Assembly (NCBI GenBank): GCA_945865925.1
Contig: CAMBFG010000002.1
Coordinates: 12,421 to 76,420, forward strand
From: Dehalococcoides mccartyi
GTDB lineage: Bacteria; Chloroflexota; Dehalococcoidia; UBA2979
Direction of reading: 5' to 3'
Length of the DNA stretch: 64,000 bases
The notes below the pieces were generated by a model that saw nothing but the letters and a program-made list of their open reading frames with translations, made no database searches and was not told where the DNA came from. Of this stretch, positions 1-64,000 are shown piece after piece. Positions within the stretch are counted from its first letter, which is position 1, and every line of letters begins with the position of its first letter. The position numbers and the translations under genes were made by a program.

Positions 1-906
1 CTGCACGACCACGTCGACCGACGCCACGAGCGCCTCGAACCGCGCGCGGTCCGAAGACGTCCGCAGGTCGAGGTGGACGAAGCGCTTTCCAAACCCCGTG
101 TCGATGACCAGCAGCGCCATCTCCGGGAGGTGCGCCGCTCCCATCCGGATCACGTCCGCGCGGTGCGCCGCTCCCATCCGGATCACGTCCGCGCCGTACG
201 CCGCCAGCGTGCGCCCCGCGACTGGCCCGGCCACCACACGCGACATGTCCAGCACGCGGACCCCGCTCAGCGGCATCGAGGCGTCAGCAGCAAACGCACG
301 CGACGGCGCCTTCCCGATGACCTCGATGTCGATGGGCGTCAGCGAGGCCAGCGCGCGTGCCTGCGGATGCGCCCGCCACTCTTCCGGTGTCCGTGCGAGG
401 TAGCCGCAGCCGCCGGCCTCGGCGAGCGCGTCCTCGAACGCCTGGCTGTTCCACGCGAGCATCGCGCGCTCGGCGTCGGCGCGGTCGGTCGTCTTCGCGG
501 CGTCCAGACCCAGGGTGCGGAGCGCGCGTTCGCGGTGGTGCGGGAAGTTGGTGTGCAACTGCACCCAGCGGTCATCCGCGGTCCGGTAGTAACCCGAGAA
601 CGGATCCCAGAGGTCCTCGGCCATCGCGCCCTCGACGCGTAAGTAGCGCTCGCTCCGGAACGCGGCCGCTGCGTGACGCATCGAGACCGTCGCGCGCTGC
701 CATCGGCCTGTGCGCTCGTGCCACACACGGGCGGCCGCCAGCGCCGCACCCGCAACGCTCGCCGCCGCCAGCGTCCCCACGCGGAACGGCGAGGGGTACA
801 CCGGGTCAGTGCCCTCGATAGTCACATGGTCGAGGTCGCCTGGGTCGCCGCCGGCGGCGCCCCACACGCTGCGGAGGGCATCGAGCGGGGTCGGTTCGTC
901 AGCCAT
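1..906 (-). CDS. CoA-transferase family III (CaiB/BaiF-like), partial (C-terminus runs off window start)
   Basis: Reverse-strand translation from ATG at 906 (GGAGG RBS 8 nt upstream): MADEPTPLDALRSVWG...GVRVLDMSRVVAGPVAGRTLAAYGADVIRMGAAH... The family III signature is present, and the protein is paralogous to the two CoA-transferases at 51-53.7 kb. It contains an in-frame 33-bp tandem duplication. It is not in the ORF track because it leaves the window. Confidence 0.75.
   Translation of the reverse strand, partial: MADEPTPLDALRSVWGAAGGDPGDLDHVTIEGTDPVYPSPFRVGTLAAASVAGAALAAARVWHERTGRWQRATVSMRHAAAAFRSERYLRVEGAMAEDLWDPFSGYYRTADDRWVQLHTNFPHHRERALRTLGLDAAKTTDRADAERAMLAWNSQAFEDALAEAGGCGYLARTPEEWRAHPQARALASLTPIDIEVIGKAPSRAFAADASMPLSGVRVLDMSRVVAGPVAGRTLAAYGADVIRMGAAHRADVIRMGAAHLPEMALLVIDTGFGKRFVHLDLRTSSDRARFEALVASVDVVVQ
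130..195. repeat. 33-bp perfect tandem duplication (2 copies, 32/33 identical) inside the CoA-transferase CDS
   Basis: gtgcgccgctcccatccggatcacgtccgcgcg at 130-162 is repeated at 163-195. It is in frame and duplicates 11 aa (ADVIRMGAAHR). Confidence 0.9.
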
Positions 907-999
907 CGAATGCCTCCGAGGTCGAGCATAGGAGGCGCATGCGAACGATGACAGGCGATACGCTCCACACACAGACTGCGCCCACGGATAGGGGATGCG

Positions 1000-1740
1000 T
1001 TGTTCCCGCTCAAGGACCACAACCCAACTCGCACCCGGCCCGTGGTGACGCTCGCGCTGATCGCCGTGAACCTCGCGGTGTTCTTCCTCTGGCAGCCCTC
1101 CGCGTTCTGGATCCCCGATCCGGAGACCGCCGCCAACGAACAGGGCGAGTTCCTCTACGCCAACGCCGCCGTGCCCTGCGAGATCGTCCAGGGCCGCCCC
1201 CTCGATGTCATCGAGGTGTCAACGAACGTCTGCCTCGAGGATCCTGGGGAACCGATCTTCCCCGAGAAGCACGTCTACCTCCCGCTGCTCGTGAGCCTCT
1301 TCCTGCACGGCGGGCTCTTCCATATCGGCGGGAACATGTGGTTCCTGTGGCTCTTCGGGAACAACATCGAGGAGGTGTTCGGGAGGCTGCGCTACCTCGC
1401 GTTCTACCTGGTGAGTGGGGTCTTCGCGACGCTCGGGTTCGTCGCACTACAGGCGGATCAGGCAGTGCCACTAGTAGGGGCATCCGGCGCGATCGCGGGG
1501 GTGCTGGGCGCGTACCTCGCGCTGTTCCCCACGCGACGCATCCTCGGCCTCGTAGGCATCTGGCCGATCCCCGTGCCCGCCGCGCTCTTCCTCGGCCTGT
1601 GGTTCTTCGGCCAGTTCGCGACGAGCGACGAGAGCATCGCCTGGCAAGCGCACGCCGCCGGTTTCGCCTTCGGCTTCGTCGTCGCGTTCGCGCTGCGCGC
1701 CCCGCTGCTCCGGCGTTTGCGCCGCCTCCACGCGTACTAG
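1000..1740 (+). CDS. rhomboid family intramembrane serine protease
   Basis: Multi-TM protein. GASGAIAG carries the catalytic Ser, and WQAHAAGFAFG carries the catalytic His in the last TM helix. TTG start at 1000. Confidence 0.8.
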   Translation: MFPLKDHNPTRTRPVVTLALIAVNLAVFFLWQPSAFWIPDPETAANEQGEFLYANAAVPCEIVQGRPLDVIEVSTNVCLEDPGEPIFPEKHVYLPLLVSLFLHGGLFHIGGNMWFLWLFGNNIEEVFGRLRYLAFYLVSGVFATLGFVALQADQAVPLVGASGAIAGVLGAYLALFPTRRILGLVGIWPIPVPAALFLGLWFFGQFATSDESIAWQAHAAGFAFGFVVAFALRAPLLRRLRRLHAY

Positions 1741-1753
1741 CGAGGCGTCACCA

Positions 1754-2548
1754 TCAGGCTGCCGCGAAGCCCCAGCGCTCTCGCACCCACGCCTCGGCGC
1801 GGCCGAACAGCAGGCGGTCGACGGCGACCCCGACCGCGATGATCACCAGCATGATCGCGAACACCATGTTGATGTTGTTCAGGTTGCGGCCGACGTCGAG
1901 CAGGTGGCCGAGGCCGACCGAGACGAAGAGCAGCTCCCCAGCCATCAACGAACGCCACGCGAACGACCAGCCCTGCTTCATCCCCTGGACCATCGAGGGC
2001 ACCATCGCGGGCAGGACGACGTATCGGTACAACTGCCAGCGCGTCGCGCCCAGCGTGCCGGCCGCTCGCGTGAGCAGCGGCGGCAAGCCTCGCATCCCGG
2101 CGCGCGCGGAGATGGCGATCGAGAAGGTGGAGCCCATGAGCACCACGAAGATGATCGCAGTCTCGCTCAGGCCGAACCACAGCACGGCCAGCGGCAGCCA
2201 CGTGATGCTCGGCAGCGATTGCAACCCGAGGACCACGCCGCCAATCGTCTCGTTCGCGAACTTCGAGGCCGCCGTGAGCAGCCCCAGCGCCATGCCGAGG
2301 ACGAACGAGATCACGTAGCCCACGACCAGGCGCTGCATGCTCGCCTGCAAGCCGTCGAGGATCAGCCCGTTCGCGAAGTTCGTCCGCAGCGAGGCAAACA
2401 CCTTCTCCGGGGACGGGAAGAGGAATGGCGACCACACCTCGACACGACCGAGGAGACTCCACAGAGCAATGACGGCGACATAGAACCCGACGATCCGCAG
2501 GAGTTTCAGCCCCGTCTCGCGCGAAGGGATGAGACGGCTAGATCGCAT
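1754..2548 (-). CDS. ABC transporter permease, NitT/TauT (sulfonate/nitrate/taurine) family
   Basis: Six-TM permease with an EAA-like loop. It overlaps the upstream ATPase gene and is the last gene of the SBP-ATPase-permease operon. Confidence 0.85.
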   Translation of the reverse strand: MRSSRLIPSRETGLKLLRIVGFYVAVIALWSLLGRVEVWSPFLFPSPEKVFASLRTNFANGLILDGLQASMQRLVVGYVISFVLGMALGLLTAASKFANETIGGVVLGLQSLPSITWLPLAVLWFGLSETAIIFVVLMGSTFSIAISARAGMRGLPPLLTRAAGTLGATRWQLYRYVVLPAMVPSMVQGMKQGWSFAWRSLMAGELLFVSVGLGHLLDVGRNLNNINMVFAIMLVIIAVGVAVDRLLFGRAEAWVRERWGFAAA

Positions 2549-3377
2549 AGCGCGGCTCCGGCTCGGCGCCCACGTTCTGAAGTTCGTAGCGGACCGCAGC
2601 CGCCAGGTCGGCCACGGCGTGGTCGTCGGGCGTCCTCGGGCGTTCGAGCGGGATATCGATGATCTTCTTGATCCGGCCGGGGCTCGGCGACATCACCACC
2701 ACTCGGTCACCGAGGATGACGGCCTCGCGCACGTTGTGAGTGACGAAGAGGACGGTCGTGCCAATCCGTGCCCACACGGACTGCAGTTCCAGCTGCAGGT
2801 CGTCGCGTGTCTGGGCGTCGAGGGCCGCGAACGGTTCATCCATGAGCAGCACGTGCGGCTCGACGGCCAGACCCCGCGCGAGCTGGGCGCGCTGCTTCAT
2901 CCCGCCAGACAGCTCGTGGATGTACGCGCGGTCGAAGCGACTGAGGTTCACGAGGGCCAATTGCCGGTCGACGATCTCCCGACGCTGCTCCTTCGGAACG
3001 CCTCGCAGCTTCAGGCCGAACTCCACGTTGTCCCGGACATTCAGCCACGGGAAGAGCGCAGGCTCCTGGAAGACGACGGCGCGCTGCTGCGCCATCCCGC
3101 GGATCGGAGCTCCCTCGAACACGGCCTCGCCCTGGTAGTCCGTGTCGATGCCGGCCGCGATGTTGAGCAGCGTCGACTTCCCGCAGCCCGAGGGACCCAC
3201 GATGCAGATGAACTCGCGCGGCCTCACCTTGAGCGTCACGTCGTCGAGTGCGAGGGTGTCCTGGCGCGACGTGCGGAAGTGCTTGCTGATGTGGCGAAGC
3301 GCCAGCAACGGCTCGGGGTCAGAGGCCGCTGAGGCCCTTCCGCCACCCTGCCGTCCGGTGTCTGCGATCAACGCCAT
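2538..3377 (-). CDS. ABC transporter ATP-binding protein (NitT/TauT family)
   Basis: Walker A GPSGCGKST, signature LSGGMKQR, Walker B LLMDEP. The start is taken at MALIADTG; the ORF extends to 3440. Confidence 0.85.
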   Translation of the reverse strand: MALIADTGRQGGGRASAASDPEPLLALRHISKHFRTSRQDTLALDDVTLKVRPREFICIVGPSGCGKSTLLNIAAGIDTDYQGEAVFEGAPIRGMAQQRAVVFQEPALFPWLNVRDNVEFGLKLRGVPKEQRREIVDRQLALVNLSRFDRAYIHELSGGMKQRAQLARGLAVEPHVLLMDEPFAALDAQTRDDLQLELQSVWARIGTTVLFVTHNVREAVILGDRVVVMSPSPGRIKKIIDIPLERPRTPDDHAVADLAAAVRYELQNVGAEPEPRYAI

Positions 3378-3439
3378 TGCCACCCTCGCTTCAACCCTCG
3401 GCCGGCGCCCTCGAAGGGACGCCGGCCGGGGGCAGTCCA

Positions 3440-4519
3440 CTACTTGCTGACTTCCTTGAGGCCCAGTTCCTTCAGCACCTTGTTCAGCAGGTCGAGCGCG
3501 TAGATGTTCGCCAGGTCCGGCTTCTTCTCGCCGAGATACCCGAGCGCGAACGCGTCGTCCGCTGACTTGCGCAGGCTGGAGGCAATGGGGTCATAGGTCG
3601 TCTTCTGGTTTCGCCACGCGCCGTTGATCACTGCCTCGGGCAGTGGGGCGCTCGTGACCTGCTTGATGCCAGCGTTCACGACCTGCTTCGCCTGGTCGGG
3701 GTTCTCGTTGATCCACTGCGTCGTCTTCACGTGCGCACGGAGCAGTTTCTCGACGGTCGCGGGATGCTCCGCCAGGAATTTGGCACTCACGATGAGGTGC
3801 GTCGTGACGAAGTCGCCGTTCGGCCACAGGTCGCGCTCGTCCAGGAAGACTTTGCCGTTGCCCTCGAGGATGAGGCGCGTCGCCCACGGCTCCGGAGCCC
3901 AGGCTGCCTGCAACTCGCCCTTGATGAACAACGCGAGGGCGTCCGCGTTCGCGATCGGACGGACATCGACGTTCCCGCCGTGGTCCTTGTCCTTCAGGCC
4001 ATTCTTCTGCAGCCACGCGCGCGCGGCGACATCCTGCGTGTTCCCCAGCTGCGGCGTCGCGATCCGCTTGCCCGCGAAGTCCGAGGGCTTCGTGATGCCG
4101 GAGTCGGCCTTCACGATCAGCAGCGCACCGGCGCTCGTGGCCCCGGCGATGATGCGGACGTCCTTGCCACCTGACTGCACGTAGCCGGTGATCGCCGGGT
4201 TCGGGCCGATGTACGAGGCGTCGATCGCGCCCGCAAACATCGCCTCGATCACGGACGGGCCCGCGTTGAAGGTCTTCGTCTCGATTTTCACGTTCGAGCC
4301 GAGTTCCTGCGCGAACGTGCCGTTCGCCAGACCGACGATCGGTTGGGCGTGCGTCACATTCGGGAAGTAGCCGAGGCGCAGCGTGACGGGCTGATCCGGG
4401 GATGCGGCCCCCTTCGGCGCGGCCTCGTCCGATCCACAGGCCACCAGGACGGCCGCGAGGACAGCGACGAGCAGCGTTCCGAGGAACGTGGGTTTGCGAA
4501 GGGAGGAAACGTGTGTCAT
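3440..4519 (-). CDS. ABC transporter substrate-binding lipoprotein (NitT/TauT / SsuA-like)
   Basis: Signal peptide with LVAC lipobox, and a periplasmic-binding fold typical of SsuA/TauA/NrtA-type SBPs. Confidence 0.8.
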   Translation of the reverse strand: MTHVSSLRKPTFLGTLLVAVLAAVLVACGSDEAAPKGAASPDQPVTLRLGYFPNVTHAQPIVGLANGTFAQELGSNVKIETKTFNAGPSVIEAMFAGAIDASYIGPNPAITGYVQSGGKDVRIIAGATSAGALLIVKADSGITKPSDFAGKRIATPQLGNTQDVAARAWLQKNGLKDKDHGGNVDVRPIANADALALFIKGELQAAWAPEPWATRLILEGNGKVFLDERDLWPNGDFVTTHLIVSAKFLAEHPATVEKLLRAHVKTTQWINENPDQAKQVVNAGIKQVTSAPLPEAVINGAWRNQKTTYDPIASSLRKSADDAFALGYLGEKKPDLANIYALDLLNKVLKELGLKEVSK

Positions 4520-4606
4520 GGCAGGTCTCCAGTCAGAGGCATCGAAGTGGCTCGGTACGTTTCGATCGCCTCCGGGTGACCGGTCAGCCTGCGCGGGAGG
4601 GACGTG

Positions 4607-4768
4607 TTAGATCGCACGGTCGAACCGCTTCTTCTCCAGCGTGTCGATCTGCACGACACGACCGTCCTGCACGATCACCTGCACATGGCCGTGCCGCAGC
4701 GCACGGATCGACTGCAGGATCTCCGCCAGGACGGCTTGTTCTCGAACATCGGGCGTGACGTCAGGCAT
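4607..4768 (-). CDS. small DUF2292/YezD-like protein (53 aa)
   Basis: MPDVTPDVREQAVLAEILQSIRALRHGHVQVIVQDGRVVQIDTLEKKRFDRAI. This is the C-terminal part of a longer spurious ORF. It lies between the Rrf2 regulator and the sulfur ABC transporter, as YezD genes typically do. Confidence 0.5.
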   Translation of the reverse strand: MPDVTPDVREQAVLAEILQSIRALRHGHVQVIVQDGRVVQIDTLEKKRFDRAI

Positions 4769-4778
4769 GTCCGATCTC

Positions 4779-5243
4779 CTAGATCTGGTACGTGAGGGTC
4801 TGGGTGGCGCGTTGTTCGCTGGCACGGGCGGCGAGGTCGGCGAAGGTCGTCTGGTCGACGACATCAGCGATGGCGTCACGGACCTCGGTCCAAAACCCGC
4901 GCAACGTACAGTTCGCTGCGTCCGCACATCGCGAGGCCGGACAGGACTCGTAGGCCGTCTTACTCGCGCACGCGATCGGCGCGAGCGGCCCGTCCATGAC
5001 GCGCACGATGTCGCCGATCGTGATCTCCTCTGCCGGCTTCGCGAGGAGGTAGCCACCATGCGAGCCTCGACGGGCGGAGAGGATCCGGGCCGCACGCAGG
5101 CGCATCAGGATCTGCTCCAGGTACTTCTCCGGCACACCCGCGCGTGCGGCGAGTTCGTGCAGCGGCAACGGCACGCCGGCGGTGCACTCGGCAAGTTCGA
5201 GTACCGCTCGGATGGCGTAGTCCCCGCGAGTAGAGAGCCGCAT
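4779..5243 (-). CDS. Rrf2-family transcriptional regulator with Fe-S ligand cysteines (IscR/CymR-like)
   Basis: N-terminal wHTH (LSTRGDYAIRAVLELA) and a cysteine cluster CASKTAYESCPASRCADAANC. It is divergent from the sir-cysH operon. Confidence 0.8.
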   Translation of the reverse strand: MRLSTRGDYAIRAVLELAECTAGVPLPLHELAARAGVPEKYLEQILMRLRAARILSARRGSHGGYLLAKPAEEITIGDIVRVMDGPLAPIACASKTAYESCPASRCADAANCTLRGFWTEVRDAIADVVDQTTFADLAARASEQRATQTLTYQI

Positions 5244-5292
5244 GTCGAGTTCCCATATCGGTCTGGTAGGGATTCAGAGGGCCTGAGAAACG

Positions 5293-5325
5293 CCCTCGAG
5301 GGGCGGTTGGCAGGCATTCCGGAAT
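5293..5325. promoter_or_regulatory. two 10-bp perfect palindromes (CCCTCGAGGG, ATTCCGGAAT) in the divergent Rrf2/sir promoter region; candidate operator
   Basis: Seen directly in the lower-GC 283-bp intergenic region 5244-5526. Confidence 0.25.
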
Positions 5326-5526
5326 CACCGGCACGGTGTAGGGGAATGGCTTGTCACCCCTCGACCGCAGACCTATACTCCGATACATGACCAGTTCGGT
5401 CAAGATACTCGTGTTTAGGCGTCGGGAAATCTCTCCCAGACTCAGTCCCCACCGGACGAGCGTTATGAGAACCTTGCGCGACTTCAGACCGAATGCGTCC
5501 CCACGCGCCAGAGAGCGAGCACGACG

Positions 5527-7311
5527 ATGAGCACTACGAGCGACCGGCAGCAGGCCCCGCACGTCATCCCCATCATCGAAAAAGAGTTCACCGACTTCGA
5601 CACCGAAGCGAAGGACTTTCTTGCCGGCAATCAGGAAGAGAAGAAGTTCATCGGCTTCCGCCTGAAGCAGGGCGTCTACGGCCAGCGCCAAGCGGCCCGC
5701 CAGATGGTGCGCGTGAAACTGCCCTTCGGCGGCGTCACCCCGCAGCAACTCGAGGGCTTCGCGCAGGTCGCGGAGCGCTTCGCCCCGCTCGGCAAGGGCC
5801 ACATCACCACCCGCCAGAACGTGCAGTTCCACCACTTCCGTCTCGCCGAGGCGTACGACCTCCTGAAGGTCCTCGGCGACCACGGTCTCTCCTCGCGTGA
5901 GGCGTGCGGCAACGTCGTGCGCAACGTCACCGGCGACCCGTGGGCGGGCACCCGTGACGACGAGCCGTTCGACATCACGCCGTACGCGGGCGCCTTCGTG
6001 CGTTACTGGGTACGCAACCCCATCTCGCAGCTGCTCCCCCGCAAGTTCAAGGTCACGTTCTCCGGCTCCGAGGTGGACGCCGCGATGACCGCGATCCACG
6101 ACATCGGCTTCATCCCCCGCGTCCGCACCGAGGGCGGCAAGGAAGTCCGCGGCTTCAAGATGGTCGTCGGTGGTGGCCTCTCCACCATGGCGAAGGAAGC
6201 CCTCCTGCTCTCCGAGTTCGTCCCGGTCGAGAAGTTCCTGACCTACTCGGAAGCGGTCATCCGCATCTTCGAGGACGCCAGCGAGCTCCGGAAGGACATC
6301 CACAAGGCCCGCCTGAAGTTCCTCGTCCAGCGCGTGGGTGCCGAGGCGTTCCAGAAGATGGTCGCCGAGCGCCTCGCCCAGGACTGGGCGCAGCAGATCC
6401 CGCCGCTCGAAGCCCTCATGTACAACGACGACGAGCAGGCGCTCGCGCCCGCCCCTTCCACGCTGGAGGCGAACAGCGTGCCGGCGGGTGACCGCGCCGC
6501 CTTCCAGAAGTGGGTGGACGAGAACGTCCGCACCCAGAAGCAGGCCGGCTACTACGCCGTCGAGGCGAAGGTGCCGCAGGGCGACCTGAACCCGGCGCAG
6601 TTCCGCGGCCTCGCTAAGGTCCTCACCGACTTCGGTGGTGGGCGTGCGCGGATGACGCAGGACCAGAACATCGTCCTGCGCTGGATCCCCGGCGCGAACC
6701 TCTACGGTGTCTGGCAGGCACTCCAACCGCTCGGCCTCGGTGGCTCCGGCGTCCAGACCATCGAGGACGTCGTGTCCTGCCCGGGCACGGACTCCTGCAA
6801 GCTGGGCATCACCTCCTCGATGGGCCTCAACCGCGCCATCACGGAGCAGCTGCAGACGATGAACGTCACCGACTCGCTGTCGCGCAAGGTGCTGATCAAC
6901 ATCTCCGGCTGCCCGAACTCCTGCGGCCAGCACCACCTGGGCAACATCGGCTTCCACGGTGCAGCCATGAAGAACGACGACCGGCAAGTGCCGGCCTACA
7001 ACGTCTTCCTCGGCGGCATGCGTCGCGAGGGCGAGACGCTCCGCATCGGCTCCGTCGCGCGCCTCCGCATCCCAGCGAAGCGTGTCCCGGTCGCCGTCGA
7101 GCGGTTCATCGGCGTGTACGAGTCCGGCCGTGAGGCGGGCGAGGAGTTCAACGCGTACGTCGACCGTGTCGGCGTGAAGCCGTTCGAGGCTGCCGTCCAG
7201 GACCTCTCGATCACGCCGAAGTTCGCCACCGACAACTTCCAGGAGTTCATCGACTGGGAGCGCGAAGGTTTGTACGTCCTTGAGCGCGGCGAGGGTGAGT
7301 GCGCCGTTTAG
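5527..7311 (+). CDS. sir: ferredoxin-dependent sulfite reductase (siroheme/[4Fe-4S] hemoprotein)
   Basis: NirA/SirA fold with Cys motifs CPGTDSCKLG and SGCPNSCGQHH. It lies immediately upstream of cysH-cysD-cysN. Confidence 0.85.
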   Translation: MSTTSDRQQAPHVIPIIEKEFTDFDTEAKDFLAGNQEEKKFIGFRLKQGVYGQRQAARQMVRVKLPFGGVTPQQLEGFAQVAERFAPLGKGHITTRQNVQFHHFRLAEAYDLLKVLGDHGLSSREACGNVVRNVTGDPWAGTRDDEPFDITPYAGAFVRYWVRNPISQLLPRKFKVTFSGSEVDAAMTAIHDIGFIPRVRTEGGKEVRGFKMVVGGGLSTMAKEALLLSEFVPVEKFLTYSEAVIRIFEDASELRKDIHKARLKFLVQRVGAEAFQKMVAERLAQDWAQQIPPLEALMYNDDEQALAPAPSTLEANSVPAGDRAAFQKWVDENVRTQKQAGYYAVEAKVPQGDLNPAQFRGLAKVLTDFGGGRARMTQDQNIVLRWIPGANLYGVWQALQPLGLGGSGVQTIEDVVSCPGTDSCKLGITSSMGLNRAITEQLQTMNVTDSLSRKVLINISGCPNSCGQHHLGNIGFHGAAMKNDDRQVPAYNVFLGGMRREGETLRIGSVARLRIPAKRVPVAVERFIGVYESGREAGEEFNAYVDRVGVKPFEAAVQDLSITPKFATDNFQEFIDWEREGLYVLERGEGECAV

Positions 7312-7396
7312 CGTCGCGCGCCTGACCGCAGGGTGCGGGGCGGGCGACGGCCCGCCCGCTCCATTCACCGGGGAGAGCCCCGGAAGGGAACCACCG

Positions 7397-8113
7397 ATGA
7401 CCACCACACCAGCCACCGACGAACTCGCCGCCATCGAGGCCGCCGAGGCCCGACTGCACAACGCGAAGCCCGAGGACATCCTCGAGTGGGTGTTCAAGCG
7501 TTACGGGACGGGCGTCACGCTCGCCTCCGCATTCGGCAACACGGCGGACGCGGTGCTGATGGACATGGTGGCAAAGGTCGCCCCCGGCACCCCGGTGTTC
7601 TACCTGGACACGGACTTCCTGTTCCCGGAGACCCACGACTTCATCTCGAAGTCGCGCGAGAAGTACGGCGACAAGATCAACCTCCAGATGTTCAAGACGG
7701 ACCTGACACCCGAGGCGCAGGCGATCAAGTTCGGGGAGCGGCTCTGGGAAGAGCACCCGGACCAATGCTGCGACATCCGCAAGGTCGAGCCGATCCACCA
7801 GGCGCTGGACGGCAAGCGCGCCTGGATCACCGGCATCCGACGTGACCAGTCAGAGACGCGTGCGAACGCGCCGGCAGTGACGTGGGACGGCAAATTCGGC
7901 CTCGCGAAGGCGAACCCGCTCGTGACCTGGGACGAGAAGACCTCCTGGGCTTACATCTTCGCGAACGACGTGCCGTACAACATCCTGCACGACCGCAACT
8001 ACCCGACGGTGGGCTGCACCAACTGCACCCGTGCCGTGATGCCGGGCGAGGATCAGCGGGCTGGCCGCTGGGCTGGCTCGGACAAGGTCGAGTGCGGCCT
8101 GCACCTCGACTAG
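7397..8113 (+). CDS. cysH: adenylyl-sulfate (APS) reductase, thioredoxin-dependent, Fe-S type
   Basis: PAPS-reductase fold, plus the CCDIRKVEP and ECGLH cysteine motifs characteristic of [4Fe-4S] APS reductases. Confidence 0.85.
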   Translation: MTTTPATDELAAIEAAEARLHNAKPEDILEWVFKRYGTGVTLASAFGNTADAVLMDMVAKVAPGTPVFYLDTDFLFPETHDFISKSREKYGDKINLQMFKTDLTPEAQAIKFGERLWEEHPDQCCDIRKVEPIHQALDGKRAWITGIRRDQSETRANAPAVTWDGKFGLAKANPLVTWDEKTSWAYIFANDVPYNILHDRNYPTVGCTNCTRAVMPGEDQRAGRWAGSDKVECGLHLD

Positions 8114-8132
8114 ACGACCCGGAGCACGACGG

Positions 8133-9047
8133 ATGAGCAGCACGGCCACGCGGCTGACGCACCTTCAGGCCCTTGAGGCCGAGTCGATCTTCATCATCCG
8201 CGAGGTCGCGGCGGAGTTTGAGCGCCCGGGAATGTTGTTCTCCGGGGGCAAGGACTCCATCGTCATGCTTCGCCTCGCGGAGAAGGCCTTCGCGCCCGCG
8301 CGCGTCCCCTTCCCCGTCGTCCACATCGACACCGGCCACAACTTCGAGGAGGTCATGGAGTACCGCGACCGCCGCGTCGCCGACCTCGGCGTCCGCCTGA
8401 TCGTCGGCTCCGTGCAGGAGAAGATCGACCGCGGCGAACTCGTGGAGGAGACCGGGCCGAGGGCCTCGCGCAACCGTCTCCAGACGCCCGTGCTGCTCGA
8501 GACGCTTGCGAAGCATGAGTTCGACGCCGTCTTCGGTGGCGGACGACGTGACGAGGAGAAGGCGCGCGCCAAGGAGCGCGTGTACTCCTTCCGGGACGAC
8601 TTCGGCCAATGGGACCCAAAGAACCAGCGCCCTGAACTGTGGAACCTCTACAACGGCCGCCACCGCAAGGGCGAGCACATCCGCATCTTCCCGCTCTCCA
8701 ACTGGACCGAGATGGACATCTGGCAGTACATCGCCGAAGACCGCATCGAGGTGCCCTCGATCTACTACGCGCACCAGCGCGAGGTGTTCGCCCGCGACGG
8801 CATGCTGATGGCGACGAGCCCGCTGATCCAGATGCTGCCCGGTGAGTCGCCATTCATGGAGACCGTGCGCTACCGCACCGTGGGTGACCTCACCTGTACC
8901 GCGGCCGTCCAGAGCACCGCCGCCACCGTCGACGACGTGATCGCGGAGACGGCGGCCACCCGCATCACCGAGCGCGGGGCGACGAGGGCGGACGACCGCT
9001 TCTCGGAAGCCGCGATGGAAGACCGCAAGCGCGAGGGCTACTTCTAG
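8133..9047 (+). CDS. cysD: sulfate adenylyltransferase subunit 2
   Basis: PP-loop SGGKDS; typical CysD length and order. Confidence 0.9.
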   Translation: MSSTATRLTHLQALEAESIFIIREVAAEFERPGMLFSGGKDSIVMLRLAEKAFAPARVPFPVVHIDTGHNFEEVMEYRDRRVADLGVRLIVGSVQEKIDRGELVEETGPRASRNRLQTPVLLETLAKHEFDAVFGGGRRDEEKARAKERVYSFRDDFGQWDPKNQRPELWNLYNGRHRKGEHIRIFPLSNWTEMDIWQYIAEDRIEVPSIYYAHQREVFARDGMLMATSPLIQMLPGESPFMETVRYRTVGDLTCTAAVQSTAATVDDVIAETAATRITERGATRADDRFSEAAMEDRKREGYF

Positions 9048-10309
9048 TGGAACTCCTTCGCTTCGCCACGGTCGGCTCCGTCGATGACGGGAAGAGCACG
9101 CTCATCGGGCGGCTGCTCTACGACGCCAAGTCGATCTTCGAGGACCAGTGGGACGCCATCGAGCGCACGAGCCAGAACCGCGGCGAGGAATACGTAAACC
9201 TCGCGCTGCTGACCGACGGCCTGCGCGCCGAGCGCGAGCAGGGCATCACCATCGATGTCGCCTACCGCTACTTCGCCACGCCAAAGCGGAAGTTCATCAT
9301 CGCGGACACCCCCGGCCACGTGCAGTACACCCGCAACATGGTGACTGGCGCCTCCACCGCCGATGTCGCGCTCATCCTCATCGATGTGCGTCAGGGCGTC
9401 GTCGAGCAGTCCCGCCGGCACGCGTTTATCTCGTCGCTCCTCGGGATCCGCCACTTGGTCGTTTGCGTGAACAAGATGGACCTCGTCGACTTCGACCGCG
9501 CGGCCTTCGAGGCGGTGCGCGACGACTTCCTCCAGTTCGCCAAGCGCCTCGGCGAGGTGGAAGTCACATTCATCCCGATCTCCGCGCTCAACGGCGACAA
9601 CGTCGTCGACCGCTCGGAGTCCACCCCCTGGTTCGACGGTGCTCCGCTGCTCGAGCACCTCGAAGGCCTCGATGTCACAGACGCGGAAGACTTCGACCAC
9701 CCGCGCTTCCCCGTCCAGTACGTCATCCGCCCGATGAGCAACGAGCACCACGACTACCGCGGCTATGCCGGCGCAGTTGCTGGCGGCGCCTTCCGTCCGG
9801 GCGACGAGGTGATGGTGCTCCCCTCAGGCCGTCGCACTCATATCGAGGCCATCGACACGTTCGAGGGCAGCGTGGCGGTCGCCGTGCCACCGATGTCCGT
9901 CACCATCCGCCTCACGGACGACGTCGACGTCTCGCGCGGGAACATGCTCGCCTCGGTCCACCACCCGCCGAAGGCTGCGCGGTCAGTCGAGGCCTGGGTG
10001 TGCTGGATGTCGGAGCGCGGCCGCCTGACTCCGGGCGCGCGCTATGCCATCAAGCACACGACGCACTCGGCGCGCGCCGTCGTCCAGTCCGTCGAGGGCC
10101 GCCTGGACATCAACACGCTGACGGAAGAGCCCGGCGACGGCCTCTCGCTCAACGAGATCGGCCGCGTTTGGCTGAAGACCACCGAGCCGTTGTTCCTCGA
10201 CTGGTACTCCCAGAACCGTCGGACCGGCTCCTTCATCCTCATCGACGAGGTCACCAACAACACCGTCGGCGCCGGCATGATCGTGGGCGCCACCGAGGAG
10301 GACGACTAA
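9047..10309 (+). CDS. cysN: sulfate adenylyltransferase subunit 1 (GTPase)
   Basis: G1 GSVDDGKST and DTPGH. The GTG start overlaps the cysD stop. Confidence 0.9.
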   Translation: MELLRFATVGSVDDGKSTLIGRLLYDAKSIFEDQWDAIERTSQNRGEEYVNLALLTDGLRAEREQGITIDVAYRYFATPKRKFIIADTPGHVQYTRNMVTGASTADVALILIDVRQGVVEQSRRHAFISSLLGIRHLVVCVNKMDLVDFDRAAFEAVRDDFLQFAKRLGEVEVTFIPISALNGDNVVDRSESTPWFDGAPLLEHLEGLDVTDAEDFDHPRFPVQYVIRPMSNEHHDYRGYAGAVAGGAFRPGDEVMVLPSGRRTHIEAIDTFEGSVAVAVPPMSVTIRLTDDVDVSRGNMLASVHHPPKAARSVEAWVCWMSERGRLTPGARYAIKHTTHSARAVVQSVEGRLDINTLTEEPGDGLSLNEIGRVWLKTTEPLFLDWYSQNRRTGSFILIDEVTNNTVGAGMIVGATEEDD

Positions 10310-10408
10310 GCCATCACGGGGCGGCCGAACGGGGCCGTCCGAAGGTCGCCAATCCTCGGCGACTCCCCCCGAACCTCGGGAGGCGCGTCACCGAAGAGGC
10401 CACCTAGA

Positions 10409-11182
10409 GTGGACACCGCAGCAGCAGCGCCGCGGAGCAGGGCACGACTCGTGGGGTACTACCCGATCTTCCTGGAACTCGAGGGCATCCCCGTCCTCCT
10501 CGTGGGCGGCGGTCATGTCGCGCTCGAAAAGATCGGCCGCCTCGTGGACTCCGGCGCACGCGTCACCCTCGTCGCCCCCGACCTCATCCCCCCCGTGCGC
10601 GCCTACGCGGACGGCGGCCGCGTCCGCTGGCTCCCGCGCGCCTTCGAGGACGGTGACACCGCCGGCCAGCGCTTCGTCTTCGTCGCGACTGACAACGGCG
10701 AGGTGAACCGCCGCGTGGCCGACGAGGCACGCGCCGCCGGCACGCTGGTGAACGCCGCGGACGACGTCGACAACTGCGACTTCATCCTGCCCTCGGTCGT
10801 ACGCAAGGGGCCGCTGCAGATCGCGGCGTCCACCGCCGGCACGTCCCCCGCCATGGCACGCTGGCTGCGCGAGCGGCTCACCGAGTTCCTCACCGACGAC
10901 ATCGAGATCCTCGCGACGCTGCTCGGCGACATCCGCCGTGAGGTGCGCGCCGGCGACCGCGAGTGCGCAGGCCGCTGCGAGCGCGCGCTGACGCCCCCGC
11001 CGCTGCTCTGCGACACCTGCCCCAACCGCATCCCCGCCGACCGCTGGCAGGAGGCGATCGACCCCGAGGTGCTGCGCCTGATCGCCTCGCGCGACCTCGA
11101 TGCGGCGCGCGCGCGGATCGTCCGAAGCCTGCACCGGGAGGCCCTCGTTGCCTCGCCCACGTGGCGGGAGGCGGCACGATGA
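10409..11182 (+). CDS. precorrin-2 dehydrogenase / sirohydrochlorin ferrochelatase (CysG N-terminal / SirC-Met8 type)
   Basis: Rossmann motif LVGGGHVALEK and Met8/SirC-like length. The start is uncertain: GTG at 10409 or at 10454. Confidence 0.75.
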   Translation: MDTAAAAPRSRARLVGYYPIFLELEGIPVLLVGGGHVALEKIGRLVDSGARVTLVAPDLIPPVRAYADGGRVRWLPRAFEDGDTAGQRFVFVATDNGEVNRRVADEARAAGTLVNAADDVDNCDFILPSVVRKGPLQIAASTAGTSPAMARWLRERLTEFLTDDIEILATLLGDIRREVRAGDRECAGRCERALTPPPLLCDTCPNRIPADRWQEAIDPEVLRLIASRDLDAARARIVRSLHREALVASPTWREAAR

Positions 11183-12459
11183 TTACCGCCGCCGGCTTCT
11201 CCCACCACACGACGCCCGTCCACGTCCGCGAGCGGCTCACCCCGCCAGCCGATGACGTCCCCGGCATCCTGAAGCGCGCGCGCGGCCAGTTCGGTGCCGC
11301 CGCCCTGATCTCCACCTGCAATCGCGTGGAGCTGTACCTCTCCGGCGAACACGAGGCCGGGCCGGTCATCGGCTTCCTCGCGCACGAGTTCGGCACCGAC
11401 GGCGATGTCGCGGAGCGCTATCTCCAGACGTGGCACGGCGTCGAGGCCGTTGAGCACCTCTACCGCGTCGCCAGCGGCCTCGATTCGATGGTGGTCGGCG
11501 AGACAGAGATCCTCGGCCAGGTGCGTGCCGGGTTCTCCGAGGCCGTCCGTGCGGAGACGCAGGACGCCGTCATCTCGCGGCTGTTCCACACGGCAGTACG
11601 CACCGGCCGTCGCGCCCGCAACGAGACCGGCATCGGCGACGGTGCCCTCTCTGTCTCCTCGATCGCCGCGCAGCAGGCGCGCGCGCTCGTCCCGGATCTC
11701 ACCGCGGCGCGCATCCTCGTGGTCGGCGCCGGCGAGGCTGGCCAACTGGCCGCGCAGGCCCTCGTCGCCGCTGGCGCACGCGACATCGTCGTCACCAACC
11801 GCACGCTCGCGCGTGCCGAGTCCGTCGCCGCAGCCCTCGGTGGCTCCGCCGTCCCCTTCGCGGCCCTTGGCACCGCCCTCGCGAGCGCCCACGTCGTCAT
11901 CGGCGCTGCGGGTGCCGCAACTCCGCTTGTCGAGACCGCACACCTCGAAGCCGCATTCGCCACGCGTGACGGCGCACCGCTCGTCATCATCGACATCGCG
12001 ATGCCGCGCACGGTCGATCCGGCCGCGCGCACGATGCCCGGCGTCGCCTACTTCGACCTCGACGACCTGCAGGCGCTCGCCGACCACGCGAGTACTGCCC
12101 GCGCCAGCGAGGTCACCGCCGTCGAGACCATCGTCGCCGAGGAGACCGCCCGCTTCGCCGCCTGGGGCGCCCGCCTGCACATCGGCCCCACGATCGCCGC
12201 GCTCACCGACCGCACCGAGGCCCTCCGCCGGGCCGAGGTCGCGAAGGTGCTGCGTCGCCTCCGCCTCGAAGGCGCCGACCGCGCGCAGGTGGAGGAACTG
12301 ATGGAGGCGGCGACACGCGGCCTGGTGAACCAGTTGCTGGCCGGCCCGATCGCCACGCTCAACGAGCGCCACGACCAGGACGGCTACGTGGACACCGTCC
12401 GCGACCTCTTCCGCCTCGACTCCCGGCCTGACGAGGCCCGCGCGACCGACGCGGACTGA
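11179..12459 (+). CDS. hemA: glutamyl-tRNA reductase
   Basis: Catalytic motif STCNRVELY, and NADPH-binding GAGEAG. Confidence 0.85.
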   Translation: MITAAGFSHHTTPVHVRERLTPPADDVPGILKRARGQFGAAALISTCNRVELYLSGEHEAGPVIGFLAHEFGTDGDVAERYLQTWHGVEAVEHLYRVASGLDSMVVGETEILGQVRAGFSEAVRAETQDAVISRLFHTAVRTGRRARNETGIGDGALSVSSIAAQQARALVPDLTAARILVVGAGEAGQLAAQALVAAGARDIVVTNRTLARAESVAAALGGSAVPFAALGTALASAHVVIGAAGAATPLVETAHLEAAFATRDGAPLVIIDIAMPRTVDPAARTMPGVAYFDLDDLQALADHASTARASEVTAVETIVAEETARFAAWGARLHIGPTIAALTDRTEALRRAEVAKVLRRLRLEGADRAQVEELMEAATRGLVNQLLAGPIATLNERHDQDGYVDTVRDLFRLDSRPDEARATDAD

Positions 12460-12464
12460 GTCCC

Positions 12465-13373
12465 GTGCCTCGCCTCCGCCTCGCCACTCGCGCTTCCGCG
12501 CTCGCCCTCGTCCAATCGCGCCTCGCTGCCGATGCCATCCGCGCCGCCCATCCTGACGTCGAGATCGAACTCGTCGAGGTGAGCACCCGTGGCGACCGTG
12601 ACCAGGCGACACCACTCAGCGCAATGGGCGGCGAGGGTGTCTTCGTCGCCGCCGTCCGTGACGCGGTACGCGAGGGTCGTGCGGACGCCGCCGTGCACTC
12701 GCTCAAGGACATGCCCACGATGCCCGTCCTCGGCCTCGTCATCGCCGCCATGCTCGAACGTGCCGACCCGCGTGACGCCTTCGTCGGCCGCGGCGGCCGA
12801 CGCCTGCGCGACCTCGCTGCTGGCGCGCGCGTCGGCACGAGCGCGACCCGGCGCGCCGCGATCCTGCGTGCGATGCGCCCCGACCTCGAGATCGTGGAAA
12901 TCCGAGGCAACGTGGACACGCGCCTCGCGAAGGTGGAGCGCGGCGAGTACGACGGCACGGTGCTCGCCGCCGCCGGACTGCTCCGCCTCGGACGGCTGGG
13001 TGAGGCGACGGAGATCTACGAGGCGCACGAGTTCCTCCCGTCACCGGGCCAAGGCGTCATCGCCATCGAGTGCCGCACGGACGACGCAGCTACCCGCGCG
13101 TTGATCGAGGCCGCAGACCACGCGCCGACGCGACTCGCTGCGACGACGGAGCGCGCCGTGCTCGCCGCCCTCGGCGCCGGGTGTGAACTCGGCGTGGGCG
13201 CGTACGCGCAGCGCGAAGACGACCTGATCGCCCTGCGCGCGATGCTTGCCCCCGGCGATGGCATGGGCGCACCGATCTTCGGCGACGCGACCGGCCGGAT
13301 CGCGGACGCCGAGGAGTTGGGCCACGGCCTCGCCGAGCGGCTGAAGGTCGCCCTCGAAGGTGGGATCGCGTGA
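12465..13373 (+). CDS. hemC: hydroxymethylbilane synthase (porphobilinogen deaminase)
   Basis: HemC N-terminal LRLATRASALA and family length. Confidence 0.85.
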   Translation: MPRLRLATRASALALVQSRLAADAIRAAHPDVEIELVEVSTRGDRDQATPLSAMGGEGVFVAAVRDAVREGRADAAVHSLKDMPTMPVLGLVIAAMLERADPRDAFVGRGGRRLRDLAAGARVGTSATRRAAILRAMRPDLEIVEIRGNVDTRLAKVERGEYDGTVLAAAGLLRLGRLGEATEIYEAHEFLPSPGQGVIAIECRTDDAATRALIEAADHAPTRLAATTERAVLAALGAGCELGVGAYAQREDDLIALRAMLAPGDGMGAPIFGDATGRIADAEELGHGLAERLKVALEGGIA

Positions 13374-14914
13374 GCCTCGGACACGTGTGGCTGGTCGGCG
13401 CGGGGCCGGGCGACCCCGGACTGATCACCGCGCTCGGCCTCGCCGCCCTGCGCCGCGCGGACGTCGTCGTCTTCGACCGCCTCGCCCCCCACGAACTCCT
13501 CGACGAAGCGCCGTCCGAGGCGATCCGGATCGACGCGGGGAAGAGTGCGGACAACCACACGCTGACGCAGGACGAGATCAACGCACTCCTCGTCCAGCAT
13601 GGCAGCGCCGGGCGGCGCGTCGTGCGCCTCAAGGGCGGCGACCCGTACGTCTTCGGGCGTGGCGGGGAGGAAGCCATCGCGCTGGCCAAGGCGGGCGTCC
13701 CCTGCACCGTCATCCCCGGCGTGACCTCGGCCATCGGTGGGCTCGCCCTCGGCGGTGTCCCCGTCACCCACCGAGGCATCGCGACCTCGTTTGCCGTGGT
13801 CACCGGCCACGAAGATCCGACGAAACCCCAAGAAGGCGTCGACTGGGCACGCCTCGCAGGTGCCAGCGACACGATCGTGGTGCTGATGGGCGCCGCCCGC
13901 CTCGACGGCATCGCGCGCGCGCTGATCGAGGGTGGCCGTCCGGCCTCCACGCCCGCGGCCGTCATCCAGGAAGCGAGCACGCCACGCCAGCGCGCCGTCA
14001 CCGGCACCCTCGCCACCATCGCCGAGGCCGCCCAAGCCGCGAAGATCGAGGCGCCTGCACTGTTCGTGATCGGCGACGTCGCCGCGTTCCAGCAGTCGCT
14101 CGCGCCGAGCGCCCTCGCGCCGCTCGCGGGGAAGCGTGTCCTCGTCACCCGTACACGAGCGCAGGCCTCGTCGCTTGCCGAGGCGCTCCGCCTCGAGGGC
14201 GCGTACCCGCTGCTGCTCCCCGCGATCGAACTCGAACGCCGCGTGGACGCCTCGGCCGCCGCGCGCGTCGCCGCCGCGCTCACCGAGGGCGTCTACGGGT
14301 GGACGGTGTTCACCTCGGCCAACGCGGTCGAGGCGTTCGTCGATGCACTGTTTGAGGCCGGCGGCGACGCTCGCGCGCTCGCGCGCACTCGCATCGCCGC
14401 GATCGGCACCGCCACCGAGGGCGCCCTCCGCACCCGAGGCCTGCGCGCGAACCTCGTCCCCACGGAAGCCATCGGCGAGGCGTTGGGTACCGCCCTCGCG
14501 CCGCACGTCGGCGGAACGCGTGTGCTACTCCCGCGTGCCGAGGGCGCGCGCGACACCTTGCCCGCCGCACTCCGCGTCGCCGGAGCCGAGGTCGACGAAC
14601 TGACGCTCTACCTCGCCGCTCCGCCTGCGGAACCGCCCGCCGAGGTGCTGGCCGCCCTCCGCGCCGGTGAGGTCGATGTGGCGATGTTCACCTCCTCCTC
14701 CACCGTAACCAATCTCGCCTCGATGCTCGGCGGTGACCTCAGCGCCCTGAGCGGGGCGGTCATTGCCTGCATCGGACCGATCGTGGCCGAGACGGCGCGC
14801 GAACGAGGGCTGCGGGTGGACGTGGTGGCCGAGCCGCATACGATCGATGGGCTGGTCGAGGCGACGCGTGCGTTCCTGCACGCCCGCCGCCCCGCGCGGA
14901 CGGAGGTCCGGTGA
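13370..14914 (+). CDS. uroporphyrinogen-III C-methyltransferase fused to uroporphyrinogen-III synthase (CobA-HemD)
   Basis: N-terminal half has [10 protein letters not shown] and GGDP (SUMT); C-terminal half is HemD-like ([20 protein letters not shown]). The GTG start overlaps the hemC stop. Confidence 0.8.
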
Positions 14915-15915
14915 TGGTTGCAGCCACGCGCCTCGCGCCGTTCACGCGCACCCGTCGCACGCGACGTACCGAGGCCCTGCGCGCCCTCGTGCGCGAGACG
15001 CGCCTCGACCCATCGCAGTTCGTCTACCCGCTGTTCATCACGCACGGCCAGGGCATCCGCCACGAGATCTCGTCGATGCCCGGCCAGTACCAGTTGAGCG
15101 TGGACATGCTGGCGCCCGAGGTCACCGAGTTGCGCGACCTCGGCGTGCGCGCGGTGCTGCTCTTCGGTCTGCCCGCCTCGAAGGACGCCGAGGGCACCGA
15201 GGCCTACGCCGACGACGGCATCGTGCAGCAGGCGATCCGCGAACTGAAGCGGCTTGACCCGGCCCTCGTGACCATCGCGGACATCTGCCTCTGCGAGTAC
15301 ACCGACCACGGCCACTGCGGCATCCTCACCGCGACCGGTGAGGTCGACAACGACCCGTCGCTCGACCTGCTCTCGCGCATGGCGGTCTCCACCGCCCGTG
15401 CGGGTGCGGACGTCATCGCCCCCAGCGACATGATGGACGGGCGCGTCGGCGCGATCCGCGAAGCCCTCGACGAGGCCGGGTATGCGAGCACGCCGATCAT
15501 GGCCTACTCCGCGAAGTACGCCTCCGCCTTCTACGGCCCGTTCCGCGAGGCCGCCGACTCCGCGCCGCAGTTCGGCGACCGCCGCGGCTACCAGATGGAC
15601 CCCGCGAACGGCCTCGAAGCCCTGCGCGAGGTGGAGGCGGACATCGAGGAGTCCGCGGACATCGTGATGGTGAAGCCCGCGCTCCCGTACCTCGATGTGA
15701 TCCGCGCCGTGCGCGAGCGCACCGACCTGCCGCTCGCCGCCTACAACGTCTCCGGCGAGTACGCGATGGTGAAGGCCGCCGCCGCGAACGGCTGGCTGGA
15801 CGAGCGCCGCGTCGTCCTCGAGATCCTCACCTCGATCGCGCGGGCGGGTGCGGGGATCATCATCACCTACCACGCGAAGGATGCCGCGCGCTGGCTGCGC
15901 GAGGATCGCCGGTGA
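14911..15915 (+). CDS. hemB: porphobilinogen synthase (ALA dehydratase)
   Basis: HemB family similarity throughout. It overlaps the upstream stop. Confidence 0.85.
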
Positions 15916-17198
15916 CCGGACCGCGCTCGCTGGCTGCCATGACGCGCGCCGAACGCGTGCTCCCCGGCGGCGTCGACTCCCCCGTGCGCGCCTACCGCGC
16001 CGTCGGCGGGTCGCCCGTCTTCGTCGCCTCCGGCCGAGGCGCCACGATCACCGACATCGACGGCCGTGAGTACCTCGACTATGTGCAGTCGTACGGCCCG
16101 CTGATCCTCGGCCACGCCCACCCCGCGGTCGTCGAGGCGATCCGCGCCGCCGCACCCCTCGGCACCTCCTTCGGCGCACCGACCGAGGCCGAGCCCGCCC
16201 TTGCCGAGCGCATCATCGAGGCCGTCCCATCGATCGAGATGCTGCGCTTCGTCTCCTCCGGCACGGAGGCGGCGATGAGCGCCATCCGGCTCGCCCGGGC
16301 CGCGACGAAGCGTGACCTGGTCCTGAAGTTCGAGGGCTGTTACCACGGTCACGCGGACGGCCTGCTGGTCGCCGCCGGCTCAGGCGTCGCGACGCTCTCG
16401 CTGCCTGACTCGGCCGGTGTACCTGCCGCCTATGCCGCGCAGACGCTCGTTGCCCCCTACAACGACCTCGATGCCGTGCGCGCGACCTTCGCGGCGCATC
16501 CCGGCGCCATTGCTGCCATCATCGTGGAGCCGATCGCCGGCAACATGGGCCTCGTCGAACCAGCCGAGGGGTACCTCGAAGGCCTCCGCGCGCTCTGCGA
16601 CGCCGAAGGCGCCCTGCTCATCTTCGACGAGGTGATCAGCGGGTTCCGCGCCTCGATCGGTGGCGCGCAGGCGGTGTACGACATCCGACCTGACCTCACC
16701 GTCCTCGGCAAGATCATTGGAGGCGGGCTCCCCGTCGGGGCGTATGGCGGACGGCGCGACCTGATGTCGATGATTGCCCCGCTTGGCCCCGTCTACCAGG
16801 CGGGCACCCTGTCCGGGAACCCGCTTGCGATGGCTGCAGGCACCGCCACCCTCGACGCCCTCCGCGCAATGCCCGATGCGTACGTGCGCCTCGAGGCCCT
16901 GGGCGAGCGGCTGGAGACCGGCCTGCGGGCCGCCATCGAGTCTGCCGGGGTGCGCGTGTCCGTCGCGCGGTCCGGCTCGCTACTCACGCTGTTCTTTGGC
17001 CTCGATGCCCCACCCACGAACTGGGCACAGGCGAAACAGGCCGACACCGCCGCCTTCGCGAAGTTCCACCACGCGATGCTCGAAGGCGGCGTCCACCTGC
17101 CCCCGAGTCAGTACGAGGCGTGGTTCCTCTCGCTGGCGCACACCGACGCGGACGTCGATCACACGGTCGCCGTCGTAGCGCGCGCGCTGACTGCGTAA
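15912..17198 (+). CDS. hemL: glutamate-1-semialdehyde 2,1-aminomutase
   Basis: Class-III aminotransferase with [13 protein letters not shown] and the YHGH motif. Confidence 0.9.
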
Positions 17199-17464
17199 TC
17201 TCGTCCAGATGTCCGATCTCTCCTGCGCCAGCGACGCCTGCCATGATCGGGACAAGATCATCGCGCTGATGCACTGAGAAACAGGCCTCCAGCCTCCGTT
17301 CACACAGCCGTCATGAGAACGCAGCGTGAGCGATATCTTCCGCACGCCTCAGCGTGACCGTCACGACACGTCAGGCACACACGGACGCAAACGAAGATTC
17401 ATCGTCACGAAACCCCCCATTGGTTGGCGCTCCGTACCTTCGAGGTGGGAGAGGTCAGCCACCA
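17199..17464 (+). promoter_or_regulatory. 266-bp lower-GC leader/promoter region upstream of nirA, with GTCAC/GAAAC-type repeats
   Basis: Intergenic sequence gtgaccgtcacgacacgtcaggcac...tcatcgtcacgaaacc. It ends with a GGGAGAGG RBS before the ATG at 17465. Confidence 0.3.
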
Positions 17465-18979
17465 ATGAGCAACAAGTTCGAGGCGATGAAGGCGGAAAAG
17501 GACGGGCTGGACGTCTGGCCGGACCTCCTGCGCTACGCCGCCGAGGACACCCCGGTCGACCAGATCCCGGACGACGACCTCCAGCGGATGAAGTGGTACG
17601 GGGTCTTTCACCGGCCGCAGACGCCCGGCACCTTCATGATGCGGCTCCGCTTGCCTGGAGGGCGCGCAACCTCTGACCAGCTGCGCGTGATCGCAAGCCT
17701 GGCCGAGGCGGGCACGCACCCCTATCTAGATGTCACATCCCGCCAGAACATCCAGTTGCGCGGTTTCCGCCTCCCCGATGTCCCCGGCATGATCGAGGCG
17801 CTGCGCAGCGCAGGCGTCCTCGCTCAGCAGACCGGCTTGGACAATGTCCGCAACATCATGGGCTGTCCCCTGGCCGGCATCGATGGGAACGAGGTCTTCG
17901 ACGCCACAGACCTCGTCGAAGCGCTCGTGGATCCGTACCTCGGCGACCGCGCCTACTCGAACCTCCCGAGAAAGTTCAACGTCTCGATCACCGGTTGCCG
18001 TCAGGACTGCGGGCACGCGCAGACGCAGGACCTCGGTCTGATCCCTGCGACACTCGATGGTGCCGTTGGCTTTAACGTCCTGGTCGGTGGCGCCCTCGGT
18101 GGTACCTCGCCACGGCTCGCCACTCCGCTCGATGTCTTCGTCGAGCCCGCCGAGGTACAGCCACTCTTCCTCGCACTCTTGCGCGTCTACCGCGACCACG
18201 GGCCACGCGAGAAGCGCACACAGGCCCGGCTCAAGTGGCTGATCGAAGAGTGGGGTGAGCCTCGGCTCCGCGATGCTGTCGAGGCCGAGGTGGGCCACGC
18301 ACTCCGTCGTGCCGGCGCGGACGAGCGCAGCGCGGTCGCCGGCGACCATCTGGGCGTCCACCCGCAGCGCGAGCCAGGTATGTCCTATGTGTGGCTGCAC
18401 GTCGCCGTCGGGAATATCCGCGCTGCGACGCTGCGCGAACTCGCTCGAGTCGCCGAGGTCTACGGACGTGGGGAGGTTCGCCTCACCGTGGACCAGAACG
18501 CGCTCATCCCGCACGTACCAGACGCGTTGCTCCCCACGCTCCTGGCCGAGCCGCTGCTGACCGAACTGCGTCCTGACGTGCCGTCGATCTGGCGGAACCT
18601 CGTTGCCTGTACTGGCAACGACTACTGCCACTACTCGCTGATCGACACGAAGGGAACGGCGCTCCGTGTCGCGACCGAGCTCGAACGCCGCGGTGTCGAG
18701 GCACCAGCGGGCACACGCATCCACGTCTCTGGTTGTGTCCACGCCTGTGCCAAGCACCACATCGCGGACATCGGCATCCAAGGCGTGAACGTCCGCCTCA
18801 ACGGGCAGGTTGAGGAGGCGGGCGACATCTTTGTCGGCGGACGCCTCGGCGACTCCGGCCGTCTCGCCACTCGCTCTCAGGAGAAGGTTTTACTCACCGA
18901 CCTCGCGGATGCCATCGAAGGACTCCTCCGCGGAGCGTCCACCCCCGCACCCATCACATCTCCGGCGATCGCCGGCTAA
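17465..18979 (+). CDS. nirA: ferredoxin-nitrite reductase (siroheme/[4Fe-4S])
   Basis: NirA/Sir fold with motifs TGCRQDCGHAQ and SGCVHACAKHH, followed by the nitrate ABC transporter genes. Confidence 0.8.
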   Translation: MSNKFEAMKAEKDGLDVWPDLLRYAAEDTPVDQIPDDDLQRMKWYGVFHRPQTPGTFMMRLRLPGGRATSDQLRVIASLAEAGTHPYLDVTSRQNIQLRGFRLPDVPGMIEALRSAGVLAQQTGLDNVRNIMGCPLAGIDGNEVFDATDLVEALVDPYLGDRAYSNLPRKFNVSITGCRQDCGHAQTQDLGLIPATLDGAVGFNVLVGGALGGTSPRLATPLDVFVEPAEVQPLFLALLRVYRDHGPREKRTQARLKWLIEEWGEPRLRDAVEAEVGHALRRAGADERSAVAGDHLGVHPQREPGMSYVWLHVAVGNIRAATLRELARVAEVYGRGEVRLTVDQNALIPHVPDALLPTLLAEPLLTELRPDVPSIWRNLVACTGNDYCHYSLIDTKGTALRVATELERRGVEAPAGTRIHVSGCVHACAKHHIADIGIQGVNVRLNGQVEEAGDIFVGGRLGDSGRLATRSQEKVLLTDLADAIEGLLRGASTPAPITSPAIAG

Positions 18980-18992
18980 CGAGAGGATTCCT

Positions 18993-20366
18993 TTGGATCA
19001 CGAGGCCGCTCCCACCACCACTGATCAGGATGTATCCATCGCCTCGGAGGGCGGGCGAGGAGTCCCACGTCGGCGATTCCTGACTCTGGCCGGTGCTGCC
19101 CTCGCCCTGCCGCCCCTGCTCGCGGCCTGCGGCAGCGACGAGTCCGCACCAAAGTCAGATAGCACCGCCGCTGCGCCCGCACCGAACGCCACTGCGGCGC
19201 CCGGCGAAGTCGTCCCTCAGGGATCGGGCGAGAAGATCAAGATCGGTTTCATCGCGCTCACCGACTGCGCCTCGGTCGTGATGGCGAAGGAACTCGGCTA
19301 CTTCAAGAAGTACGGCCTGGATGTGGACGTGGTGAAGCAGGCCTCCTGGGCCAGCACTCGTGACGCGCTCCTGACGGGCGACATCCAGGCCGCGCACATG
19401 CTCTTCGGGATGCCATTCTCCGTGTACACGGGCATCGGTGGCACTGCCGGCAAAGAGATCATGATTGCAATGGTCCTGAACCAGAACGGCCAGGCGATCA
19501 CGCTGTCTAACCCCGACTTCGGCGGCAAGGTCGGCTACAAGCAGACCGATAAGGTGAAGGCCGCCGTTGACGCCGTGCGCGCTCGCAAAGAGCCCACCTT
19601 CGCAATGACCTTCCCAGGCGGCACGCACGACATGTGGCTGCGCTACTGGCTCGCCGCGGCGAACGTCAGCCAGAAGACGGTCAAGATCATCACGATCCCG
19701 CCTCCGCAGATGGTCGCAAACATGAAGGTCGACGCGATGGACGGCTTCTGCGTCGGCGAGCCGTGGGGCGGCGTCGCCGTGAAGGAGAACATCGGCTTCA
19801 CCGCCATCACTACCCAGGACATCTGGAAGCACCACCCCGAGAAGGCCCTCGGCGTCAACGCCGACTTCGCTACCAAGCGTCGAGGCGACCTGAAACTGAT
19901 GGTGCGCGCCATCCTTGAGGCGTCCCAGTACATCGAGGACAAGAAGAACATCCCGAACGTCGCGAAGGTCATCGGTGCGCAGTCGTATGTCAACGCGCCG
20001 GCGGACGTCATCGACAATCGCCTCGAAGGCCGGTACGCGCTCGGGAAGGACCTGGGCGAAGTCACGTTCGGCGAAGACACCATGCGGTTCTACCGCGAGG
20101 GCAACGTGACGTTCCCGAAGTACAGCCACGCGATGTGGTTCATGGCGCAGTACGTGCGGTTCGGGTACCTCAAGGAGATGCCAGCCAACGCCAAGGAGAT
20201 CGCCCAGAAATTGATCATGCAGGACCTCTACAAGGAAGTCGCTGCTGAGATGAAGGTGCCGGTCCCCACCGACGACATGAAGCCCTTCACGCTGGACCTG
20301 GACAACGCCACCTTCGACCCGAACAACCCAGCCGCCTACCTCGCGAAGTACGGGAACCTGGCATGA
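18993..20366 (+). CDS. nrtA: nitrate/nitrite ABC transporter substrate-binding protein (Tat-lipoprotein)
   Basis: Twin-arginine signal RRRFLTLAGAALALPPLLAACGS with NrtA/CmpA-like body. TTG start with a GAGAGGA RBS. Confidence 0.75.
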   Translation: MDHEAAPTTTDQDVSIASEGGRGVPRRRFLTLAGAALALPPLLAACGSDESAPKSDSTAAAPAPNATAAPGEVVPQGSGEKIKIGFIALTDCASVVMAKELGYFKKYGLDVDVVKQASWASTRDALLTGDIQAAHMLFGMPFSVYTGIGGTAGKEIMIAMVLNQNGQAITLSNPDFGGKVGYKQTDKVKAAVDAVRARKEPTFAMTFPGGTHDMWLRYWLAAANVSQKTVKIITIPPPQMVANMKVDAMDGFCVGEPWGGVAVKENIGFTAITTQDIWKHHPEKALGVNADFATKRRGDLKLMVRAILEASQYIEDKKNIPNVAKVIGAQSYVNAPADVIDNRLEGRYALGKDLGEVTFGEDTMRFYREGNVTFPKYSHAMWFMAQYVRFGYLKEMPANAKEIAQKLIMQDLYKEVAAEMKVPVPTDDMKPFTLDLDNATFDPNNPAAYLAKYGNLA

Positions 20367-21220
20367 GCACACTCACGGAACAACGTGTGGCCGTTGGCAC
20401 CCGTGTCGGCGGACGAACCTTCGAGGTCCCCGCGGCGAAGATCGTGCGCAGCATCGCAGTGAACGTGGGCTCGCTCGCCGCAGCGGCCGGCATCCTCGGA
20501 CTGATCTGGGGCATCGCCGCCGCGACAGTCGGTGACGACCTTCCGGGCCCGATTGCGACGATGAAGACATTCTTCACATTGGTCAGCGACCCGTTCTACG
20601 ATCGCGGACCAAACGACAAGGGCATCGGCATCCAACTCGGCGCCTCGCTCTGGCGAGTATTCCGCGGATTCGCGGTCGGGACAGCTGTGGCGATCCCGCT
20701 CGGCGTGCTCATCGGCTCGAGCGAGATCGGACGCCGCGTGTTCGACCCGATCGTGCAAGTCTTGCGACCGGTCTCACCGCTCGCCTGGTTCCCGATCGGC
20801 CTCGTCACCCTGCAGTCGGCTCCGGATGCCGCCGTGTTCGTGGTGTTCATCACGTCGCTCTGGCCCACGGTCATCAACACCGCTTTTGGCGTGTCGAGCA
20901 TTCCGCAGAGTCACCGCAACGTGGCGCGAGTCTTTGAGTTCTCGCCAGGCACCTACCTGCGCCGGGTCGTCATCCCTCACAGCCTCCCGCACATCCTCGT
21001 AGGACTGCGCCTGAGCATCGGTATCGCCTGGGTGGTGATCGTGGCGGCGGAGATGCTCTCCGGCGGCACCGGCATCGGGTTCTACGTCTGGGACGCCTGG
21101 AACGCCCTCGACCTGCAGCGCGTCATCTCCGCCATCCTGCTCATCGGCATCGTCGGCCTGCTCCTCGACCGCGTGGTCTCGATGATCGCCCACCGCTTCG
21201 AGTACCCGGAGGTGCCGTAG
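20363..21220 (+). CDS. nrtB: nitrate ABC transporter permease
   Basis: NitT/TauT permease. Its start overlaps the nrtA stop (ATGA). Confidence 0.85.
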   Translation: MSTLTEQRVAVGTRVGGRTFEVPAAKIVRSIAVNVGSLAAAAGILGLIWGIAAATVGDDLPGPIATMKTFFTLVSDPFYDRGPNDKGIGIQLGASLWRVFRGFAVGTAVAIPLGVLIGSSEIGRRVFDPIVQVLRPVSPLAWFPIGLVTLQSAPDAAVFVVFITSLWPTVINTAFGVSSIPQSHRNVARVFEFSPGTYLRRVVIPHSLPHILVGLRLSIGIAWVVIVAAEMLSGGTGIGFYVWDAWNALDLQRVISAILLIGIVGLLLDRVVSMIAHRFEYPEVP

Positions 21221-22062
21221 TGACCCTCACCACTCATCCTGAAACCCCCATCGATCCGTTCGCCGATCGCCGCTGGCGCGAGACGAGCCGTGCTCCTCAC
21301 ATCGAGGTAGCCGGGGTCGAAGTCTCGTTCGGCGCCTACACGGCGATCACGGGCATCGACCTCGCGATCGCGCGGGGGGAATTCGTCAGCCTGATCGGCC
21401 ACTCCGGCTGTGGCAAATCGACCTTGCTCAATCTGATGGCAGGCCTCGGGCGACCGACGCAGGGCACGGTCCAGGTCGAAGGCCAGATTGTCGAGGGCCC
21501 GGCCGCGGATCGCTGCATGGTCTTCCAGCATCACGGCCTCCTGCCGTGGCTCTCTGTGTACGACAACATCTACGTGGCCGTGGATGCTGCGAGGCGATCC
21601 CACACCACCGACGAGAAGGCCGCGCGCGTGGAGCGTGTGCTCCAGGCCGTGCGGATGTGGGACCACCGAACGAAGAAGCCTGGCATGCTCTCTGGCGGCC
21701 AGCGTCAACGTGTCTCGGTTGCGCGTGCGTTCGCTGTGGCGCCTTCAGTCCTCCTTCTGGACGAGCCCTTCGGTGCGGTCGACGCGCTCACCAAGCGGGC
21801 GCTCCACCGCGAACTCGTCGAACTGTCAAGCATTGTCGGCACGACGGAGACCGTCGTGATGGTCACGCACGACATCGACGAAGCGATCTTCTTGTCTGAT
21901 CGCATCGTCGTAATGACCGACGGGCCTTCTGCTGGCATCCGCGAGATTGTGGACGTGCCGATTGCGCGCCCCCGCACGCTATCCGATGTGATGCACAGCC
22001 CGGTCTACATCGAACTCCGAGACCACCTGCTCAGCCTGCTCGGTGACGACGAACCGCGATAG
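21220..22062 (+). CDS. nrtC: nitrate ABC transporter ATP-binding protein
   Basis: GHSGCGKST, LSGGQRQR, LLLDEP. Confidence 0.85.
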   Translation: MTLTTHPETPIDPFADRRWRETSRAPHIEVAGVEVSFGAYTAITGIDLAIARGEFVSLIGHSGCGKSTLLNLMAGLGRPTQGTVQVEGQIVEGPAADRCMVFQHHGLLPWLSVYDNIYVAVDAARRSHTTDEKAARVERVLQAVRMWDHRTKKPGMLSGGQRQRVSVARAFAVAPSVLLLDEPFGAVDALTKRALHRELVELSSIVGTTETVVMVTHDIDEAIFLSDRIVVMTDGPSAGIREIVDVPIARPRTLSDVMHSPVYIELRDHLLSLLGDDEPR

Positions 22063-22082
22063 CACTCGACACGAGGGACTTC

Positions 22083-22823
22083 ATGACGTCACAACCCGCT
22101 CCCTGGATCAGCCGGCTGTTCTCGTTCGGCAGTAAGGCGAGGACGGCCTCGACGCGTCCCGCCTCGGAACGGCGCATCCGAGAAGGGATCCGACCGCCGA
22201 AGTTCGCAGATAAGTTCGCATTGCTCGACTTCGAGGCGCCGGTCGCGCCGGTCATCTCGATGTTCGCGCCGCCGCCCGAACTCATGCTGGGCGACGTCAC
22301 GATTGGCATCCGCGGCGAAGACCTCAAGTACGCCGACATCCCGTGGTCGACCCTTTCGGCGGTGCCACGCGTCTCGATGAAGGCACCGATGGTCTGTCAG
22401 ATCTTCAACTGGAACGAAGAGATCGAGTGGTCGGGCATCCGACTCGCGGACTTCCTGGAAGCAACCGGATTACAGGTCCACGACCTCGGCTACTTCGTCA
22501 TTCACTCTCGCGATGGCCAATACTTCGAGACGCTCTCGCGCGATGAGGCACTGGACCCGCGAGTCATGCTCGTCAACCAGATGAACGGCCTGCCGCTCCC
22601 ACACGAATACGGCGGCCCGGTCCGCCTCGTGGTGCCGTTCCTGCAGGGGTACAAGAGCGTGAAGTGGGTGGCGCGCATTCACGCCTACCGACACGACCCC
22701 ATCGGCATCAAGCGGCTGCTCGGTCAGAGCAAGTCCGGTGCGCTGGGCCGTGCCTGGCTCGACAAACTCGGAATCGTCCCCGCCGAGGGCCGTGCAGGCG
22801 ATCCGGCCCCCGACCGCGTCTAG
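22083..22823 (+). CDS. sulfite-oxidase-family molybdopterin (Moco) domain protein, no signal peptide
   Basis: SO-family Moco domain with a candidate Mo-ligand Cys in MVCQIFNWNEEIEWSGIRLADFLEATG. Other matching motifs are YGGPVRLVVPFLQGYKSVKWV and the NGLPLP region. It is 246 aa with no dimerisation or heme domain. Confidence 0.7.
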   Translation: MTSQPAPWISRLFSFGSKARTASTRPASERRIREGIRPPKFADKFALLDFEAPVAPVISMFAPPPELMLGDVTIGIRGEDLKYADIPWSTLSAVPRVSMKAPMVCQIFNWNEEIEWSGIRLADFLEATGLQVHDLGYFVIHSRDGQYFETLSRDEALDPRVMLVNQMNGLPLPHEYGGPVRLVVPFLQGYKSVKWVARIHAYRHDPIGIKRLLGQSKSGALGRAWLDKLGIVPAEGRAGDPAPDRV

Positions 22824-24238
22824 CGCAGCGCGAGCACGTCACCCGCACCCGTAGCGACGAACATGGCGGCGCGCGTCGGCGCCAGACTGCGGATGCCATC
22901 GATCTTGCGCTCACCCACGGGCTTGCCGGTGGCCGCGTCCAGCAGCAGCAGGCGGCCTTCCTCGCCGAAGAGGAACCCGTCGGCCGTGGCGATCGGTGCG
23001 ACCACGAGACGACCCGTCGTGGTGCTCCAGACCGGCTTCCCGTCCGCGAGGCTCAGCGCAGCGGCCACCCCATCACGGGAGGTCACCACCGTGACGTCCC
23101 GACCGACTGCGGCAGGCATCGTCGTCCGCGGGAGCGACGTGACGTCCCAGATGGTCGGCGCGGGCGGAACCGCCGGTGCCATACCGATCAGGTGGAAGCG
23201 AAACCATGCGCCTCGGACGCCGTCCCACCACGGGCTGCGTGAGGACGTCTCGAACACCGTCGCGTTCCGGCCGTAGAGGGCGAGCACGCGTCCGTCGCGC
23301 ACCGCCAGCGAGGACGGCTGCGTCCGGGAGAACGCCACATGGAACGTGACCTGGCCGTTCGTGCGGTCGAAGGCAACGGACTTGTCTCCCGTTGCAACGA
23401 CGAGGTACTGACCCTCGACGACCGGCGCGACGGTTGCCCAGCCCACGTCGAGGATCTGCTCCCAGAGAATGCGGCCAGTCTCGGCGTCGAACGCGAACAG
23501 GCCATCGGTGCTGTAGGTGTACACGACGCCATCGACTACCACGGGCGACGCCTGGAACGAGCCGGCGACGAAGCGTGACTGCCACGCCTCCGTGCCGTCC
23601 AACGCGCTCACAACGGTTACGCGCCCTTCGCGCTGAGCGATGTACACGCGGTCACCTGCGATCACCGGCGCCGCAAATGGCGCGGTGCTGAGGGGCAGCG
23701 TCCACAACGTCTTGCCGCTGGCCGCATCAAGGCCGACCACACGGCCGTCCTCGAGTGCCGCCACGACAATCCGCCCATCCGAGACGAGCGGCGTGGCCAC
23801 CGGTGAACCAAGCGAGACCTTCCACGCTTCCGCTCCGCCAACCCGCGAAGGCGCGTCGATGGAACGGAGGCCGCGGGCGTCGCCCTCGGAGGTGGTCCAG
23901 GCGCCGGTAGCCACGGAACGTGTGGCGACCGTCGGGCGGTCAGGCTTCGGCGGCTTGTCGATGAAGGTGGCGTAGACCCACCACCCCACCAGGAGGACCA
24001 GGATCCCCAGCAGCCCGTAACGCCAGATCTGCCCGGCTGAGAACCGCCCCTGCTCCATGCGCTTCGCGAGGCCTGCCTCGACCTTGAGCGCCGTCGCGGC
24101 TTCCTCAGCGGTCAGCGGCGTGACCGACGCGATGTCGCGCCAGCAGTGGAGACAGCGTTCGGAACCGGCGCTGACGCGCCCGCAGGCTGGGCAGCGCCGG
24201 GCGATCTGCGGCTGAACGGGGGCAAGGGTTTCGGGCAT
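22820..24238 (-). CDS. membrane-anchored PQQ-like beta-propeller repeat protein with N-terminal zinc ribbon
   Basis: CPACGRV...CLHCW zinc ribbon, a single TM (YGLLGILVLLVGWWVYATFI), and repeated DG-x-V-x-LDA-x-TGK-x-LW propeller blades. Confidence 0.7.
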   Translation of the reverse strand: MPETLAPVQPQIARRCPACGRVSAGSERCLHCWRDIASVTPLTAEEAATALKVEAGLAKRMEQGRFSAGQIWRYGLLGILVLLVGWWVYATFIDKPPKPDRPTVATRSVATGAWTTSEGDARGLRSIDAPSRVGGAEAWKVSLGSPVATPLVSDGRIVVAALEDGRVVGLDAASGKTLWTLPLSTAPFAAPVIAGDRVYIAQREGRVTVVSALDGTEAWQSRFVAGSFQASPVVVDGVVYTYSTDGLFAFDAETGRILWEQILDVGWATVAPVVEGQYLVVATGDKSVAFDRTNGQVTFHVAFSRTQPSSLAVRDGRVLALYGRNATVFETSSRSPWWDGVRGAWFRFHLIGMAPAVPPAPTIWDVTSLPRTTMPAAVGRDVTVVTSRDGVAAALSLADGKPVWSTTTGRLVVAPIATADGFLFGEEGRLLLLDAATGKPVGERKIDGIRSLAPTRAAMFVATGAGDVLALR

Positions 24239-24305
24239 GGCGACGATCCTAGCAGGCGCTCGAATCCCCGCTCTGCCGGACGAGTTCCACCGTCAGATTT
24301 GAGTC

Positions 24306-24974
24306 CTACGCCCGTCGCCCGCGGCGTCCCGCCGCAACCAGCAGCCGCGCCACGACCGCCCCGACGGTCAGCGCCGCCGTCACGAGGTAGAGCGCCCGCG
24401 CGGGCCACGCCAGGGCGTCACTCCCCGCCTGGAGCGCATGGGCGAACGCCAGGATGCACATTCCGAACGAGAGCGCGTGGATCGAGCGCCACCACGCGTA
24501 GGGGATGTAAGCACGCAGCCACGAGGAGATCGCGACGAGGGCCAGGCCCCAGAACGCGACCGTCCCCAGCGCGATCTGCACGCGCATCACGTCCGAGGTA
24601 TAGGGCACCAGCGCCCCTACCAGGGTGATATCGCTGAACGAGTGCGCCACGAACACGGCGACATGCGCGACCACCGCGATCAGCCCGGCCACTGTCCACT
24701 GCTGGTGGAACTCGATCAGCCAGCGTCGCGAGAGCAGCCCCTCCACACCGCGCGCGCTCACGAGGGCCCCCGTGAACAGCGAGGCCCACAGCGCCACGTA
24801 AGAGACGAACCCGGTCGCGCGGCCGGCGTACCAGAGCAGCGGCGTCTCCGATTCGTCGGCCACCGTCAGCAGCGCCGGCACGACGAGGAGCAGCGCGCCG
24901 GTGAAGCAGACGACCGCCAGCCAGCGCACCGGCGCGAGGAGCAGCGGCGGTTCAACCGAGCGTCGGGTGCTCAA
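24306..24974 (-). CDS. ferric-reductase-like transmembrane heme-b protein (MsrQ/YedZ-like)
   Basis: Polytopic membrane protein with two His pairs at 13/12-residue spacing in TM helices (FHQQW...AVVAH and SIH...LAFAH), the bis-heme ligand pattern of the FRD domain. Confidence 0.6.
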   Translation of the reverse strand: MSTRRSVEPPLLLAPVRWLAVVCFTGALLLVVPALLTVADESETPLLWYAGRATGFVSYVALWASLFTGALVSARGVEGLLSRRWLIEFHQQWTVAGLIAVVAHVAVFVAHSFSDITLVGALVPYTSDVMRVQIALGTVAFWGLALVAISSWLRAYIPYAWWRSIHALSFGMCILAFAHALQAGSDALAWPARALYLVTAALTVGAVVARLLVAAGRRGRRA

Positions 24975-25818
24975 GCCACGCCCCCATCCCCGGCGTCATC
25001 CACCATCCACCGTCGTCACCTTCGATCAGCACTTCCGCCCCATGCGAGCGCACGACATCGAGGCTGCCGGTGCCGCCTGCGACGAGCGTCGTCGCCAGCA
25101 CATCCGCTGTCGTCGCGCGCCGGTGCGCCACCACCGCGCTCCGGACGCCTCGGAACGCGGGCGCGCCGGTCGAGGTGTCGATCACGTGGTGGGCGACCAC
25201 GCCGCTCGCCGTCATCCACCGGCGCTTCGCCGTCGACGACGTCGCCACGGCGCCGGGCCCGAGCCATGCCACGAGGCCATCCCCCACGCCGACCGGCCAC
25301 GGCACCGAGGGCGTGTTGCCTGCGCGCAGGTCCCCGCCGCCGTCGACGAGGTACCGGTCGACTCCGTGCGCCTCGAGGTAGTCGGCGACCGCATCGACCG
25401 CCCAGCCCTTGCCGATGCCACCGAGGTCGAGCGTCCCCTCGCCATCGAGGGTCACCCGATCGCCCGCCACGGTCGCGGAAGGCCGAGCCGTATCGGGATA
25501 GCCGACGACGCCGCTCTGGACTACCTCGAAACTGCGGTCGTAGCCGGCTGCCACCAGCGCGGCCCCAACACCCGGGTCGAAGACACCTTCGGTCGCGTCG
25601 CGCCACTCGAGGGCGGCTCGGACGACGGCGGCCAGCAAGGGATCCGTGGCGGTGCGGTCGCGGTTGAGCGTGCTCAATGCGGAGCACTCGCGAAAGCGCG
25701 ACAGGCGGGCCTCGATGTCCCCTACGAGCGCCTCAATGTCGTCGAGGACACGCGGGGTGGCGCCGTAGGTGCGCACCCACCACTCCGTGTTCATCGCGTG
25801 GAAGGTGCGCTCCTGCAC
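24952..25818 (-). CDS. apbE: FAD:protein FMN transferase (ApbE family)
   Basis: ApbE-like N-terminus FHAMNTEWWV, and a GIGKGWAVD-type motif (GGIGKGWAVDAVADYL). Confidence 0.75.
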   Translation of the reverse strand: MQERTFHAMNTEWWVRTYGATPRVLDDIEALVGDIEARLSRFRECSALSTLNRDRTATDPLLAAVVRAALEWRDATEGVFDPGVGAALVAAGYDRSFEVVQSGVVGYPDTARPSATVAGDRVTLDGEGTLDLGGIGKGWAVDAVADYLEAHGVDRYLVDGGGDLRAGNTPSVPWPVGVGDGLVAWLGPGAVATSSTAKRRWMTASGVVAHHVIDTSTGAPAFRGVRSAVVAHRRATTADVLATTLVAGGTGSLDVVRSHGAEVLIEGDDGGWWMTPGMGAWLEHPTLG

Positions 25819-25827
25819 GGTCGAGGC

Positions 25828-26313
25828 TCAGGAAGCCCGCGACGGCCGGATGATCCGGCGCGGCGTCGCAGTCACCGAGGGCGTCGCGGAGGCGGTGGGT
25901 ACCGCCGTCGGCGTCAGGGCAGGAGTCGCCGTCGGGGCGGGGACGAGTCCCGGGGCTGGCGCGGTAGGTGACGAGGCGGTCGCCGCGGTAGCCGTCGCTC
26001 GCGGGGCAGTCGCCGTGGCCCCGGCCACGGCAGTGCTCGTAGGAGCCGCTGTGGGGCTGCTGGTGGCTGTTGGGACGGGCTGTGCGGGCGCTGGGCTCGT
26101 CGTACCGGCCGGCGTCGATGTTGCCGCGACAGGCGCGCTGGAGGCCGGGTCGCCGCCGGAGCTTCGGATGGCCTCGGCCAGCGCCGTCGAGTCCTGCTCA
26201 GCCGCCTCGCGTGCACGGCGCGATTCGTCGGCGCGGGAGACGCCGAACCACGATCCCGCCAGCACAGCCAGCGAGGTTGCCGCCACGAACAGGTTGACCA
26301 GCGTCCGCCGCAC
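25828..26313 (-). CDS. secreted or membrane-anchored Pro/Thr/Ala-rich low-complexity protein (start uncertain; the ORF extends to 26475)
   Basis: RR-containing N-region plus hydrophobic segment RRTLVNLFVAATSLAVLAGSWFG, then about 110 aa of PT/A-rich linker. GC3 bias supports coding. It overlaps the apbE start. Confidence 0.4.
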   Translation of the reverse strand: MRRTLVNLFVAATSLAVLAGSWFGVSRADESRRAREAAEQDSTALAEAIRSSGGDPASSAPVAATSTPAGTTSPAPAQPVPTATSSPTAAPTSTAVAGATATAPRATATAATASSPTAPAPGLVPAPTATPALTPTAVPTASATPSVTATPRRIIRPSRAS

Positions 26314-26510
26314 TACGCCCCCTGCGCGGCCCCCGCCGCGACTGGTGCCCGAATCTGTGCGCAGAGCGCCGTGAAGACGTCCGCGTGCAGTCTCGGGCTC
26401 AACATCAGAACGATACCTTCCCGCTGTTCGTTTGGAATGCGATAGGAACGTCATCGGTAACGCCTGTGTCGGCACAGCACCGTCACAGGATTCGGACGTA
26501 CGCTCAGTGC

Positions 26511-27176
26511 ATGCGAATTCTCGTGGCCGAAGACGACACCCGCCTCGCCCGCCTCGTAGAGCGCGGACTTGCCGCTGAGGGACACGACGTCCAGGTGGCC
26601 CATGATGGCGAAGAAGCGCTCTTCCTCGCCCGGGAGGCTCTGCCTGACCTCATCGTGATGGACGTGATGATGCCGCGCCTCGATGGGTTCGAGTGTGTCC
26701 GCCAGATGCGGGCCGAGCGCATGGACACCCCCGTCATCTTCCTGACGGCGCGCGGGCAACTCGATGACCGGGTGAAGGGCCTCGACCTGGGCGGCGACGA
26801 CTACCTCGTCAAGCCGTTCGCGTTCGACGAACTCACTGCCCGTGTGCGCGCGTTGGGCCGCCGCGCCGCTGGTGCCGAGGGCGACGTCCTCACGTCGGGG
26901 CGCGTCTCGCTCGATGTGCGCCGGCACGAGACGAGTGTGGACGGGGTCGCCGTCGACCTCTCCCCCACCGAGTACCGCCTCCTGGAGCACCTCATGCGCC
27001 ACGTCGGTCAGGCACTGACCCGGCAGGCGATCCTCTCCGCCGTCTGGGGCTTCGACTCAGAACCGGAACCGAATGCCGTTGACCTCTATGTGCACTACCT
27101 CCGCCGAAAGTTGGGGGATGCCGTCGCCATCGCGACGGTCCGAGGTGTGGGCTACCGCCTCGACCGAGCCGTCTGA
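26511..27176 (+). CDS. OmpR-family response regulator
   Basis: Receiver DLIVMDVMMPRLDG, plus a winged-helix C-terminus (VHYLRRKLG...GVGYRL). Confidence 0.85.
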   Translation: MRILVAEDDTRLARLVERGLAAEGHDVQVAHDGEEALFLAREALPDLIVMDVMMPRLDGFECVRQMRAERMDTPVIFLTARGQLDDRVKGLDLGGDDYLVKPFAFDELTARVRALGRRAAGAEGDVLTSGRVSLDVRRHETSVDGVAVDLSPTEYRLLEHLMRHVGQALTRQAILSAVWGFDSEPEPNAVDLYVHYLRRKLGDAVAIATVRGVGYRLDRAV

Positions 27177-28673
27177 GTGATCCGCCGCGCCCGACTGCGC
27201 CTGACGCTCTGGTACAGCGCCGCACTCCTCGTGGTGCTCCTCATGCTGTCCGTGGTCACCTACACCGCTGTGACCCGCACGCTCCGACGCGAACTCGAAG
27301 AAGGCATCTCCAGCGCCGTCACCCAGTGGCTGGAGGTCTCACGACGCCCCCCGGCGCGTCCCGGTGAAGGGCCCGCCGCCCGCGGTCCCGGGTTCAACCT
27401 CCGGCCGAACGCCACACCCTTCACCCGTGCCACATCGACGGCCACACCACTGGCAGCAGCATCCCCGGACGCCACCCCAACCGTAACCGCAGCAGGTGCC
27501 ACAGCCTCGCCGTCCCCGCAGGCCTCGCCCCCAGCTGCGCCAGCGACTGCTGCGCCGCCACGCCCAGCCGGCACGCCTCGTGCCCGCCTCGACCCCCGGC
27601 TCCTGTTCGCCGGAGACACTGCTGACGTCACCGATGTGGGCTCTACCAGCGATGTCTTCCTCCTCGCCTACCGCGCAGACGGCGTGCTGGCAGTCAACCA
27701 GCGGCGGGTGAATCCCGAGGCGATCACGACCTCCGACGCTGTCGCCAAGGCACTGGCCGGTGAAGCTTCGTGGGCGACCGTGCATGACGACGGCGTCAAC
27801 CTCCGCATCCATGCGAGCCCGATCGAGGTTGCAGGGCGTACGGAAGGCGTCGTCGTCGGTGCGCGCAACCTGGACGAGTACGACCGGCAGGTCCGCGCCG
27901 TACTGACCGTCCTGGCGATGGTGGCCGTTGGCGGGGGACTCATGTCCCTGGCGGGCGCCTACCTGTTCGCCGGCCATGCGCTGCAGCCGCTGGAAGAAGC
28001 CTACGGACGCCAGCGCTCGTTCGTCGCGGACGCCTCCCACGAACTGCGTTCCCCCCTTGCTGTCATCCGCGCCTCGGTCGACCTCTTGCTGCGCGAGCCG
28101 CTGCCCGCACCTCACCGCGAGAGCGTGGAGGAGATCCGAGACGTCACGCAGGAGGCTGCCACCCTGATCGACGACCTGCTCGAACTCGCGCATGCCGAGG
28201 AAGGCACGCCCGGCCACGCCGACAGCGATCTTGCTGTTGAGGTATCAGCAGCCATCGAGCAAGTCAGAGCGATCCTCGAACGGCGGAACCACGCGGTGAG
28301 CACCGTGCTCGCCCCGGTCCAGGCCGGAGCGGCGGGCGCGGAAGTCCGTCGCATCGTGCGGGCGCTCCTCGAGAACGTCGCGGCCCATACGCCCGAGGGC
28401 ACGCCCGTCCGCGTGGAGGTCGCCGAGCGCGGCGGCCACGCGATCCTCGCAGTTGAAGATGCCGGCCCCGGGATCCAGGACGGCCAGGAAGCGACCGTCT
28501 TCGAGCGGTTCGCGCGCCTCGACGAGGCACGCACACCCGGCACCGGCCACGGCGCCGGGCTCGGCCTCTCGATCGTACGAGCGCTGGCAGAGCGTCGAGG
28601 TGGCACGGTCAGCGCGTCACGCCCCGCGGACGGCGGCCTGCGCGTCGAGGTCTCGCTCCCCCTCGCGAAGTAG
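27177..28673 (+). CDS. sensor histidine kinase with PT/A-rich periplasmic sensor region
   Basis: Two TMs, H-box HELRSPL, and HATPase G-boxes (GTGHGAGLGLSIV). The GTG start abuts the RR stop. Confidence 0.8.
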   Translation: MIRRARLRLTLWYSAALLVVLLMLSVVTYTAVTRTLRRELEEGISSAVTQWLEVSRRPPARPGEGPAARGPGFNLRPNATPFTRATSTATPLAAASPDATPTVTAAGATASPSPQASPPAAPATAAPPRPAGTPRARLDPRLLFAGDTADVTDVGSTSDVFLLAYRADGVLAVNQRRVNPEAITTSDAVAKALAGEASWATVHDDGVNLRIHASPIEVAGRTEGVVVGARNLDEYDRQVRAVLTVLAMVAVGGGLMSLAGAYLFAGHALQPLEEAYGRQRSFVADASHELRSPLAVIRASVDLLLREPLPAPHRESVEEIRDVTQEAATLIDDLLELAHAEEGTPGHADSDLAVEVSAAIEQVRAILERRNHAVSTVLAPVQAGAAGAEVRRIVRALLENVAAHTPEGTPVRVEVAERGGHAILAVEDAGPGIQDGQEATVFERFARLDEARTPGTGHGAGLGLSIVRALAERRGGTVSASRPADGGLRVEVSLPLAK

Positions 28674-28679
28674 CGCGGG

Positions 28680-29426
28680 TTAAGCGAGCCCGAGCGCCGC
28701 GGGCACAGCGCCCAGCGGGATGCGGCGGCAGGTGAACATCGGCGTGTCGAACAGCGTGTACGCGGACGCCTCGGTGTCGCGCAGTTCACGCACGAGCGCC
28801 AGGAACTGGCCGGGGTCGTTGCCCTCGAAGGCGACCACAAACTCCTGATCGTCCAGCCCGTACGAGTATGTCGTGTTGATCTTGATGTCGTGGTACTTGT
28901 GGCCGATGGCGATGTGCTCGTCCATCATCCGCTGCCGTTCCGCCGCAGACTGCGCGTACCAGGCTCGCGTCTTCGCCATCGGGTAGACGAACAGGAACTC
29001 GTCCGTCCCGCCGTCCGTGCGCAGCCGCTCCCGCGACGTGGCGCCCTCATGCTGGGGGTTCGTGTACAGCGACCGCATGGTCATCGACAGATACGAGCGC
29101 GGTACGTCCAGCCACGCACCCACGGAGGACGCTCGCAGCGCCTCGTGCCAGTCCATCACCACGCGCAGGTCGTCGTGTACCTGCCACAGCAGCACGTCCA
29201 CGTCACCGCGCGTCCCCGCCGTGGTGTAGGCGCGCGTCAGCATCGCTTCGCCGGAGGCATCGAGATGACCGAGCAGCGTCTCCGCGAGCGCGGCTCGTTC
29301 CATCTGCGGCAACCGGCGTGCCTCGCCGGGCATCTTGAAGAACGTGAACTTCACACTCTGGACGCCGCGCGGCGTCCGAGGCGCCTGGCCGTCCGTCTGC
29401 GCCGGTCGATGGGTGTCGGTGGTCAT
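28680..29426 (-). CDS. hemQ: coproheme decarboxylase (HemQ/ChdC, chlorite-dismutase family)
   Basis: Cld-family fold of 248 aa (FTFFKMPGE...DEHIAIGHKYHDIKINTTYSYGLDDQEFVVAFEG). Its start overlaps the upstream gene's stop by ATGA. Confidence 0.8.
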   Translation of the reverse strand: MTTDTHRPAQTDGQAPRTPRGVQSVKFTFFKMPGEARRLPQMERAALAETLLGHLDASGEAMLTRAYTTAGTRGDVDVLLWQVHDDLRVVMDWHEALRASSVGAWLDVPRSYLSMTMRSLYTNPQHEGATSRERLRTDGGTDEFLFVYPMAKTRAWYAQSAAERQRMMDEHIAIGHKYHDIKINTTYSYGLDDQEFVVAFEGNDPGQFLALVRELRDTEASAYTLFDTPMFTCRRIPLGAVPAALGLA

Positions 29427-30493
29427 GCCGTCACCTCGGATGCCGCGGCGACGCAGAGCGCCTCCCAGTGGTCGTATGCGTCGATGAAATAGGGGAGGCG
29501 GATCTTCTTGTACTCGGTGGTCGAATAGAGGACCTGATAGTCCGTAATGCCCACCTCGCGGCTGATCGCCAGCGCCGTCTCCTCCACCCCCGCCACCTTC
29601 TGGTGGTGGATCATCGAGAAGACGGAGTACGGCCAGTCCGGGTACGTCGGCCGCTCGTAGCAGTGCGAGACGTTGCGGTAGCCCGCGACGAAGCGGCCCA
29701 CCTCCGGGATGCGCTCCGCAGGCACCTGCCACACGGCCATGCCGTTCGCACGGAAGCCTGCCTGCCGATGGTTGAGGATCGCCGCGAACCGTCGCAAGAA
29801 CCCGCGCTCCGCGAGGCGTCCTGCACGCTCGAGGACGGTCGCGACGTCGCAACCGAGCGCGCGCGCGACCGGCGCGAACGGCTCCGGGATGTCCTCGAAG
29901 TCGCCCTGCGTCGCCCGGATGAACTCGATGTCCTCCGCCGTCAGCGCGCCGCCGAGGGCGTGGTTCCGCCGCTCCTGCGTGTACTCGGGCTCCCCACGAG
30001 CATCGACGGCACGCGTCGCAGTCATGTCGAGGGTGACGCCGATCTTGAATAGGTGGAGCGTGGGCATCTCCCGGGTGGAGTCCGCACCAGCGAGGTCGTG
30101 CAACCGCTGGATGACCGCGCTGAGGTCGTGCCCGGGCGGCATCGCGACGGTGAACCAGAGGTTGAACGCGTGGTTGCGCCGGTAGTTGTGCGAGACGCCG
30201 GGGTGCGCATTCACCACGCGGGCCGCGTGAGCGAGGCGTTCCACCGGCACCTGCATCGCGACCAGCGCGGAGGAGTACCCGAGCGCTTTCGTGTCATAGA
30301 TCGCGCAGATCTGGCGCACCACGCCCACCGCCCGCGCCTCGCGCAGCCGGTCGAGCACCTCGGCCTCCCCCATGTCGAGGCGCGCACCCATCGCGGCATA
30401 CGGCCGCGGGTCGAGCGGGAACGCTTCCTGCATCACATCGAGGAGTGCGCGGGTGCGCTCGTCCAGCCCGGGCTTCGCAGCGGTCGTGGTCAT
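29423..30493 (-). CDS. ahbAB: fused siroheme decarboxylase AhbA/AhbB (NirD/NirL/NirG/NirH family)
   Basis: Two tandem Lrp/AsnC-like HTH-plus-effector halves, each with the family motif (GVSHNYRRNHAFNLWF and NVSHCYERPTYPDWPYSVFSMIHH). Confidence 0.75.
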   Translation of the reverse strand: MTTTAAKPGLDERTRALLDVMQEAFPLDPRPYAAMGARLDMGEAEVLDRLREARAVGVVRQICAIYDTKALGYSSALVAMQVPVERLAHAARVVNAHPGVSHNYRRNHAFNLWFTVAMPPGHDLSAVIQRLHDLAGADSTREMPTLHLFKIGVTLDMTATRAVDARGEPEYTQERRNHALGGALTAEDIEFIRATQGDFEDIPEPFAPVARALGCDVATVLERAGRLAERGFLRRFAAILNHRQAGFRANGMAVWQVPAERIPEVGRFVAGYRNVSHCYERPTYPDWPYSVFSMIHHQKVAGVEETALAISREVGITDYQVLYSTTEYKKIRLPYFIDAYDHWEALCVAAASEVTA

Positions 30494-31485
30494 GGCGTCA
30501 CCTCTACCGGCAGTCCGTAGTTGCTCGCATACAGCCGCTCGATCGCCTCGGCCTGCGCGTCGAGGATCGGCAGCGCGTCCGAGGCGGCCGCGAACTCCTC
30601 GAGTTGCGCGACGTCGTAGACATTGGGAAGCGCAGAGACGACCGAGGGCGAGCGCAGCACGAAGCGCAGCGCCACCTGGCCCAACGTGCAGCCGTTCTCC
30701 TGCTCCAGGAAGCGCAGGCGCTCGACCTTCTGGACACCCTCGATCAGCCACGTGCGCGGCCGGTGGCGGCGGTGGTCGCCCTCCGGGAAGACGGTGTCGG
30801 CGGTGTAGCGGCCCTCGAGCATCCCCGACGAATGAGGCACACGGACGACGAGGCTCTTCCCCATCCGCCCGGTGGCCTCGATCAGTGCGCGGCCGGGATC
30901 GAGTTCGAGCGCGTTGTAGATCATCTGCACGGCGTCGACGGGCAGGGACCCGAGGGCGTACCGGCCCTCCTCCGCCCACCCGATCGCCGGCCCGAGGGCG
31001 ACGCCGACCGCGCGCACTTTCCCCGCACGCCTCGCGCGCTCGACGAACGACCAGACGTCGTCGTCCAGCAGGTGTGCCATCCGGGGGTTGTGCATCTGGT
31101 AGAGGTCGATGTGGTCGGTGCCGAGGCGACGGAGCGAGGCGTCCAGCGATGCCTCCAGGAACGGCACGTCGAAGCGGTGGGGCGCCTCGCGGTGCCCGGC
31201 GTCCGAGGCGTCTCGCGACTGCCAGTCGTAGCCGAACTTCGCGCCGATGGTGATCCGGTCGCGAGCACTGCCCGGGAACGCGTACGCGAGGAGCGTCTCG
31301 CCTCGACCGTTGCCATACGTATCGGCGGTGTCGAGGAAGGTGACGCCGAGGTCCACGGCGCGGTGCAGCATGGCTGCCGCTTCGTCGTCGCTGTGGTCAC
31401 CCCACCACCCGGCGGCCAGCGTCCAGACGCCGAACCCGATCTCAGAGACCCGTACGCCTGTCCCAGCGATCTCGCGCGTCTGCAT
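30490..31485 (-). CDS. aldo/keto reductase
   Basis: AKR fold (IGFGVWTL, YGNGRGE, DLYQMHNP). Its stop overlaps the ahbAB start. Confidence 0.75.
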   Translation of the reverse strand: MQTREIAGTGVRVSEIGFGVWTLAAGWWGDHSDDEAAAMLHRAVDLGVTFLDTADTYGNGRGETLLAYAFPGSARDRITIGAKFGYDWQSRDASDAGHREAPHRFDVPFLEASLDASLRRLGTDHIDLYQMHNPRMAHLLDDDVWSFVERARRAGKVRAVGVALGPAIGWAEEGRYALGSLPVDAVQMIYNALELDPGRALIEATGRMGKSLVVRVPHSSGMLEGRYTADTVFPEGDHRRHRPRTWLIEGVQKVERLRFLEQENGCTLGQVALRFVLRSPSVVSALPNVYDVAQLEEFAAASDALPILDAQAEAIERLYASNYGLPVEVTP

Positions 31486-31644
31486 CTGCGCCTCCATCCG
31501 GCGCAGCGAGCGTCCGCGCCACAACATCGAGGCACAACGCCAGAATCGCGTGCGTCCGCGCACGCTTCGACAGATTCACGCAGGAAAGTTGGCGCTCGAA
31601 GTCGCGCGACGTCGTCGAGGTATGCGCGGAAAAGCGCAGGTTCG

Positions 31645-32688
31645 CTACGCCCTCGCAGCCTCGACGGCAGCAAGCAGCGCGGACGCCACCTCGTCACACC
31701 GAGTCGCGGGCGGCACCGCCACGCGCACCCATTCGGGCAGCCCGAACGACGAGGCATCCCGAACGACGATGCGCCGTCCCAGGAGCGCCGTGCGCACGCG
31801 CCTCGCGTCCCCGACGTGTACCAACAGGAAGTTCGCCACACCCGGCGCGACGGCCCGCCCAGCGGCCTCCCAGCGGGCGCGCAGCACCTCGCGCGTCTCG
31901 CGCATCGACGCGAGGGCGGCCCGTCGTGCCTCATGCTGCGAGGCGGCCACAATGCCCGCCGCGATCGAGGGTGCATCGAGCGCCCACGAGTGCTGGAGGC
32001 TGGCGAGCAGCGCGATGACGGGCGGTGCCGCCACGACATACCCGAGGCGCAACCCGGGGACGGCATGCAGTTTGGTCATCGAATGCACGGTCACCACGTT
32101 CGCGTTCGAGCGGGCGAGGTCCGACGCGAACGGCGCGCGGTCGGCGAATGGCTCGTACGCAGCGTCGATGACCACCGTCCCACCGGAGACCTCGGCAGCC
32201 TGCAGCACCTCGGCACGCGTCAGGTCGCGTCCGGTCGGATTGTCGGGAATGCAGAGGAACGTGACGGCCGCGCGAGGCAACGCGGCGACATCGAGGTGGA
32301 ACGCCGGCGGCGTGACTGGCACCTCGATGACGGCCGCGCCTGCGGAGCGTGCAGCGGCGGCGTACTCGCCGAAGGCTGGGGGCACGACGGCGGCGCGATC
32401 GCCCGTCTTGAGCAGCGCGCGCGCAATGAGGTGGATCGCCGCCGTCCCGCCCGGCGTCGGCAGTACGGTCGCCGGGTCGAGGCCGTGAGCACGCGCGATC
32501 GCCTCACGGAGGGGAAGCGCCTCGGCGTGTGGGTAGCGGTCGAGGCGCACCGAGCGGGCGGCTTCGATCACAGCGGGGTCAGGGCCGTCCGGGTGGAGGT
32601 TCGCGGAAAGGTCGAGGACATCGAGCGCACTGAGGCCCAGCGCGGCGAGTTCGGCGTCCTGTGCCCCACCGTGCTCGACGCCACTCAC
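31645..32688 (-). CDS. cobD: HisC-family PLP aminotransferase, probable threonine-phosphate decarboxylase CobD (start uncertain; ATG at 32721 is also possible)
   Basis: Class-I/II aminotransferase fold with the DLSANLHPDGP N-motif, adjacent to and overlapping cbiB. Confidence 0.6.
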   Translation of the reverse strand: MSGVEHGGAQDAELAALGLSALDVLDLSANLHPDGPDPAVIEAARSVRLDRYPHAEALPLREAIARAHGLDPATVLPTPGGTAAIHLIARALLKTGDRAAVVPPAFGEYAAAARSAGAAVIEVPVTPPAFHLDVAALPRAAVTFLCIPDNPTGRDLTRAEVLQAAEVSGGTVVIDAAYEPFADRAPFASDLARSNANVVTVHSMTKLHAVPGLRLGYVVAAPPVIALLASLQHSWALDAPSIAAGIVAASQHEARRAALASMRETREVLRARWEAAGRAVAPGVANFLLVHVGDARRVRTALLGRRIVVRDASSFGLPEWVRVAVPPATRCDEVASALLAAVEAARA

Positions 32689-33629
32689 CGCCCACCTCGT
32701 ACGGCGATGACGCCGAGGCACATCGCCGCCAGCACCAGCGAGGCCTCACGGGCCACACTCACCGCTGCGCGGATATCGGTGGCGTCTGCCGAGCGGAACT
32801 CGGCGCCCAGTTCGTAGTGGCCTCGCTTGGTCAGGTTCACGCCGAGCGCGCCGGCCATCGCCGCCATCGGGTGCCCCGCGTTCGGGCTCTCGGTCTGGCC
32901 AGCGTCGCGGCGCCACACCTCGAATGCCGCATGGCCACGACCCGTCCGATGGTGCGCGGCCGCGCAGATCGCGACCGCCGCCACACGCGCTGGTACGAGA
33001 TTCGCGAGGTCATCGAGGCGCGCCGCCGCCCAGCCGAACTCGGCGTAGCGCTCGGTGCGGTAGCCCCAGAGGGAATCGAGGGTGTTCAGCGCGCGGTAGA
33101 CCCAGGCGCCGCCCGACCCCGCCACCGCGAACGCGAGCCACGGACCCGCCACACCGTCGCCGAGATTCTCCGCGACCGACTCGATCGCCGCGCCTGCCAC
33201 CTCGCCCGCGTGGAGGTCGCGTGTATCGCGGCTGACGAGGTGGTAGCCAAGCAAACGACGCGCCTGGTCAAGATCGCCAGCGTCGAGAGCGTCAGCAACC
33301 TCGGTGGCCCGACGCATGAGCGTGCGCTGCGCGCTCGCGAGCGCCAGCGCTGAGGCCGCCGCCAGCACACGCCCACCCGGACGTACCCGCCCAGTCGCCT
33401 CGAAGGCCGCGGCGAGGACACCAGCGGCGATCGGAATGCCGAGGGCACCCGCAATGCCAGCAACCCGAGGTCGGGAGGAGCCGTGTACCGCACCCTCGAA
33501 GGCCCGGGCGAGGAGGCCGAGCGCACGCACGGGATGCACGACGCTCGGCGGGTCGCCGAGGAGCGCGTCCCCACCGGCGCCGAGCACAAAGGCAGCCATG
33601 CGCCGTGCGCGTTTCATGGAGGATTTCAT
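32685..33629 (-). CDS. cbiB: adenosylcobinamide-phosphate synthase
   Basis: CbiB/CobD membrane protein family similarity throughout. Confidence 0.8.
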   Translation of the reverse strand: MKSSMKRARRMAAFVLGAGGDALLGDPPSVVHPVRALGLLARAFEGAVHGSSRPRVAGIAGALGIPIAAGVLAAAFEATGRVRPGGRVLAAASALALASAQRTLMRRATEVADALDAGDLDQARRLLGYHLVSRDTRDLHAGEVAGAAIESVAENLGDGVAGPWLAFAVAGSGGAWVYRALNTLDSLWGYRTERYAEFGWAAARLDDLANLVPARVAAVAICAAAHHRTGRGHAAFEVWRRDAGQTESPNAGHPMAAMAGALGVNLTKRGHYELGAEFRSADATDIRAAVSVAREASLVLAAMCLGVIAVRGGR

Positions 33630-33804
33630 GGTGGAAGGGTACCCGCAGCGCGCAGTGCGCCCTACCGGAGCATCACCCCGGAGAGCAGCGCGCCCACCCT
33701 GGTCAGCAGCGCCTGCGTGGAGCCCACAAGGCGCTGGATGCTGCGCGCGACGCTCGGCTCCGGCTCGTCACCCCGAGAATCGCTGTCTGGCGACCGGCCC
33801 TGAC

Positions 33805-34827
33805 CTAAACGTACTTCGCGAACCACGCCAGCGTGTCAGCCCACGCTCTCGTCGCCTGCACCTCGTTGAAGGAGCCGCCGGTGTCGTTGTGGAACGCGTG
33901 CCCGACACCCGGGTAGATCGTGATCTGGTTCACGATGCCCGCCGCAGCCATCGCGGTGCGGAGGCCCTCAGCACTCCCGGTGATGCGGGTGTCGTTCTCG
34001 GCGTACACCCCGAGCATCGCCGCCTTCATGTTCTTCACGGTTGCGAGGTCCGGCGCAGGGCCGTAGTACGGCGCGACCGCCTTCAACTCCGGGATCTGGG
34101 TCGCGGCGGCCCAGCTGATGCCGCCACCGAAGCAATACCCCGTCATCCCGATGCGCTTCGCGTCCACGCCCTCGACCGTGCCGAGGTATTTGAGACCGGC
34201 GGCGAAGTCGGCGACATGGCGGTCAGTACCCGCGCCGGTGAGCAGGCCGGGCACCTGGTCCGGGTCGCGGCTTGGCGTCCCGCCCTCGCGCGCGAGCAGG
34301 TCGACGGCGAGCGCGACGTAGCCTTCCTTCGCGAAGCGGCGCGCAACGTCACGGATGTGCACCGTCAGCCCTCGGTTCTCGTGACAGACCAGGATGGCGC
34401 GCATCCCCGCGGTCGCCTTCGCGGGTTTCGCGAGGTAGCCACCAGCCTGTGCCGCGCCAGCGGGGAACTTCACGTCCGAACCGATGACGGCCGGGTCGCC
34501 CTCCGGAACCGAGAGCTTGCTCTTGGCGCCCACGACCGGGACGAGGACGGCCGCGGCGGTCGGGCTAGTGGTAGCAGCAGCCTTCGGGACTTCCGTGGTG
34601 GCGGGCGTGACCGCCTTCGGCATCGGCTCGTCTTTCGCGGGCAACTCGTCGTTGGAGCAGCCGAGCGCGAGCATCGCCGTAGCCGTCGCAGCCATCGAGC
34701 CGGTGACGAACGCCACCTTGCGGATGAACGTGCGCCGGTTGATCTCGCCCTCGCGCCAGTCGTCGTAGAACTCTTCGACGAGGTAACGCTCGAACTTCCC
34801 GAGGTTGGTGTTGCTGAGATCGCTCAT
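33805..34827 (-). CDS. dienelactone hydrolase family protein, Tat-exported lipoprotein with long N-region
   Basis: NRRTFIRK twin-arginine motif, h-region plus Cys, PT-rich linker, DLH fold with GYCFGG nucleophile motif. C-terminus LAWFAKYV matches the paralogue at 43038-43709. Confidence 0.7.
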   Translation of the reverse strand: MSDLSNTNLGKFERYLVEEFYDDWREGEINRRTFIRKVAFVTGSMAATATAMLALGCSNDELPAKDEPMPKAVTPATTEVPKAAATTSPTAAAVLVPVVGAKSKLSVPEGDPAVIGSDVKFPAGAAQAGGYLAKPAKATAGMRAILVCHENRGLTVHIRDVARRFAKEGYVALAVDLLAREGGTPSRDPDQVPGLLTGAGTDRHVADFAAGLKYLGTVEGVDAKRIGMTGYCFGGGISWAAATQIPELKAVAPYYGPAPDLATVKNMKAAMLGVYAENDTRITGSAEGLRTAMAAAGIVNQITIYPGVGHAFHNDTGGSFNEVQATRAWADTLAWFAKYV

Positions 34828-34949
34828 CGTGTGTCCTCCCTATGCGGTATCAATCCGCGGACACGTTCAAGCCTACAAGTTGTGAGGCGCCCATGTGTGA
34901 AGCCGCGGTGCGTAGTTATGTCGCGGCGCTGGCCGTCGAGCGGTACTGA

Positions 34950-36459
34950 CTACGAGTCCCAGTTGAGCGTGCGCTCCACTGCCCGTCCCCATCGCGCCGC
35001 CTCGCGATCGCGATCCGCGGCCGCGATCCGCGGCCGCGATCCGCGGCTCAAACACCGTGACCCCACCAGCATCGAGGCTGGCGAACTCCTCGAGGCTCCC
35101 CCACACGCCGGCGGCGATCCCGGCGAGGCCGGCCGCACCAAAGGCGGTGACTTCAAGCTCGGCCGGGCGATGGACGGGGATGCCGAGGAGGTCCGCCTGG
35201 ATCTGCATCAGCAGGTCGTCGCGGCAGGCGCCGCCATCGACGCGTAACGCGGACAGCGGCGCACCCGCATCGGCAGCGAGGCACTCGATGACTTCGCGGC
35301 TCTGGTGCGCGATCGCGTCGAGCGCCGCGCGTGCGATGTGGGCGCGCGAGGTGCCACGCGTCATGCCGAACAGCGCGCCGCGCGCCGATTCGTCCCAGTG
35401 CGGCGCCCCGAGACCCGTGAATGCTGGCACCAGCACCACGCCACCACTGTCCGGCACCGAAGCGGCCAGCGCCTCGACCTCCGCCGCCGTCGTGATGATG
35501 CCGAGGCCGTCACGCAGCCACTGCACGGTGGAGCCGCCGGAGAACACGCTGCCTTCAAGGGCGTAGGCAGGCGGCGCACCCTGCACGCGGGCAGCCACGG
35601 TGGTGAGCAGGCCTCGGTGGCTAGGGACGGCGCGGTCACCCGTGTGCATCAGCAGGAAGCAGCCGGTGCCATAGGTGTTCTTCGCCGCACCAGGCGTGGT
35701 GCAGCGCTGTCCGAAGAGTGCCGCCTGCTGGTCTCCCGCCACCCCGCGGATCGGGATCGCAGCACCCAGCCACGAGGCGTCCGCCTCGCCGAAGTCGCCT
35801 GATGACAGGCGGACGTCCGGCAACAGCGCGCGCGGAACATCGAGGGCCGCGAGCAAGGTGTCGTCCCACGCGTGCGTGTGGATGTTCCACAGCATCGTGC
35901 GGCTGGCGTTCGTCTCGTCCGTCGCGTGGACGCGTCCGCCGGTCAGCCGCCAGAGCAGCCACGAGTCCACCGTGCCAAACGCGAGTTCGCCCGCAGCGGC
36001 CCGCGCCTGGGCCTCTGGGACGGCATCCAGAATGAAGCGCACCTTCGTCGCACTGAAGTAAGCGTCGATCACGAGGCCGGTGCGCGCCCGCACCTCCTCG
36101 GTCAGGTCGCGCGCGCGCAGGTCATCGCAGATCGAGGCGGTCTGGCGAGACTGCCACACGATGGCGGGGTAAATCGGTCGCCCGGTGGCGCGCTCCCAGA
36201 CGAGCGCCGTCTCTCGCTGGTTCGTGATGCCGATGGCGGCGACCTCGGATGCCTGGATGGCCGCCCTCGCGAGGACACCGCGAGCGGCGGCCAACTGACT
36301 CTCCCAGATCGCCTCGGGGTCGTGCTCCACCCAGCCGGGGCGCGGGTAGGACTGCGGGAACTCCCGCTGGTCGACGGCGACGGCGCGCCCCTGCTCGTCG
36401 AACAGGATCGCGCGCGACGATGTGGTGCCCTGATCCAGCGCGAGGACGTACCGGCTCAT
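34950..36459 (-). CDS. glpK: glycerol kinase; C-terminal 26 codons displaced into another frame by a 13-bp tandem repeat (the annotated ORF reads through to 34873 with an aberrant tail)
   Basis: [10 protein letters not shown]-motif and GlpK similarity throughout. The authentic C-terminus ...[16 protein letters not shown] is encoded in the -1 frame, ending at 34950. Confidence 0.8.
35011..35049. repeat. 13-bp tandem repeat (cgatccgcggccg) x3: two perfect copies and one partial
   Basis: 35011-35023, 35024-35036 and 35037-35047. The unit length is not a multiple of 3, so a change in copy number shifts the glpK reading frame. Confidence 0.85.
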
Positions 36460-36530
36460 GCGTGCGCGATCCCTCCGCCGGGATGCGCGATGATGCTCGC
36501 ACCGGCTGGCGCGGATGATAGGAGCCCGGG

Positions 36531-37544
36531 ATGCCCGAGGGCGACGCGAGCACGCGCGCAGACCTCGATGCTCGCGCGGGCGAGATTGAGTCCGCCGTGC
36601 GCATCCTGCGCGCCGGTGGCCTCGTCGCCATCCCCACGGAGACTGTCTACGGGCTGGCGGCGGACGCCTCCAACCCCGCCGCTCTCCGACGGCTGTACGA
36701 GGTGAAAGGCCGCCCGCTCGGCCACCCCGTCATCGTGCATATCGCGGGCATCGAGGCGCTCCCGCACTGGGCCGCACGCGTGTCCGAAGACGCCCGACGG
36801 CTCGCCGAGACGTGCTGGCCTGGTCCGCTCACGCTCGTGCTGCCTCGTACCTCGGCTGCTGTCGATGAGGTCACTGGCGGCCTCGACACTGTGGGCCTGC
36901 GCGTCCCTAACCACCCGCTCGCCCTCGCCCTCCTCCGGGCGTTCGAGGGCGGGCTGGCGGCACCGTCCGCCAACCGCTTCGGTCGTGTCTCACCCACGAC
37001 CGCCGAGGATGTGCGCGCCGACCTCGGCAGCGACGTAGACCTTGTGCTGGACGGCGGGCCGTGTGGCGTCGGCGTGGAGTCGACGATCGTCGACTGCAGC
37101 GAGGAGGGCGCACCGCCGGTGATCCTGCGCCCGGGAGGCCTCACGGCCGAGCGCATCGAGGCGATCCTCGGGCACCCGGTGCGCCAGACATCGGAGGGGC
37201 CGAGCCGCGCGCCCGGGATGCTGCCTGCGCACTACGCACCGCATGCGCGAGTCCTGGTCGTCGAGGACCTCGAGGCCGCCCGCGCCGAGGCGACGGCACG
37301 TGTCGCCGCCGGAGAGCGCGCGGGCTTGCTCACGGCCGCCGCCATGACGGCACCGTCGGGGGTGATGGCCCTCGTCGCGGGCGCCACCGCCGAGGCGTAC
37401 GCGACGACGCTCTACGACCGCCTCCGCGAGGCCGACCGGCTCGGCCTCGATGTCCTCGTGGTGGTACCGCCCGCCGCGGTGGGCGTCGGCGTGGCGGTGC
37501 GCGACCGGCTGGCGCGGGCGGCGGCGGGCAGCGCGCGAGGCTAG
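36531..37544 (+). CDS. L-threonylcarbamoyladenylate synthase (Sua5/TsaC, with C-terminal Sua5 domain)
   Basis: YrdC motif [20 protein letters not shown], and the Sua5 C-domain. Confidence 0.85.
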
Positions 37545-38461
37545 ACCCCGGCCTCTGCACGGAACGCGGCGACCGTGCGCGCCATGCCGTCCGCCAGGCT
37601 CACGGTCGCCTGCCACTGCCACAGGTCGCGCGCCTTCGAGGCGTCGAGGGCGATCCGCGGGATGTCGCCGGCACGCGGGGGTGCCGCGATCGGCAGACGC
37701 TCGTAACCCGTCTCGCGCGCAAGGTGGTCGAAGATCTCGCGTGTGCTCGTCTCACGTCCCGTGCCGACGAGGCAGAACGCGGCGACGGGTGCGGTCGCGG
37801 CGAGGATCTGTGCCTCGACCACGTCATCCACGTACACATAGTCCCGTGTGTCACCGCCCGTGCCGAAGATGGTGCAGGGCTCATCCTTCAGCATCCGCTG
37901 CGTGAAGATCGCGACCACACCGGCCTCGCCGTGCGGATCCTGGTACGGGCCATAGATGTTGCCGGGCCGTAGCCCCGCGATCTCCATCCCTGTCTCCAGG
38001 CCGACGATCTCCAGATAGCGCTCTGCGGCCACCTTCGAGGCCCCGTAGATCGAGCGAGGCGCCACGGGCGTCTCGTCGCGCGCCGGAATCTCCGGCGGGT
38101 CGCCGAACATCGCACCGCCGGACGAGGTGAAGACGAAGCGGCGCGCACCCGCCTCGGCGGCCGCGCGCGCGAGGGTGATGCTGGCGATGCAGTTGGTCTC
38201 GATGTCGAGACGCGGTTCACGCATGGAAACGGAGACGGACGCCTGCGCGGCGAGGTGCCACACCACCTCGGGGCGCGCCTCGGCGACCGCGCGCTGGACA
38301 GCGGCGTCGTCGCGGATGTCGACGCGGACGTCTCGCCAGCCCTCGACGCCACGCGTGGGCGCCTTCCAGTCGAAGCCCGTGACTTCGTGCCCCTCCGCAA
38401 CGAGCCGTCGCACGAGATGGGTGCCAACGAAGCCGGACGTGCCAGTCACCAGAACGCGCAT
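37541..38461 (-). CDS. NAD-dependent epimerase/dehydratase (SDR family)
   Basis: MRVLVTGTSGFVGTHL Rossmann motif and YGASK catalytic motif. The longer ORF to 38761 is probably spurious. Confidence 0.75.
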   Translation of the reverse strand: MRVLVTGTSGFVGTHLVRRLVAEGHEVTGFDWKAPTRGVEGWRDVRVDIRDDAAVQRAVAEARPEVVWHLAAQASVSVSMREPRLDIETNCIASITLARAAAEAGARRFVFTSSGGAMFGDPPEIPARDETPVAPRSIYGASKVAAERYLEIVGLETGMEIAGLRPGNIYGPYQDPHGEAGVVAIFTQRMLKDEPCTIFGTGGDTRDYVYVDDVVEAQILAATAPVAAFCLVGTGRETSTREIFDHLARETGYERLPIAAPPRAGDIPRIALDASKARDLWQWQATVSLADGMARTVAAFRAEAGV

Positions 38462-38615
38462 AGAGCCCTCCCGAACGACCTCGATGCTCTCCGCGGGTCG
38501 CGCAGAGGGCACGATACGGGCGCCTGCCGTCACGGTCAGCCAGCGAACCTCCGGGCGGAGGCGAGTACATCCGGCGGGGCGCACCACCACGCCTCCGAGG
38601 GCTACGATGCCGCCG

Positions 38616-40211
38616 ATGAAGGGCGCACGCACTGACTTGCTGAGCACCGCACCCGTAGCCGCCGCCGGCGCCGCCCTGGTGCTGCTCGCGGCGGCTGCGT
38701 GGCCCCTCGCCGCCCTGACGCGCACCGCGTTCGAGGGTGACCTGTTCACCCTGATCCGCACTGACCAGGAACTCCAGCAGGCGTTCCTGTGGGCAAGCGC
38801 GATGGCGACCGCTTCGTGCGCCCTCGGCGTCTTCTTCGGGGTGGTGAGCGCGTACTGCTGGGCACGTCTGCGCTATCCCGGCCGGACGTTCCTTCGCGGG
38901 CTCGCGATCGCGCCGCTGGCGGTGCCCGCGATCGTCCTCGCGAGCGGCATCGAGGCGTTGTTTGCGCCGGGGCGGCTCGCCGCCGACCTCGCCACATTCG
39001 TCGGGATCGATCCGGCGCGGCTGCGCAACGGGACAGGTGCCGTGATCGTCGCGCACGGGCTCATCGCGACCGCAGCCGTTGGATGGTTCGCCAGCGTCGC
39101 GTGGGCCAACGTGGACGCGCGGAAGGTGGACGCCGCTCGCACGCTGGGGCCGGCCCCCTCCGCGCCGCTCGGATTGCGGTGTGGCCGGCCGTCTGGCCCT
39201 CGGCCCTCGCCGGAGCGGGCTCTGCGTTCCTGCAGGCGATCCTGTCCTACGGCGTGATCGTGATCCTAGCTGACGGCCGCGAGACGACCGAGGGCCTCGC
39301 TGTCAGGCTCGCGCTCGCGAGCGACGAACGAGCGGCGGCGGTGGCGCTGCTCACCAGTGGGTACGCGCTGCTCTGCGGGATCGTCACCATCCAGTTGGTA
39401 CGCTCACCGCAGGTCGAGGCGCGCCGCACGCGCGCGCGTCAACGCGCCCGCGGCGTCGATCGGGTCGCCATCCTGATCGCGGCGGTACCGGCGCTGATGG
39501 TCCTTGGCGCGACGCTCACCTTGCTGCTCCAGGCAGTCGAAGCCGAGGATGGCCTGACCGCGCATTACGTTGCGCGGACTCGTGGCGGGGCCAGGTGCAA
39601 GCGGCATCCGGCAGGCGGCCCTGGGAAGTCTGCTGGCCGCCGTCCCGGCAGCGGCGCTGACAGCCGTATGGGGCGGGATGGCGGGCGCGGCGCTGGGGCG
39701 GATGCGTGGCTTCGGCGGAATGGTGCGAGCGGTCGCGCTGCTGTTCCCCCTGGCCGCGTCACCGGCGGCGCTCGCCTTCGGCTGGCGGCTGGCAGCTCCG
39801 GACATCGACCCCCGGATCACGCTGCCGGTGGTGCAGGCGTTCGTGGCGTTCCCGTTCGTCGCCGGCACGATTGCGCGGATGCGGCCTCGGCCGCACGCGG
39901 GGATCGTGGTGGCTGCGCGGTCGCTGGGTGCTCGACGCCTGCGCGCCTGGCGCGTGCTGCGAGGGCCGTCGTACGTGATCGCAGGACTGGTGGGATTCCT
40001 CGTCGCGTTTGGGATCACGCTCGGAGAGACCGGTGCCGCAACGGTGGCCCGCGTGCCTGGCGGCACTCTTCCGGTCCGGTTGCTCGAACTCCACCGCCAG
40101 GGCTCCAGCGCCCAGGCTGCTGCACTTGCCAGCGCTATCCTCGTGATCGCTGTGGCGGCATTCACGCTCGGCGACCCGATCATCGCGCGGCTCGGCCGGG
40201 GGCGGAGGTAG
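38616..40211 (+). pseudogene. two-domain (12-TM, ThiP/FbpB-like) ABC importer permease interrupted by two single-base homopolymer indels
   Basis: Frame 0 (38616 onward) carries the EAA loop ...VDARKVDAARTLG and then shifts to frame 2 at a G4 run near 39146-39149 (-1). Frame 2 continues with RIAVWPAVWPSALAGAGSAFLQAILSYGVIVIL and shifts back to frame 0 at the G-run near 39587-39590 (+1). Frame 0 then encodes the second TMD (IRQAALGSLLAAV...ARSLGARRLRAWRVL). Confidence 0.6.
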
Positions 40212-40213
40212 CC

Positions 40214-41728
40214 GTGGGCACTCTGGAGGTCCGCTCCCTCTCGCGTATCCGTGATGGCGTCCTCTTGTTCGACGAAGTCTCCTTCTTCGTGCCTGACGGA
40301 CGGGTCACCGCGATCGCCGGCCCAGCGATGTCCGGGAAGACCTCGCTGCTGCGCGTGATCGCGGGCGTCGAGCGCTCGGACGGCGGAGACGTGCTGCTGG
40401 ACGGGCACTCACTGCTGCGGCTGCCGACCGAGCGCCGCCACCTCGGCTTCCTGTTCGAGGACCTCGCGCTGTTCGAGGACATGACCGTGCGAGACAACGT
40501 GGCGTTCGGGTTGCGCATGCAGCGACGCAAGCGCGTCGAGCGGCTGCGCCGCACGGACGACGTGCTGGACGCGCTGGGCCTCGGTGGGAAGGCGCATCGC
40601 AAACCTCGCGACCTGTCGCCGGGCGAGCGGAAGCGCCTCGCGTTCGCGCGCGCCGTCGCCCCGGAACCCTCGCTGTTGCTGCTTGACGAGCCCACGGCTG
40701 GCGTTGAGGAAGTGGGCCGCGAAGCGTGGCGACAGGAACTCGCACAGGCACTCCGCGCCCTCCATGTGACGACGGTGATCGCGACGACTGACCTACGTGA
40801 CGCCGTCGTGCTGGCGGACCAGATCGTCCTAATGGCGGAAGGTCAGGTGCTCCAGACGGGCAGCGTGTCTCGCGTGCTGCAAGGGCCCGCCTCCATCGAG
40901 GCGGCGACGCTCGCGGGCTACGTACCACTCGTGCGCGGCGACGTCTTCGAGGGCCATGTGATCGAGCAGGGTGTCGGCGCAGTAGCCTTCCCCGCCGGCT
41001 TCCCGCTGCGCCAACAGGCGGCAGTCATGGCGCACCCCACGGCACTTTTCGGGGTACCCGGTGGCTCAGGCCTCGGCAGCGGCGTGTCGGGCACGCTCTT
41101 GCGGGCGCGGCCGGACGGACCTGCTTACGTGGTGGAGGTGCAACTGAACGACCGCTCAGTGGCATTGCGGTGGGAATGGGACCTGACACCACCGGAACCC
41201 GGCGCGTCGGTCGAGATCGCGGTGCGGCCCGGCACGTTGCGCTTCTTCAACGACTCCCCCGCCCCTCGCGTCCGCTCCACCGAGTCGGCCACCGTCGCTC
41301 CGGAGCGCTTTGCCGTGCTGGCGCCTCGAGTGGTGGCGGGCGCCGATGCACCCGGCCCGCGCGCCTCGCAACCGCCGCCGCCTGACGAACCGCTCGACGC
41401 AGCGCCCGCACCACCGACGCCGGCATCCACCAGCGCGACGGACGAGGACGATGAGGACTCGTCGCCGCCACACCTGGATGCTCGCGCACCAGGGCCGGCC
41501 TGGCAGCGTCCCCCAGTGGAGGATGTCGGACCGGTCCGATCGCCTGACGCGGCCGTTGACCCGGTCCGGGTACGTCCCAACCGCCCGACGCCCCCGCCCG
41601 CCGAGCCGGTCGAGCCCGTCGAGCCAATGCAGCCAGTCGAGGAGCAGTTGACTTCCGACGAGCCGGCGCCCGCCGGTGCGCCCCCACCAAAGGCGGACGA
41701 GCGGCACAGCGGGATGCCGCTCGACTAG
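40214..41728 (+). CDS. PotA/FbpC-type ABC ATPase homologue with substituted catalytic motifs, a TOBE-like domain and about 170 aa of acidic Pro-rich tail
   Basis: Walker A GPAMSGKT and Walker B LLLLDEP are kept. Q-loop FQ is FE, signature LSGGQ is LSPGE, D-loop SALD is AGVE, and H-loop THD is TTD. The C-terminal tail is low complexity (EPVEPVEPMQPVEE...). Confidence 0.75.
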   Translation: MGTLEVRSLSRIRDGVLLFDEVSFFVPDGRVTAIAGPAMSGKTSLLRVIAGVERSDGGDVLLDGHSLLRLPTERRHLGFLFEDLALFEDMTVRDNVAFGLRMQRRKRVERLRRTDDVLDALGLGGKAHRKPRDLSPGERKRLAFARAVAPEPSLLLLDEPTAGVEEVGREAWRQELAQALRALHVTTVIATTDLRDAVVLADQIVLMAEGQVLQTGSVSRVLQGPASIEAATLAGYVPLVRGDVFEGHVIEQGVGAVAFPAGFPLRQQAAVMAHPTALFGVPGGSGLGSGVSGTLLRARPDGPAYVVEVQLNDRSVALRWEWDLTPPEPGASVEIAVRPGTLRFFNDSPAPRVRSTESATVAPERFAVLAPRVVAGADAPGPRASQPPPPDEPLDAAPAPPTPASTSATDEDDEDSSPPHLDARAPGPAWQRPPVEDVGPVRSPDAAVDPVRVRPNRPTPPPAEPVEPVEPMQPVEEQLTSDEPAPAGAPPPKADERHSGMPLD

Positions 41729-41744
41729 CCGCGGGGAGACCTCG

Positions 41745-42128
41745 ATGGCACGGGCGACCAGCAAGCAGGCGGAACAGCGACGCGCGCGGCTCGTTGCGAT
41801 CTGCGAGGCGCTCCCCGAGGTCGAAACCACCGGCGACCAGCACCTCGCCTTCCGCGTGCGCGGCAAACTCGTCGCCTACTACCTCGATGACCACCACGAG
41901 GACGGAATGATCGTCGTCTCCGTGAAGACGACGCCGGCGCTGCAGGCGATGCTGGTCGAGGACGACCCCGTGCGCTTCTCGCTCACGCCATACATGGCAC
42001 ATCGCGGGTGGGTATCGCTGCGCATCGACGGGCGCTCCGTGGCCTGGGACGAGGTCGCCGCGCTGGTGCGGGCGTCGTACCGGCTCGTCGCACCCAGGCG
42101 ACTGGCTGCGCAGATGCCCGAGGCGTAG
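41745..42128 (+). CDS. MmcQ/YjbR-family protein
   Basis: Fold-level resemblance only (LPEVETTGDQHLAFRVRGKLVAYY...). Confidence 0.5.
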   Translation: MARATSKQAEQRRARLVAICEALPEVETTGDQHLAFRVRGKLVAYYLDDHHEDGMIVVSVKTTPALQAMLVEDDPVRFSLTPYMAHRGWVSLRIDGRSVAWDEVAALVRASYRLVAPRRLAAQMPEA

Positions 42129-42172
42129 TCACGAATTCGACGCCTCCCATAGGCCGCGCGTACGCTCGGCGT

Positions 42173-42718
42173 ATGCCAGAGAAACAGCCTCAGGCAACCC
42201 CCGTGGACGCGCGGATCGAGCACGACCCGGAGCGGCGAGCGCTCGCGGCCCTCGCCGAGCGTCTGCCGCTGCTTCCCGATCGGCACACACCCGACCAGTC
42301 GCTGCAGATTGTCGTGGACCTCGCGCGCGACCTCACCAGCGCGCGGTATGGGGCGCTTGCCGTCACGGACCGCGCTGACCGCGTGGAGGGGTTCATGGTG
42401 GCGGGACTCGAATCGTCCGAACTGATGCGGCTGCGGACACCGCCGCAGAGCCATGGGCCCCTCGGCTCACTGCGCGACGACGGCCGTCCCGTCCGCTTCG
42501 AGGACGTACAGCAGCACGCGAAGGCTTTCGGGTTCCCGAGCCACCACCCGGAGATGAGCGCGCTCGTGGGCGTTGCCATCTGGGTGAACGGCGAGGTCCG
42601 TGGCGCGCTGTACGTGACGGACCGGCAGGACGGCCAGCCATTCGACCGCGACGACGAGCGGCTGCTGACAACGCTCGCCTCGCACGCTGCGACGATCATC
42701 GAGACGGAGTGGTACTAG
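42173..42718 (+). CDS. GAF domain-containing protein
   Basis: GAF-like region ...YGALAVTDRADRVEGFMVAGL...VAIWVNGEVRGALYVTD. No output domain. Confidence 0.6.
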   Translation: MPEKQPQATPVDARIEHDPERRALAALAERLPLLPDRHTPDQSLQIVVDLARDLTSARYGALAVTDRADRVEGFMVAGLESSELMRLRTPPQSHGPLGSLRDDGRPVRFEDVQQHAKAFGFPSHHPEMSALVGVAIWVNGEVRGALYVTDRQDGQPFDRDDERLLTTLASHAATIIETEWY

Positions 42719-43011
42719 CGCACGACGATCGGGACGGCCTGGACCACATCGAGTACCTCGTCGAGCGCCTGCCGCAGGCCCGGACTGACACCCTCGTTCA
42801 GACAGCGAGCGCAGTTGGGCTGGTCGGGCGCGCCGGTGTCGTGCAGCGTCACCACCACGCCACCCTCGGCGAGCGCGATACCGCAGATCGTGTCCACGCT
42901 GCTCGCCCAGAAGGCGCGGTCGCCTCGAGGCTCGGCGTCGTGCAGGACGACCCAGTGCCAGTCGTCGCCGAAGTCCTCGAGGGCCTTCGCGACGATGCGC
43001 TTCTCTGCCAT
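42715..43011 (-). CDS. hypothetical small Cys/His-containing protein (98 aa)
   Basis: Strong GC3 bias. WHWVVLHD...NCARC motif. No family recognised. Confidence 0.5.
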   Translation of the reverse strand: MAEKRIVAKALEDFGDDWHWVVLHDAEPRGDRAFWASSVDTICGIALAEGGVVVTLHDTGAPDQPNCARCLNEGVSPGLRQALDEVLDVVQAVPIVVR

Positions 43012-43037
43012 CGACCGTCCTCGATCTGACGTCCCGC

Positions 43038-43709
43038 TTAGGACGCCACGTACTTACCGAACCACGCGAGCGACTTCGTCCACGAGTCCGCCGCAGCGGC
43101 CGGGTGGAACGAGGGCTTCGTGTCATTGAAGAAGGAGTGGCCGGCGCCGTCGTACAGGGTGATGTCGTTCGGCACGCCGGCCTTCGTCAGGGCGTCGCGG
43201 AGGCGGTCGACCTGCTCCTTGGGGATACCAGTGTCAGTGGCGCCGTAGGAGCCGAGGACGGGCACCTTGATCGTGGCGAGTTGCTCGTCCGCTGGCATGC
43301 CGCCGCCGTAGTACACGTGTGCCGCATCCACCTTGGAGGTCGGGCGCATCGCGGTTGCGAGGGTCAGGCCACCACCCATGCAGTAGCCGACGCAGCCCAC
43401 CTTCGCGACACCTCGCACGTCCTTCATCCAGGCGATGCCGGCATCAATCTCGCGGGCGGCGAGGTCGCGTTCGAGTGCCATGACGAACTTGCGCGCCTCG
43501 TCCGGCTCGCTGGCGACCTGACCGTGGTAGAGGTCGGGCGCGAAGGCCAGGTAGCCCTCGGCCGCGTAGCGGTCGGCGATGACACGGATGTCGTCCGTGA
43601 GGCCCCACCATTCCTGGATGACGATGACGCCGCCCTTGGCCGTGCCGGCGGGCTCCGCGAGGTAGCCCATCACCTTCATCCCGTTGTGGTCGACGGTCGT
43701 GTTGATCAT
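43038..43709 (-). CDS. dienelactone hydrolase family protein (cytoplasmic paralogue)
   Basis: DLH fold, GYCMGG nucleophile motif, C-terminus LAWFGKYV. Confidence 0.75.
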   Translation of the reverse strand: MINTTVDHNGMKVMGYLAEPAGTAKGGVIVIQEWWGLTDDIRVIADRYAAEGYLAFAPDLYHGQVASEPDEARKFVMALERDLAAREIDAGIAWMKDVRGVAKVGCVGYCMGGGLTLATAMRPTSKVDAAHVYYGGGMPADEQLATIKVPVLGSYGATDTGIPKEQVDRLRDALTKAGVPNDITLYDGAGHSFFNDTKPSFHPAAAADSWTKSLAWFGKYVAS

Positions 43710-43771
43710 GTCAGTCCCCTCCGCATCTGGAATCCGGGCGCGAGTATACCGGGCGGGCCGGGCACCCTCGG

Positions 43772-44404
43772 CTACGGCTTGAGCAACGCTGAGACGTCGA
43801 ACAGGAACTCGACGCGTGCACCCGCACCGATGCCGACCGATTGAAAGTAGCCCTTCGGCGCCTCGATCGCCGCCAGGTACGGCGCGTTCGGACGATGCAC
43901 GGTGTCGGTGTCCGCCTGCATCTGCAAGACGTCGATGATCTTCATCGACGTGTCGACGAAGGCGATGTCAAGGTCGATGTGGGTGTTCTTCATCCAGAAC
44001 CCGGCGGTGGCTTTCCCGTCCGGGAAATAGAAGAGCATCCCGCGCCCCGCGAACGCCCGCCGGCCGGAGAGCCCGATGCCGTACTCGGAGGTTGGTGGGA
44101 TCTCGACTGGAAGGGTCACCACGCTGTTGGCTGCGGTGAAGCGGATGAATGGCAGATGCTCCGTGGGGAGCGACCCGCTGATCGCGGTGGGCTCAGGACC
44201 GGGCGTGAGCGTGGGCAGCGGCGTATTGCTGGGCGCCGGCAGGCCCGGCGGGGCAACGGCAACACCCGGAGTGAAGTCGGGGGGTGGTACGAGGCCCTTC
44301 ACCGTTTCCGGTGCGCCTCGGGGGGCGGTCGCGATACCGACCACCGCGCCGACCGTGAGGATGGCCACGAGTACGAGGAGCGTGAGGCGATTGCGCGATG
44401 TCAC
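43772..44404 (-). CDS. DUF192 (COG1430) family protein with N-terminal signal anchor; start uncertain (GTG at 44404 or ATG at 44509)
   Basis: C-terminal MLFYFPDGKATAGFWMKNTHIDLDIAFVD is typical of DUF192. Confidence 0.55.
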   Translation of the reverse strand: MTSRNRLTLLVLVAILTVGAVVGIATAPRGAPETVKGLVPPPDFTPGVAVAPPGLPAPSNTPLPTLTPGPEPTAISGSLPTEHLPFIRFTAANSVVTLPVEIPPTSEYGIGLSGRRAFAGRGMLFYFPDGKATAGFWMKNTHIDLDIAFVDTSMKIIDVLQMQADTDTVHRPNAPYLAAIEAPKGYFQSVGIGAGARVEFLFDVSALLKP

Positions 44405-44493
44405 TCCTTGATCCTCGCACAGGCGGCAGGGAGGTGCGCGGGACGCTGCCGCGCGCACCTTGACGGCGCCGCGCCCCACGCGCGAGGCTGAGG

Positions 44494-45261
44494 GTGCCCA
44501 TGAGCACATCGCCGAACCTCGACCTCGCGCTTCGCCTCTGGCCGCAGGTGCGGGACAGCGGCACCGTGGACGATCCCGCGTTCCTGGACGCGCTGCTTGC
44601 GACGCAGGGCAAGCCTGGCGCCGCCGCCTACGAGGGCGGCGTGAGCGGCACCTTTGCCTGCTTCCCACCGGACGAAGTGGCCTCGTTCACGTTGCCGAGC
44701 GGGGAGGTGACGCGTGACGACGAGGACGCGCGGCTGCTCGCGCACCTCCTCGTGACGCGGGTGCTATTAGGGTCAGGGCTCCACGTCGACCGGCGCGTGC
44801 AGCGAGCGCTCGCCGACGCGCACGCGATCATCTGGACCGCGCGCGGGACGTTGCAGGCCTCGCCGTTGGCGCTCGCCACATCGCTGTGGCTCGTGGCGCT
44901 CGACCCGCTGCAGGTGTCCGACCAGCCGCTGGCGATCGACTGGACGCCCGAGGGGTTCCAGGACCCCGAGCGGTGGGACCTGGAGTACCGGCTGTTCTCC
45001 CATTACGACATCCACCAACGCGCCCTCGATTGGGTGGCCTACGCGAGCGGGGCACCGAGGCGGCACCCTGGCTGCTCCGCGTGGACGGTAGTTGAGCCGC
45101 TGTTGCGGTTTGACGACCAACGGGCGCAGATCGCCCTCGGCCAGTTCGCCACGCTCGCCGCGCGCGGTGAGGACGAGGCGCCAGCGCTGGCAGCAGCGAT
45201 GCTGGATCGGGCGCGGGTGGAGGCGTTGCTGCGCGCGCACCTCGCGGCGGCACGCTCGTAG
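44494..45261 (+). CDS. hypothetical protein (255 aa)
   Basis: Long ORF with strong third-position GC bias. No recognisable motif. Confidence 0.5.
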   Translation: MPMSTSPNLDLALRLWPQVRDSGTVDDPAFLDALLATQGKPGAAAYEGGVSGTFACFPPDEVASFTLPSGEVTRDDEDARLLAHLLVTRVLLGSGLHVDRRVQRALADAHAIIWTARGTLQASPLALATSLWLVALDPLQVSDQPLAIDWTPEGFQDPERWDLEYRLFSHYDIHQRALDWVAYASGAPRRHPGCSAWTVVEPLLRFDDQRAQIALGQFATLAARGEDEAPALAAAMLDRARVEALLRAHLAAARS

Positions 45262-45273
45262 CGCTCGCAGGCC

Positions 45274-45744
45274 CTATTCGACGGCGACGCGCTCGCCAGG
45301 CTCCTCGACGTCTCCGAGGGTGGCGGCTTCGTTGATGGCGTGCAGGACGCGGATCAAATGGTCGTCATCGGGCTGGGCCATGTCCGGGATGTGGTAGCCG
45401 CCGAAGGCGTCCACAACGGTCTTGTGGTCGTCGATCACGAAGTCCGGGACCATCGGCACGCCGAGCGCCTCGAGTTTCTCGTGGTGCTTCTCCAGCGGCT
45501 TCACGAAGTAGTCGGTGACGTACTCGTCCAGGCCGTGGCGCTTCATGTCCCAGCGCCGGATGCCGACGCCAGACCAGACGTAGATCGTGTGGCCTGCGTC
45601 CTTGAGGGCGATGAAGACATCTGCCGCGTGGTTGCGCAGTCGCCCGTTCCACATGACGAGGGTGTTATCGACGTCGAAGAAGATATTCAGCGGTTTCCCG
45701 CGCACACCGCGGATCTCTCGGCGCGGCTCTTCCTCGTCGGTCAC
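45274..45744 (-). CDS. HAD-superfamily hydrolase
   Basis: DxDxT motif FFDVDNTL. Confidence 0.65.
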   Translation of the reverse strand: MTDEEEPRREIRGVRGKPLNIFFDVDNTLVMWNGRLRNHAADVFIALKDAGHTIYVWSGVGIRRWDMKRHGLDEYVTDYFVKPLEKHHEKLEALGVPMVPDFVIDDHKTVVDAFGGYHIPDMAQPDDDHLIRVLHAINEAATLGDVEEPGERVAVE

Positions 45745-45747
45745 GGG

Positions 45748-46524
45748 CTACCCCCCAAGGTGCCGCGCGAGGAATGTCCCCACGAGGTCATTGAACTGTC
45801 TCGCATTCTCGAAGTACACGGAATGGCCAGCTTTGGGGACCGTCACGTACTCCGAGCCGGGAATCAGGGCGTGGAAGGCCTCCATCAGCGGGGGATGGAC
45901 GACATCGTCCTCCTCGCCCTCAATCATCAGGATGGGGTTCTTGAGCGCGGCGACCTGCTTCGGTGTGGCTGCCTTCGGGTCATTCGGGGCCTCCGGGCGC
46001 GGCGGGTTCAGGCCCCCGATCTGCTGGTAGAGGAACGTGCGGACCGGCTCAGCCGCCCGGAACGTTGGGCCTACGGCGCGCACGATCAGTGGGTCGCCGG
46101 AGTTCGCGGTCGCCTCCCGCAGCACCCGAGCGCGCTCCAATTGCTCCGGCCAGTCAAAGAATCCCCAGGTGTCCGCCATGACCAGCGCCTGGACGCGCTC
46201 CGGGTGGCGCACGGTGAACCCGAGGGCGGTCCGCCCACCCATCGACTGCGCGACCAGCGCGACCTTGTCGAATCCGAGGTGCGTGAGCAGCCCTTCGAGG
46301 TCATCGACGAAGCGCGTGGAGCCCTCGCCAGTCGGGTCGAGCGTGCGCCCAAACCCTCGATGGTCGATCGAGACGCAGCGGTAGGTCTTGTTGAAATGGG
46401 GGACCTGCTGCCACCAGGAGACGTGGTTGCCGCCGGCGCCGTGCAGAAAGATCACGGGCTGGGCACCCTCCGGCCCGGAGATCTCGTAGTACAGGTCGAC
46501 GCCGTTGACGGTGACTGAGGGCAT
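45748..46524 (-). CDS. alpha/beta hydrolase
   Basis: HGAGG oxyanion motif, AQSMGG nucleophile elbow, C-terminal His. Confidence 0.75.
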   Translation of the reverse strand: MPSVTVNGVDLYYEISGPEGAQPVIFLHGAGGNHVSWWQQVPHFNKTYRCVSIDHRGFGRTLDPTGEGSTRFVDDLEGLLTHLGFDKVALVAQSMGGRTALGFTVRHPERVQALVMADTWGFFDWPEQLERARVLREATANSGDPLIVRAVGPTFRAAEPVRTFLYQQIGGLNPPRPEAPNDPKAATPKQVAALKNPILMIEGEEDDVVHPPLMEAFHALIPGSEYVTVPKAGHSVYFENARQFNDLVGTFLARHLGG

Positions 46525-46528
46525 AGGA

Positions 46529-49174
46529 CTACTTCCGTGCCTTTCTTCGAGGGCTGGGCGTATCGGTGCTGCGCGCCTCGAGGGCGGTGAGACGGTCGGC
46601 GAGGCCTCGGTTTTCCTGCTGCAACTTCTCGAGTTCGTCCCGCAGCGCCTTCCCTTCCTTGCCACCGGCCGAAGCACGGTCGGCCAGGTGGCGAGCGGCG
46701 ATGCGATTCATCCGCTTCACGCGGCCGTCGAGGGCACGCTCGGAGGCGCTGCTGACGGCGGGGACGGCCTTCACATCGCCCGCAGCCTCCAGCGCCATCG
46801 TGGCGGCGATCTGGACGCGCAGCCAGCCGTCGTCTAGCAGTTCCTCCAGTCGCTCGCGGACGCGCACCTGCAGCGGACCTTCGAGGTAGGGGTACAGCGC
46901 ACCGAGCGCCGCCGTCGCCGCCCGCCGGGCGTTCTGGTGGACGCCCCACTGCGTGTGCGCGATCAGCACCTCGGCGGCCCGTACGTCGCGAAGCAGGCCA
47001 AGGCCGGTCACGGCGCCGACGGTGATCACATCGTTGTGGGCGGGACGGCCGATGACGCGCTTGATGCTCTCGAACGCGCCGGGCTGGAGCGTGCGGCCGA
47101 GCGCCTGCGCGGCGTTCATCTGGACGTAGTAAGAACGGTCTCCCTTGCCAGTGAGCAGGCGGGTGAGGGCCTGCGCCGTCGCCTCGTCGCGGAAGTTGCC
47201 GAGGGCGAGGGCGGCTGCGCGGCGGACGCGGGCCAGCGGCTCACGTGTGGCCGCGATCAGGACATCGCGCGCGGCGACGCCCTTGACCTTGCCGAGCGCG
47301 GCGGCCACCTCGGCACGGACGAAGTCGGCCTCATCTCGGTTGAGGACCGCCGTCTGCAGCGCGGTGATCGCCTCCGGCGTCCCTGCCTTCGCGAGGGCAC
47401 GCGCGGCATCGATGCGGCCGATCGCCTCCGGGTCTTTCGCCAACCGTGCGGCGAGTTGTTTCACACCGGGCGCGAAGTCGAGGGTCTTGAGGACGCGTCC
47501 CGCCGGGTCGATCGAGACGAACTCGGGCTCATCGGCGAGGCGGAAGACGAACGAGTGCGCGGCGTCCGTCACCTGCACGGTGTGGCGCTCGAACTCGCCG
47601 TCCACCATGAAGGCGATCTCGATCGGTGTCTGGTAGATCGAAGTCAGGGTGTCGTCAGGCGTCTGGGTCTGCATCAGGCCGACGGTCGCGAGGTGCTGCT
47701 TCGCGTCCCACGCATACGAGGCCTTGAACTCGGGGTGGCCGCCCTTCCATACCCACTGGGCGAAGAAGCCATCCATGTTGCGGCCGGTGGCCTCCTCAAT
47801 GGCGCGCTGGAGGTCGTGCGTCAGGACATCCTGCTCAGCGTGCTTCTGCACGTAGTGCCGGATGGCAGCCCACCACAGGTCATCGCCGAGGTTGTAGCGC
47901 AGCATGTCGAGGACGACCGAACCGCGCTCGTACAGGTGGCGGTCGAACACATCGATCGGGTCGCGGTAGACGTTCTCGACCAGCGGGCGGCGGTAGGCGG
48001 CGGTGTCCTCCTGCAGGTACAGCTCGCCGTTCTGCAGGATGTTGTAGCGGAACGCGTCCCAGCCTCGATGGTGCTCCACGAAGAGGGCATCGAAGTAGGT
48101 GGCGAAGGACTCGTTGAGCCAGCCGTGCGACCACTCCCGACAGGTGAGCAGGTCGCCGAACCACTGGTGGGCGAGTTCGTGGGCGGTGATCGAGTCGCAC
48201 GGCTCGACGATGTCCTCGTGCGCGCGCTCGTCGTGGAGCAGCGTGTCGGTCATCGTGGTGGCAGAGGTGTTCTCCATGCCGCCGAAGATGAAGTCCGCGA
48301 CGGCGACCGTGGCGTATTTCGCCCACGGATACGGCGTGCCGATCTTGTCCGCAAAGAACGTCACCATCTCCGGAGTCCGTCCGAAGGCGCGGCGCAGCGC
48401 GGGCGCCGAGCCGGGTGCGCCGTAGTACTGCACCGGCACGTCGCCAGCCTTCGCGCGCACCTCGTCGAACTCGCCGGCGGCGACGGTGATGAGGTACGCA
48501 GGGTGCGGGCGCTCCTGCTGCCAGTGGTAGGTCTTGGTCTTGCGGCGACGGTCCTCGGTCACCTCGTCGAGGCGGCCGTTGGAGAGCGCGAACCACGCGG
48601 CGGGCACCGTGAGGTGCGCCTCGCTGGTGAACTTCTCGCCGGGGAAGTCGAGGCAGGGGAAGTAGCAGGCGGAGTCTTCTGCCTGGCCCTGCGTCCAGAT
48701 CTGCTCCGGGCGCGCCGGATAGCCCTCGTCCGGTGCGTTGAAGTAGAGCCCGCGGCGCGGTGTCGCGGTGTACTCGACGACGACGGTGACGGACTGGCTC
48801 GCGCGACGCGCGCGACCGAGGTCCACCTTCAGCGTGCGGTCACCGAGGCTCCACGCAAGTTTATTCCCGTCCCCGTCAGCGACGGAGGCCACTTCGAGTT
48901 CGGAGGCGTCGAAGACAGCCTCGCGCAGGCCGTCGTGGCGAGGGCGGATGGTGGTGGCAGCGGTGCCGGCCACCGAACGGCGGGCGAGGTCGAAGGAGAG
49001 GTCGAGGCGGAGGTGCTCGACTTTGTAGGCGCGGTCGCGGCCCCAGACCGGGCGGTCGCCGGTGAGACGGAACGGTTCGCGGGCGGCCATCGCCGCCGCC
49101 CCCCAGCCAGCATCCAGGCCGTGACAGGCGGCCCCGAAGGCAGCCTCGAAGATGCGGGCGTCGATGTCGCTCAT
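46529..49174 (-). CDS. pepN: M1-family aminopeptidase N with C-terminal HEAT/PBS-lyase repeats and a coiled-coil tail
   Basis: FGGMEN, HELAHQWFGDL, WLNESFATYF. The C-terminus has repeated AARALAKAG / AAQALG units and then LRDELEKLQQENRGLADRLTALEAR. Confidence 0.85.
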   Translation of the reverse strand: MSDIDARIFEAAFGAACHGLDAGWGAAAMAAREPFRLTGDRPVWGRDRAYKVEHLRLDLSFDLARRSVAGTAATTIRPRHDGLREAVFDASELEVASVADGDGNKLAWSLGDRTLKVDLGRARRASQSVTVVVEYTATPRRGLYFNAPDEGYPARPEQIWTQGQAEDSACYFPCLDFPGEKFTSEAHLTVPAAWFALSNGRLDEVTEDRRRKTKTYHWQQERPHPAYLITVAAGEFDEVRAKAGDVPVQYYGAPGSAPALRRAFGRTPEMVTFFADKIGTPYPWAKYATVAVADFIFGGMENTSATTMTDTLLHDERAHEDIVEPCDSITAHELAHQWFGDLLTCREWSHGWLNESFATYFDALFVEHHRGWDAFRYNILQNGELYLQEDTAAYRRPLVENVYRDPIDVFDRHLYERGSVVLDMLRYNLGDDLWWAAIRHYVQKHAEQDVLTHDLQRAIEEATGRNMDGFFAQWVWKGGHPEFKASYAWDAKQHLATVGLMQTQTPDDTLTSIYQTPIEIAFMVDGEFERHTVQVTDAAHSFVFRLADEPEFVSIDPAGRVLKTLDFAPGVKQLAARLAKDPEAIGRIDAARALAKAGTPEAITALQTAVLNRDEADFVRAEVAAALGKVKGVAARDVLIAATREPLARVRRAAALALGNFRDEATAQALTRLLTGKGDRSYYVQMNAAQALGRTLQPGAFESIKRVIGRPAHNDVITVGAVTGLGLLRDVRAAEVLIAHTQWGVHQNARRAATAALGALYPYLEGPLQVRVRERLEELLDDGWLRVQIAATMALEAAGDVKAVPAVSSASERALDGRVKRMNRIAARHLADRASAGGKEGKALRDELEKLQQENRGLADRLTALEARSTDTPSPRRKARK

Positions 49175-49245
49175 GCGGCCTCCTGGGGCACGGACAGTCG
49201 GTCGGGAGTGCGAGCCTACGCCGAACGCGCGCGCCTTACGAGGGC

Positions 49246-49719
49246 CTAGCGGCGGTCGAGGGAGGCGAGCACGAGGCGCAGGCACGCCTCCGCGGCGGCG
49301 ATCTTGGTCGCCTCGCGGTCGCCGGGGAAGACGTGACGCTCGGCCACCTCGGTGTCCGCACCCGAGACGGCGATCCAGTACAGGCCGCCGGGGCGATCCG
49401 GGTTGCTGCTGGGGCCGGCGATGCCGCTCTCCGCGACGCAGAGGTCGGTCTGGAGGGCTGCGCGACCACCTCGGGCCATCGCGCGAGTCGCCTCTTCCGA
49501 GACGGAACCGTGGTCGCGCAGGGTCTCGGCGGGCACGTTGAGTAGAGCCATCTTCGGTCGCCCGTGGTAGGCGGTGATCCCGCCGACGAACACCTTCGAG
49601 GAGCCCGGGACATCCGTCAGGAGGTGACCGATGAGGCCGCCGATGGTCGACTCGGCGGTGCCAAGTGTGAGCCCCTCGGCGGTCATGCGCTCGACCACTT
49701 GCTTCGCGAGGTCGTTCAT
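49246..49719 (-). CDS. CinA C-terminal domain protein (nicotinamide-nucleotide amidohydrolase PncC-like)
   Basis: LTLGTAESTIGGLIG motif. Confidence 0.75.
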   Translation of the reverse strand: MNDLAKQVVERMTAEGLTLGTAESTIGGLIGHLLTDVPGSSKVFVGGITAYHGRPKMALLNVPAETLRDHGSVSEEATRAMARGGRAALQTDLCVAESGIAGPSSNPDRPGGLYWIAVSGADTEVAERHVFPGDREATKIAAAEACLRLVLASLDRR

Positions 49720-50252
49720 GCGGGGAACCCTTCGGCGGCGCGGATCTGCACGATCTGGCCGGTGTGGTCGGTGTCGTGGAGCCGCTGGAAGAGGAACCAG
49801 GCGCGGCAGTTCAACTCCCCGAACCAGCCGTGCCTCACCGTCACCTCAAGGTTGGGTGTCGCTGGCAACCGGCCGATCAGGCCCGCGAGTTCGAGGGACA
49901 CATCGACCAGCGCCTTCCGCGCGTCTGCGTAGGTGGCGTACTCGACGTCACCCTGCGTCGCGATCGGATCCTCGGGAGCGGTGCCACCGCTCGCGGTCGC
50001 CTCGATGATCGCGAGGACGTTGCGGCTGGAGGTCGCGATGTGGCGCGTGACCATCGCAATGCTCCACGGCTGCTCCTCGCCCGGATGACCGGCCGGACGG
50101 AACGCGGCCTGCGCCTCGGTCAGATCGGCGACGGCGGCGAGGAGGGCGCTGCGGGCCTCCATTACTCGAGGCCACGCGGCCGCGAAGTCCAACTTCTCCG
50201 CCTGCCCGATCAGGTACGAGCGCCCTCGCGCCCAGAGTTCCTCTTGCGTCAC
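49716..50252 (-). CDS. DinB/YfiT-like (DinB_2) family protein
   Basis: Four-helix-bundle family with conserved His residues. It overlaps its neighbours. Confidence 0.6.
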   Translation of the reverse strand: MTQEELWARGRSYLIGQAEKLDFAAAWPRVMEARSALLAAVADLTEAQAAFRPAGHPGEEQPWSIAMVTRHIATSSRNVLAIIEATASGGTAPEDPIATQGDVEYATYADARKALVDVSLELAGLIGRLPATPNLEVTVRHGWFGELNCRAWFLFQRLHDTDHTGQIVQIRAAEGFPA

Positions 50253-51004
50253 GAGCGGCCCACGATCCGCTGCGTCGCCTTCGCGAAGCGCGCGACGTGA
50301 TCCGCACCACCGCGCAGCAGTTGATCCGCCTGCTGCTCCATGCCTCGGGCGTCGCCCCCACTCACCGAGGCGTCGATGGTCTGCTTGGCCCAGCGCAGCG
50401 CGAGCGGGGAAGCCGCCGCGATGGCACTCGCGACCTCGTCCACGGCGGCGGGGAAGTCAGCCAGCGGCACGACACGGTTGACGAGGCCGAGACGCAGGGC
50501 CTCCTCCGGCCCGACCGCGCGACCGGTGAAGATCAGTTCCTTCGCCACCGGCGCCCCGACGATCTTCGGCAGCGCCGCAGCGCCGATGACCAGTCCATAC
50601 TCGGAACCGGGGAAACGGAAGCGCGCGCGGTCTGAGGCGATGCGGATGTCTGCCGTGCATGCGATCAGTGCGCCGGCCCCATAGGCCGGGCCGTCTACTG
50701 CGGCGATGATCGGCTTGGTGGAGGCAGCGATGCGCTGGGCCGCGCGGGCGGACGGGTCGAAGCGGCGGTTGCCCTTCAGGTTCTCTTCGTTCGCCTGCGC
50801 CATGTCCGCGCCGGCACAGAACGAGCCGTCCGTGCCCTCGATCACGATGACGACGACGTTGTCATCGTCATCGAAGGCGACCATCGCCTCCGAGATCAGG
50901 CCACCGAGCTCGGTCGTGATCGCGTTGCGCTTGTCCGCGCGGTTGAGGCGCAGACGGCCGACACCGCCAGCCACGGTGGTCACCAGCAGCGGCTCGGTCA
51001 TCAT
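50249..51004 (-). CDS. enoyl-CoA hydratase/isomerase family protein
   Basis: Crotonase fold with FCAGADM oxyanion region. Confidence 0.8.
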   Translation of the reverse strand: MMTEPLLVTTVAGGVGRLRLNRADKRNAITTELGGLISEAMVAFDDDDNVVVIVIEGTDGSFCAGADMAQANEENLKGNRRFDPSARAAQRIAASTKPIIAAVDGPAYGAGALIACTADIRIASDRARFRFPGSEYGLVIGAAALPKIVGAPVAKELIFTGRAVGPEEALRLGLVNRVVPLADFPAAVDEVASAIAAASPLALRWAKQTIDASVSGGDARGMEQQADQLLRGGADHVARFAKATQRIVGRS

Positions 51005-51041
51005 CCACTCCCTCGAATGCGCCTCGACGGCCCGATGCGGG

Positions 51042-52310
51042 TTACAGGATGGCGCCTTCGGCACGCATCGCGGCGATCTCGGCGGTGGAGAGGCCGGCCT
51101 CGCCCAACACCACGTCCGTGTCCCGCCCGAGCGGTGGGGACGCCTTCGTGGGTGTGGGTGGGGTCTTGCTCATCTTCCACGGCGCGGCCTGCATCCAGAC
51201 CGGACCGGCGAGTTCGTGGTCGTGCTCGACGACATACTCGTTCGCCACGATCTGCGGATGGTCCAGCAATTCCTGGACGAAGTTGACCGAGCCACAGGGC
51301 ACGCCACCAGCGGTGAGGATCACGTCCCACTCGGCTGTGGTCTTCGTCTTGAACAACGCTTCGGTCCGTGCGATCAACGCCTTGTCGATGGCGATCTGCG
51401 CCGGGTCCTGCGCGTTGTATCCCGGCTCGTCGCGGTTGTGCTCGAAGCCGAGGGTCGCCCTGACTTTAGCACGGAGGGCAGCCGAGAGGGCACCGATGGC
51501 GATCGCGCCGTCCTGCGTCAGGAAGCAGCGGTAGTAGACGTTCCCGCCGGCCGCCGCGCGCAGCATCGCCTCTCGCACCTTGAGGAATTCGGAGTACGGC
51601 ATGCCGGTGTCGCGCGCCTTCTGGAGGGCATTCAAAAAGCCTTCGCGCACCGCCGAATCGGCAGCGGGGATCGAGGCAAACTGGCTCATGTGGATCGTGA
51701 GCGCATTGATGAGGAGCGAGGTCTCCACCATCTGGCCTTCGCCCGTCTTCGCCTTGTGGTACAGCGCCGCGAGCGTGCCCGCACAGACGGCGTAGCCCGT
51801 GGTGGTATCCGCGACGGCGGGCCCGGTGAGCGGCTGGCCGTTGTCATCGACCTTCGCGACCGCGCCGGTGAGGCCGGAGAGCGCCTGCACGACGATGTCG
51901 TAGCCGGGGCGGTCGGCGAGCGGGCCCTCGCGACCGAAGGCGGTGTTGTCGACGTAGATCAGGTCGGGCTTGAGGGCCGCGAGGGTGTCGTAGTCGATCT
52001 TCAGGCGCTTCGCGACGTCCGGTCGATAGTTGATGACCACCACGTCCATCTGCTTCACGAGCCGGTGGATCGCCGCCTGGGACGAGGGCTTCGAGACATC
52101 GATGGCAAGCGAGCGCTTGCCTCGGTTGAGGCCCATGTACGTCTTGGACTCCAGGGGCATGAACTGAGCGTTCAGCCGCCAGGGCTCGCCTCCCGGGGGT
52201 TCCACCTTGATGACGTCAGCACCGAGGTCTGCCAGCAACTGGCAGCCCATGGGGCCCGCAATGATCTGCGTGAACTCCAGAATCTTGACGCCAACGAGCG
52301 GCCCCGCCAT
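51042..52310 (-). CDS. CoA-transferase family III (CaiB/BaiF)
   Basis: ILEFTQIIAGPMGCQLLADLGADVIKVEPPGGEPWR; catalytic Asp region DIVVQALSG. Confidence 0.85.
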   Translation of the reverse strand: MAGPLVGVKILEFTQIIAGPMGCQLLADLGADVIKVEPPGGEPWRLNAQFMPLESKTYMGLNRGKRSLAIDVSKPSSQAAIHRLVKQMDVVVINYRPDVAKRLKIDYDTLAALKPDLIYVDNTAFGREGPLADRPGYDIVVQALSGLTGAVAKVDDNGQPLTGPAVADTTTGYAVCAGTLAALYHKAKTGEGQMVETSLLINALTIHMSQFASIPAADSAVREGFLNALQKARDTGMPYSEFLKVREAMLRAAAGGNVYYRCFLTQDGAIAIGALSAALRAKVRATLGFEHNRDEPGYNAQDPAQIAIDKALIARTEALFKTKTTAEWDVILTAGGVPCGSVNFVQELLDHPQIVANEYVVEHDHELAGPVWMQAAPWKMSKTPPTPTKASPPLGRDTDVVLGEAGLSTAEIAAMRAEGAIL

Positions 52311-52415
52311 GCAATCCTCCCGCAAACCGGGTTATCCCCATTCGCGGTGGCCCGCGACCCGGCCGCGGGAGTGTACGGGAGTCTTTCAGACAGAGTCACC
52401 AGCGTGCTGAGCCCG

Positions 52416-53690
52416 CTATGCGATGACGTTCCGAGCCCGCAGTGCTGCGCGCTGCTCCGCGCTGTACCCCAGCGCCGCCACGATCTCGTCTGTGTGTTTG
52501 CCCAGGACGGGCGACGGGCCCTGCACCTCGAGCGGCGTCCTGCTCATGCGCACCATGGGACCGACCTGCGTCTGCGGGCCGGAGAGTTCGTGCTCCACGG
52601 TCACGGGGATGTCGTTCGCAACCACCTGCGGGTCGGTCAGCATGTCCTCCACGAAGTTGAGCGGACCGGACGGCACCCCGTGGGCCTCGAGGATGGCGAG
52701 CCATTCGTCGGAGGTCTTGGTGCGGAAGGTGGCTTCGACCTCCGCGACGCGCCCTCGTGCCATCTCGGCGTAGACGGGGTCCGCCATGTTGTAGCCGGGG
52801 TCGGCCATGCCGAGGAAGTCCGTACCGACGGCTGCACGGACCTTCGCCCAGAGCGTGGGTGAGAGCGCCCCGATGGCGACCGCACCGTCCTTGGTCGCGT
52901 AGCAGCGGTAGTAGATGTTCCCGACGCGGCCGAGTTGCGCCGCCTGATAGGCACCGATGAGGTCGGAGTAGGGCGCGTTCTCCGCCTGCAACCCGTGGAC
53001 CCGGTCCATCTTGCCGTACTTCAAGGCGTCGGCCGCGGGGAGGTCCATCGCCGCCGTGCCCTGGAACGCGAGGGCGGTGTTGAGCAGCGTCGTCTCGATC
53101 ATCTGGCCTTCGCCGGTGCGCTCGCGGTGGAACAGCGCGGCACAGACCGACCACGCGATGGCCACTCCGGTGCCATAGTCCGCGATCGCCGTCGAGGTGA
53201 TCGACAGCGGTGCACCAGCCGGATCAACTTTGCCTTCGCCGATCATGAGGCCGGAGACGGCCTGCGCGACGATGTCGTAGCCGGGGCGGAGTGCCCACGG
53301 GCCTCGACGGCCCCACGCGGTGTTGTCGACGTAGATCAGGTTGGGACGGATCTTCGAGAGCGTCTCGTAGTCGATGCCGAGTTTCGCGGGGACATCCGGG
53401 CGGTAGTTGATCACGACCACATCGATCGTCGGGATCATCCGGTGGACGATCTCCTGCGCGTCTGGCTCCTGCATGGAGAGGACCAGCGACTTCTTCCCTC
53501 GGTTGAGGGACTGGAAGGTCTTGGACTCGCCGGGCATGAACTGGGAGAAGAGCCGCCAGGGCTCGCCTCCCGGGGGTTCGACCTTGATGACCTCTGCGCC
53601 CATGTCTGCCAGATTCTGGCAGCCGAAGGGGCCGGCAATGATCTGGGTGAACTCAAGCACTCGAATGCCGTTGAGCGGTCCTGAAGCCAT
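52416..53690 (-). CDS. CoA-transferase family III (CaiB/BaiF), tandem paralogue
   Basis: VLEFTQIIAGPFGCQNLADMGAEVIKVEPPGGEPWR. It is about 50% identical to the upstream paralogue by eye. Confidence 0.85.
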   Translation of the reverse strand: MASGPLNGIRVLEFTQIIAGPFGCQNLADMGAEVIKVEPPGGEPWRLFSQFMPGESKTFQSLNRGKKSLVLSMQEPDAQEIVHRMIPTIDVVVINYRPDVPAKLGIDYETLSKIRPNLIYVDNTAWGRRGPWALRPGYDIVAQAVSGLMIGEGKVDPAGAPLSITSTAIADYGTGVAIAWSVCAALFHRERTGEGQMIETTLLNTALAFQGTAAMDLPAADALKYGKMDRVHGLQAENAPYSDLIGAYQAAQLGRVGNIYYRCYATKDGAVAIGALSPTLWAKVRAAVGTDFLGMADPGYNMADPVYAEMARGRVAEVEATFRTKTSDEWLAILEAHGVPSGPLNFVEDMLTDPQVVANDIPVTVEHELSGPQTQVGPMVRMSRTPLEVQGPSPVLGKHTDEIVAALGYSAEQRAALRARNVIA

Positions 53691-53803
53691 GGGGTGCCTC
53701 CCGTGCTGCCTCGAAGCGGGCGCATGCTAGCAGTACGTCACTCATCCGACGCCGCGCGCGAGGCAGTTTGCCCGCCCCTCGGAGCGCCCGTAGGCTCCCC
53801 GGC

Positions 53804-55024
53804 ATGACCACCGCTGGCAGCGACCCCTTCTCCGAGGCCGCCATCGAGGCGCTGCTGGCGCCCGCGATGCGCCGCCTGCCGCCGCCCACCTCGCTATCGC
53901 CGCTGCCTTACGACCTCAACGCCGGCGTCCCCGACCGCGACTCGCTGCCCTGGCGCGAGTTGCTCGAAGCGACTCGTGCCGCCCTCGAGGAGGACGCGGC
54001 AGGTGCGCTCACCTACGGGGGTCAGGCTGGCTACGAGCCGCTGCGGGCGTGGGTCGCTGAGCGTCAGGCGGCCGAGACCGGACTCCCGGTGACCGCTGCG
54101 AACGTGACGATCACCGCTGGCAGCGCGCAGGGCATCGACAACGTCGCGGCGGCGTTCATCGCGGACGGCGATGTCGTCATCACCGGCGCGCCCACCTACC
54201 CCGGCGCGATCCGGACGTTCCGCGCACGCGGCGCGCAGGTCATCGATGTCCCCCAGGACGACGATGGCCTCGTCATGCCCGCGCTCGCGAGGGTGCTCGA
54301 CACCCGCCGGATGACCGGCAAGCAGGCGAAGGTGATCTATGTCACCGCGAACTACGACAACCCGAGTGGCAGCACGCTCACCCTCGAACGCCGTCAGCGG
54401 CTCGTCGAGCTGGCGCGCGAGCACAGGGTGCTCATCCTGGAAGACGACGCATATACCGGCATCGACCTCGACGGGCCGCCGCCCACCTCGCTGTTCGCGG
54501 TCGCGGGTGGGCGCGGGATCGTGCGCTGCGGGACCTTCTCGAAGACGGTGGCGACTGGCCTGCGGGTCGGCTTCATCGTGGCGCAGACCGAGGTGATCGC
54601 GCGCCTCGTACTGGCGCGGTTCGACAACGGCGGGCCGCCGATCCTGCACCGCCTGCTGTACCACTACCTCCGCTCGGGCCACTACGACCCGCACGTGGCG
54701 AGGCTGCAGGAGATCTACCGCGAGCGACGAGACGTGACCGCAGACGCCCTCCGCGACCTCTGTGAGCCATACGTCACCTTCCGCACCCCTCGAGGGGGCT
54801 TCTTCCACTGGCTCAAACTCGCCCCGGGCCTCGATGCCGCCACCGTCTTCCGGGCCGCTGCCGCGCGGGGCGTCGCGGTTACCCCCGGCACGGGCTATTT
54901 CGCCAACGGCGGCGGCGAGGACCGCATCCGCCTCGTCTACTCCGCTCTGCCACCAGCCGACCTCCGCAAGGCGATCGAGGCGTTCGCGGAGGCCCTCGCC
55001 GCGGTCGCCGCCGGCCGCGAGTAG
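53804..55024 (+). CDS. PLP-dependent aminotransferase (class I/II, 2-aminoadipate/valine-pyruvate transaminase-like)
   Basis: GTFSKTVATGLRVGF with the PLP Lys, and YVTANYDNPSG. Confidence 0.75.
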   Translation: MTTAGSDPFSEAAIEALLAPAMRRLPPPTSLSPLPYDLNAGVPDRDSLPWRELLEATRAALEEDAAGALTYGGQAGYEPLRAWVAERQAAETGLPVTAANVTITAGSAQGIDNVAAAFIADGDVVITGAPTYPGAIRTFRARGAQVIDVPQDDDGLVMPALARVLDTRRMTGKQAKVIYVTANYDNPSGSTLTLERRQRLVELAREHRVLILEDDAYTGIDLDGPPPTSLFAVAGGRGIVRCGTFSKTVATGLRVGFIVAQTEVIARLVLARFDNGGPPILHRLLYHYLRSGHYDPHVARLQEIYRERRDVTADALRDLCEPYVTFRTPRGGFFHWLKLAPGLDAATVFRAAAARGVAVTPGTGYFANGGGEDRIRLVYSALPPADLRKAIEAFAEALAAVAAGRE

Positions 55025-55029
55025 AGCCT

Positions 55030-55236
55030 CGAATCCGGGCAGGGCGAGCGCACGTTCGGTCAGCACCGGTCGTTACACCTGTAGAAGGCCTCCTGAAAGA
55101 CATTGCAAGCGTGTTTCACGCGACATAGGATGGCCTCACAGCGGGTCGGGAATCGGATGTTTGTAGCGGACGCCCCAGCGTCCGAGCCGCCGCACACCCC
55201 TAGCGGGGACGGCCCGATGCAGGAACGGATCAGCCC
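55030..55236 (+). promoter_or_regulatory. 207-bp lower-GC 5' leader with two GC-rich stem-loops (ggacgc-ccca-gcgtcc; cccc-tagc-gggg) before the second aminotransferase
   Basis: Seen in sequence. No match to a riboswitch class that I can recognise. Confidence 0.25.
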
Positions 55237-56559
55237 ATGAACGCTCGACGCAACCTCCGACCGGTTGATGCGGACGTGTCGCGGCTGGCTGCTGACCTGC
55301 GCGGCCAATGGGCGAAGCGCGACATCGAGGCGATGGCCTCGGAAGCGGCGCGCAACGTCTCCGCCGGCAACGCGACCGACTGGGGCATGACCACCGACAT
55401 TCACTCGGAACTCGAACCGATCGTGCTCGGCGGCGGCATCCCCGCGCCGGAGACGCTGCCGCGCAAGGCGCTGATGGAGGCGATGGACCGCGCCCTCAAC
55501 ACCGAGGAACGCGACGACGGCCCGCTGCGCTACGGCGGCGCGTACGGCTTCGAACCGCTGCGCGACCTGCTGGCCCAGCGCTACACGCGCGACCGCGGAT
55601 TCACGGTGACGTCCGACTGGTTCATGCTCTCGAACGGATCCGCGGGCGCCATCGATCAGGTGTGCGCGACGTTCATCCAGCCGGGCGACGTGGTGATCTC
55701 CGAGGCGCCCACGTTCTCCGGCACCACACGCACCTTCCGTGGCCACCAGGCCGAGATCGTCACCGTGAGCATGGATGACGACGGCATGTGCGTGGATGAA
55801 CTGGAGCCGCTGATCCAATCCCTGCAGCGGCAGGGCAAGAAGATCAAGTTCATCTACACGATCAGCAACTTCCACAACCCCATGGGCGTCACGCTCACCC
55901 TCGAGCGGCGCGTGGAACTGCTGAAGGTCGCAGCGAAGTACGGCATCTTCGTCCTGGACGACGACGCGTACGGCGAACTCTATTTCGAGGGCGTCCACCA
56001 CCCACCCGCACTCTCCGCGCTCTCACAGTGCGAGGGCGTGATCAGCGTCGGCACGTTCTCCAAGATCATCGCGACGGGGCTGCGTGTGGGCTGGATCCAT
56101 GCGACGCCGAACGTCATCGAGCAGTTGGTGCGGATGCGGTTCGAGATGGGGAACTCGCCGCTGTTGCACCGAATGCTCTTCGAGTTCTCGAAGGACGGCG
56201 CACTGGACGCACACATCGCGAAGGTGCGGGCGATCTACCAGCGCAAGGCCGACCTGATCGCGGCCGGCCTGCGCGAGTTCTGTGAGCCGTACGTCTCCTT
56301 CCGCCGCCCGAACGGCGGCTTCTTCCTGTGGGTGGACCTCCTTGGCGGCCTGAACGGCGGCGAAGTCCAGCAGCAGGCGATCATCGAAGGCCTCGTGGCG
56401 GCCGCCGGGTACGGGTTCTTCCCGGACCGCGTGGACACCGGTAACCACATCCGCCTCGCCTACTCCTGGGTACCCGAGGACGAACTGCGCGAGGCCGCCC
56501 GCCGCCTCGCCATCGCCTGCGCGAAGGTCGCGGAGCGCGAGGCCCTGCCGAAGAAGTAG
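55237..56559 (+). CDS. PLP-dependent aminotransferase (paralogue of the previous gene)
   Basis: GTFSKIIATGLRVGW and YTISNFHNPMG. Confidence 0.75.
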   Translation: MNARRNLRPVDADVSRLAADLRGQWAKRDIEAMASEAARNVSAGNATDWGMTTDIHSELEPIVLGGGIPAPETLPRKALMEAMDRALNTEERDDGPLRYGGAYGFEPLRDLLAQRYTRDRGFTVTSDWFMLSNGSAGAIDQVCATFIQPGDVVISEAPTFSGTTRTFRGHQAEIVTVSMDDDGMCVDELEPLIQSLQRQGKKIKFIYTISNFHNPMGVTLTLERRVELLKVAAKYGIFVLDDDAYGELYFEGVHHPPALSALSQCEGVISVGTFSKIIATGLRVGWIHATPNVIEQLVRMRFEMGNSPLLHRMLFEFSKDGALDAHIAKVRAIYQRKADLIAAGLREFCEPYVSFRRPNGGFFLWVDLLGGLNGGEVQQQAIIEGLVAAAGYGFFPDRVDTGNHIRLAYSWVPEDELREAARRLAIACAKVAEREALPKK

Positions 56560-56652
56560 CACCCGCGGTTGTCCCGAGACTCTTTCGAGCCCGGCGTATC
56601 ATCGGCCACCGGCGCGGCACCTCGATGGTGCGTGCGCCCTCGGAGGTGGCCC

Positions 56653-56943
56653 ATGCCCGACCGTCGTGTCCCCCGCGCCTTCAACCTCCCGTGGGGCTCC
56701 GGCCAGATCACGGAGGAGGCCCACATCGAGGGCGGCCTGCACCAGCCCGCGCTCCAACTGCTGAAGTACGAACTCGGCGAGAAGAAGGGCCAGACCGCGA
56801 TCCGCTTCGTCGCCTACGACGAGGAGGGCCACATGGAACAGCGCCCGCTGATCGTGAACGAGCGCGAGGTCGCCACCCTGCGCAAAGAGATCGCGCGATC
56901 GCCTCGTCTGAAGGCGCTGCTCAAGCGCCTCGTCGAGGACTAG
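56653..56943 (+). CDS. hypothetical small protein (96 aa)
   Basis: GGAGGTG RBS and very strong GC3 bias. No family recognised. Confidence 0.5.
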   Translation: MPDRRVPRAFNLPWGSGQITEEAHIEGGLHQPALQLLKYELGEKKGQTAIRFVAYDEEGHMEQRPLIVNEREVATLRKEIARSPRLKALLKRLVED

Positions 56944-57002
56944 CGGACACTCCAAGTCTTGAGAGGGCCGTGAGCAAGACAGCCCGCGGATGGAGTGTGC
57001 AG

Positions 57003-57539
57003 ATGGCGAAGCTCGTTTACGGATTGAACCTGTCACTGGACGGCTACGTTGACCATGACCATGAGGCATTTGCGCCCGATCCCGTGCTCTTTCGTCACTT
57101 CATCGAGCAAGTGCGCGGTCTGAGCGGCAGCGTGTACGGTCGCCGCATGTACGAGATCATGCGCTACTGGGACGAAGACCAGCCTGAGTGGACTCCCGAG
57201 GAGCACGACTTCGCGGCGGTGTGGCGTAACCAACCGAAGTGGGTCGTGTCACGCTCGTTGAAGTCAGTCGGCCCCAACGCCACACTTGTTCAGGATGACA
57301 TCGAGGCGGTGATACGCTGGCTGAAGGATGATCTCGCAGGCGAGATTGACGTTGGCGGACCAGACCTCGCGCAAAGCCTAACCGAGCTTGGTTTGATCGA
57401 TGAGTATCGACTCTACTTCTGCCCCGTCGTGCTTGGTCACGGCAAGCCATTCTTCGCGGGCCCCCGGCCGCCACTTCGCCTGGTGGCCAACGACTTAATC
57501 GGCGAGGACACGATCAGGTTGACGTACGTTCCTGCCTAG
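57003..57539 (+). CDS. dihydrofolate reductase-like (RibD C-terminal domain) family protein
   Basis: LNLSLDGYVDHDHEAF...LYFCPVVLGHGKPFF. GC content is visibly lower than in neighbouring genes. Confidence 0.65.
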   Translation: MAKLVYGLNLSLDGYVDHDHEAFAPDPVLFRHFIEQVRGLSGSVYGRRMYEIMRYWDEDQPEWTPEEHDFAAVWRNQPKWVVSRSLKSVGPNATLVQDDIEAVIRWLKDDLAGEIDVGGPDLAQSLTELGLIDEYRLYFCPVVLGHGKPFFAGPRPPLRLVANDLIGEDTIRLTYVPA

Positions 57540-57595
57540 TCACGCAATCCCCCGACAGATCACAGGTCGAATGTGAGTACGCGACCTAGCACCAC

Positions 57596-58372
57596 CTACA
57601 CCTTGACCGCGCCGGGCTCCGGCCCCGGCAGCGACACGATCGCCCCATTCACCGCCGGCTGCGCCACCAACCATGCGAGGGCTTCCGCCACATCGACCTG
57701 CGTCGGCTTGCGGTAGGCATCGAGGGTGTGTGTGCCGCGGATGGCGTCGAGCAGCACCTCAGGGGCCACGCGGGTGATCGGGCCGGGGGCCACGCCGTTC
57801 ACGGTGATGCCGTAGCGCGCCTCCTGCCTCGACAGGGTGCGGACGAGCCAGTGGCGCGCCGCCTTGCCGAGCGGGTAGTCGAGCGGGGCGTCCTCGGTCG
57901 AGGCGCGCCAGTCCTCGCTGTCGAAACCGCCGACGGTCGCGATGCGGCCCCAGCCAGCGGCGCGCATCGCGGGCAGGCAGGCGCGCGCGAGCAGGTAGAA
58001 CGCGTCCACCTCTTCGGCCATCGCGGCGCGCCAGTCCTCGGGCGGGATCGCGTCGAGCGGGCGCGGCTTCCAGACGGCGCCAGCGGAGACCACGAGGATC
58101 GAGGGCTCACCGAGCGTCCTTCGGACCTGGGCGAGCATTGCGTCGACTTCGGCGGCGTCGCCGGTGTCAGCGGTGACGGCGAGGGCGCGCCGGCCGAAGC
58201 CACGTACCTCCTCGGCGACCGCCTCGGCGGCCTCGCGGTTGCGATGGGTGTTCACGACGACATCGGCGCCGTCACGCGCGAAGGCGAGGGCGGTCGCATG
58301 GCCGACGCCGCGCCCCGCCGCGCCCGTCACGAGTGCGATCTGTCCGAGCAGCGGCGTCTCTGTCTTGGCCAT
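57596..58372 (-). CDS. SDR-family oxidoreductase
   Basis: VTGAAGRGVGHATA Rossmann motif. Confidence 0.75.
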   Translation of the reverse strand: MAKTETPLLGQIALVTGAAGRGVGHATALAFARDGADVVVNTHRNREAAEAVAEEVRGFGRRALAVTADTGDAAEVDAMLAQVRRTLGEPSILVVSAGAVWKPRPLDAIPPEDWRAAMAEEVDAFYLLARACLPAMRAAGWGRIATVGGFDSEDWRASTEDAPLDYPLGKAARHWLVRTLSRQEARYGITVNGVAPGPITRVAPEVLLDAIRGTHTLDAYRKPTQVDVAEALAWLVAQPAVNGAIVSLPGPEPGAVKV

Positions 58373-58383
58373 GCACCTATCGT

Positions 58384-58869
58384 ATGCGCGTGGCACTCAT
58401 CGACGACCTCACGAGAGACCTTGAGACGGCACGCACCGCGTTCCTGGCTGCCCTCGACGGGGTGACGCAGGAGCAGTTCGTCCGCCGCCCGCCTGGCGAG
58501 GTGGGGGAGGGCGAGGAGCGCTGGCCGATCCGCGACGTCTGCTGGCACCTCGGCCAGTACGACGACCTCCAGCGGCGGGTGATCCTCGCGGCGTCCGAGG
58601 GGCGAGCACTCCCCGCGAACGACCCGACGCACCGCCCGGCCTACCTCAACACCCCTGACCTCCTGTACGAGTGGCTGGCGCAGTCCCGTCGCGCCCTCGT
58701 CGTCCTTGCGTCACACCTCGACGAGGACACGCTCAACCGCGAGTTCGAGGGCGCTGCCGGACGCACGATGACCGCGCGCGGGATCCTGAAGTGGGTCGCG
58801 CAGCACGAGCGCAACCACATCGCGCAGGTGGAGACGCTGCGCGCGCTCCCACCCGCCGAGGAGCGCTGA
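58384..58869 (+). CDS. DinB-family (DinB_2) protein
   Basis: WHLGQYDD...HERNHIAQV His triad typical of DinB_2. Confidence 0.6.
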   Translation: MRVALIDDLTRDLETARTAFLAALDGVTQEQFVRRPPGEVGEGEERWPIRDVCWHLGQYDDLQRRVILAASEGRALPANDPTHRPAYLNTPDLLYEWLAQSRRALVVLASHLDEDTLNREFEGAAGRTMTARGILKWVAQHERNHIAQVETLRALPPAEER

Positions 58870-58973
58870 GGCGGCCAGGGGTCCTCGCTGCTCTCCTGAC
58901 CGCTGCTGGTGTCATTGCCGCCCGTGCGCTGGGACGACGCCCGGCGTAGCGTGGGCCCCGCAGGAGGCCGCGC

Positions 58974-59615
58974 ATGAGCCCTCGACGTCCACCGCCAGAA
59001 GCCGCGCCCTCGCTCGCCACGGAGATCGAGGGATACCGACGCGACCCGAAGTTCCGCGCGATGCTGCGCGGGCAGGAGTTCCGCTTCACGACGGCGTGGG
59101 GCCTGTTCTCCCCGCGTGAGGTCGACCTCGGCTCGGCGCTGCTGATCGAGCACCTCGATGCGGCGGGTGTGGCAGAGGACGACGACACCATCGACATCGG
59201 CTGCGGGTACGGCGCGATCGGACTCGTGCTCGCCTCGATGGCGCCGAAAGGCGAGACGTGGCTGCTCGACAAGGACTTCGTCGCGGTCGAGCGCGCGCGC
59301 CTGAACGCCGAGGCGAACCGGCTCACCAACGTGACCACGATGCTCTCGAACGGCCTCAGCGCCGTCCCGCGCGGACGGCTGTTCGATGTCGCCACCGCCA
59401 ACCTGCCCGCGAAGGCGGGGAATGAGATGCTGACGCTGATCCTCGCGGACGCCCACGCGCACCTGAAGCCGGGCGGGCGGCTGACCGTCGTGACGACGAA
59501 CGCGCTCCGCCGGTTCATCGAGCGGATGTTCGACGAACTCTTCGGCAACTCGGAGAAGGTGAAGCAGGGCCGCCTGCACACGGTCACGATGGCCGTGAAG
59601 CCGCCGAGGGAGTAG
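58974..59615 (+). CDS. class I SAM-dependent methyltransferase (MTS / RsmC-like small-domain)
   Basis: Motif I DIGCGYGAIG and motif IV ATANLPAKAG. Confidence 0.7.
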   Translation: MSPRRPPPEAAPSLATEIEGYRRDPKFRAMLRGQEFRFTTAWGLFSPREVDLGSALLIEHLDAAGVAEDDDTIDIGCGYGAIGLVLASMAPKGETWLLDKDFVAVERARLNAEANRLTNVTTMLSNGLSAVPRGRLFDVATANLPAKAGNEMLTLILADAHAHLKPGGRLTVVTTNALRRFIERMFDELFGNSEKVKQGRLHTVTMAVKPPRE

Positions 59616-59643
59616 CAGCGCCCGCCGCGCTAACATTCCACCC

Positions 59644-60462
59644 ATGCCACCAGCCCCAGACGTCCCGTCCACCGGCCCGCTCTACCCCAGCCTGCGAGGC
59701 AAGCGCGCCGTCGTCCTCGGCGGGTCGCGCGGCATCGGCCGGGCGATCGCGCTCCGCCTCGCGCGGGAGGGCTGCCACGTCTTCGTGAACTACGCGCGCT
59801 CCTCGGAGGCCGCAGAGAAGACTGCCGCCGACTGTCGCGCGATGGGCGTGGAGTCCGTGATCGCACAGGGCGACGTCGGCACGGCCGAGGAGATGGCCGT
59901 CGTGTTCAAAGCCGTCGAGGCGTGGGGCGGCTGCGACATCCTGGTAAACAACGCCGCGCGCGGCCTCGAACGGCCCCGCGCCGCCATCGACCAGCGTCCG
60001 AAGCATCTGCACAGCACGATGGACGTGAACGTCTTCGGCCCGTGGCAGGCCTCGCAACTTGCGGTGCCGATGATGGAGGCACGAGGCGGCGGGAGCATCG
60101 TGAACCTGCTCTCGCCGGGCGCGTTCCACTACATGCCGGACTACAGCGCCGTCGGCGTGACGAAGGCCGCGCTCGCCGCGCTGACGATGTACCTCGCGGT
60201 AGAGCTCGCCCCCCGCGGCATCCGCGTGAACGCCGTCTCCGCCGGTTGGGTCGAGGGCTCCGAGGGGGAGCACTCCCTGGGCAACGACACCAGCGAAAAG
60301 GTGCGCCCGCACGTCCCTTCCGGCCGCAACGTCCACGGCGAGGACATCGCCGCCGCCATCGTCTGGATCTGCTCGACGGAGGCCCCGATGCTCGTCGGCC
60401 AGACGATCCACCTCGATGGCGGCTTCGCCGATGGCGCCTGGCGCGCGGTGCTGGGGAACTAG
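59644..60462 (+). CDS. SDR-family oxidoreductase (3-oxoacyl-ACP reductase-like)
   Basis: GGSRGIGRAIA, NNAA, and Y-x3-K within the YSAVGVTKAA region. Confidence 0.8.
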   Translation: MPPAPDVPSTGPLYPSLRGKRAVVLGGSRGIGRAIALRLAREGCHVFVNYARSSEAAEKTAADCRAMGVESVIAQGDVGTAEEMAVVFKAVEAWGGCDILVNNAARGLERPRAAIDQRPKHLHSTMDVNVFGPWQASQLAVPMMEARGGGSIVNLLSPGAFHYMPDYSAVGVTKAALAALTMYLAVELAPRGIRVNAVSAGWVEGSEGEHSLGNDTSEKVRPHVPSGRNVHGEDIAAAIVWICSTEAPMLVGQTIHLDGGFADGAWRAVLGN

Positions 60463-60468
60463 TCGAGG

Positions 60469-60492
60469 AGCGCGGTCGGTAAGCGCACCGAC
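60469..60492 (+). terminator. 8-bp GC-rich hairpin (cggtcggt-aagcgc-accgaccg) after the SDR gene, followed by a T-containing tract
   Basis: Perfect inverted repeat seen in sequence. An inverted repeat GTTAT-N9-ATAAC follows at 60504-60522, upstream of the MFS gene. Confidence 0.35.
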
Positions 60493-60541
60493 CGTCACTC
60501 CGCCTGTTATATTCCTGTGATAACTCGATAAGGCCTCACCC

Positions 60542-61909
60542 ATGCGCGCGCCCTGGGCTCCAGCACCTCTCGCTACGGCACCCGCAGATGACGTTGAGGT
60601 TGCGCGACGCCGTGGGGTGCGGATGCCGTCCGTGCGGACGTTCGAGGCGCTGAACAGCCGCTCGTTCCGCTGGTTCTTCGTGGCGATGCTGGCGCAGTTC
60701 TCTTCCATGCACATGCAGATGCTCGTGAACCCATGGCTGGTGTTCGACATCACTGGGTCGTACGCGCGCGTCGGGGCGATTGCCCTCGCGAGCGCGATCC
60801 CGGGGTTGATCCTCGGGTTCCCGGGCGGCGTGGTGGCGGACCGGGCGCCGAAGAAGATCGTGGTGCAGATCGGGCAGACGGTAAACGCGTTCGGGACGCT
60901 CTCGATCGCGGTGCTGCTCACGCTCGACATGCTGACGTTCACGCACCTGATGCTCGTGTCCGCACTCCAGGGTGGCGTCTTCGCGATCATGGGGCCGGCG
61001 AGGCAGGCGCTCATCCCGGAGATCGTGGGGCCTCGACGGCTCTCGAACGCCATCGGGCTGAACATGGCGGGGATGAACGTCACGCGCATGGGCGTGCCGG
61101 CGCTCGGCGGATTCTTGCTGGCGTTTGTCGGGCCGGCGGCTGTGTTCTACGTGATGGCCGCACTCATCTTCATCGCCGTCATCGGACTGATCCCGGTGCA
61201 GAAGCACGTCCCAACCGCCGAGGACATCGAAGAGGAGCGGATCCTCGCGGCTGCCGCGGGCACGCTCCAGGTCGCGCCTCGTGCGCATGCTGGCCACGGT
61301 GGAAGCGGCGCTCGAGGGCTGGCGGACATCCGCGACGGTATCCGCTACATGAGCGGCGACCGCGTGGTGATGGCACTGCTGATGATCAACTTCTTCATCG
61401 TCCTGATGTCGATGCCTTACATGCAGATGCTGGCCGGCTTCGTGAAGGAAGTCCTGCACGGTGGGCCGGAGCAGATCGGGTTCCTCATCAGCATGACAGG
61501 CATCGGCGCCCTCGTCGGGTCACTCGTCGTGGCCTCCATGCCGAACCGAGGGCGCGGCAAGGTCTTCCTCGTGAGCGCGCTGATCCTCGGCGTGGCGCTC
61601 ATTGGCTTCGTGACGTCGACCTCGATCTGGCTGACAGCATTCATCATGCTGGCAGTCGGGTTCGGACAGGCTGGGCGCATGTCGCTCGGCAGCATCCTGA
61701 TCATGTCCTACACGAAGCCCGAGTTTCAGGGCCGCGTGATGAGCGTGTACATGATGGAGTTCAGCCTGGTCTCGTTCGGCACGTTCGCTGTCGGCATCCT
61801 CGCTGAGATGGTGGGCATCCAGTGGGCGATCGGCAGCACCGCCATCGCGCTCGTCCTCGTCTCGATCTACGGCCTGTTCCTCATGCCTCGGGTGCGTGAC
61901 CTCCCGTAG
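60542..61909 (+). CDS. MFS transporter
   Basis: Twelve predicted TM helices with MFS signature loops (GGVVADRAPKK). Confidence 0.8.
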   Translation: MRAPWAPAPLATAPADDVEVARRRGVRMPSVRTFEALNSRSFRWFFVAMLAQFSSMHMQMLVNPWLVFDITGSYARVGAIALASAIPGLILGFPGGVVADRAPKKIVVQIGQTVNAFGTLSIAVLLTLDMLTFTHLMLVSALQGGVFAIMGPARQALIPEIVGPRRLSNAIGLNMAGMNVTRMGVPALGGFLLAFVGPAAVFYVMAALIFIAVIGLIPVQKHVPTAEDIEEERILAAAAGTLQVAPRAHAGHGGSGARGLADIRDGIRYMSGDRVVMALLMINFFIVLMSMPYMQMLAGFVKEVLHGGPEQIGFLISMTGIGALVGSLVVASMPNRGRGKVFLVSALILGVALIGFVTSTSIWLTAFIMLAVGFGQAGRMSLGSILIMSYTKPEFQGRVMSVYMMEFSLVSFGTFAVGILAEMVGIQWAIGSTAIALVLVSIYGLFLMPRVRDLP

Positions 61910-61923
61910 GATCGACCACGTCG

Positions 61924-62571
61924 ATGGCGCTGACTCTCGCCAACCTCGTCGCGAATCGCACGCTCTCGCCGGAGATGGCGGCCACCCTCGCCGCCGCCGC
62001 TGAGGAACGCCACTCCATCCTGTTCGTGGCGATCCCTCGGATGGCGGGGAAGAGCACGTTGATGCAGGCGATGTTGCAGCACGCGCCAGCGGGCACCTCG
62101 TTCTATCGCCTGTCGAGGGCGGAGGGCCCCGACCTCGGCATCCCCGCGAGCGGAGACGGCGGTTACCTCGTGGTTTCCGAGATCTCCACCGCCCCGTACG
62201 CGGACTACCTCTGGGGCGCCGACGCCCGGCGCGTCTTTGCGGCGCTCGATCGTGAGTTCTCGCTGGCCACAGCGCTACACGCGGGTGGCGTGGACGAGGC
62301 TTTCGAGGTGCTCACGCAGGACAACGGCATCCCCGTCGAACAGGCCGCGCGTATCGACCTCGTCGTCTACGTACGCAGCATCGGTCCGTGGTCACGCCCC
62401 ACTCGCCGCGTGGTCTCCGAGGTCGCGGAGACCGACGGCATCGACCCTCGCGCGGCACGCGTATTGCATCGCTGGTCGGAGCCTGACGATCGGTTCGAGG
62501 TGATCAAACAGTCACAACGCATCGAAGTCGCAGCCATCGAGCGCTACCACAACGTGTTCACCGCGCCATGA
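61924..62571 (+). CDS. short CpaF/VirB11-like secretion-ATPase homologue with degenerate P-loop and His-box (215 aa)
   Basis: Collinear with the C-terminal half of CpaF/TadA: ILFVAIPRMAGKSTLMQAML in place of ILISGGTGSGKTTLLNALL, and LATALHAGG in place of the TIHAN motif. IDLVVYVRS...RRVVSEVAE is conserved. Confidence 0.45.
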   Translation: MALTLANLVANRTLSPEMAATLAAAAEERHSILFVAIPRMAGKSTLMQAMLQHAPAGTSFYRLSRAEGPDLGIPASGDGGYLVVSEISTAPYADYLWGADARRVFAALDREFSLATALHAGGVDEAFEVLTQDNGIPVEQAARIDLVVYVRSIGPWSRPTRRVVSEVAETDGIDPRAARVLHRWSEPDDRFEVIKQSQRIEVAAIERYHNVFTAP

Positions 62572-62580
62572 GCCCGCACC

Positions 62581-63480
62581 CTACCCCACCGCCTCGAGGG
62601 CTGCTTCCAGCGTGAGCGGGCGATGGCCAAGCGGGAAGCGACGGCTGGGGTCGGCGACCTGACGCTCGCGCAGCGTCTCCAGCAGGAGGCGCGTCTCGCG
62701 CCTCGGCAGGCGCGCGAGGCTCCACGCCAACTGCTCCTCGACACGCTCGCCCCAGCCGGGCATCGGCAGATAGGCACGGCGACGGCGGTGATGGGCGCGT
62801 CCCCACGCACGCGCCATCGTCCCGAAGGTGGCGCGTGTCGCACCGGTGAGGTCGTAGGTACGTCCAGCCATCTCGGTGTCGTCGATCGCGAGGCGGAGCG
62901 CCTCGACAATGTCCGCAAGGGCGACTGGCTCGACTTCGGTACGACGCCAGCGGAAGAGCGGCACCACGGGCGAGCGGTCGACGGTGCGACGCATCATCTC
63001 GAACAGCGTGCTGCCGCGCCCCACGATCAACGGAGCGCGCAATACGAGCCAAGAGAGGCCGCCCTGCCGCACCGCGAGTTCCGTGGCCCATCGCGCCACG
63101 AGGTGCTGCCCGCGCGCCTCGGGTGACGCACCCACGTGTCCGAGGTACACGACGCGTTTCACGCCGGCCGCACGCGCCGCGAGGAGCGCATTCTGCACAG
63201 CCTCGAGGTCGTTCGCGACCACGTCGCCCGGTGCGTCGAGCGTGTGGACGAGGTAGACGAGCGTGCGCACGCCGCGCATCGCCGCCTCCAGCCCGCGCCC
63301 GGTCGCGAGGTCGCCGGTGACGGCCTCGACGCCCTGGTCGCGCAGGCGGACCGCGTCGAACTCCCGCCGGACGAGGGCGCGGACCAGCCTCGGCTTCCCG
63401 TCAGGCGAGGGCTGCGCGCGCAACTCCTCGAGGAGTGCGGAGCCGACGAAGCCGCTCGCCCCGGCAATGAGGATGGTCAC
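62581..63480 (-). CDS. NAD(P)H-binding NmrA/atypical-SDR family protein
   Basis: MTILIAGASGFVGSAL Rossmann motif. Confidence 0.7.
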   Translation of the reverse strand: MTILIAGASGFVGSALLEELRAQPSPDGKPRLVRALVRREFDAVRLRDQGVEAVTGDLATGRGLEAAMRGVRTLVYLVHTLDAPGDVVANDLEAVQNALLAARAAGVKRVVYLGHVGASPEARGQHLVARWATELAVRQGGLSWLVLRAPLIVGRGSTLFEMMRRTVDRSPVVPLFRWRRTEVEPVALADIVEALRLAIDDTEMAGRTYDLTGATRATFGTMARAWGRAHHRRRRAYLPMPGWGERVEEQLAWSLARLPRRETRLLLETLRERQVADPSRRFPLGHRPLTLEAALEAVG

Positions 63481-63501
63481 TGTCCGGCCCTCAGGCCTCG
63501 C

Positions 63502-64000
63502 CTACCAGGTAATCGCGCCGCGCTCGGCGCCGGAGACGACACGCGCGTACTTCGCGAAGACGCCCTTCGTGTAGCGCGGCGGGCGAGGGACCCGCGCGGC
63601 GAGGCGGCGGGCGATCTCGTCGGCCGGGACGTCGAGGTCGAGGCGGCGGTTGTCGATGTCGATGACGATCGTGTCGCCCTCCTGGACGGCGCCGATTGGG
63701 CCGCCGGCCGCGGCCTCGGGTGCCACGTGGCCCGCCATGAGGCCGTGCGTCGCGCCAGAGAAGCGGCCGTCCGTCAGCAGCGCCACCTGCTCGCCGAGGC
63801 CGGCGCCGACAAGCGCCGAAGTCACGCCGAGCATCTCGCGCATACCGGGGCCACCCACCGGGCCCTCGTTGCGGATGACGACGACATCACCCGGCTTGAT
63901 CTGCTGCGCGAGCACGGCCGCCATCGCGTCCTGCTCGGCCTCGAAGACACGCGCGGGACCGCGGTGGATGCGGCGCTCTTCGCCCGCGATCTTTACCACG
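63502..64000 (-). CDS. ilvD: dihydroxy-acid dehydratase, C-terminal part (gene continues beyond window end)
   Basis: [29 protein letters not shown] is the IlvD C-terminal signature. Confidence 0.85.

Follow-up and report, generated by a model that had tools for sequence, protein, structure and literature searches.

The nitrate-assimilation operon of the 64-kb window (the whole stretch of DNA analysed here) ends in a gene for a 246-aa SUOX-fold Moco protein, which we consider probably (at about 0.6) to be a stand-alone Mo-MPT assimilatory nitrate reductase replacing NasA/NarB. A non-canonical enzyme of this kind was the main reading of the earlier note on this DNA, and it gains support from the conserved adjacency of the gene to nitrate-assimilation genes, its distance from MsrP/YedY and its occupation of the NarB/NasC position.

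Operon organization

The ORFs, their translations and the DNA itself place nirA, nrtA, nrtB, nrtC and the Moco gene in one co-directional array (Table 1); Pfam and NCBIfam agree with the earlier description of a nirA-nrtABC operon closed by a small SUOX-fold gene. The hemL-nirA intergenic region preceding it is presumed, from its position only, to hold the operon promoter, and our sequence scans of these 266 nt returned no sigma-70-like match, terminator or Rfam match. nirA starts with ATG, GGTGGGAGAGG lying just 5' of it as ribosome-binding site (RBS), and its product is best matched in NCBIfam by ferredoxin-nitrite reductase (497.8 bits; the model for ferredoxin sulfite reductase scores 101.9 bits). 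Starting at a TTG codon with an RBS, 13 nt after the nirA stop, nrtA encodes a protein with a Tat/lipoprotein-like leader (RRRFLTL...LLAAC) that matches Synechocystis NrtA (2g29, E 1e-83) best among PDB entries and bicarbonate-binding CmpA less well (E 3e-66). With a single numbering offset, all five of what we take to be the NrtA nitrate ligands (presumably as listed in Koropatkin 2006), W102, Q155, H196, G240 and K269, are kept. NrtC of the window is devoid of the C-terminal NrtA-like regulatory domain, and its gene stops with TAG. The gap between nrtC and the Moco gene, previously given as 21 bp, reads as 20 nt, homologous spacers measuring 13 nt (L001) and 29 nt (L005); this tight spacing and the conserved synteny support a likely co-transcription of both genes. 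Sulfite reductase and cys genes are found 10 kb upstream in the window.

Table 1. Coordinates of the operon and of the motifs of its terminal Moco gene (window numbering).
Feature	Position	Strand	Basis or remark
hemL-nirA intergenic region, 266 nt	17199..17464	+	presumed operon promoter/regulatory region
nirA, siroheme/[4Fe-4S] ferredoxin-nitrite reductase homologue	17465..18979	+	Pfam NIR_SIR and NIR_SIR_ferr, two copies each
nrtA, nitrate-binding lipoprotein of ABC transporter	18993..20366	+	Pfam NMT1_2; 2g29 match
nrtB, nitrate ABC transporter permease	20363..21220	+	Pfam BPD_transp_1; NCBIfam TIGR01183, 236.7 bits (cut-off of 209 passed)
nrtC/D-type ATPase, 280 aa	21220..22062	+	Pfam ABC_tran; NCBIfam TIGR01184 ntrCD, 284.6 bits (slightly below cut-off of 291.8)
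nrtC-Moco gene spacer, 20 nt	22063..22082	+	Shine-Dalgarno-like GAGGGA, 6-7 nt 5' of ATG
246-aa stand-alone cytoplasmic SUOX-fold Moco protein, candidate Mo-MPT assimilatory nitrate reductase	22083..22823	+	PF00174, AF2, Foldseek, conserved synteny
VCQIFNW motif, residues 104-110	22392..22412	+	holds Mo-ligand Cys105 (codon 22395-22397)
GGPVRLVVPFLQGYKSVKW, residues 177-195	22611..22667	+	Moco-binding signature common to all SUOX enzymes; alignment
DPxGIKRLLGQS, residues 205-216	22695..22730	+	family-specific segment with invariant Lys210

Fold and active-site motifs

PF00174 Oxidored_molyb, the profile that the earlier note had named, is the only Pfam match of the 246-aa protein (86.9 bits, E 1.5e-24, residues 73-205), with no Mo-co_dimer, Cyt-b5 or FAD/NAD domain; the N-terminus shows neither a twin-arginine motif nor a hydrophobic stretch, and many homologues begin right at the conserved REGIRPPKF motif. 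The protein is thus the bare SUOX domain, without signal peptide, heme or dimerisation domain, that had been described. A confident AF2 model (pLDDT 86, pTM 0.84) retrieved SUOX Moco domains as sole Foldseek matches, PDB 3r18/3r19 among them; these are entries of chicken sulfite oxidase, which reportedly gains nitrate-reducing activity with two to three mutations.

The candidate Mo-ligand Cys is indeed intact, since Cys105 aligns with that of plant SO (At-SO, C98), chicken SO (C185) and YedY (C102) and is invariant in 108 homologues. Likewise, GGPVRLVVPFLQGYKSVKW, nearly invariant in the family, aligns with GFPLRVVVPG..RSVKW of sulfite oxidase and with YedY. The substrate pocket departs from its relatives: in hhalign Lys210 falls on MsrP W267 (W223 of mature YedY), and generic SUOX relatives have GYWEQRGY where the family has the Lys210 segment, which may adapt the pocket to an anionic substrate. 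The loop after Cys105 is short and YedY-like (CQIFNW) and does not contain CAGNRR, the motif with which nitrate reductase and sulfite oxidase bind anions; this counts against a nitrate reductase.

Conserved neighbourhood in related genomes

Eighty related loci were collected from MAGs of at least five phyla (Chloroflexota, Nitrospirota, Elusimicrobia, Acidobacteria and Thaumarchaeota). A nitrite reductase gene lies on the same strand as the SUOX gene in 56 of the 80, a NarK-type MFS or NrtABC transporter is nearby in 56/80 and P-II in 51/80; where at least 5 kb are available on each side (n=40) these figures become 36-37/40 for nitrite reductase and 31/40 for the nitrate transporter. The adjacency pointed out in the earlier note is therefore conserved across phyla, the shared partners being nitrogen and not sulfur genes. 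As judged from the nitrate ligands kept in NrtA and from the NarK family being the best match of the MFS proteins, the transporters are of nitrate type. The genes moaA, moaC, moaD, moaE, moaB and moeA are also present in clusters from Thaumarchaeota, Elusimicrobia and Nitrospirota, one of these clusters having a MOT1 molybdate transporter in addition, and mobA occurs in none of these clusters; this gene content fits a Mo-MPT enzyme as their putative sole Mo client. MAGs of the Ca. Manganitrophus lineage carry the cluster (L026, L069), and Ca. Manganitrophus enrichments grow with nitrate as nitrogen source (PMC9040806). Two observations are to be set against a nitrate reductase: no electron-transfer gene is conserved beside the stand-alone form, and some carriers are labelled Nitrospira, organisms that live on nitrite and would need such an enzyme less.

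Proposed displacement of canonical nitrate reductases

No bis-MGD enzyme was detected in the 64-kb window by tblastn with an E. coli NapA probe (E <= 0.1), which readily detects NarB/NasC in control loci, and every large ORF scanned with Pfam proved to be something else, confirming that no NasA/NarB-type enzyme accompanies the operon within the window. The same probe found a bis-MGD enzyme near the SUOX gene in a single one of the 80 loci. Of 80 NirA-anchored control loci, 22 have a NarB/NasC-like gene in the cluster, one has a SUOX gene and none has both, NarB/NasC taking the operon position of the SUOX gene; the two are thus nearly mutually exclusive at operon level. The exception, counted against displacement, is a Nitrospirae MAG (L025) whose intact SUOX gene lies 3.4 kb from a NasC-like gene; after the latter come an FeS/DmsC membrane-anchor ORF and MobA, suggestive of an enzyme of respiratory type.

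NasA, NasC and NarB, bis-MGD enzymes of the DMSO reductase family, are encoded after nrtABC(D), beside nirA or nirB and with NarK and P-II, as the SUOX gene is, and have the physiological role proposed here, ferredoxin- or NirB/NasG-linked electrons being plausible for both. Fold and cofactor are unrelated: these enzymes measure ~75 kDa and contain bis-MGD plus a [4Fe-4S] cluster, whereas the 246-aa protein would be a ~25-kDa Mo-MPT enzyme with no need of mobA.

Domain fusions

The SUOX domain is fused to P-II in many Nitrospirota and to NirA in one protein (P0115). In a sister clade, exemplified by a Ca. Sumerlaeaceae MAG and Sandaracinus amylolyticus, it follows an N-terminal NasG/NirD-type Rieske [2Fe-2S] domain with complete Cys/His ligands. 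These proteins, annotated 'nitrite reductase small subunit NirD', share with the 246-aa protein 30-37% identity, the GGPLRLVVPFLQGYKSVKW and G-[IY]-K motifs and the P-II-NarK-nitrite reductase context, and differ from it in the Rieske domain, the position directly after nirB and the Cys motif TCLMF[DG]F; none of four such loci has a bis-MGD gene nearby. Two S. amylolyticus genomes carry nirB-[nirD::SUOX]-nasA(bis-MGD)-nasB-like operons, whose SUOX domain no longer has the Cys (VTTMMFGF) and is also missing other motifs of the family. Sandaracinus is thus a natural control, the Cys being lost where a canonical NasA adjoins, and we count it for a nitrate reductase; an accessory role independent of Mo would be another reading of the persisting Cys-less domain.

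Relationship to other SUOX-fold proteins

Sequence comparison puts the 246-aa protein in a tight clade without annotation, at a great distance from MsrP/YedY, from sulfite dehydrogenases and from eukaryotic nitrate reductase, profile scores falling from ~340 and ~230 bits within this isolated group to ~115 bits. NCBIfam scores stay far below the cut-offs for MsrP (40.6 vs 207), SoxC (44.2 vs 420), SorA (32.6 vs 600) and SorT (30.2 vs 570). E. coli MsrP/YedY, a group 1 sulfite-oxidase-family reductase, also has a single Moco domain, no dimerisation domain, a short post-Cys loop and, in its family, a leaning to reductase chemistry (hhalign probability 97.6%, 142 columns). The 246-aa protein differs in its nitrate-assimilation context, in its pocket, with Lys210 instead of Trp223 and no Glu104, and in having neither a Tat signal nor an MsrQ partner, a homologue of which is missing from the window and from all 80 loci. 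The MsrP-like repair enzyme that the earlier note had offered as second option is accordingly disfavoured. Most likely, the family falls inside or beside the loosely defined group 3 of sulfite-oxidase-family proteins, which are likewise single-domain, cytoplasmic, environmental and uncharacterised, and for which a review states neither a function nor a nitrogen link (PMC7759655).

A functional parallel is offered by the Mo domain of eukaryotic nitrate reductase (Pichia angusta NR, PDB 2bii/2bih), with the same fold and Mo-MPT on one Cys. This enzyme has the SUOX fold and is likewise cytoplasmic, reducing nitrate to nitrite for assimilation and feeding a siroheme nitrite reductase, as proposed for the 246-aa protein. 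Identity is only ~20%, however (Foldseek E 1e-8; phmmer E 4.5e-3), and the prokaryotic, operon-encoded protein has no dimerisation, cytochrome b5 or FAD/NADH domain and, instead of CAGNRR, its short loop. Since the two are not close, the family, if nitrate-reducing, probably recruited the fold independently.

Alternative explanations

The fusions to P-II and NirD could also denote a non-catalytic partner, either a pterin- or Moco-binding nitrate or redox sensor acting on P-II, the transporter or nitrite reductase, or a NirD-like accessory subunit of the latter. Precedent exists in the PruR pterin-binding signalling proteins of Agrobacterium and Vibrio (PDB 7kos, 7kom; Foldseek E 5e-7), small stand-alone SUOX-fold domains too, and the Cys-less Sandaracinus domain points the same way. 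PruR proteins are, however, periplasmic, of ~140 aa, devoid of the Mo Cys and engaged in c-di-GMP signalling, whereas the Cys and Moco-binding motifs are invariant in our 108 sequences; the gene is accompanied by whole pathways of Mo-MPT biosynthesis and by a molybdate transporter, and the fused Rieske domain retains its [2Fe-2S] ligands, implying electron transfer. We regard a regulatory function as rather unlikely. A Mo-dependent reductase acting on another nitrogen oxyanion, an N-oxide or a by-product of nitrite reduction (hydroxylamine, N-hydroxylated compounds, nitrite-to-NO), which would protect or support NirA/NirB without supplying nitrite in an mARC/YcbX-like role on the SUOX fold, agrees with the YedY-like Cys loop, YedY-type enzymes being reductases of S- and N-oxides (PMC7759655), with the constant vicinity of nitrite reductase and with the NasC-like enzyme of L025. 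It appears a poor candidate all the same, leaving unexplained the clusters with nitrate transporter and nitrite reductase and no other nitrate reductase, the NarB/NasC genes at the same position in controls, never together with the SUOX gene, and the loss of the Cys exactly where NasA adjoins.

A small, single-domain, cytoplasmic protein predicted to bind Moco might instead store the cofactor or deliver it to a nitrate reductase whose gene lies elsewhere in the genome. This is very improbable: bis-MGD enzymes need MGD and MobA, neither being encoded in the SUOX clusters, near-exclusivity with NarB/NasC argues for replacement, not assistance, and the Moco carriers known to us have other folds. 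Hardly any weight can be given to a methionine-sulfoxide reductase of MsrP/YedY type, or an enzyme oxidising sulfite, that merely neighbours the operon, in spite of the common superfamily fold, an automatic JGI label ('YedYZ catalytic subunit') and the sulfur genes upstream in the window. The low NCBIfam scores, the missing signal peptide and MsrQ and the nitrogen context largely refute it, as do the absence of a dimerisation domain and the isolation of the clade.

Proposed function

We infer that the 246-aa protein would by itself form a cytoplasmic nitrate reductase, as its sole, catalytic subunit, with Mo-molybdopterin, not bis-MGD, as cofactor and Cys105 as Mo ligand. Nitrate imported by NrtABC would be reduced by it to nitrite, and nitrite by NirA to ammonium. 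In the window and other NirA-type clusters, reduced ferredoxin may be the electron donor, acting directly or via NirA; in NirB-type ones NAD(P)H may take this part, its electrons passing through flavoprotein NirB and a [2Fe-2S] centre of Rieske/BFD type. As the gene occupies the narB/nasA slot of canonical nirA-nrtABC(D)-narB operons, it would represent a non-orthologous gene displacement. The gene is paired with nitrate operons in dozens of uncultured bacteria, and in some archaea too, a recurrence indicative of a prokaryotic nitrate reductase type that has so far gone unrecognised.

The last gene of the nitrate-assimilation operon

Open reading frames, translations and DNA of the window placed every gene named in the earlier note where that note had put it: nirA, nrtA, nrtB, nrtC and a final gene for a stand-alone sulfite-oxidase-fold (SUOX) Moco protein. 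The five genes are co-directional, with all spacers either no longer than 20 nt or overlapping; the gap after nrtC, previously counted as 21 bp, is in fact a 20-nt spacer carrying a GAGGGA stretch, and the translational coupling to nrtC suggested in the note is putative. With a nitrate transporter and an assimilatory nitrite reductase encoded at such tight spacing, this region qualifies as a nitrate-assimilation (nas/nir-nrt) operon. NrtA is nearer to the nitrate-binding NrtA of Synechocystis (2g29, E 1e-83) than to the bicarbonate-binding CmpA (E 3e-66), and all five nitrate-ligand residues are conserved in it. Our promoter and terminator scan of the window gave little for this high-GC Chloroflexota sequence, and Rfam searches of the window and of four clusters turned up no riboswitch, for Moco or otherwise.

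Features of the window and of related genomic and metagenomic loci (L-numbers)
Sequence	Position	Strand	Feature	Remarks
Window	1754-4606	-	second NMT1_2-type ABC transporter (binding protein, ATPase, permease)	beside sulfate-assimilation genes; candidate substrate types sulfonate, nitrate or cyanate
Window	4779-17198		long assimilation cluster	in order: Rrf2 regulator (minus strand), sulfite reductase (NIR_SIR), cysH, cysD, cysN, SirC-like siroheme synthase domain protein, hemA, hemC, cobA::hemD fusion, hemB, hemL
Window	17465-18979	+	nirA	Pfam NIR_SIR and NIR_SIR_ferr; top NCBIfam model ferredoxin-nitrite reductase
Window	18993-20366	+	nrtA	TTG start, 13 nt past nirA stop; Tat-lipoprotein-like leader
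Window	20363-21220	+	nrtB	above cut-off of nitrate ABC permease equivalog (NCBIfam)
Window	21220-22062	+	nrtC	Pfam/NCBIfam assignment as expected
Window	22083-22823	+	SUOX gene, 246 aa	PF00174 sole Pfam match
Window	22820-24238	-	472-aa PQQ_2/BamB-like beta-propeller	N-terminal zinc ribbon, one transmembrane segment; convergent with SUOX gene, stop codons overlap 4 nt; kept only in closest relatives
Window	24306-25818	-	222-aa His-rich polytopic membrane protein (24306-24974), then ApbE FMN transferase	
Window	26385-28673		OmpR-type regulator and HisKA kinase	
Window	28680-29852	-	chlorite-dismutase-family protein	PF06778
L055	10621-13698		~1000-aa nitrite reductase	Nitrospirota; directly downstream of SUOX; NirB half (FAD/NAD(P)H, Rubredoxin_C, BFD [2Fe-2S]) joined to complete two-repeat NirA
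L043	10630-13671		~1000-aa nitrite reductase	as L055
L016	10741-13635		~1000-aa nitrite reductase	as L055
L005	10762-12976		PilJ-domain/HisKA_3 kinase and OmpR-type regulator after SUOX	Dehalococcoidia MAG; likewise L012, L006; kinase of NarX-like sensor architecture
L025	949-10633		MFS, PP2C::Ser/Thr kinase, NasC-like bis-MGD enzyme, fused 4Fe-4S/DmsC-anchor protein, MOSC::MobA, then intact SUOX-nirB	Nitrospirae MAG
L172	7521-14438		Sandaracinus locus (CP011125.1)	'NirD'-annotated gene is Rieske::SUOX, between nirB and nasA
L045	956-9959		SUOX cluster	Nitrosopumilales/Thaumarchaeota MAG contig as binned
L038	7967-19068		SUOX cluster	as L045; one of these two contigs 234 kb

The long assimilation cluster ends directly upstream of nirA, and the siroheme enzymes Sir and NirA therefore flank their own cofactor pathway. 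The PF06778 protein is probably of the HemQ/coproheme decarboxylase type, consistent with the heme genes nearby.

Fold, cofactor site and family of the SUOX protein

The SUOX protein matches Oxidored_molyb (PF00174) with 86.9 bits (gathering cut-off 24; E 1.5e-24), and Pfam found no dimerisation (Mo-co_dimer), heme or flavin domain in its 246 aa. By inspection, its N-terminus shows no sign of a Tat signal, an RR pair with a hydrophobic region behind it being absent, and many homologues start right at the conserved core. The earlier description of a bare domain devoid of signal peptide, heme and dimerisation domains is thus upheld. An alignment-based AlphaFold (AF2) model is confident (pLDDT 86, pTM 0.84), and its 45 significant Foldseek matches in the PDB are all SUOX-fold proteins at ~20-25% identity, including chicken and plant sulfite oxidase (SO), SorA, SorT, SoxC, YedY/MsrP and Pichia nitrate reductase, together with PruR pterin-binding proteins at lower scores. 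Profile alignments superimpose Cys105 (VCQIFNW) on the Mo-ligand Cys of At-SO (C98), chicken SO (C185) and YedY (C102); it is invariant across 108 homologues, which bears out the proposal that the Mo ligand is intact. The Moco-binding signature GGPxRLVVPFLQGYKSVKW is also unbroken. This motif and the moa/moe genes co-clustered in some loci point indirectly to a putative binding of Mo-molybdopterin. The last gene of the nitrate-uptake and nitrite-reduction operon, then, encodes a cytoplasmic protein with an intact Mo-Cys site.

Conservation within the family is high, its other invariant features including an N-terminal R-x5-PKFADKF-x3-DF and a C-terminal DPxGIKRLLGQS. A family-specific, invariant Lys210, followed by Arg211, occupies the site of the YedY pocket residue Trp223, where generic SUOX proteins read GYWEQRGY; such an arrangement would suit an anionic substrate. 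A family-profile search covering 1.84 billion cluster representatives returned only 19 clusters below E 1e-30, with scores stepping down from ~340 to ~230 and then ~115 bits. From this drop and the small number of clusters we conclude that the family is an isolated clade of the SUOX superfamily outside the MsrP/YedY clade; it probably belongs within or beside the 'group 3' sulfite-oxidase-family proteins. Its members are generically annotated in public databases as 'molybdopterin-dependent oxidoreductase' or 'YedYZ catalytic subunit', and the June 2026 release of NCBIfam holds no model for it.

Conserved nitrogen-gene context

A one-genome-per-species scan gave 140 relatives, and the context was called in the best 80 of these, all of them MAG loci, by unbiased clustering of all flanking ORFs combined with probe-based annotation. 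Carriers among these 80 belong to Chloroflexota (Dehalococcoidia, SAR202, Tepidiformaceae and others), in large numbers to Nitrospirota (Ca. Manganitrophus, Troglogloeales, Leptospirillum and Nitrospira-labelled bins), and also to Elusimicrobia, Acidobacteria, Lindowbacteria and two Thaumarchaeota/Nitrosopumilales bins. The association of nrtC with the Moco gene noted in the window extends, as a link to nitrate transport and nitrite reduction, across phyla: a nitrite reductase gene on the same strand and a nitrate transporter gene (42 of NarK-type MFS, 14 NrtABC) each accompany SUOX in 56 of the best 80 loci, a P-II gene in 51 and an ammonium transporter gene in 9. The family that the MFS neighbours match best is that of NarK nitrate/nitrite transporters. 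The loci of this set missing nitrogen-gene neighbours are mostly short contigs; in the 40 loci whose flanks extend 5 kb or more in both directions, a nitrite reductase was present in 36-37 and a nitrate transporter in 31.

Several gene orders recur: nirA-nrtABC-SUOX in the window and its relatives, nirA-narK-SUOX, P-II-SUOX-narK-nirA-P-II in SAR202 and other Dehalococcoidia, and SUOX(-P-II fusion)-P-II-narK-nitrite reductase-P-II in Nitrospirota. The Nitrospirota nitrite reductase is often a ~1000-aa chimera in which a complete NirA is joined to a NirB flavoprotein half. No electron-donor gene is conserved beside the stand-alone SUOX form.

Several SUOX clusters also carry a complete Mo-molybdopterin (Mo-MPT) pathway that does not include mobA: nirA-SUOX-narK-moaA-(TauE-like)-moaD-moaE-moaB-moaC-moeA in the thaumarchaeal L045 and L038, P-II-moaA-moaD-moaE-moeA-moaC-moaB in the Nitrospirota locus L036, and moaA-moaC::moaB-MOT1 molybdate transporter-moeA in the Elusimicrobia locus L081. 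The Mo-MPT of SUOX-family enzymes carries no nucleotide, and MobA is required for bis-MGD enzymes. Therefore, these islands resemble self-sufficient units that combine nitrate uptake, a Mo-MPT enzyme and nitrite reduction. Taking the MAG labels as given, the predicted gene content of L045 and L038 implies that relatives of ammonia-oxidising archaea assimilate nitrate.

Proposed displacement of NasA/NarB

No bis-MGD nitrate reductase had been recognised in the 64 kb, and this holds: tblastn with E. coli NapA gave nothing at E <= 0.1, and the large ORFs scanned with Pfam are all other proteins. The same probe readily picks up NarB/NasC genes in control loci, which were obtained by a NirA-anchored metagenome scan (80 loci) and annotated like the SUOX loci. 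A NarB/NasC-like gene (~520-590 bits to NCBIfam NasC) is found in 22 of the 80 controls, a SUOX gene in one (L160) and both in none, whereas only one of the best 80 SUOX loci has a bis-MGD gene within 10 kb by the NapA probe. SUOX and NarB/NasC are thus nearly mutually exclusive at locus level in these 80 SUOX and 80 control loci. Typical control orders are nirA-nrtABCD-narB, nrtABCD-narB-nirA and nirA-narK-nasA, and the SUOX gene of the window holds exactly the narB position of the classical nirA-nrtABCD-narB operon. The five metagenomic NirA proteins nearest to that of the window (L091-L095; 63-65% identity) have short flanks in which no nitrate transporter or Mo-enzyme gene is recognisable.

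The one SUOX locus with a bis-MGD gene, L025, is a genuine counter-example: its SUOX gene is intact, and 3.4 kb away lies a bis-MGD gene that is NasC-like in sequence by NCBIfam and is followed by an FeS/DmsC-anchor ORF and MOSC::MobA. The NasC-like enzyme may be a respiratory one beside an assimilatory cluster, or the redundancy may be true.

Fusions and a natural control in Sandaracinus

SUOX::P-II fusions occur in many Nitrospirota. A NirA::SUOX fusion was found in the metagenomic protein P0115, which counts as weak evidence because it comes from a single truncated 1.4-kb contig. A sister clade of ~50 clusters at 30-37% identity, labelled 'NirD', consists of a NirD/NasG-type Rieske domain joined to a SUOX domain; the latter retains the Cys (TCLMF[DG]F), the Rieske ligand set CPH...CPLH is complete, and the fusion gene follows nirB in operons of the order P-II-narK-P-II-nirB-[Rieske::SUOX]. 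All four sister-clade loci examined are free of bis-MGD genes within 10 kb. The Paracoccus Rieske protein NasG reportedly serves as an electron relay between NasB and the nitrate reductase NasC. By analogy, the fusion suggests a putative Rieske-to-Mo electron path.

The sole cultured carrier found, Sandaracinus amylolyticus (two genomes), has the operon nirB-[nirD::SUOX]-nasA(bis-MGD)-nasB-like flavoprotein. The Mo Cys is gone from its SUOX domain (VTTMMFGF), which reads ESVKR in place of KSVKW and has neither the N- nor the C-terminal family motifs. Functional redundancy predicts just such decay of the Mo site, and it is seen precisely beside a canonical NasA.

Comparison with known enzymes and alternative readings

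Beyond the SUOX superfamily itself, the SUOX protein fails as a member of each established class to which it was compared. Eukaryotic nitrate reductase combines Moco, dimerisation, cytochrome b5 and FAD/NAD(P)H domains, whereas here there is only PF00174; it shares with sulfite oxidases a CAGNRR anion-binding loop, a type of loop that carries its nitrate-binding Arg, whereas the SUOX protein has no CAGNRR and shows VCQIFNW instead, with a post-Cys loop ~16 residues shorter than in SO or nitrate reductase and short as in YedY. NasA, NasC and NarB possess Molybdop_Fe4S4, Molybdopterin and Molydop_binding domains, none of which is present. The sulfite dehydrogenases SorA, SorT and SoxC are exported to the periplasm and have a dimerisation domain, unlike the SUOX protein with neither Mo-co_dimer nor signal peptide, and its equivalog scores lie far below the cut-offs (SoxC 44.2 against 420 bits, SorA 32.6 against 600, SorT 30.2 against 570). 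PruR is periplasmic, of ~140 aa and without a Mo-ligand Cys, in contrast to the invariant Cys and the 246 aa with no signal peptide found here.

The MsrP-like repair enzyme offered as a second option in the earlier note is disfavoured by a score of 40.6 bits to the MsrP equivalog NF003767 (cut-off 207), by the missing Tat signal and by the missing partner, no tblastn match to E. coli MsrQ/YedZ having been obtained at E <= 0.1 in the window and 86 loci. The 222-aa membrane protein, superficially like a ferric-reductase/MsrQ-type heme-b protein, was considered as such a partner and rejected: it lies on the other strand, is not kept in related loci, matches nothing in Pfam or NCBIfam and has no similarity to E. 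coli MsrQ. A sulfur-related role, prompted by the upstream sir and cysHDN genes, was rejected on the grounds that the conserved partners are nitrogen genes only. The Sandaracinus relic raises a further reading, in which the SUOX domain could also have a Mo-independent role with NirB.

Nitrate reduction by the SUOX protein, the first option in the earlier note, is supported by every comparative test available, namely synteny, near-mutual exclusivity with NarB/NasC and distance from MsrP. Against it stand the missing anion-binding motif of nitrate reductase and SO, the intact SUOX gene near a NasC-like gene in L025, and a stand-alone form with no conserved donor gene alongside. The SUOX fold is catalytically plastic: in chicken sulfite oxidase, double and triple mutations (PDB 3r18/3r19) reportedly confer nitrate reductase activity. 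Weighing these points, we consider it very probable that the SUOX protein is a Mo enzyme with a functional link to nitrate/nitrite assimilation, and we give a probability of about 0.6 to its being the nitrate reductase itself, a candidate enzyme that would work as the Mo domain of eukaryotic nitrate reductase does, in the role of NasA/NarB.

Such an enzyme would convert nitrate to nitrite at its Mo-MPT centre through a Mo(VI)/Mo(IV) cycle, like eukaryotic nitrate reductase. In NirA-type clusters, as in the window, reduced ferredoxin would donate electrons, either straight to the Mo domain or docked on NirA; in NirB-type clusters they might flow from NAD(P)H through the FAD/[2Fe-2S] module of NirB and a Rieske centre. 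Fused or adjacent P-II proteins could add 2-oxoglutarate/ATP-dependent control.

Implications

To our knowledge, all prokaryotic nitrate reductases (Nas, Nar, Nap) belong to the bis-MGD DMSO-reductase family, and the SUOX fold is not known to reduce nitrate outside eukaryotes. The balance tips slightly in favour of single-domain SUOX-fold Mo-MPT proteins being a fourth, structurally unrelated prokaryotic class of nitrate reductase after bis-MGD Nas/Nar/Nap, transferred as a cluster among Chloroflexota (including SAR202), Nitrospirota (including the Mn-oxidising Manganitrophus), Elusimicrobia, Acidobacteria and Nitrosopumilales, and reduced either by ferredoxin directly or through a NirB/Rieske module. 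Our literature search retrieved no paper tying such SUOX-fold proteins to nitrate assimilation, a mention in Workun 2008 (SUOX-fold classification) or in Yu & Leadbetter 2020 being possible; a 2025 comparison of the nitrogen-assimilation clusters of Nitrospirales mentions no molybdoenzyme in them (PMC12342949).

If the reading is true, pipelines based on nasA/narB overlook nitrate assimilation in uncultured groups that are abundant, namely Dehalococcoidia/SAR202, many Nitrospirota and some ammonia-oxidiser-related archaea, and the process is systematically under-called in metagenomes. As a 25-kDa protein with a single cofactor, the enzyme would represent the minimal form of nitrate reductase known to date, appealing for studies of Mo-enzyme mechanism and for engineering, and some of the 'group 3' sulfite-oxidase-family proteins, long uncharacterised, would acquire a function. 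It would also constitute a clear case of non-orthologous displacement inside a conserved operon, and SUOX-fold nitrate reduction would be no eukaryotic invention. Confirmation of the activity would establish a new class of prokaryotic nitrate reductase.

Follow-up and report, generated by a model that had tools for sequence, protein, structure and literature searches.

The glpK locus and its 13-bp array

The window, the whole 64-kb stretch of DNA (64,000 nucleotides) analyzed here, contains a gene for glycerol kinase, glpK, whose open reading frame in its current form encodes 528 aa on the minus strand (34873..36459) and is frameshifted at its 3' end. The product matches the Pfam domains FGGY_N (6.8e-75; 252.3 bits) and FGGY_C (9.1e-45; 153.3 bits), exceeding the respective gathering cut-offs of 28.8 and 27. 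Downstream of glpK lies an intact gene of the DLH (dienelactone hydrolase) family (33805..34827, minus strand; Pfam DLH 3.7e-49). At codons 472-484 of glpK, the coding strand reads GCCGCGGATCGCG three times in succession (35009..35047, minus strand). TRF describes this perfect array by a period of 13 bp, 3.0 copies, 100% matches and 0 indels, an independent period scan recovered the identical 39-bp run, and the relatives described below show a clean 13-bp gap at this position. An earlier note on this DNA had reported three occurrences of the unit and called the third one partial; the three occurrences stand, but the array comprises exactly 3.0 copies, the difference being a matter of register only. 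No other perfect array in the 64-kb window has at least three copies and a period of 7-30, 100 dinucleotide-preserving shuffles produced none, and the 13-mer was not found as a dispersed element.

One extra 13-bp unit adds 3n+1 nucleotides and thereby shifts the glpK frame. The native frame is retained over codons 1-479 (35023..36459, minus strand), the prefix common to the as-is and the repaired products; pairwise dN/dS between the window glpK and its relatives is 0.05-0.07. It is followed by an aberrant tail of 49 out-of-frame codons and a stop codon (34873..35022, minus strand), which in the as-is protein takes the place of 19 native residues and which the earlier note had put at 62 aa. The native 3' end is still present, orphaned and out of frame, at 34950..35008 (minus strand), where it requires the last base of the array to encode the 19 native residues before the TAG stop codon at 34950-34952. 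The aberrant reading frame passes this native stop and extends 77 nt into the glpK-DLH spacer.

When glpK was rebuilt in silico with 0 to 5 units of the 13-mer, the GlpK end was kept only with two units, giving 498 aa, or with five, giving 511 aa with a 13-aa insertion; 0, 1, 3 or 4 units did not restore the native frame. Removal of one unit joins the two frames exactly and yields a 498-aa protein that matches those of relatives at 96-97%. The observation at the core of the earlier note is thus confirmed: glpK is frameshifted by an extra 13-bp unit, two copies restore the canonical end, and the out-of-frame C-terminal motif finishing at 34950 is the conserved end of GlpK, as seen from its translation, from conservation among 131 homologs and from alignment to the E. 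coli structure. The interpretation that the earlier note attached to this observation is partly supported, as discussed below.

The array holds two copies of a 10-bp palindrome, CGCGGCCGCG, which contains a NotI site; the copies lie 3 nt apart and allow a 10-bp hairpin on either strand, and the two-copy state has one palindrome only. We do not find such a hairpin compelling as a driver of the duplication, its fold z-scores being only -1.6 and -2.3 relative to shuffles. The glpK-DLH spacer (34828-34949) contains invariant or near-invariant blocks (GACATAAC, CAACTTGTAGGC and GTCCGCGG...CCGCA.AGGGAGGACA) across six lineages whose glpK is 87-94% identical to that of the window, and the aberrant glpK reading frame ends inside one of them; searches of the spacer gave neither an Rfam match nor a consensus promoter or terminator. 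Elsewhere in the window, a 33-bp tandem repeat (2.5 copies, 92% matches) occupies 122-204. A second frameshifting duplication in the window was considered and rejected, as the genes that hold the two candidate repeats are intact and have full-length Pfam matches: a 17-bp unit repeated twice with one mismatch in an aminotransferase gene (31736-31769) and a perfect 10-bp unit repeated twice in the Gly-rich NAD-binding motif of a short-chain dehydrogenase gene (58306-58325). The periods of these two repeats are not multiples of three, and they are proto-repeats of the same kind as the one that gave rise to the glpK duplication.

The three-copy allele in the strain and in related lineages

The window comes from a metagenome-assembled genome, and assemblies are notoriously prone to error at tandem repeats, so that a true genome with two units and an erroneous third one has to be considered. 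The exact 528-aa product is encoded on four contigs from NCBI and ENA, the longest of 282,804 bp. One contig from a separate ENA assembly (L001; 3.9 kb, MEGAHIT) matches the window at 100% identity, with 3.0 copies in its array. A search for more contigs of the same strain by exact match to the DLH protein of the window yielded L097 and L098, which the Logan pipeline had assembled from runs ERR3719154 and ERR3719160 and which show 100% identity to the window over a length of 4.5 kb, with 3.0 copies each. Altogether, three same-strain contigs were compared as DNA and three further ones are known by the 528-aa product only; the copy number, read from assembly consensus rather than from reads, is 3.0 in every contig compared as DNA. 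Identical arrays thus come from different runs and from two assembly pipelines (MEGAHIT k141 and Logan). Moreover, the 39-bp array is shorter than a single short read and shorter than the k-mers used, so that an extra unit should not arise without reads containing it, and the other short repeats of the window sit in intact genes. An assembly or sequencing error, which the earlier note had held to be an equally good explanation, is for these reasons very improbable.

Searches for other alleles of the strain were negative. The predicted products of the 0-, 1-, 2-, 4- and 5-copy alleles were absent among ~15 billion proteins. A scan of the JGI metagenomes with a flank-anchored pattern allowing two to four copies gave no match, nor did a scan of the same collection for the perfect 26-bp two-copy array, and the clade seems to be absent from that collection at the required identity. 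A search with the two out-of-frame tails in a collection of 5.8 billion proteins likewise gave no match; the comparison is with cluster representatives only, and P0001 itself falls under a normal-length representative, which makes the result uninformative. The assembly-level data are compatible with two-copy minority variants, which may occur within samples.

The window protein belongs to a 90%-identity cluster of glycerol kinases from uncultured Chloroflexota, and its closest relatives (96-97% identity in protein, about 92.5-94.4% in DNA) have 498 aa and a normal end. The earlier note had proposed a comparison of copy number with related strains. In five related lineages, with 87-94% nucleotide identity in glpK, each gene has two imperfect units and exactly 13 bp less at the array, and DNA alignments show no further indel between the array and the stop codon. 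The two units are GCCCCGGATCGCG and GCCACGGATCGCG in L002, L086 and L091, with one mismatch between them; GCCGCGGATCGCG and GCTGCGGAGCGTG in L003-L005, with three; GCCGCAGATCGCG and GCGGTCGACCGCG in L087-L090, with four; and GCCGCGGATTCCG and GCAGCGGATCGCA in L092-L094, also with four. Because the relatives hold two imperfect units and are 13 bp shorter, the ancestral state would be a proto-repeat and the third unit in the window a tandem duplication, and because all three window copies are perfect, the two units had probably become identical in the lineage of the window before the duplication. The ancestral proto-repeat itself appears to be a by-product of the GC-rich codons for P-R-I-A / A-A-D-R.

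The gene order epimerase, Sua5 (divergent), glpK, DLH-family hydrolase, CobD and aminotransferase is kept in all relatives. No other genes of the glycerol pathway were found within ~17 kb on either side of glpK, and a search of the genome contigs with the repaired protein returned only distant glpK genes (52-67% identity) among the matches listed, with no close relative and no contig of the source genome among them. Lake Baikal water, taken at 1250 m and 1350 m, is the source of two of the relatives, L002 and L086, which are the sole members tied to that lake. In these relatives, a GAF gene lies ~0.7 kb from the epimerase gene, and in the window ~3 kb separate the epimerase and GAF genes (38789-41728) and encode an ABC-transporter ATPase domain; the extra ~3 kb points to strain-level variation in gene content beside the glpK locus. 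In L091 (1693-1729), the glpK stop codon TAG is changed to GAG, which adds 11 aa to give 509 aa, and this allele is present on three contigs.

Predicted consequences for glycerol kinase

The repaired 498-aa protein aligns over residues 3-497 to residues 4-497 of E. coli glycerol kinase (1BO5/1GLA) with an E value of 5e-181, and the as-is protein is colinear with solved glycerol kinases to residue 479 only. The gene is a glpK ortholog, but the product as encoded lacks the helix motif W-x-R-A-V-x-R, which lies out of frame at 34950-35008. Among 131 full-length homologs, all of 493-512 aa, four residues of the lost segment (W486, A489, V490 and R492) are each invariant (131/131), and R488 and W496 are present in 119 and 120 of the 131, respectively. 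The human mutation W503R, which we take to be a glycerol-kinase-deficiency mutation in the same C-terminal motif, is not used as evidence here. In the AlphaFold2 model of a normal relative (P0010), the C-terminal helix spans residues 476-493, and 14 of its 18 residues are swapped out by the frameshift. Its pLDDT is ~87 over residues 481-490 and 68 beyond residue 490, as compared with 73 over residues 481-490 and 41 and lower beyond residue 490 in the model of the as-is protein, which stays below 50 at residues 492-528. The new 49-residue tail, rich in Gly and Arg, is probably disordered. Together, the loss of conserved residues and the drop in pLDDT suggest that glycerol kinase function is quite likely lost or severely impaired.

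The frameshifted enzyme might nevertheless still be active, with the helix dispensable or partly replaced by the new tail and the allele neutral or mildly impaired. The frameshift leaves untouched the two FGGY domains and every catalytic region up to residue 479, AlphaFold2 retains a helix over 476-494 in its model of the 528-aa product, the allele is the consensus across several samples, and the relative L091 tolerates its 11-aa C-terminal extension. However, none of the 131 natural full-length homologs is without the segment from which the four invariant residues are gone, the helix that AlphaFold2 retains there has a lowered pLDDT and probably reflects the alignment of homologs, and the Gly/Arg-rich composition of the tail also speaks against a replacement. 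We therefore regard an active enzyme as unlikely. It is also conceivable that ribosomes regain the native C-terminus through programmed +1 frameshifting, given that the segment coding for it is still perfectly preserved, albeit out of frame. Yet the relatives use a single frame and hence have no conserved recoding site, there is no Rfam match and no recognizable element, and a recent lesion accounts for the preserved tail, so that we give this explanation almost no credence.

Origin of the duplication and glpK lesions in the clade

At the syntenic position of glpK, two other cluster members with seemingly truncated products each carry a glpK gene that was broken independently. In L096 (glpK at 2667-4161), a 2-bp deletion near 3008 contracts (GC)5 to (GC)4 at codon 114, and apart from this deletion there are 0 mismatches over 6,066 bp to the intact L088; the intact allele of that strain is found on seven contigs and the frameshifted one on one. 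The same (GC)5 tract is intact in the glpK of the window (36108-36118). L095 contains a decayed glpK (2192-3501) in a more distant relative (~88% nucleotide identity), with a 1-bp deletion at codon 268, outside any run, and homology that ends at codon 437; the DLH gene is absent downstream, and glpK is followed by unrelated sequence. As a control, the epimerase, Sua5, DLH and CobD genes were compared across the window and 16 loci and gave single colinear matches, barring truncation at contig ends and the loss of DLH in L095, so that glpK is the only one of the five genes to be split or truncated. Three independent lesions of glpK in ~7 lineages stand against none in four neighbor genes, in a sample that is small and consists of loci found via glpK itself. 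This suggests, as a lead and not as a result, that inactivation of glpK has been repeatedly tolerated or favored in the clade.

The changes specific to the window branch comprise 19 synonymous and 2 nonsynonymous ones with no other lesion in the gene, which argues for a frameshift that is recent relative to strain divergence. Compared with the nearest relative, the orphaned tail has 3 synonymous and 0 nonsynonymous changes. The locus resembles an ordinary slipped-strand frameshift pseudogene in that its frame departs from that of all orthologs, it has lost conserved residues, and the duplication took place where a direct repeat already existed; unlike such a pseudogene, it shows no further decay yet, so that either the lesion would be very young or the gene not fully released from selection.

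The earlier note had described the array as a classic contingency configuration, in which units would be gained and lost by slippage and glpK would be ON with two or five copies and OFF with three or four. The array shares with contingency loci its position within coding sequence and a unit length (13 bp) not divisible by three, and the gene would be restored exactly by loss of one unit. Phase variation would also be in keeping with a gene body without decay, with the independent breakage of glpK in two sister lineages next to neighbor genes that are spared throughout, and with the difference of a single GC dinucleotide that sets L096 apart from L088, and it has precedents in the glpK of M. 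tuberculosis (PMC6667613) and, going by the account in PMC11163986, in the cap3A duplications (Waite et al. 2001). However, the three-copy state is the sole state seen for the strain, whether by DNA or by product, no product of another copy number is on record, and among the assemblies copy number does not vary within the strain or among close strains. The perfect repeat is not kept across related lineages, where 1, 3 or 4 of the 13 positions are mismatched between the units, which is the opposite of a maintained contingency tract. The three lesions of the clade differ in site and kind, and L095 has in addition suffered an irreversible loss at its 3' end. Known contingency loci have many repeat units, and typical hypermutable tracts are far longer than three units; by this measure three units of a 13-mer are short. 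Reading the array as a contingency locus is thus not supported by the comparative data, even though reversion would be possible in principle, and we consider phase variation at this site unlikely.

Comparison with known systems helps to place the lesion. In M. tuberculosis and M. bovis, homopolymer frameshifts in glpK abolish or impair glycerol kinase (Bellerose et al. 2019, PMC6667613; Safi et al. 2019, bioRxiv 10.1101/717272); the mycobacterial site is a 7-nt homopolymer in the 5' half of glpK that undergoes 1-bp changes, is conserved across strains and homoplasic, and for which reversion has been shown experimentally. The two cases have in common the gene, a slippage-type frameshift and otherwise purifying selection, and may also share independent recurrence in related lineages, to judge by the small sample of loci found via glpK. 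They differ in that here, at codon 480, a 13-mer went from two to three copies, relatives have an imperfect repeat, sister lineages have their lesions at other sites, and neither reversion nor heterogeneity is seen in the assemblies. None of the glpK lesions in the clade is at a homopolymer, the lesions being a 13-mer duplication, a contraction of a GC dinucleotide tract and a 1-bp deletion outside runs. In Streptococcus pneumoniae cap3A, a short tandem duplication within the open reading frame is OFF and its precise loss is ON (Waite et al. 2001, as reported in PMC11163986). On this second-hand account, cap3A is the closest mechanistic match to what reversion would look like here, since in both cases a duplication breaks the frame and precise excision, here in silico, restores the wild type; unlike the pneumococcal switching, which according to the same account was observed in culture, the present case offers only the duplicated state, known from sequence alone.

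Altogether, we favor as probable an explanation whereby a real and recent 13-bp tandem duplication, an ordinary slippage mutation, arose within glpK in a single strain belonging to a deep-freshwater clade of uncultured Chloroflexota. Ancestrally, the gene would have had two adjacent, near-identical 13-mers formed by the GC-rich PRIA-AADR codons, these units would have become identical in the lineage of the window, and slipped-strand mispairing would then have added the third copy. The 13 extra bases shift the frame at codon 480 and would let the 49-residue tail supplant most of the C-terminal helix, most likely leaving the enzyme inactive or badly impaired. Reversion by loss of one unit would be possible at a site that we take to be a proto-repeat of accidental origin rather than a hypermutable tract that is maintained. 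Against the duplication as an ordinary accident, the intact gene body and the pattern of substitutions in the orphaned tail would fit an intermittently used gene equally well, and the glpK lesions in two other relatives, one of them at a dinucleotide repeat, hint at something more systematic than a single accident. It is tempting to speculate that glpK in this free-living deep-lake clade is a recurrent target of slippage-mediated and potentially reversible inactivation at accidental GC-rich repeats, namely the 13-mer (x2/x3) at codon 480 and (GC)5/(GC)4 at codon 114, but we hold this broader proposal to be improbable at present. If it were true, natural populations would carry glycerol-kinase ON and OFF subclones, an environmental counterpart of the phase variation of mycobacterial glpK.

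The glpK duplication adds a further case to a familiar kind of lesion. Taken alone it is of minor importance, and it provides a clean and thoroughly documented example of how a chance direct repeat in GC-rich coding sequence can seed a frameshifting duplication; for annotators, it means that the 528-aa 'glycerol kinase' of this genome is probably non-functional. More interesting is the pattern of three independent lesions with spared neighbors and an ON/OFF pair in one otherwise identical strain. If read-level data confirmed this pattern, it would suggest that the shutdown of glycerol catabolism has been tolerated or favored repeatedly in deep-lake plankton, and it would extend the glpK story past mycobacterial pathogens.

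Follow-up and report, generated by a model that had tools for sequence, protein, structure and literature searches.

The window, by which we mean the whole 64-kb stretch of DNA analysed here, carries an ORF of the ABC NBD type directly behind a ThiP-like fused permease gene and ahead of a YjbR gene and a stand-alone GAF-domain gene (Table 1). Against Pfam PF00005 (ABC_tran) the window protein scored 99.3 bits (cut-off 25), which places it in the ABC NBD superfamily, and its closest solved structures by sequence in HMMER are CysA (1z47), PotA and FbpC. It stayed under every cut-off of the NCBIfam equivalogs (ThiQ, FbpC, PhnT, PotA, CysA), the top model being PhnT2 with 194.8 vs 457.7 bits. Between the Shine-Dalgarno sequence and the GTG start lie the TA of the permease stop codon and the CC at 40212-40213. 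The Shine-Dalgarno sequence and this stop codon share 1 nt, an overlap that points to translational coupling of permease and NBD; the 2-nt spacing from permease stop to NBD start is kept in loci L001, L004, L006 and L013-L015. A scan of 38300-42900 found no promoter or terminator, such a scan being uninformative in a Chloroflexota genome of 70% GC.

Table 1. Genes, motifs and lesions at the locus (positions in the window; residues of the NBD-type protein)
Feature	Position	Strand	Remarks
ThiP-like fused permease gene, two BPD_transp_1 halves	38607..40211	+	534 codons after repair
1-nt deletion in permease gene	39148..39149	+	T lost: GGGTGCC in orthologue, GGGGCC here; blastn vs L001, L006, L008
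1-nt insertion in permease gene	39570..39571	+	extra T: TACGTGCG in orthologue, TACGTTGCG here; restores original frame; blastn vs L001, L006, L008
Shine-Dalgarno GGAGG	40205..40209	+	4-5 nt 5' of GTG start; sequence read directly
Degenerate NBD-type ORF	40214 (GTG) to 41728 (TAG)	+	504 aa
Degenerate ABC nucleotide-binding core, residues 1-222	40214..40879	+	
A-loop	40247-40252	+	aromatic replaced by Ile12-Arg13; Y/F in every canonical relative; PotA Phe aligns with Arg13
Walker A GPAMSGKT, residues 36-43	40319-40342	+	Lys42 and Thr43 kept; fourth Gly replaced by Met
Q-loop	within 40448-40462	+	Gln replaced by Glu82
Signature LSPGERKR, residues 134-141	40613-40636	+	LSGGQ replaced by LSPGE, first Gly now Pro
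Walker B LLLLDE, residues 154-159	40673-40690	+	intact, catalytic Glu included
D-loop TAGVE, residues 161-165	40694-40708	+	Asp of SALD lost
H-loop	within 40781-40792	+	His replaced by Thr192
C-terminal regulatory domain, MalK/CysA/GlcV-type beta fold, residues 223-346	40880..41251	+	AlphaFold, Foldseek
Disordered acidic Pro-rich linker, residues 347-496	41252..41701	+	pLDDT 40-57
Conserved C-terminal peptide RHSGMPLD, residues 497-504, then stop	41702..41728	+	
YjbR gene	41745-42128		inserted between NBD and GAF genes in the window clade
Stand-alone GAF-domain gene	42215..42718	+	conserved downstream neighbour; tblastn 59% identity to L012 GAF protein

The AlphaFold model of the window protein has a pLDDT above 90 across residues 1-346, and this structured part superposes over its full length on two-domain GlcV, CysA, FbpC, PotA and MalK (TM-score normalised to the target, 0.83-0.88). 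In Foldseek the alignments run over 347-371 columns and cover both domains, with E about 1e-33 to GlcV, CysA and FbpC. The TOBE-like domain proposed in the sequence-only reading, an earlier interpretation made from the DNA alone, thus holds at the level of the fold; Pfam TOBE models gave no match to the window protein, whose C-terminal domain is very divergent in sequence. This domain has family-specific motifs of its own (a GGSGLGSGVSG loop at 41060-41092, RWEWDL at 41168-41185, and IAVRPGTLRFF) and was matched by only 43 representative clusters of the 1.84 billion searched.

We assigned motif positions by aligning the protein residue by residue with CysA and PotA in HMMER, and from family alignments. 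These alignments confirm each of the substitutions read earlier in Q-loop, LSGGQ, D-loop and H-loop, as well as retention of the Walker A Lys and the Walker B Asp-Glu; the loss of the A-loop aromatic had been overlooked. The Walker A motif still fits the general P-loop pattern GxxxxGK[ST] and departs from GxxGxGK[ST] at the fourth Gly, and canonical members of the same family normally carry LSGGE, not LSGGQ. Several substituted positions vary within the window clade (E, D or G in the Q-loop; T, S, A or D in the H-loop; M, L, R or H at the fourth position of Walker A). The Walker A Lys/Thr and the Walker B Asp-Glu, the catalytic Glu too, are invariant across this clade. Behind the Q-loop, ALF, N95 and G99-L100 of the NBD are invariant too in the family alignments.

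The tail behind the two domains (residues 347-504; 24.7% Pro, net charge -15) is as acidic, Pro-rich and disordered as had been proposed, judging by its composition and pLDDT, and measures 158 aa instead of about 170. Its linker differs in length among orthologues and resists alignment, with EPV units near 41622 that vary in copy number and an in-frame indel of 9 nt when compared with L006 and L008. It had been described as an atypical low-complexity sequence and proves to be more than that, since it ends in a conserved peptide, the window protein terminating in ...KADERHSGMPLD-COOH. The conserved form of this peptide is RHxGMPLD. The wider pattern H-x(1-2)-x-[ML]-P-x(1-2)-[DHSNE] stands at the C-terminus of ~23 of the 25 complete sequences from loci without an SBP gene, and at 3/9 loci with one. 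Six-frame translation of the 64 kb revealed no protein ending in an H..MP.. peptide besides the NBD protein, and in the AlphaFold monomer model the peptide docks nowhere.

The permease gene of the window is interrupted. Its reading frame is split in three (38607-39148, 39149-39570 and 39571-40211), and tblastn with the intact permeases of L001 and L004 gave matches spread over frames 3, 2 and 3; past the deletion, the original frame meets a TAG at 39255-39257. Once repaired, the gene is stop-free and its product identical in amino acids to those of L006 and L008, with 7 synonymous and 0 non-synonymous differences, which suggests that the frameshifts arose very recently at strain level or stem from an assembly error, and are no trait of the system. 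Two independent assemblies from other samples, about 98% identical in nucleotides, have the gene intact. We rejected the frameshift as a lineage trait: it is missing in L001, L004, L006 and L008, and the repaired protein matches the intact copies exactly. The broken frame noted earlier is therefore real in the window sequence, and its interpretation as a signature of decay falls with the zero non-synonymous differences after repair. In the window genome itself the permease may really be broken. With regard to programmed frameshifting, neither indel occurs in near-identical sequences, and downstream of the first one the frame soon meets a stop. The permease matches NCBIfam permease models weakly (at most 83.8 bits, against 189.5 bits for a canonical orthologue) and has the EAA coupling core [ED]AAR.LGA in both halves. 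Most SBP-less loci have an intact permease ORF of ~520-600 aa, with a spacing of -4 to +9 nt to the start of the NBD.

The family is small and known from Chloroflexota MAGs only, at a single syntenic locus with the common order AAA33-[SBP]-permease-NBD-GAF-DLH-DUF192. The GAF gene, whose product found no match in NCBIfam, lies downstream in most loci with sequence reaching far enough, SBP present or not (exceptions L030 and L033). All 10 of the 10 SBP-bearing loci, their SBP being of the ThiB/SfuA type (TIGR01254, 238 bits), have fully canonical motifs. The ~27 loci without an SBP gene are all degenerate, an association that perhaps reflects one or two ancestral losses and not ~27 independent events; our NJ tree is rough and no basis for counting independent SBP losses. 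The substitutions are clade-specific (T, R, N, Q or D in place of H; I, V, S or N for K; EA, ES or DA for DE), and some SBP-less clades lack even the Walker A Lys and the Walker B Asp-Glu. The distance between AAA33 and permease is 96-597 nt in L031, L036, L038 and L033, too small for an SBP gene, and in L039 unrelated genes occupy this gap. A tblastn search of the 64-kb window for the ancestral SBP gave no homologue; the view covers 64 kb, and an SBP may be encoded elsewhere in the genome. tblastn of the window also returned two unrelated NBD genes at about 31-40% identity, 2688-3305 (-) and 21343-21924 (+), which we rejected as canonical paralogues as they are parts of other systems.

Close orthologues (79-98% amino-acid identity) share the degenerate motifs of the window protein, and canonical motifs occur in positional orthologues of 45-50% identity that retain the SBP gene. 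NBD and a permease of 531-534 aa are both intact in the 4 independent orthologous loci examined for both, and more than 25 species-level genomes, at identities down to about 43%, carry intact ORFs. In one MAG a single long contig holds both forms, L030 being canonical with an SBP gene and L045 degenerate and syntenic. Each locus has one NBD gene, after the fused permease, and a homodimer of the NBD would have two identical degenerate sites.

Between the window and its orthologues, omega was 0.03-0.15 for the NBD core, 0.03-0.10 for the C-terminal domain, 0.14-0.51 for the tail and 0.15-0.24 for the permease, values obtained by NG86, a crude estimator, with several pairs near dS saturation. The clades without the Walker A Lys and the Walker B Asp-Glu gave 0.16-0.25 for the NBD and 0.08-0.18 for the C-terminal domain; in canonical relatives omega of the latter is 0.19-0.55, above the values of the degenerate clades. 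We then compared, in the SBP-less loci, the 129 columns that are invariant in SBP-bearing loci: mean entropy was 1.46 bits at the 14 catalytic columns and 0.72 at the remaining 115 (one-sided Mann-Whitney test, p = 0.001), and the most variable of all was the H-loop His. Relaxation targets the catalytic positions while the whole protein stays under strong purifying selection. Being homologous to active enzymes, stripped of catalytic residues and under purifying selection, the protein qualifies as a pseudoenzyme, its inactivity being predicted from the motifs. This drift at catalytic positions under purifying selection also supports the earlier suggestion that the NBD resembles a pseudo-ATPase and probably serves a role other than transport.

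We consider it likely that the gene encodes a conserved pseudo-ATPase, the NBD of what was once a binding-protein-dependent ABC importer of the ThiBPQ/Sfu(Fbp) type and has become a non-hydrolysing module. In a lineage of uncultured Chloroflexota the SBP gene was deleted in situ from the locus, after which the residues for ATP hydrolysis and NBD-dimer catalysis were freed from constraint. Purifying selection still acts on the NBD fold, the permease-facing surface, the MalK-like domain, the fused permease and the coupling of the permease and NBD genes. The product would still assemble in the membrane as (fused permease)1(NBD)2. Formation of this complex is probably kept because the adjoining permease ORFs are intact, the EAA core is present and the residues after the Q-loop are invariant. 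Strict retention of the Walker A Lys/Thr and the Walker B Asp-Glu makes it probable that the window-clade protein still binds nucleotide, with hydrolysis predicted to be very poor or nil; a residual or slow ATPase, or ATP-gated behaviour, is possible in this clade. The conserved job would be one other than ATP-driven import. A membrane-anchored regulatory or scaffold role is the most likely candidate: the C-terminal domain would act as a sensor for a ligand or partner, and the peptide at the end of its tether would recruit a cytosolic partner. More tentatively, and with a probability that we put well below even, the whole importer module (fused permease plus NBD) may have been exapted in this Chloroflexota lineage as a hydrolysis-independent membrane scaffold or sensor. 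Catalysis would then have become dispensable after SBP loss, fully so in some clades and with nucleotide binding kept in the window clade, and the MalK-like domain and the tethered RHxGMPLD peptide would be the functional elements that recruit or regulate a cytosolic partner.

It is unlikely, in our judgement, that the protein still energises a functioning importer as its ATPase subunit, with an SBP encoded elsewhere or with none, and hydrolysing ATP slowly via the retained Walker residues. The invariance of these residues in the window clade would suit such a subunit, as would the strong purifying selection, the intact and tightly coupled permeases of relatives with their EAA core, and a signature that is LSGGE already in canonical members. 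However, the A-loop aromatic, the Q-loop Gln, the first signature Gly and the H-loop His are lost and variable within the clade, which argues that these positions are unused now. Sister clades of the same architecture, synteny and selection have in addition lost the Walker A Lys and the Walker B Asp-Glu, and the function they share with the window clade therefore cannot need hydrolysis; the SBP gene, for its part, was deleted in situ, and the 64-kb window holds no homologue of the ancestral one. Simple decay, a dying operon whose ORFs stay open merely through 70% GC, can be called very improbable, even though high GC does yield long spurious ORFs and the window combines two permease frameshifts with a missing SBP gene and eroded catalytic motifs. 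Omega is far below 1 for NBD and permease in every clade tested, the ORFs are intact in those more than 25 genomes, the C-terminal domain and peptide are conserved, and not one non-synonymous difference separates the frame-broken permease from intact copies. The idea of an operon in decay, raised in the sequence-only reading, is contradicted by these low omega values and by intact genes in orthologues that share the motifs. That reading had named, as the mark of simple decay, canonical orthologues next to a copy under relaxed selection; such orthologues exist at long range only, and the window copy is not under relaxed selection. At the family level we reject the pseudogene reading on dN/dS and ORF integrity across genomes.

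The protein might also be a regulatory paralogue of a canonical transporter, one that heterodimerises or competes with a canonical NBD in a dominant-negative or modulatory way. The pair L030 and L045 on a single contig would fit this idea, and so would a C-terminal domain that is more constrained in degenerate than in canonical clades. We nevertheless regard it as improbable: in most loci the degenerate NBD retains an adjacent, co-evolving permease gene of its own, and both forms occur together in one genome only. A separate question is whether the module is truly inactivated in the strain sampled here, the frameshifts being real and the NBD-like protein orphaned, and to this we give a chance not far short of even. 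The two indels lie 422 nt apart in one gene, and 19 neighbouring genes are frame-intact relative to L001, which speaks for a real lesion. The exception among the neighbours is the 3' end of glpK, where a 13-nt expansion of the repeat at about 35004-35040 changes the frame; such lesions do, then, occur in this assembly. Against inactivation stand the absence of any non-synonymous change beside 7 synonymous ones, the intact gene in the two ~98%-identical assemblies, and the pairing of one T lost with one T gained, which keeps the total length and could be a consensus or polishing error.

If the gene is read as a conserved pseudo-ATPase, its place among known systems can be outlined as follows. 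The two-domain fold is common to the window protein and to NBDs of the CysA/PotA/FbpC/MalK type (PDB 1z47, 8y5f, 3fvq, 9j4r, 1q12), and as in those systems the NBD gene comes directly after a type I importer permease with EAA motifs. Unlike those NBDs, the window protein lacks the A-loop aromatic, the Q-loop Gln, LSGGQ, the D-loop Asp and the H-loop His, and unlike those systems the locus has no SBP gene and the protein an extra tail with its conserved peptide. The likeness to ThiBPQ/SfuABC (FbpABC) lies in the canonical positional orthologues of Chloroflexota, which share the TIGR01254 SBP, a 567-aa ThiP/PhnU-like fused permease, a canonical NBD and the same synteny, whereas the window clade is without the SBP gene and its NBD is degenerate.

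ABC transporters are the textbook ATP-driven pumps, and the known degenerate cases retain one working ATP site; we know of no description of a conserved importer whose two ATP sites are both degenerate. In the literature searched, looking for importer NBDs that are degenerate throughout, or for pseudo-ATPases among bacterial ABC proteins, returned work on single degenerate sites only, which is no proof of novelty. CFTR, TAP1/2, TM287/288, SUR1 and Pdr5 have one degenerate nucleotide-binding site, with substitutions of the H-loop His, the signature, the Q-loop and catalytic residues, and in CFTR-type proteins this site binds nucleotide with little or no hydrolysis (PMC7756269). Degenerate-site proteins of the CFTR/TAP/TM287/288 type are, however, exporters built as asymmetric heterodimers or fused proteins with one consensus site, while the window module is of the importer type and in its predicted homodimer both composite sites would be degenerate. 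The family would then be a natural experiment on an ABC scaffold without hydrolysis, with NBD and permease both under purifying selection across many species, and it offers a predicted graded series for biochemical comparison, from canonical through binding-only to fully dead. In metabolic reconstructions of uncultured Chloroflexota, such genes may be mis-annotated as functional 'ABC transporter ATP-binding proteins' or as importers of thiamine or iron.

Finally, the arrangement of a folded core, a low-complexity, Pro-rich linker of variable length and a short conserved peptide that recruits partners is familiar from the C-terminal tip of SSB and the C-terminal linker and peptide of FtsZ. The likeness of the window protein to these tails is architectural only, the peptides having no sequence similarity. 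On its disordered tether, RHxGMPLD is a candidate bacterial short linear motif.

The permease gene and the NBD gene form a conserved two-gene module that derives from a ThiBPQ/Sfu-type importer whose binding protein has been lost, and the module's single NBD lacks catalytic residues yet is still under selection. The NBD protein matches ABC_tran in Pfam (99.3 bits) and resembles CysA/PotA/FbpC/MalK-type importer NBDs in fold and gene context; its closest solved relatives are CysA (1z47), PotA (8y5f/8zx1) and FbpC (3fvq). The listed NCBIfam models (PhnT2, CysA, PotA, WtpC and FbpC-type) all score far under their equivalog cut-offs, the top score being 194.8 bits against a cut-off of 457.7. HMMER alignments to CysA and PotA, together with family alignments, placed the motifs unambiguously: Walker A (GPAMSGKT) retains Lys42 and Thr43 with Met as its fourth Gly, Walker B (LLLLDE) is retained, the Q-loop Gln is Glu82, the LSGGQ signature reads LSPGE, the D-loop reads TAGVE, and the H-loop His is Thr192. 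This confirms the four substituted motifs and the retained Walker A Lys and Walker B Asp-Glu that a sequence-only reading had listed; absent from that list was the loss of the A-loop aromatic, Ile-Arg standing where all canonical (SBP-containing) relatives have Y or F. Altogether, five of the seven motifs that define an active ABC ATPase are not preserved in the protein. Mechanical ORF lists for this region are full of long spurious frames because the window is ~70% GC.

Coordinates of the features discussed in the text (window positions)
Feature	Position	Strand	Details
NBD ORF	GTG 40214 to TAG 41726-41728	+	504 aa
GGAGG	4 nt before the GTG	+	overlaps stop codon of preceding gene
C-domain	40880-41251
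Gly-rich loop	41060-41092		GGSGLGSGVSG
RWEWDL motif	41168-41185
Tail copy-number difference	41622		9 nt in frame, one Glu-Pro-Val unit, GAGCCCGTC; versus L006, L008
Permease, fused two-half gene	38607-40211	+
Permease 1-nt deletion	between 39148 and 39149	+	T missing, GGGTGCC reads GGGGCC
Permease 1-nt insertion	39570/39571	+	extra T, TACGTGCG reads TACGTTGCG
TAG in shifted frame	39255-39257	+
glpK/FGGY gene	34873-36459	-
glpK net 13-nt insertion	35004-35040		versus L001; tandem GATCCGCGGCCGC-like copies, frame-changing
GAF-domain gene	42215-42718		~170 aa, stand-alone
Other ABC NBD gene	2688-3305	-
Other ABC NBD gene	21343-21924	+

The family was found in one phylum only. A search of 5.8 billion proteins gave ~45 clusters covering the whole query, from 100% down to 43% identity and all from Chloroflexi or Dehalococcoidia MAGs, and the next matches, ordinary CysA proteins, score far lower (193 against 270 bits). 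The C-domain alone matched just 43 representative clusters among 1.84 billion, and GTDB species-representative genomes scanned with two C-domain peptide patterns yielded 33 loci, all in Chloroflexota MAGs. When NBD motifs and neighbouring genes were tabulated for every orthologous locus (labelled by L numbers), an SBP gene (TIGR01254 sfuA/thiamine-type, 238 bits) was found upstream of the fused permease in ten (L011, L012, L025, L027-L030, L032, L040, L041), and all ten are fully canonical: GPSGxGK[ST], MFQELALFPH, LSGGERQR, LLLDEPLGAxDE, VSHDLRDA and a Y/F A-loop. All SBP-less loci, the window and its close relatives included, are degenerate, with substitutions that vary from clade to clade. 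The window clade has LSPGE with Q to E/D/G and H to T/S/A/D; L010 and L016-L018 have Walker A K to I/V, Walker B LLVEAP or LLVESP, and H to N; L020 and L024 have LLLEAP and H to D; L019, L022 and L026 have H to R and LNPDQQQR or LTPDQQQR; L039, L042 and L045 have H to Q and LSEEARGR or LSPEARGR; L021 has K to S and LLLLDAP; and in L023 Walker A is unrecognisable. Both kinds of locus, again including the window, share the order AAA33-[SBP]-permease-NBD-GAF-(hyp98)-DLH-DUF192-hyp253 and are positional orthologues. Since the synteny is common and the interval from the AAA33 gene end to the permease is either too short for an SBP gene (96-597 nt in L031, L036, L038 and L033) or occupied by unrelated genes (L039), the SBP gene was lost in situ. 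A rough NJ tree puts the SBP-less loci mostly in one large group, with L021 apart; only one or two ancestral events may therefore lie behind the association of SBP loss with motif loss, and the later, clade-specific motif erosions look independent of each other.

When the protein was modelled with AlphaFold2 from the family alignment, residues 1-346 reached pLDDT >90, against 40-57 over residues 347-504. In Foldseek, the structured part superposes full-length on the two-domain NBDs GlcV, PH0203, CysA, FbpC, PotA and MalK (target-normalised TM-scores 0.83-0.88), and because the superposition spans the whole structured length, the predicted C-terminal domain is of the MalK/CysA regulatory type. 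No Pfam TOBE model detects this domain; the TOBE-like domain proposed from sequence holds at the level of the fold. Its Gly-rich loop and RWEWDL motif, near-invariant family-wide and not present in ordinary CysA/MalK regulatory domains, could form a ligand-binding site. The acidic, Pro-rich, disordered tail was also correctly described (24.7% Pro, net charge -15), although it measures 158 aa and not 170. The linker is unalignable across the family and variable in length (total protein ~400 to 600 aa), and a shared C-terminal peptide closes ~23 of 25 complete SBP-less sequences, as RHSGMPLD, PHRGMPLD, HHRGMPLD, RHRQMPLS, RHPQMPLH or RH[HR]ELPSVE. Three SBP-containing canonical members terminate in PRH[TA]GMPAID or ARHGAMPPID, so the peptide is older than SBP loss. 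No other window product terminates in it, and it is docked nowhere in the AlphaFold monomer model. The sole tail indel between the window and two ~98%-identical assemblies (L006 and L008) is one in-frame EPV unit.

The frameshifted permease had been read as fitting an operon in decay. The window sequence does carry the frameshift, as two indels 422 nt apart, one T lost and one gained, which together restore the total length. Both are missing from L006 and L008 (independent assemblies from other samples, ~98% nucleotide identity) as well as from L001 and L004, all four of which carry an intact permease of 531-534 aa, and across its 534 codons the corrected window permease shows 7 synonymous differences from those of L006 and L008 and no non-synonymous one. 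Absence from near-identical assemblies and the lack of non-synonymous changes imply that the lesion is either very recent or an assembly/consensus (polishing) error, and it is therefore of no use as evidence for long-term decay. The permease is the only gene split between frames among 21 neighbours compared with L001. Our own Nei-Gojobori estimates of omega for the window against orthologues were 0.03-0.15 for the NBD core, 0.03-0.10 for the C-domain, 0.14-0.51 for the tail and 0.15-0.24 for the permease. For NBD core, C-domain and permease, respectively, clades without Walker A Lys and Walker B Asp-Glu gave 0.16-0.25, 0.08-0.18 and 0.34-0.42, and canonical SBP-containing pairs 0.11-0.36, 0.19-0.55 and 0.11-0.58; if anything, constraint on the C-domain is tighter once catalysis is lost. 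Relaxation in SBP-less loci is aimed at the catalytic positions: of the 129 alignment columns that do not vary in SBP-containing loci, the 14 catalytic ones averaged 1.46 bits of entropy in SBP-less loci and the remaining 115 averaged 0.72 bits (Mann-Whitney, one-sided p = 0.001). No column varied more than that of the H-loop. Columns that are still invariant include the stretch ALF, N95 and G99-L100 that follows the Q-loop, a large part of the signature helix and numerous residues of the C-domain. In most SBP-less loci the end of the permease ORF (~520-600 aa) and the start of the NBD gene lie between -4 and +9 nt apart, and these permeases retain the EAA coupling core [ED]AAR.LGA in both halves. 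These intact coupled ORFs, the EAA core and the invariant post-Q-loop columns suggest that assembly of the NBD on its own permease is probably maintained. Plain decay is thus contradicted by low omega in NBD and permease, by relaxation targeted at catalytic columns and by the conserved C-terminal peptide, and the suggestion of a decaying operon did not hold up.

The permease and NBD would then still assemble as a membrane complex. Nucleotide binding by the window-clade NBD is probably retained, given that Walker A Lys/Thr and Walker B Asp-Glu do not vary within the clade, and its ATP hydrolysis is probably poor or absent. One rival explanation is a slow but working transporter with its SBP encoded elsewhere; sister clades are without even the nucleotide-binding residues, and the common function would therefore not be ATP-driven import. 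The most likely role, as a hypothesis, would be that of a membrane-anchored regulatory or scaffold device operating through two elements: the MalK-like domain, which carries the family-specific GGSGLGSGVSG loop and RWEWDL...IAVRPGTLRFF motifs, and the C-terminal peptide on its tether. Alternatively, the module might modulate a canonical paralogue, in keeping with the presence of canonical L030 and degenerate, syntenic L045 on one MAG contig. The known degenerate ABC proteins (CFTR, TAP, TM287/288, SUR1 and Pdr5) are asymmetric pairs in which one site still has the consensus (PMC7756269), whereas here one NBD gene serves a fused permease and both sites would therefore be degenerate. A full-text literature search, of incomplete coverage, found no description of an importer with both sites degenerate, and such an importer could be novel.

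The contig shared by L030 and L045 is CBDFJZ010000008.1 (2.05 Mb, long-read-quality MAG): L030, with its SBP gene, is not in the usual synteny, while L045, without one, keeps the ancestral synteny and has a permease split over two frames. One NBD protein (P0034) occurs both in L043, with an intact 543-aa permease, and in L009, where permease homology is split over two frames, frame 2 at 6473-7231 covering residues 49-305 and frame 1 at 7300-7989 covering residues 337-567. Of the two halves of the L009 permease, the C-terminal one alone is called as an ORF (201 or 252 aa, depending on the call), which adds a further permease break that is specific to an assembly or a strain. The permease of canonical L011 is also frame-broken in its contig, and DDE_Tnp_1_4 transposase genes of equal size (443-1768 and 7450-8775) flank this locus, so that the arrangement may be composite-transposon-like. 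If the glpK 3' end is set aside, the permease indels are the only frame-breaking differences in the ~21 kb compared with L001. The glycerol kinase C-terminus is frameshifted in the window genome by the insertion near the 3' end of glpK: the alignment with the 498-aa orthologue is limited to its residues 4-478, and the end of the window ORF is rich in Arg and Gly. The two other ABC NBD genes in the window, 31-40% identical to the NBD family, are presumably part of unrelated transport systems. Finally, in most loci whose sequence extends far enough, canonical and degenerate alike (exceptions L030 and L033), the GAF-domain gene directly follows the NBD gene; its product matched no NCBIfam family, is 59-98% identical between loci, and may share an operon or a function with the NBD.
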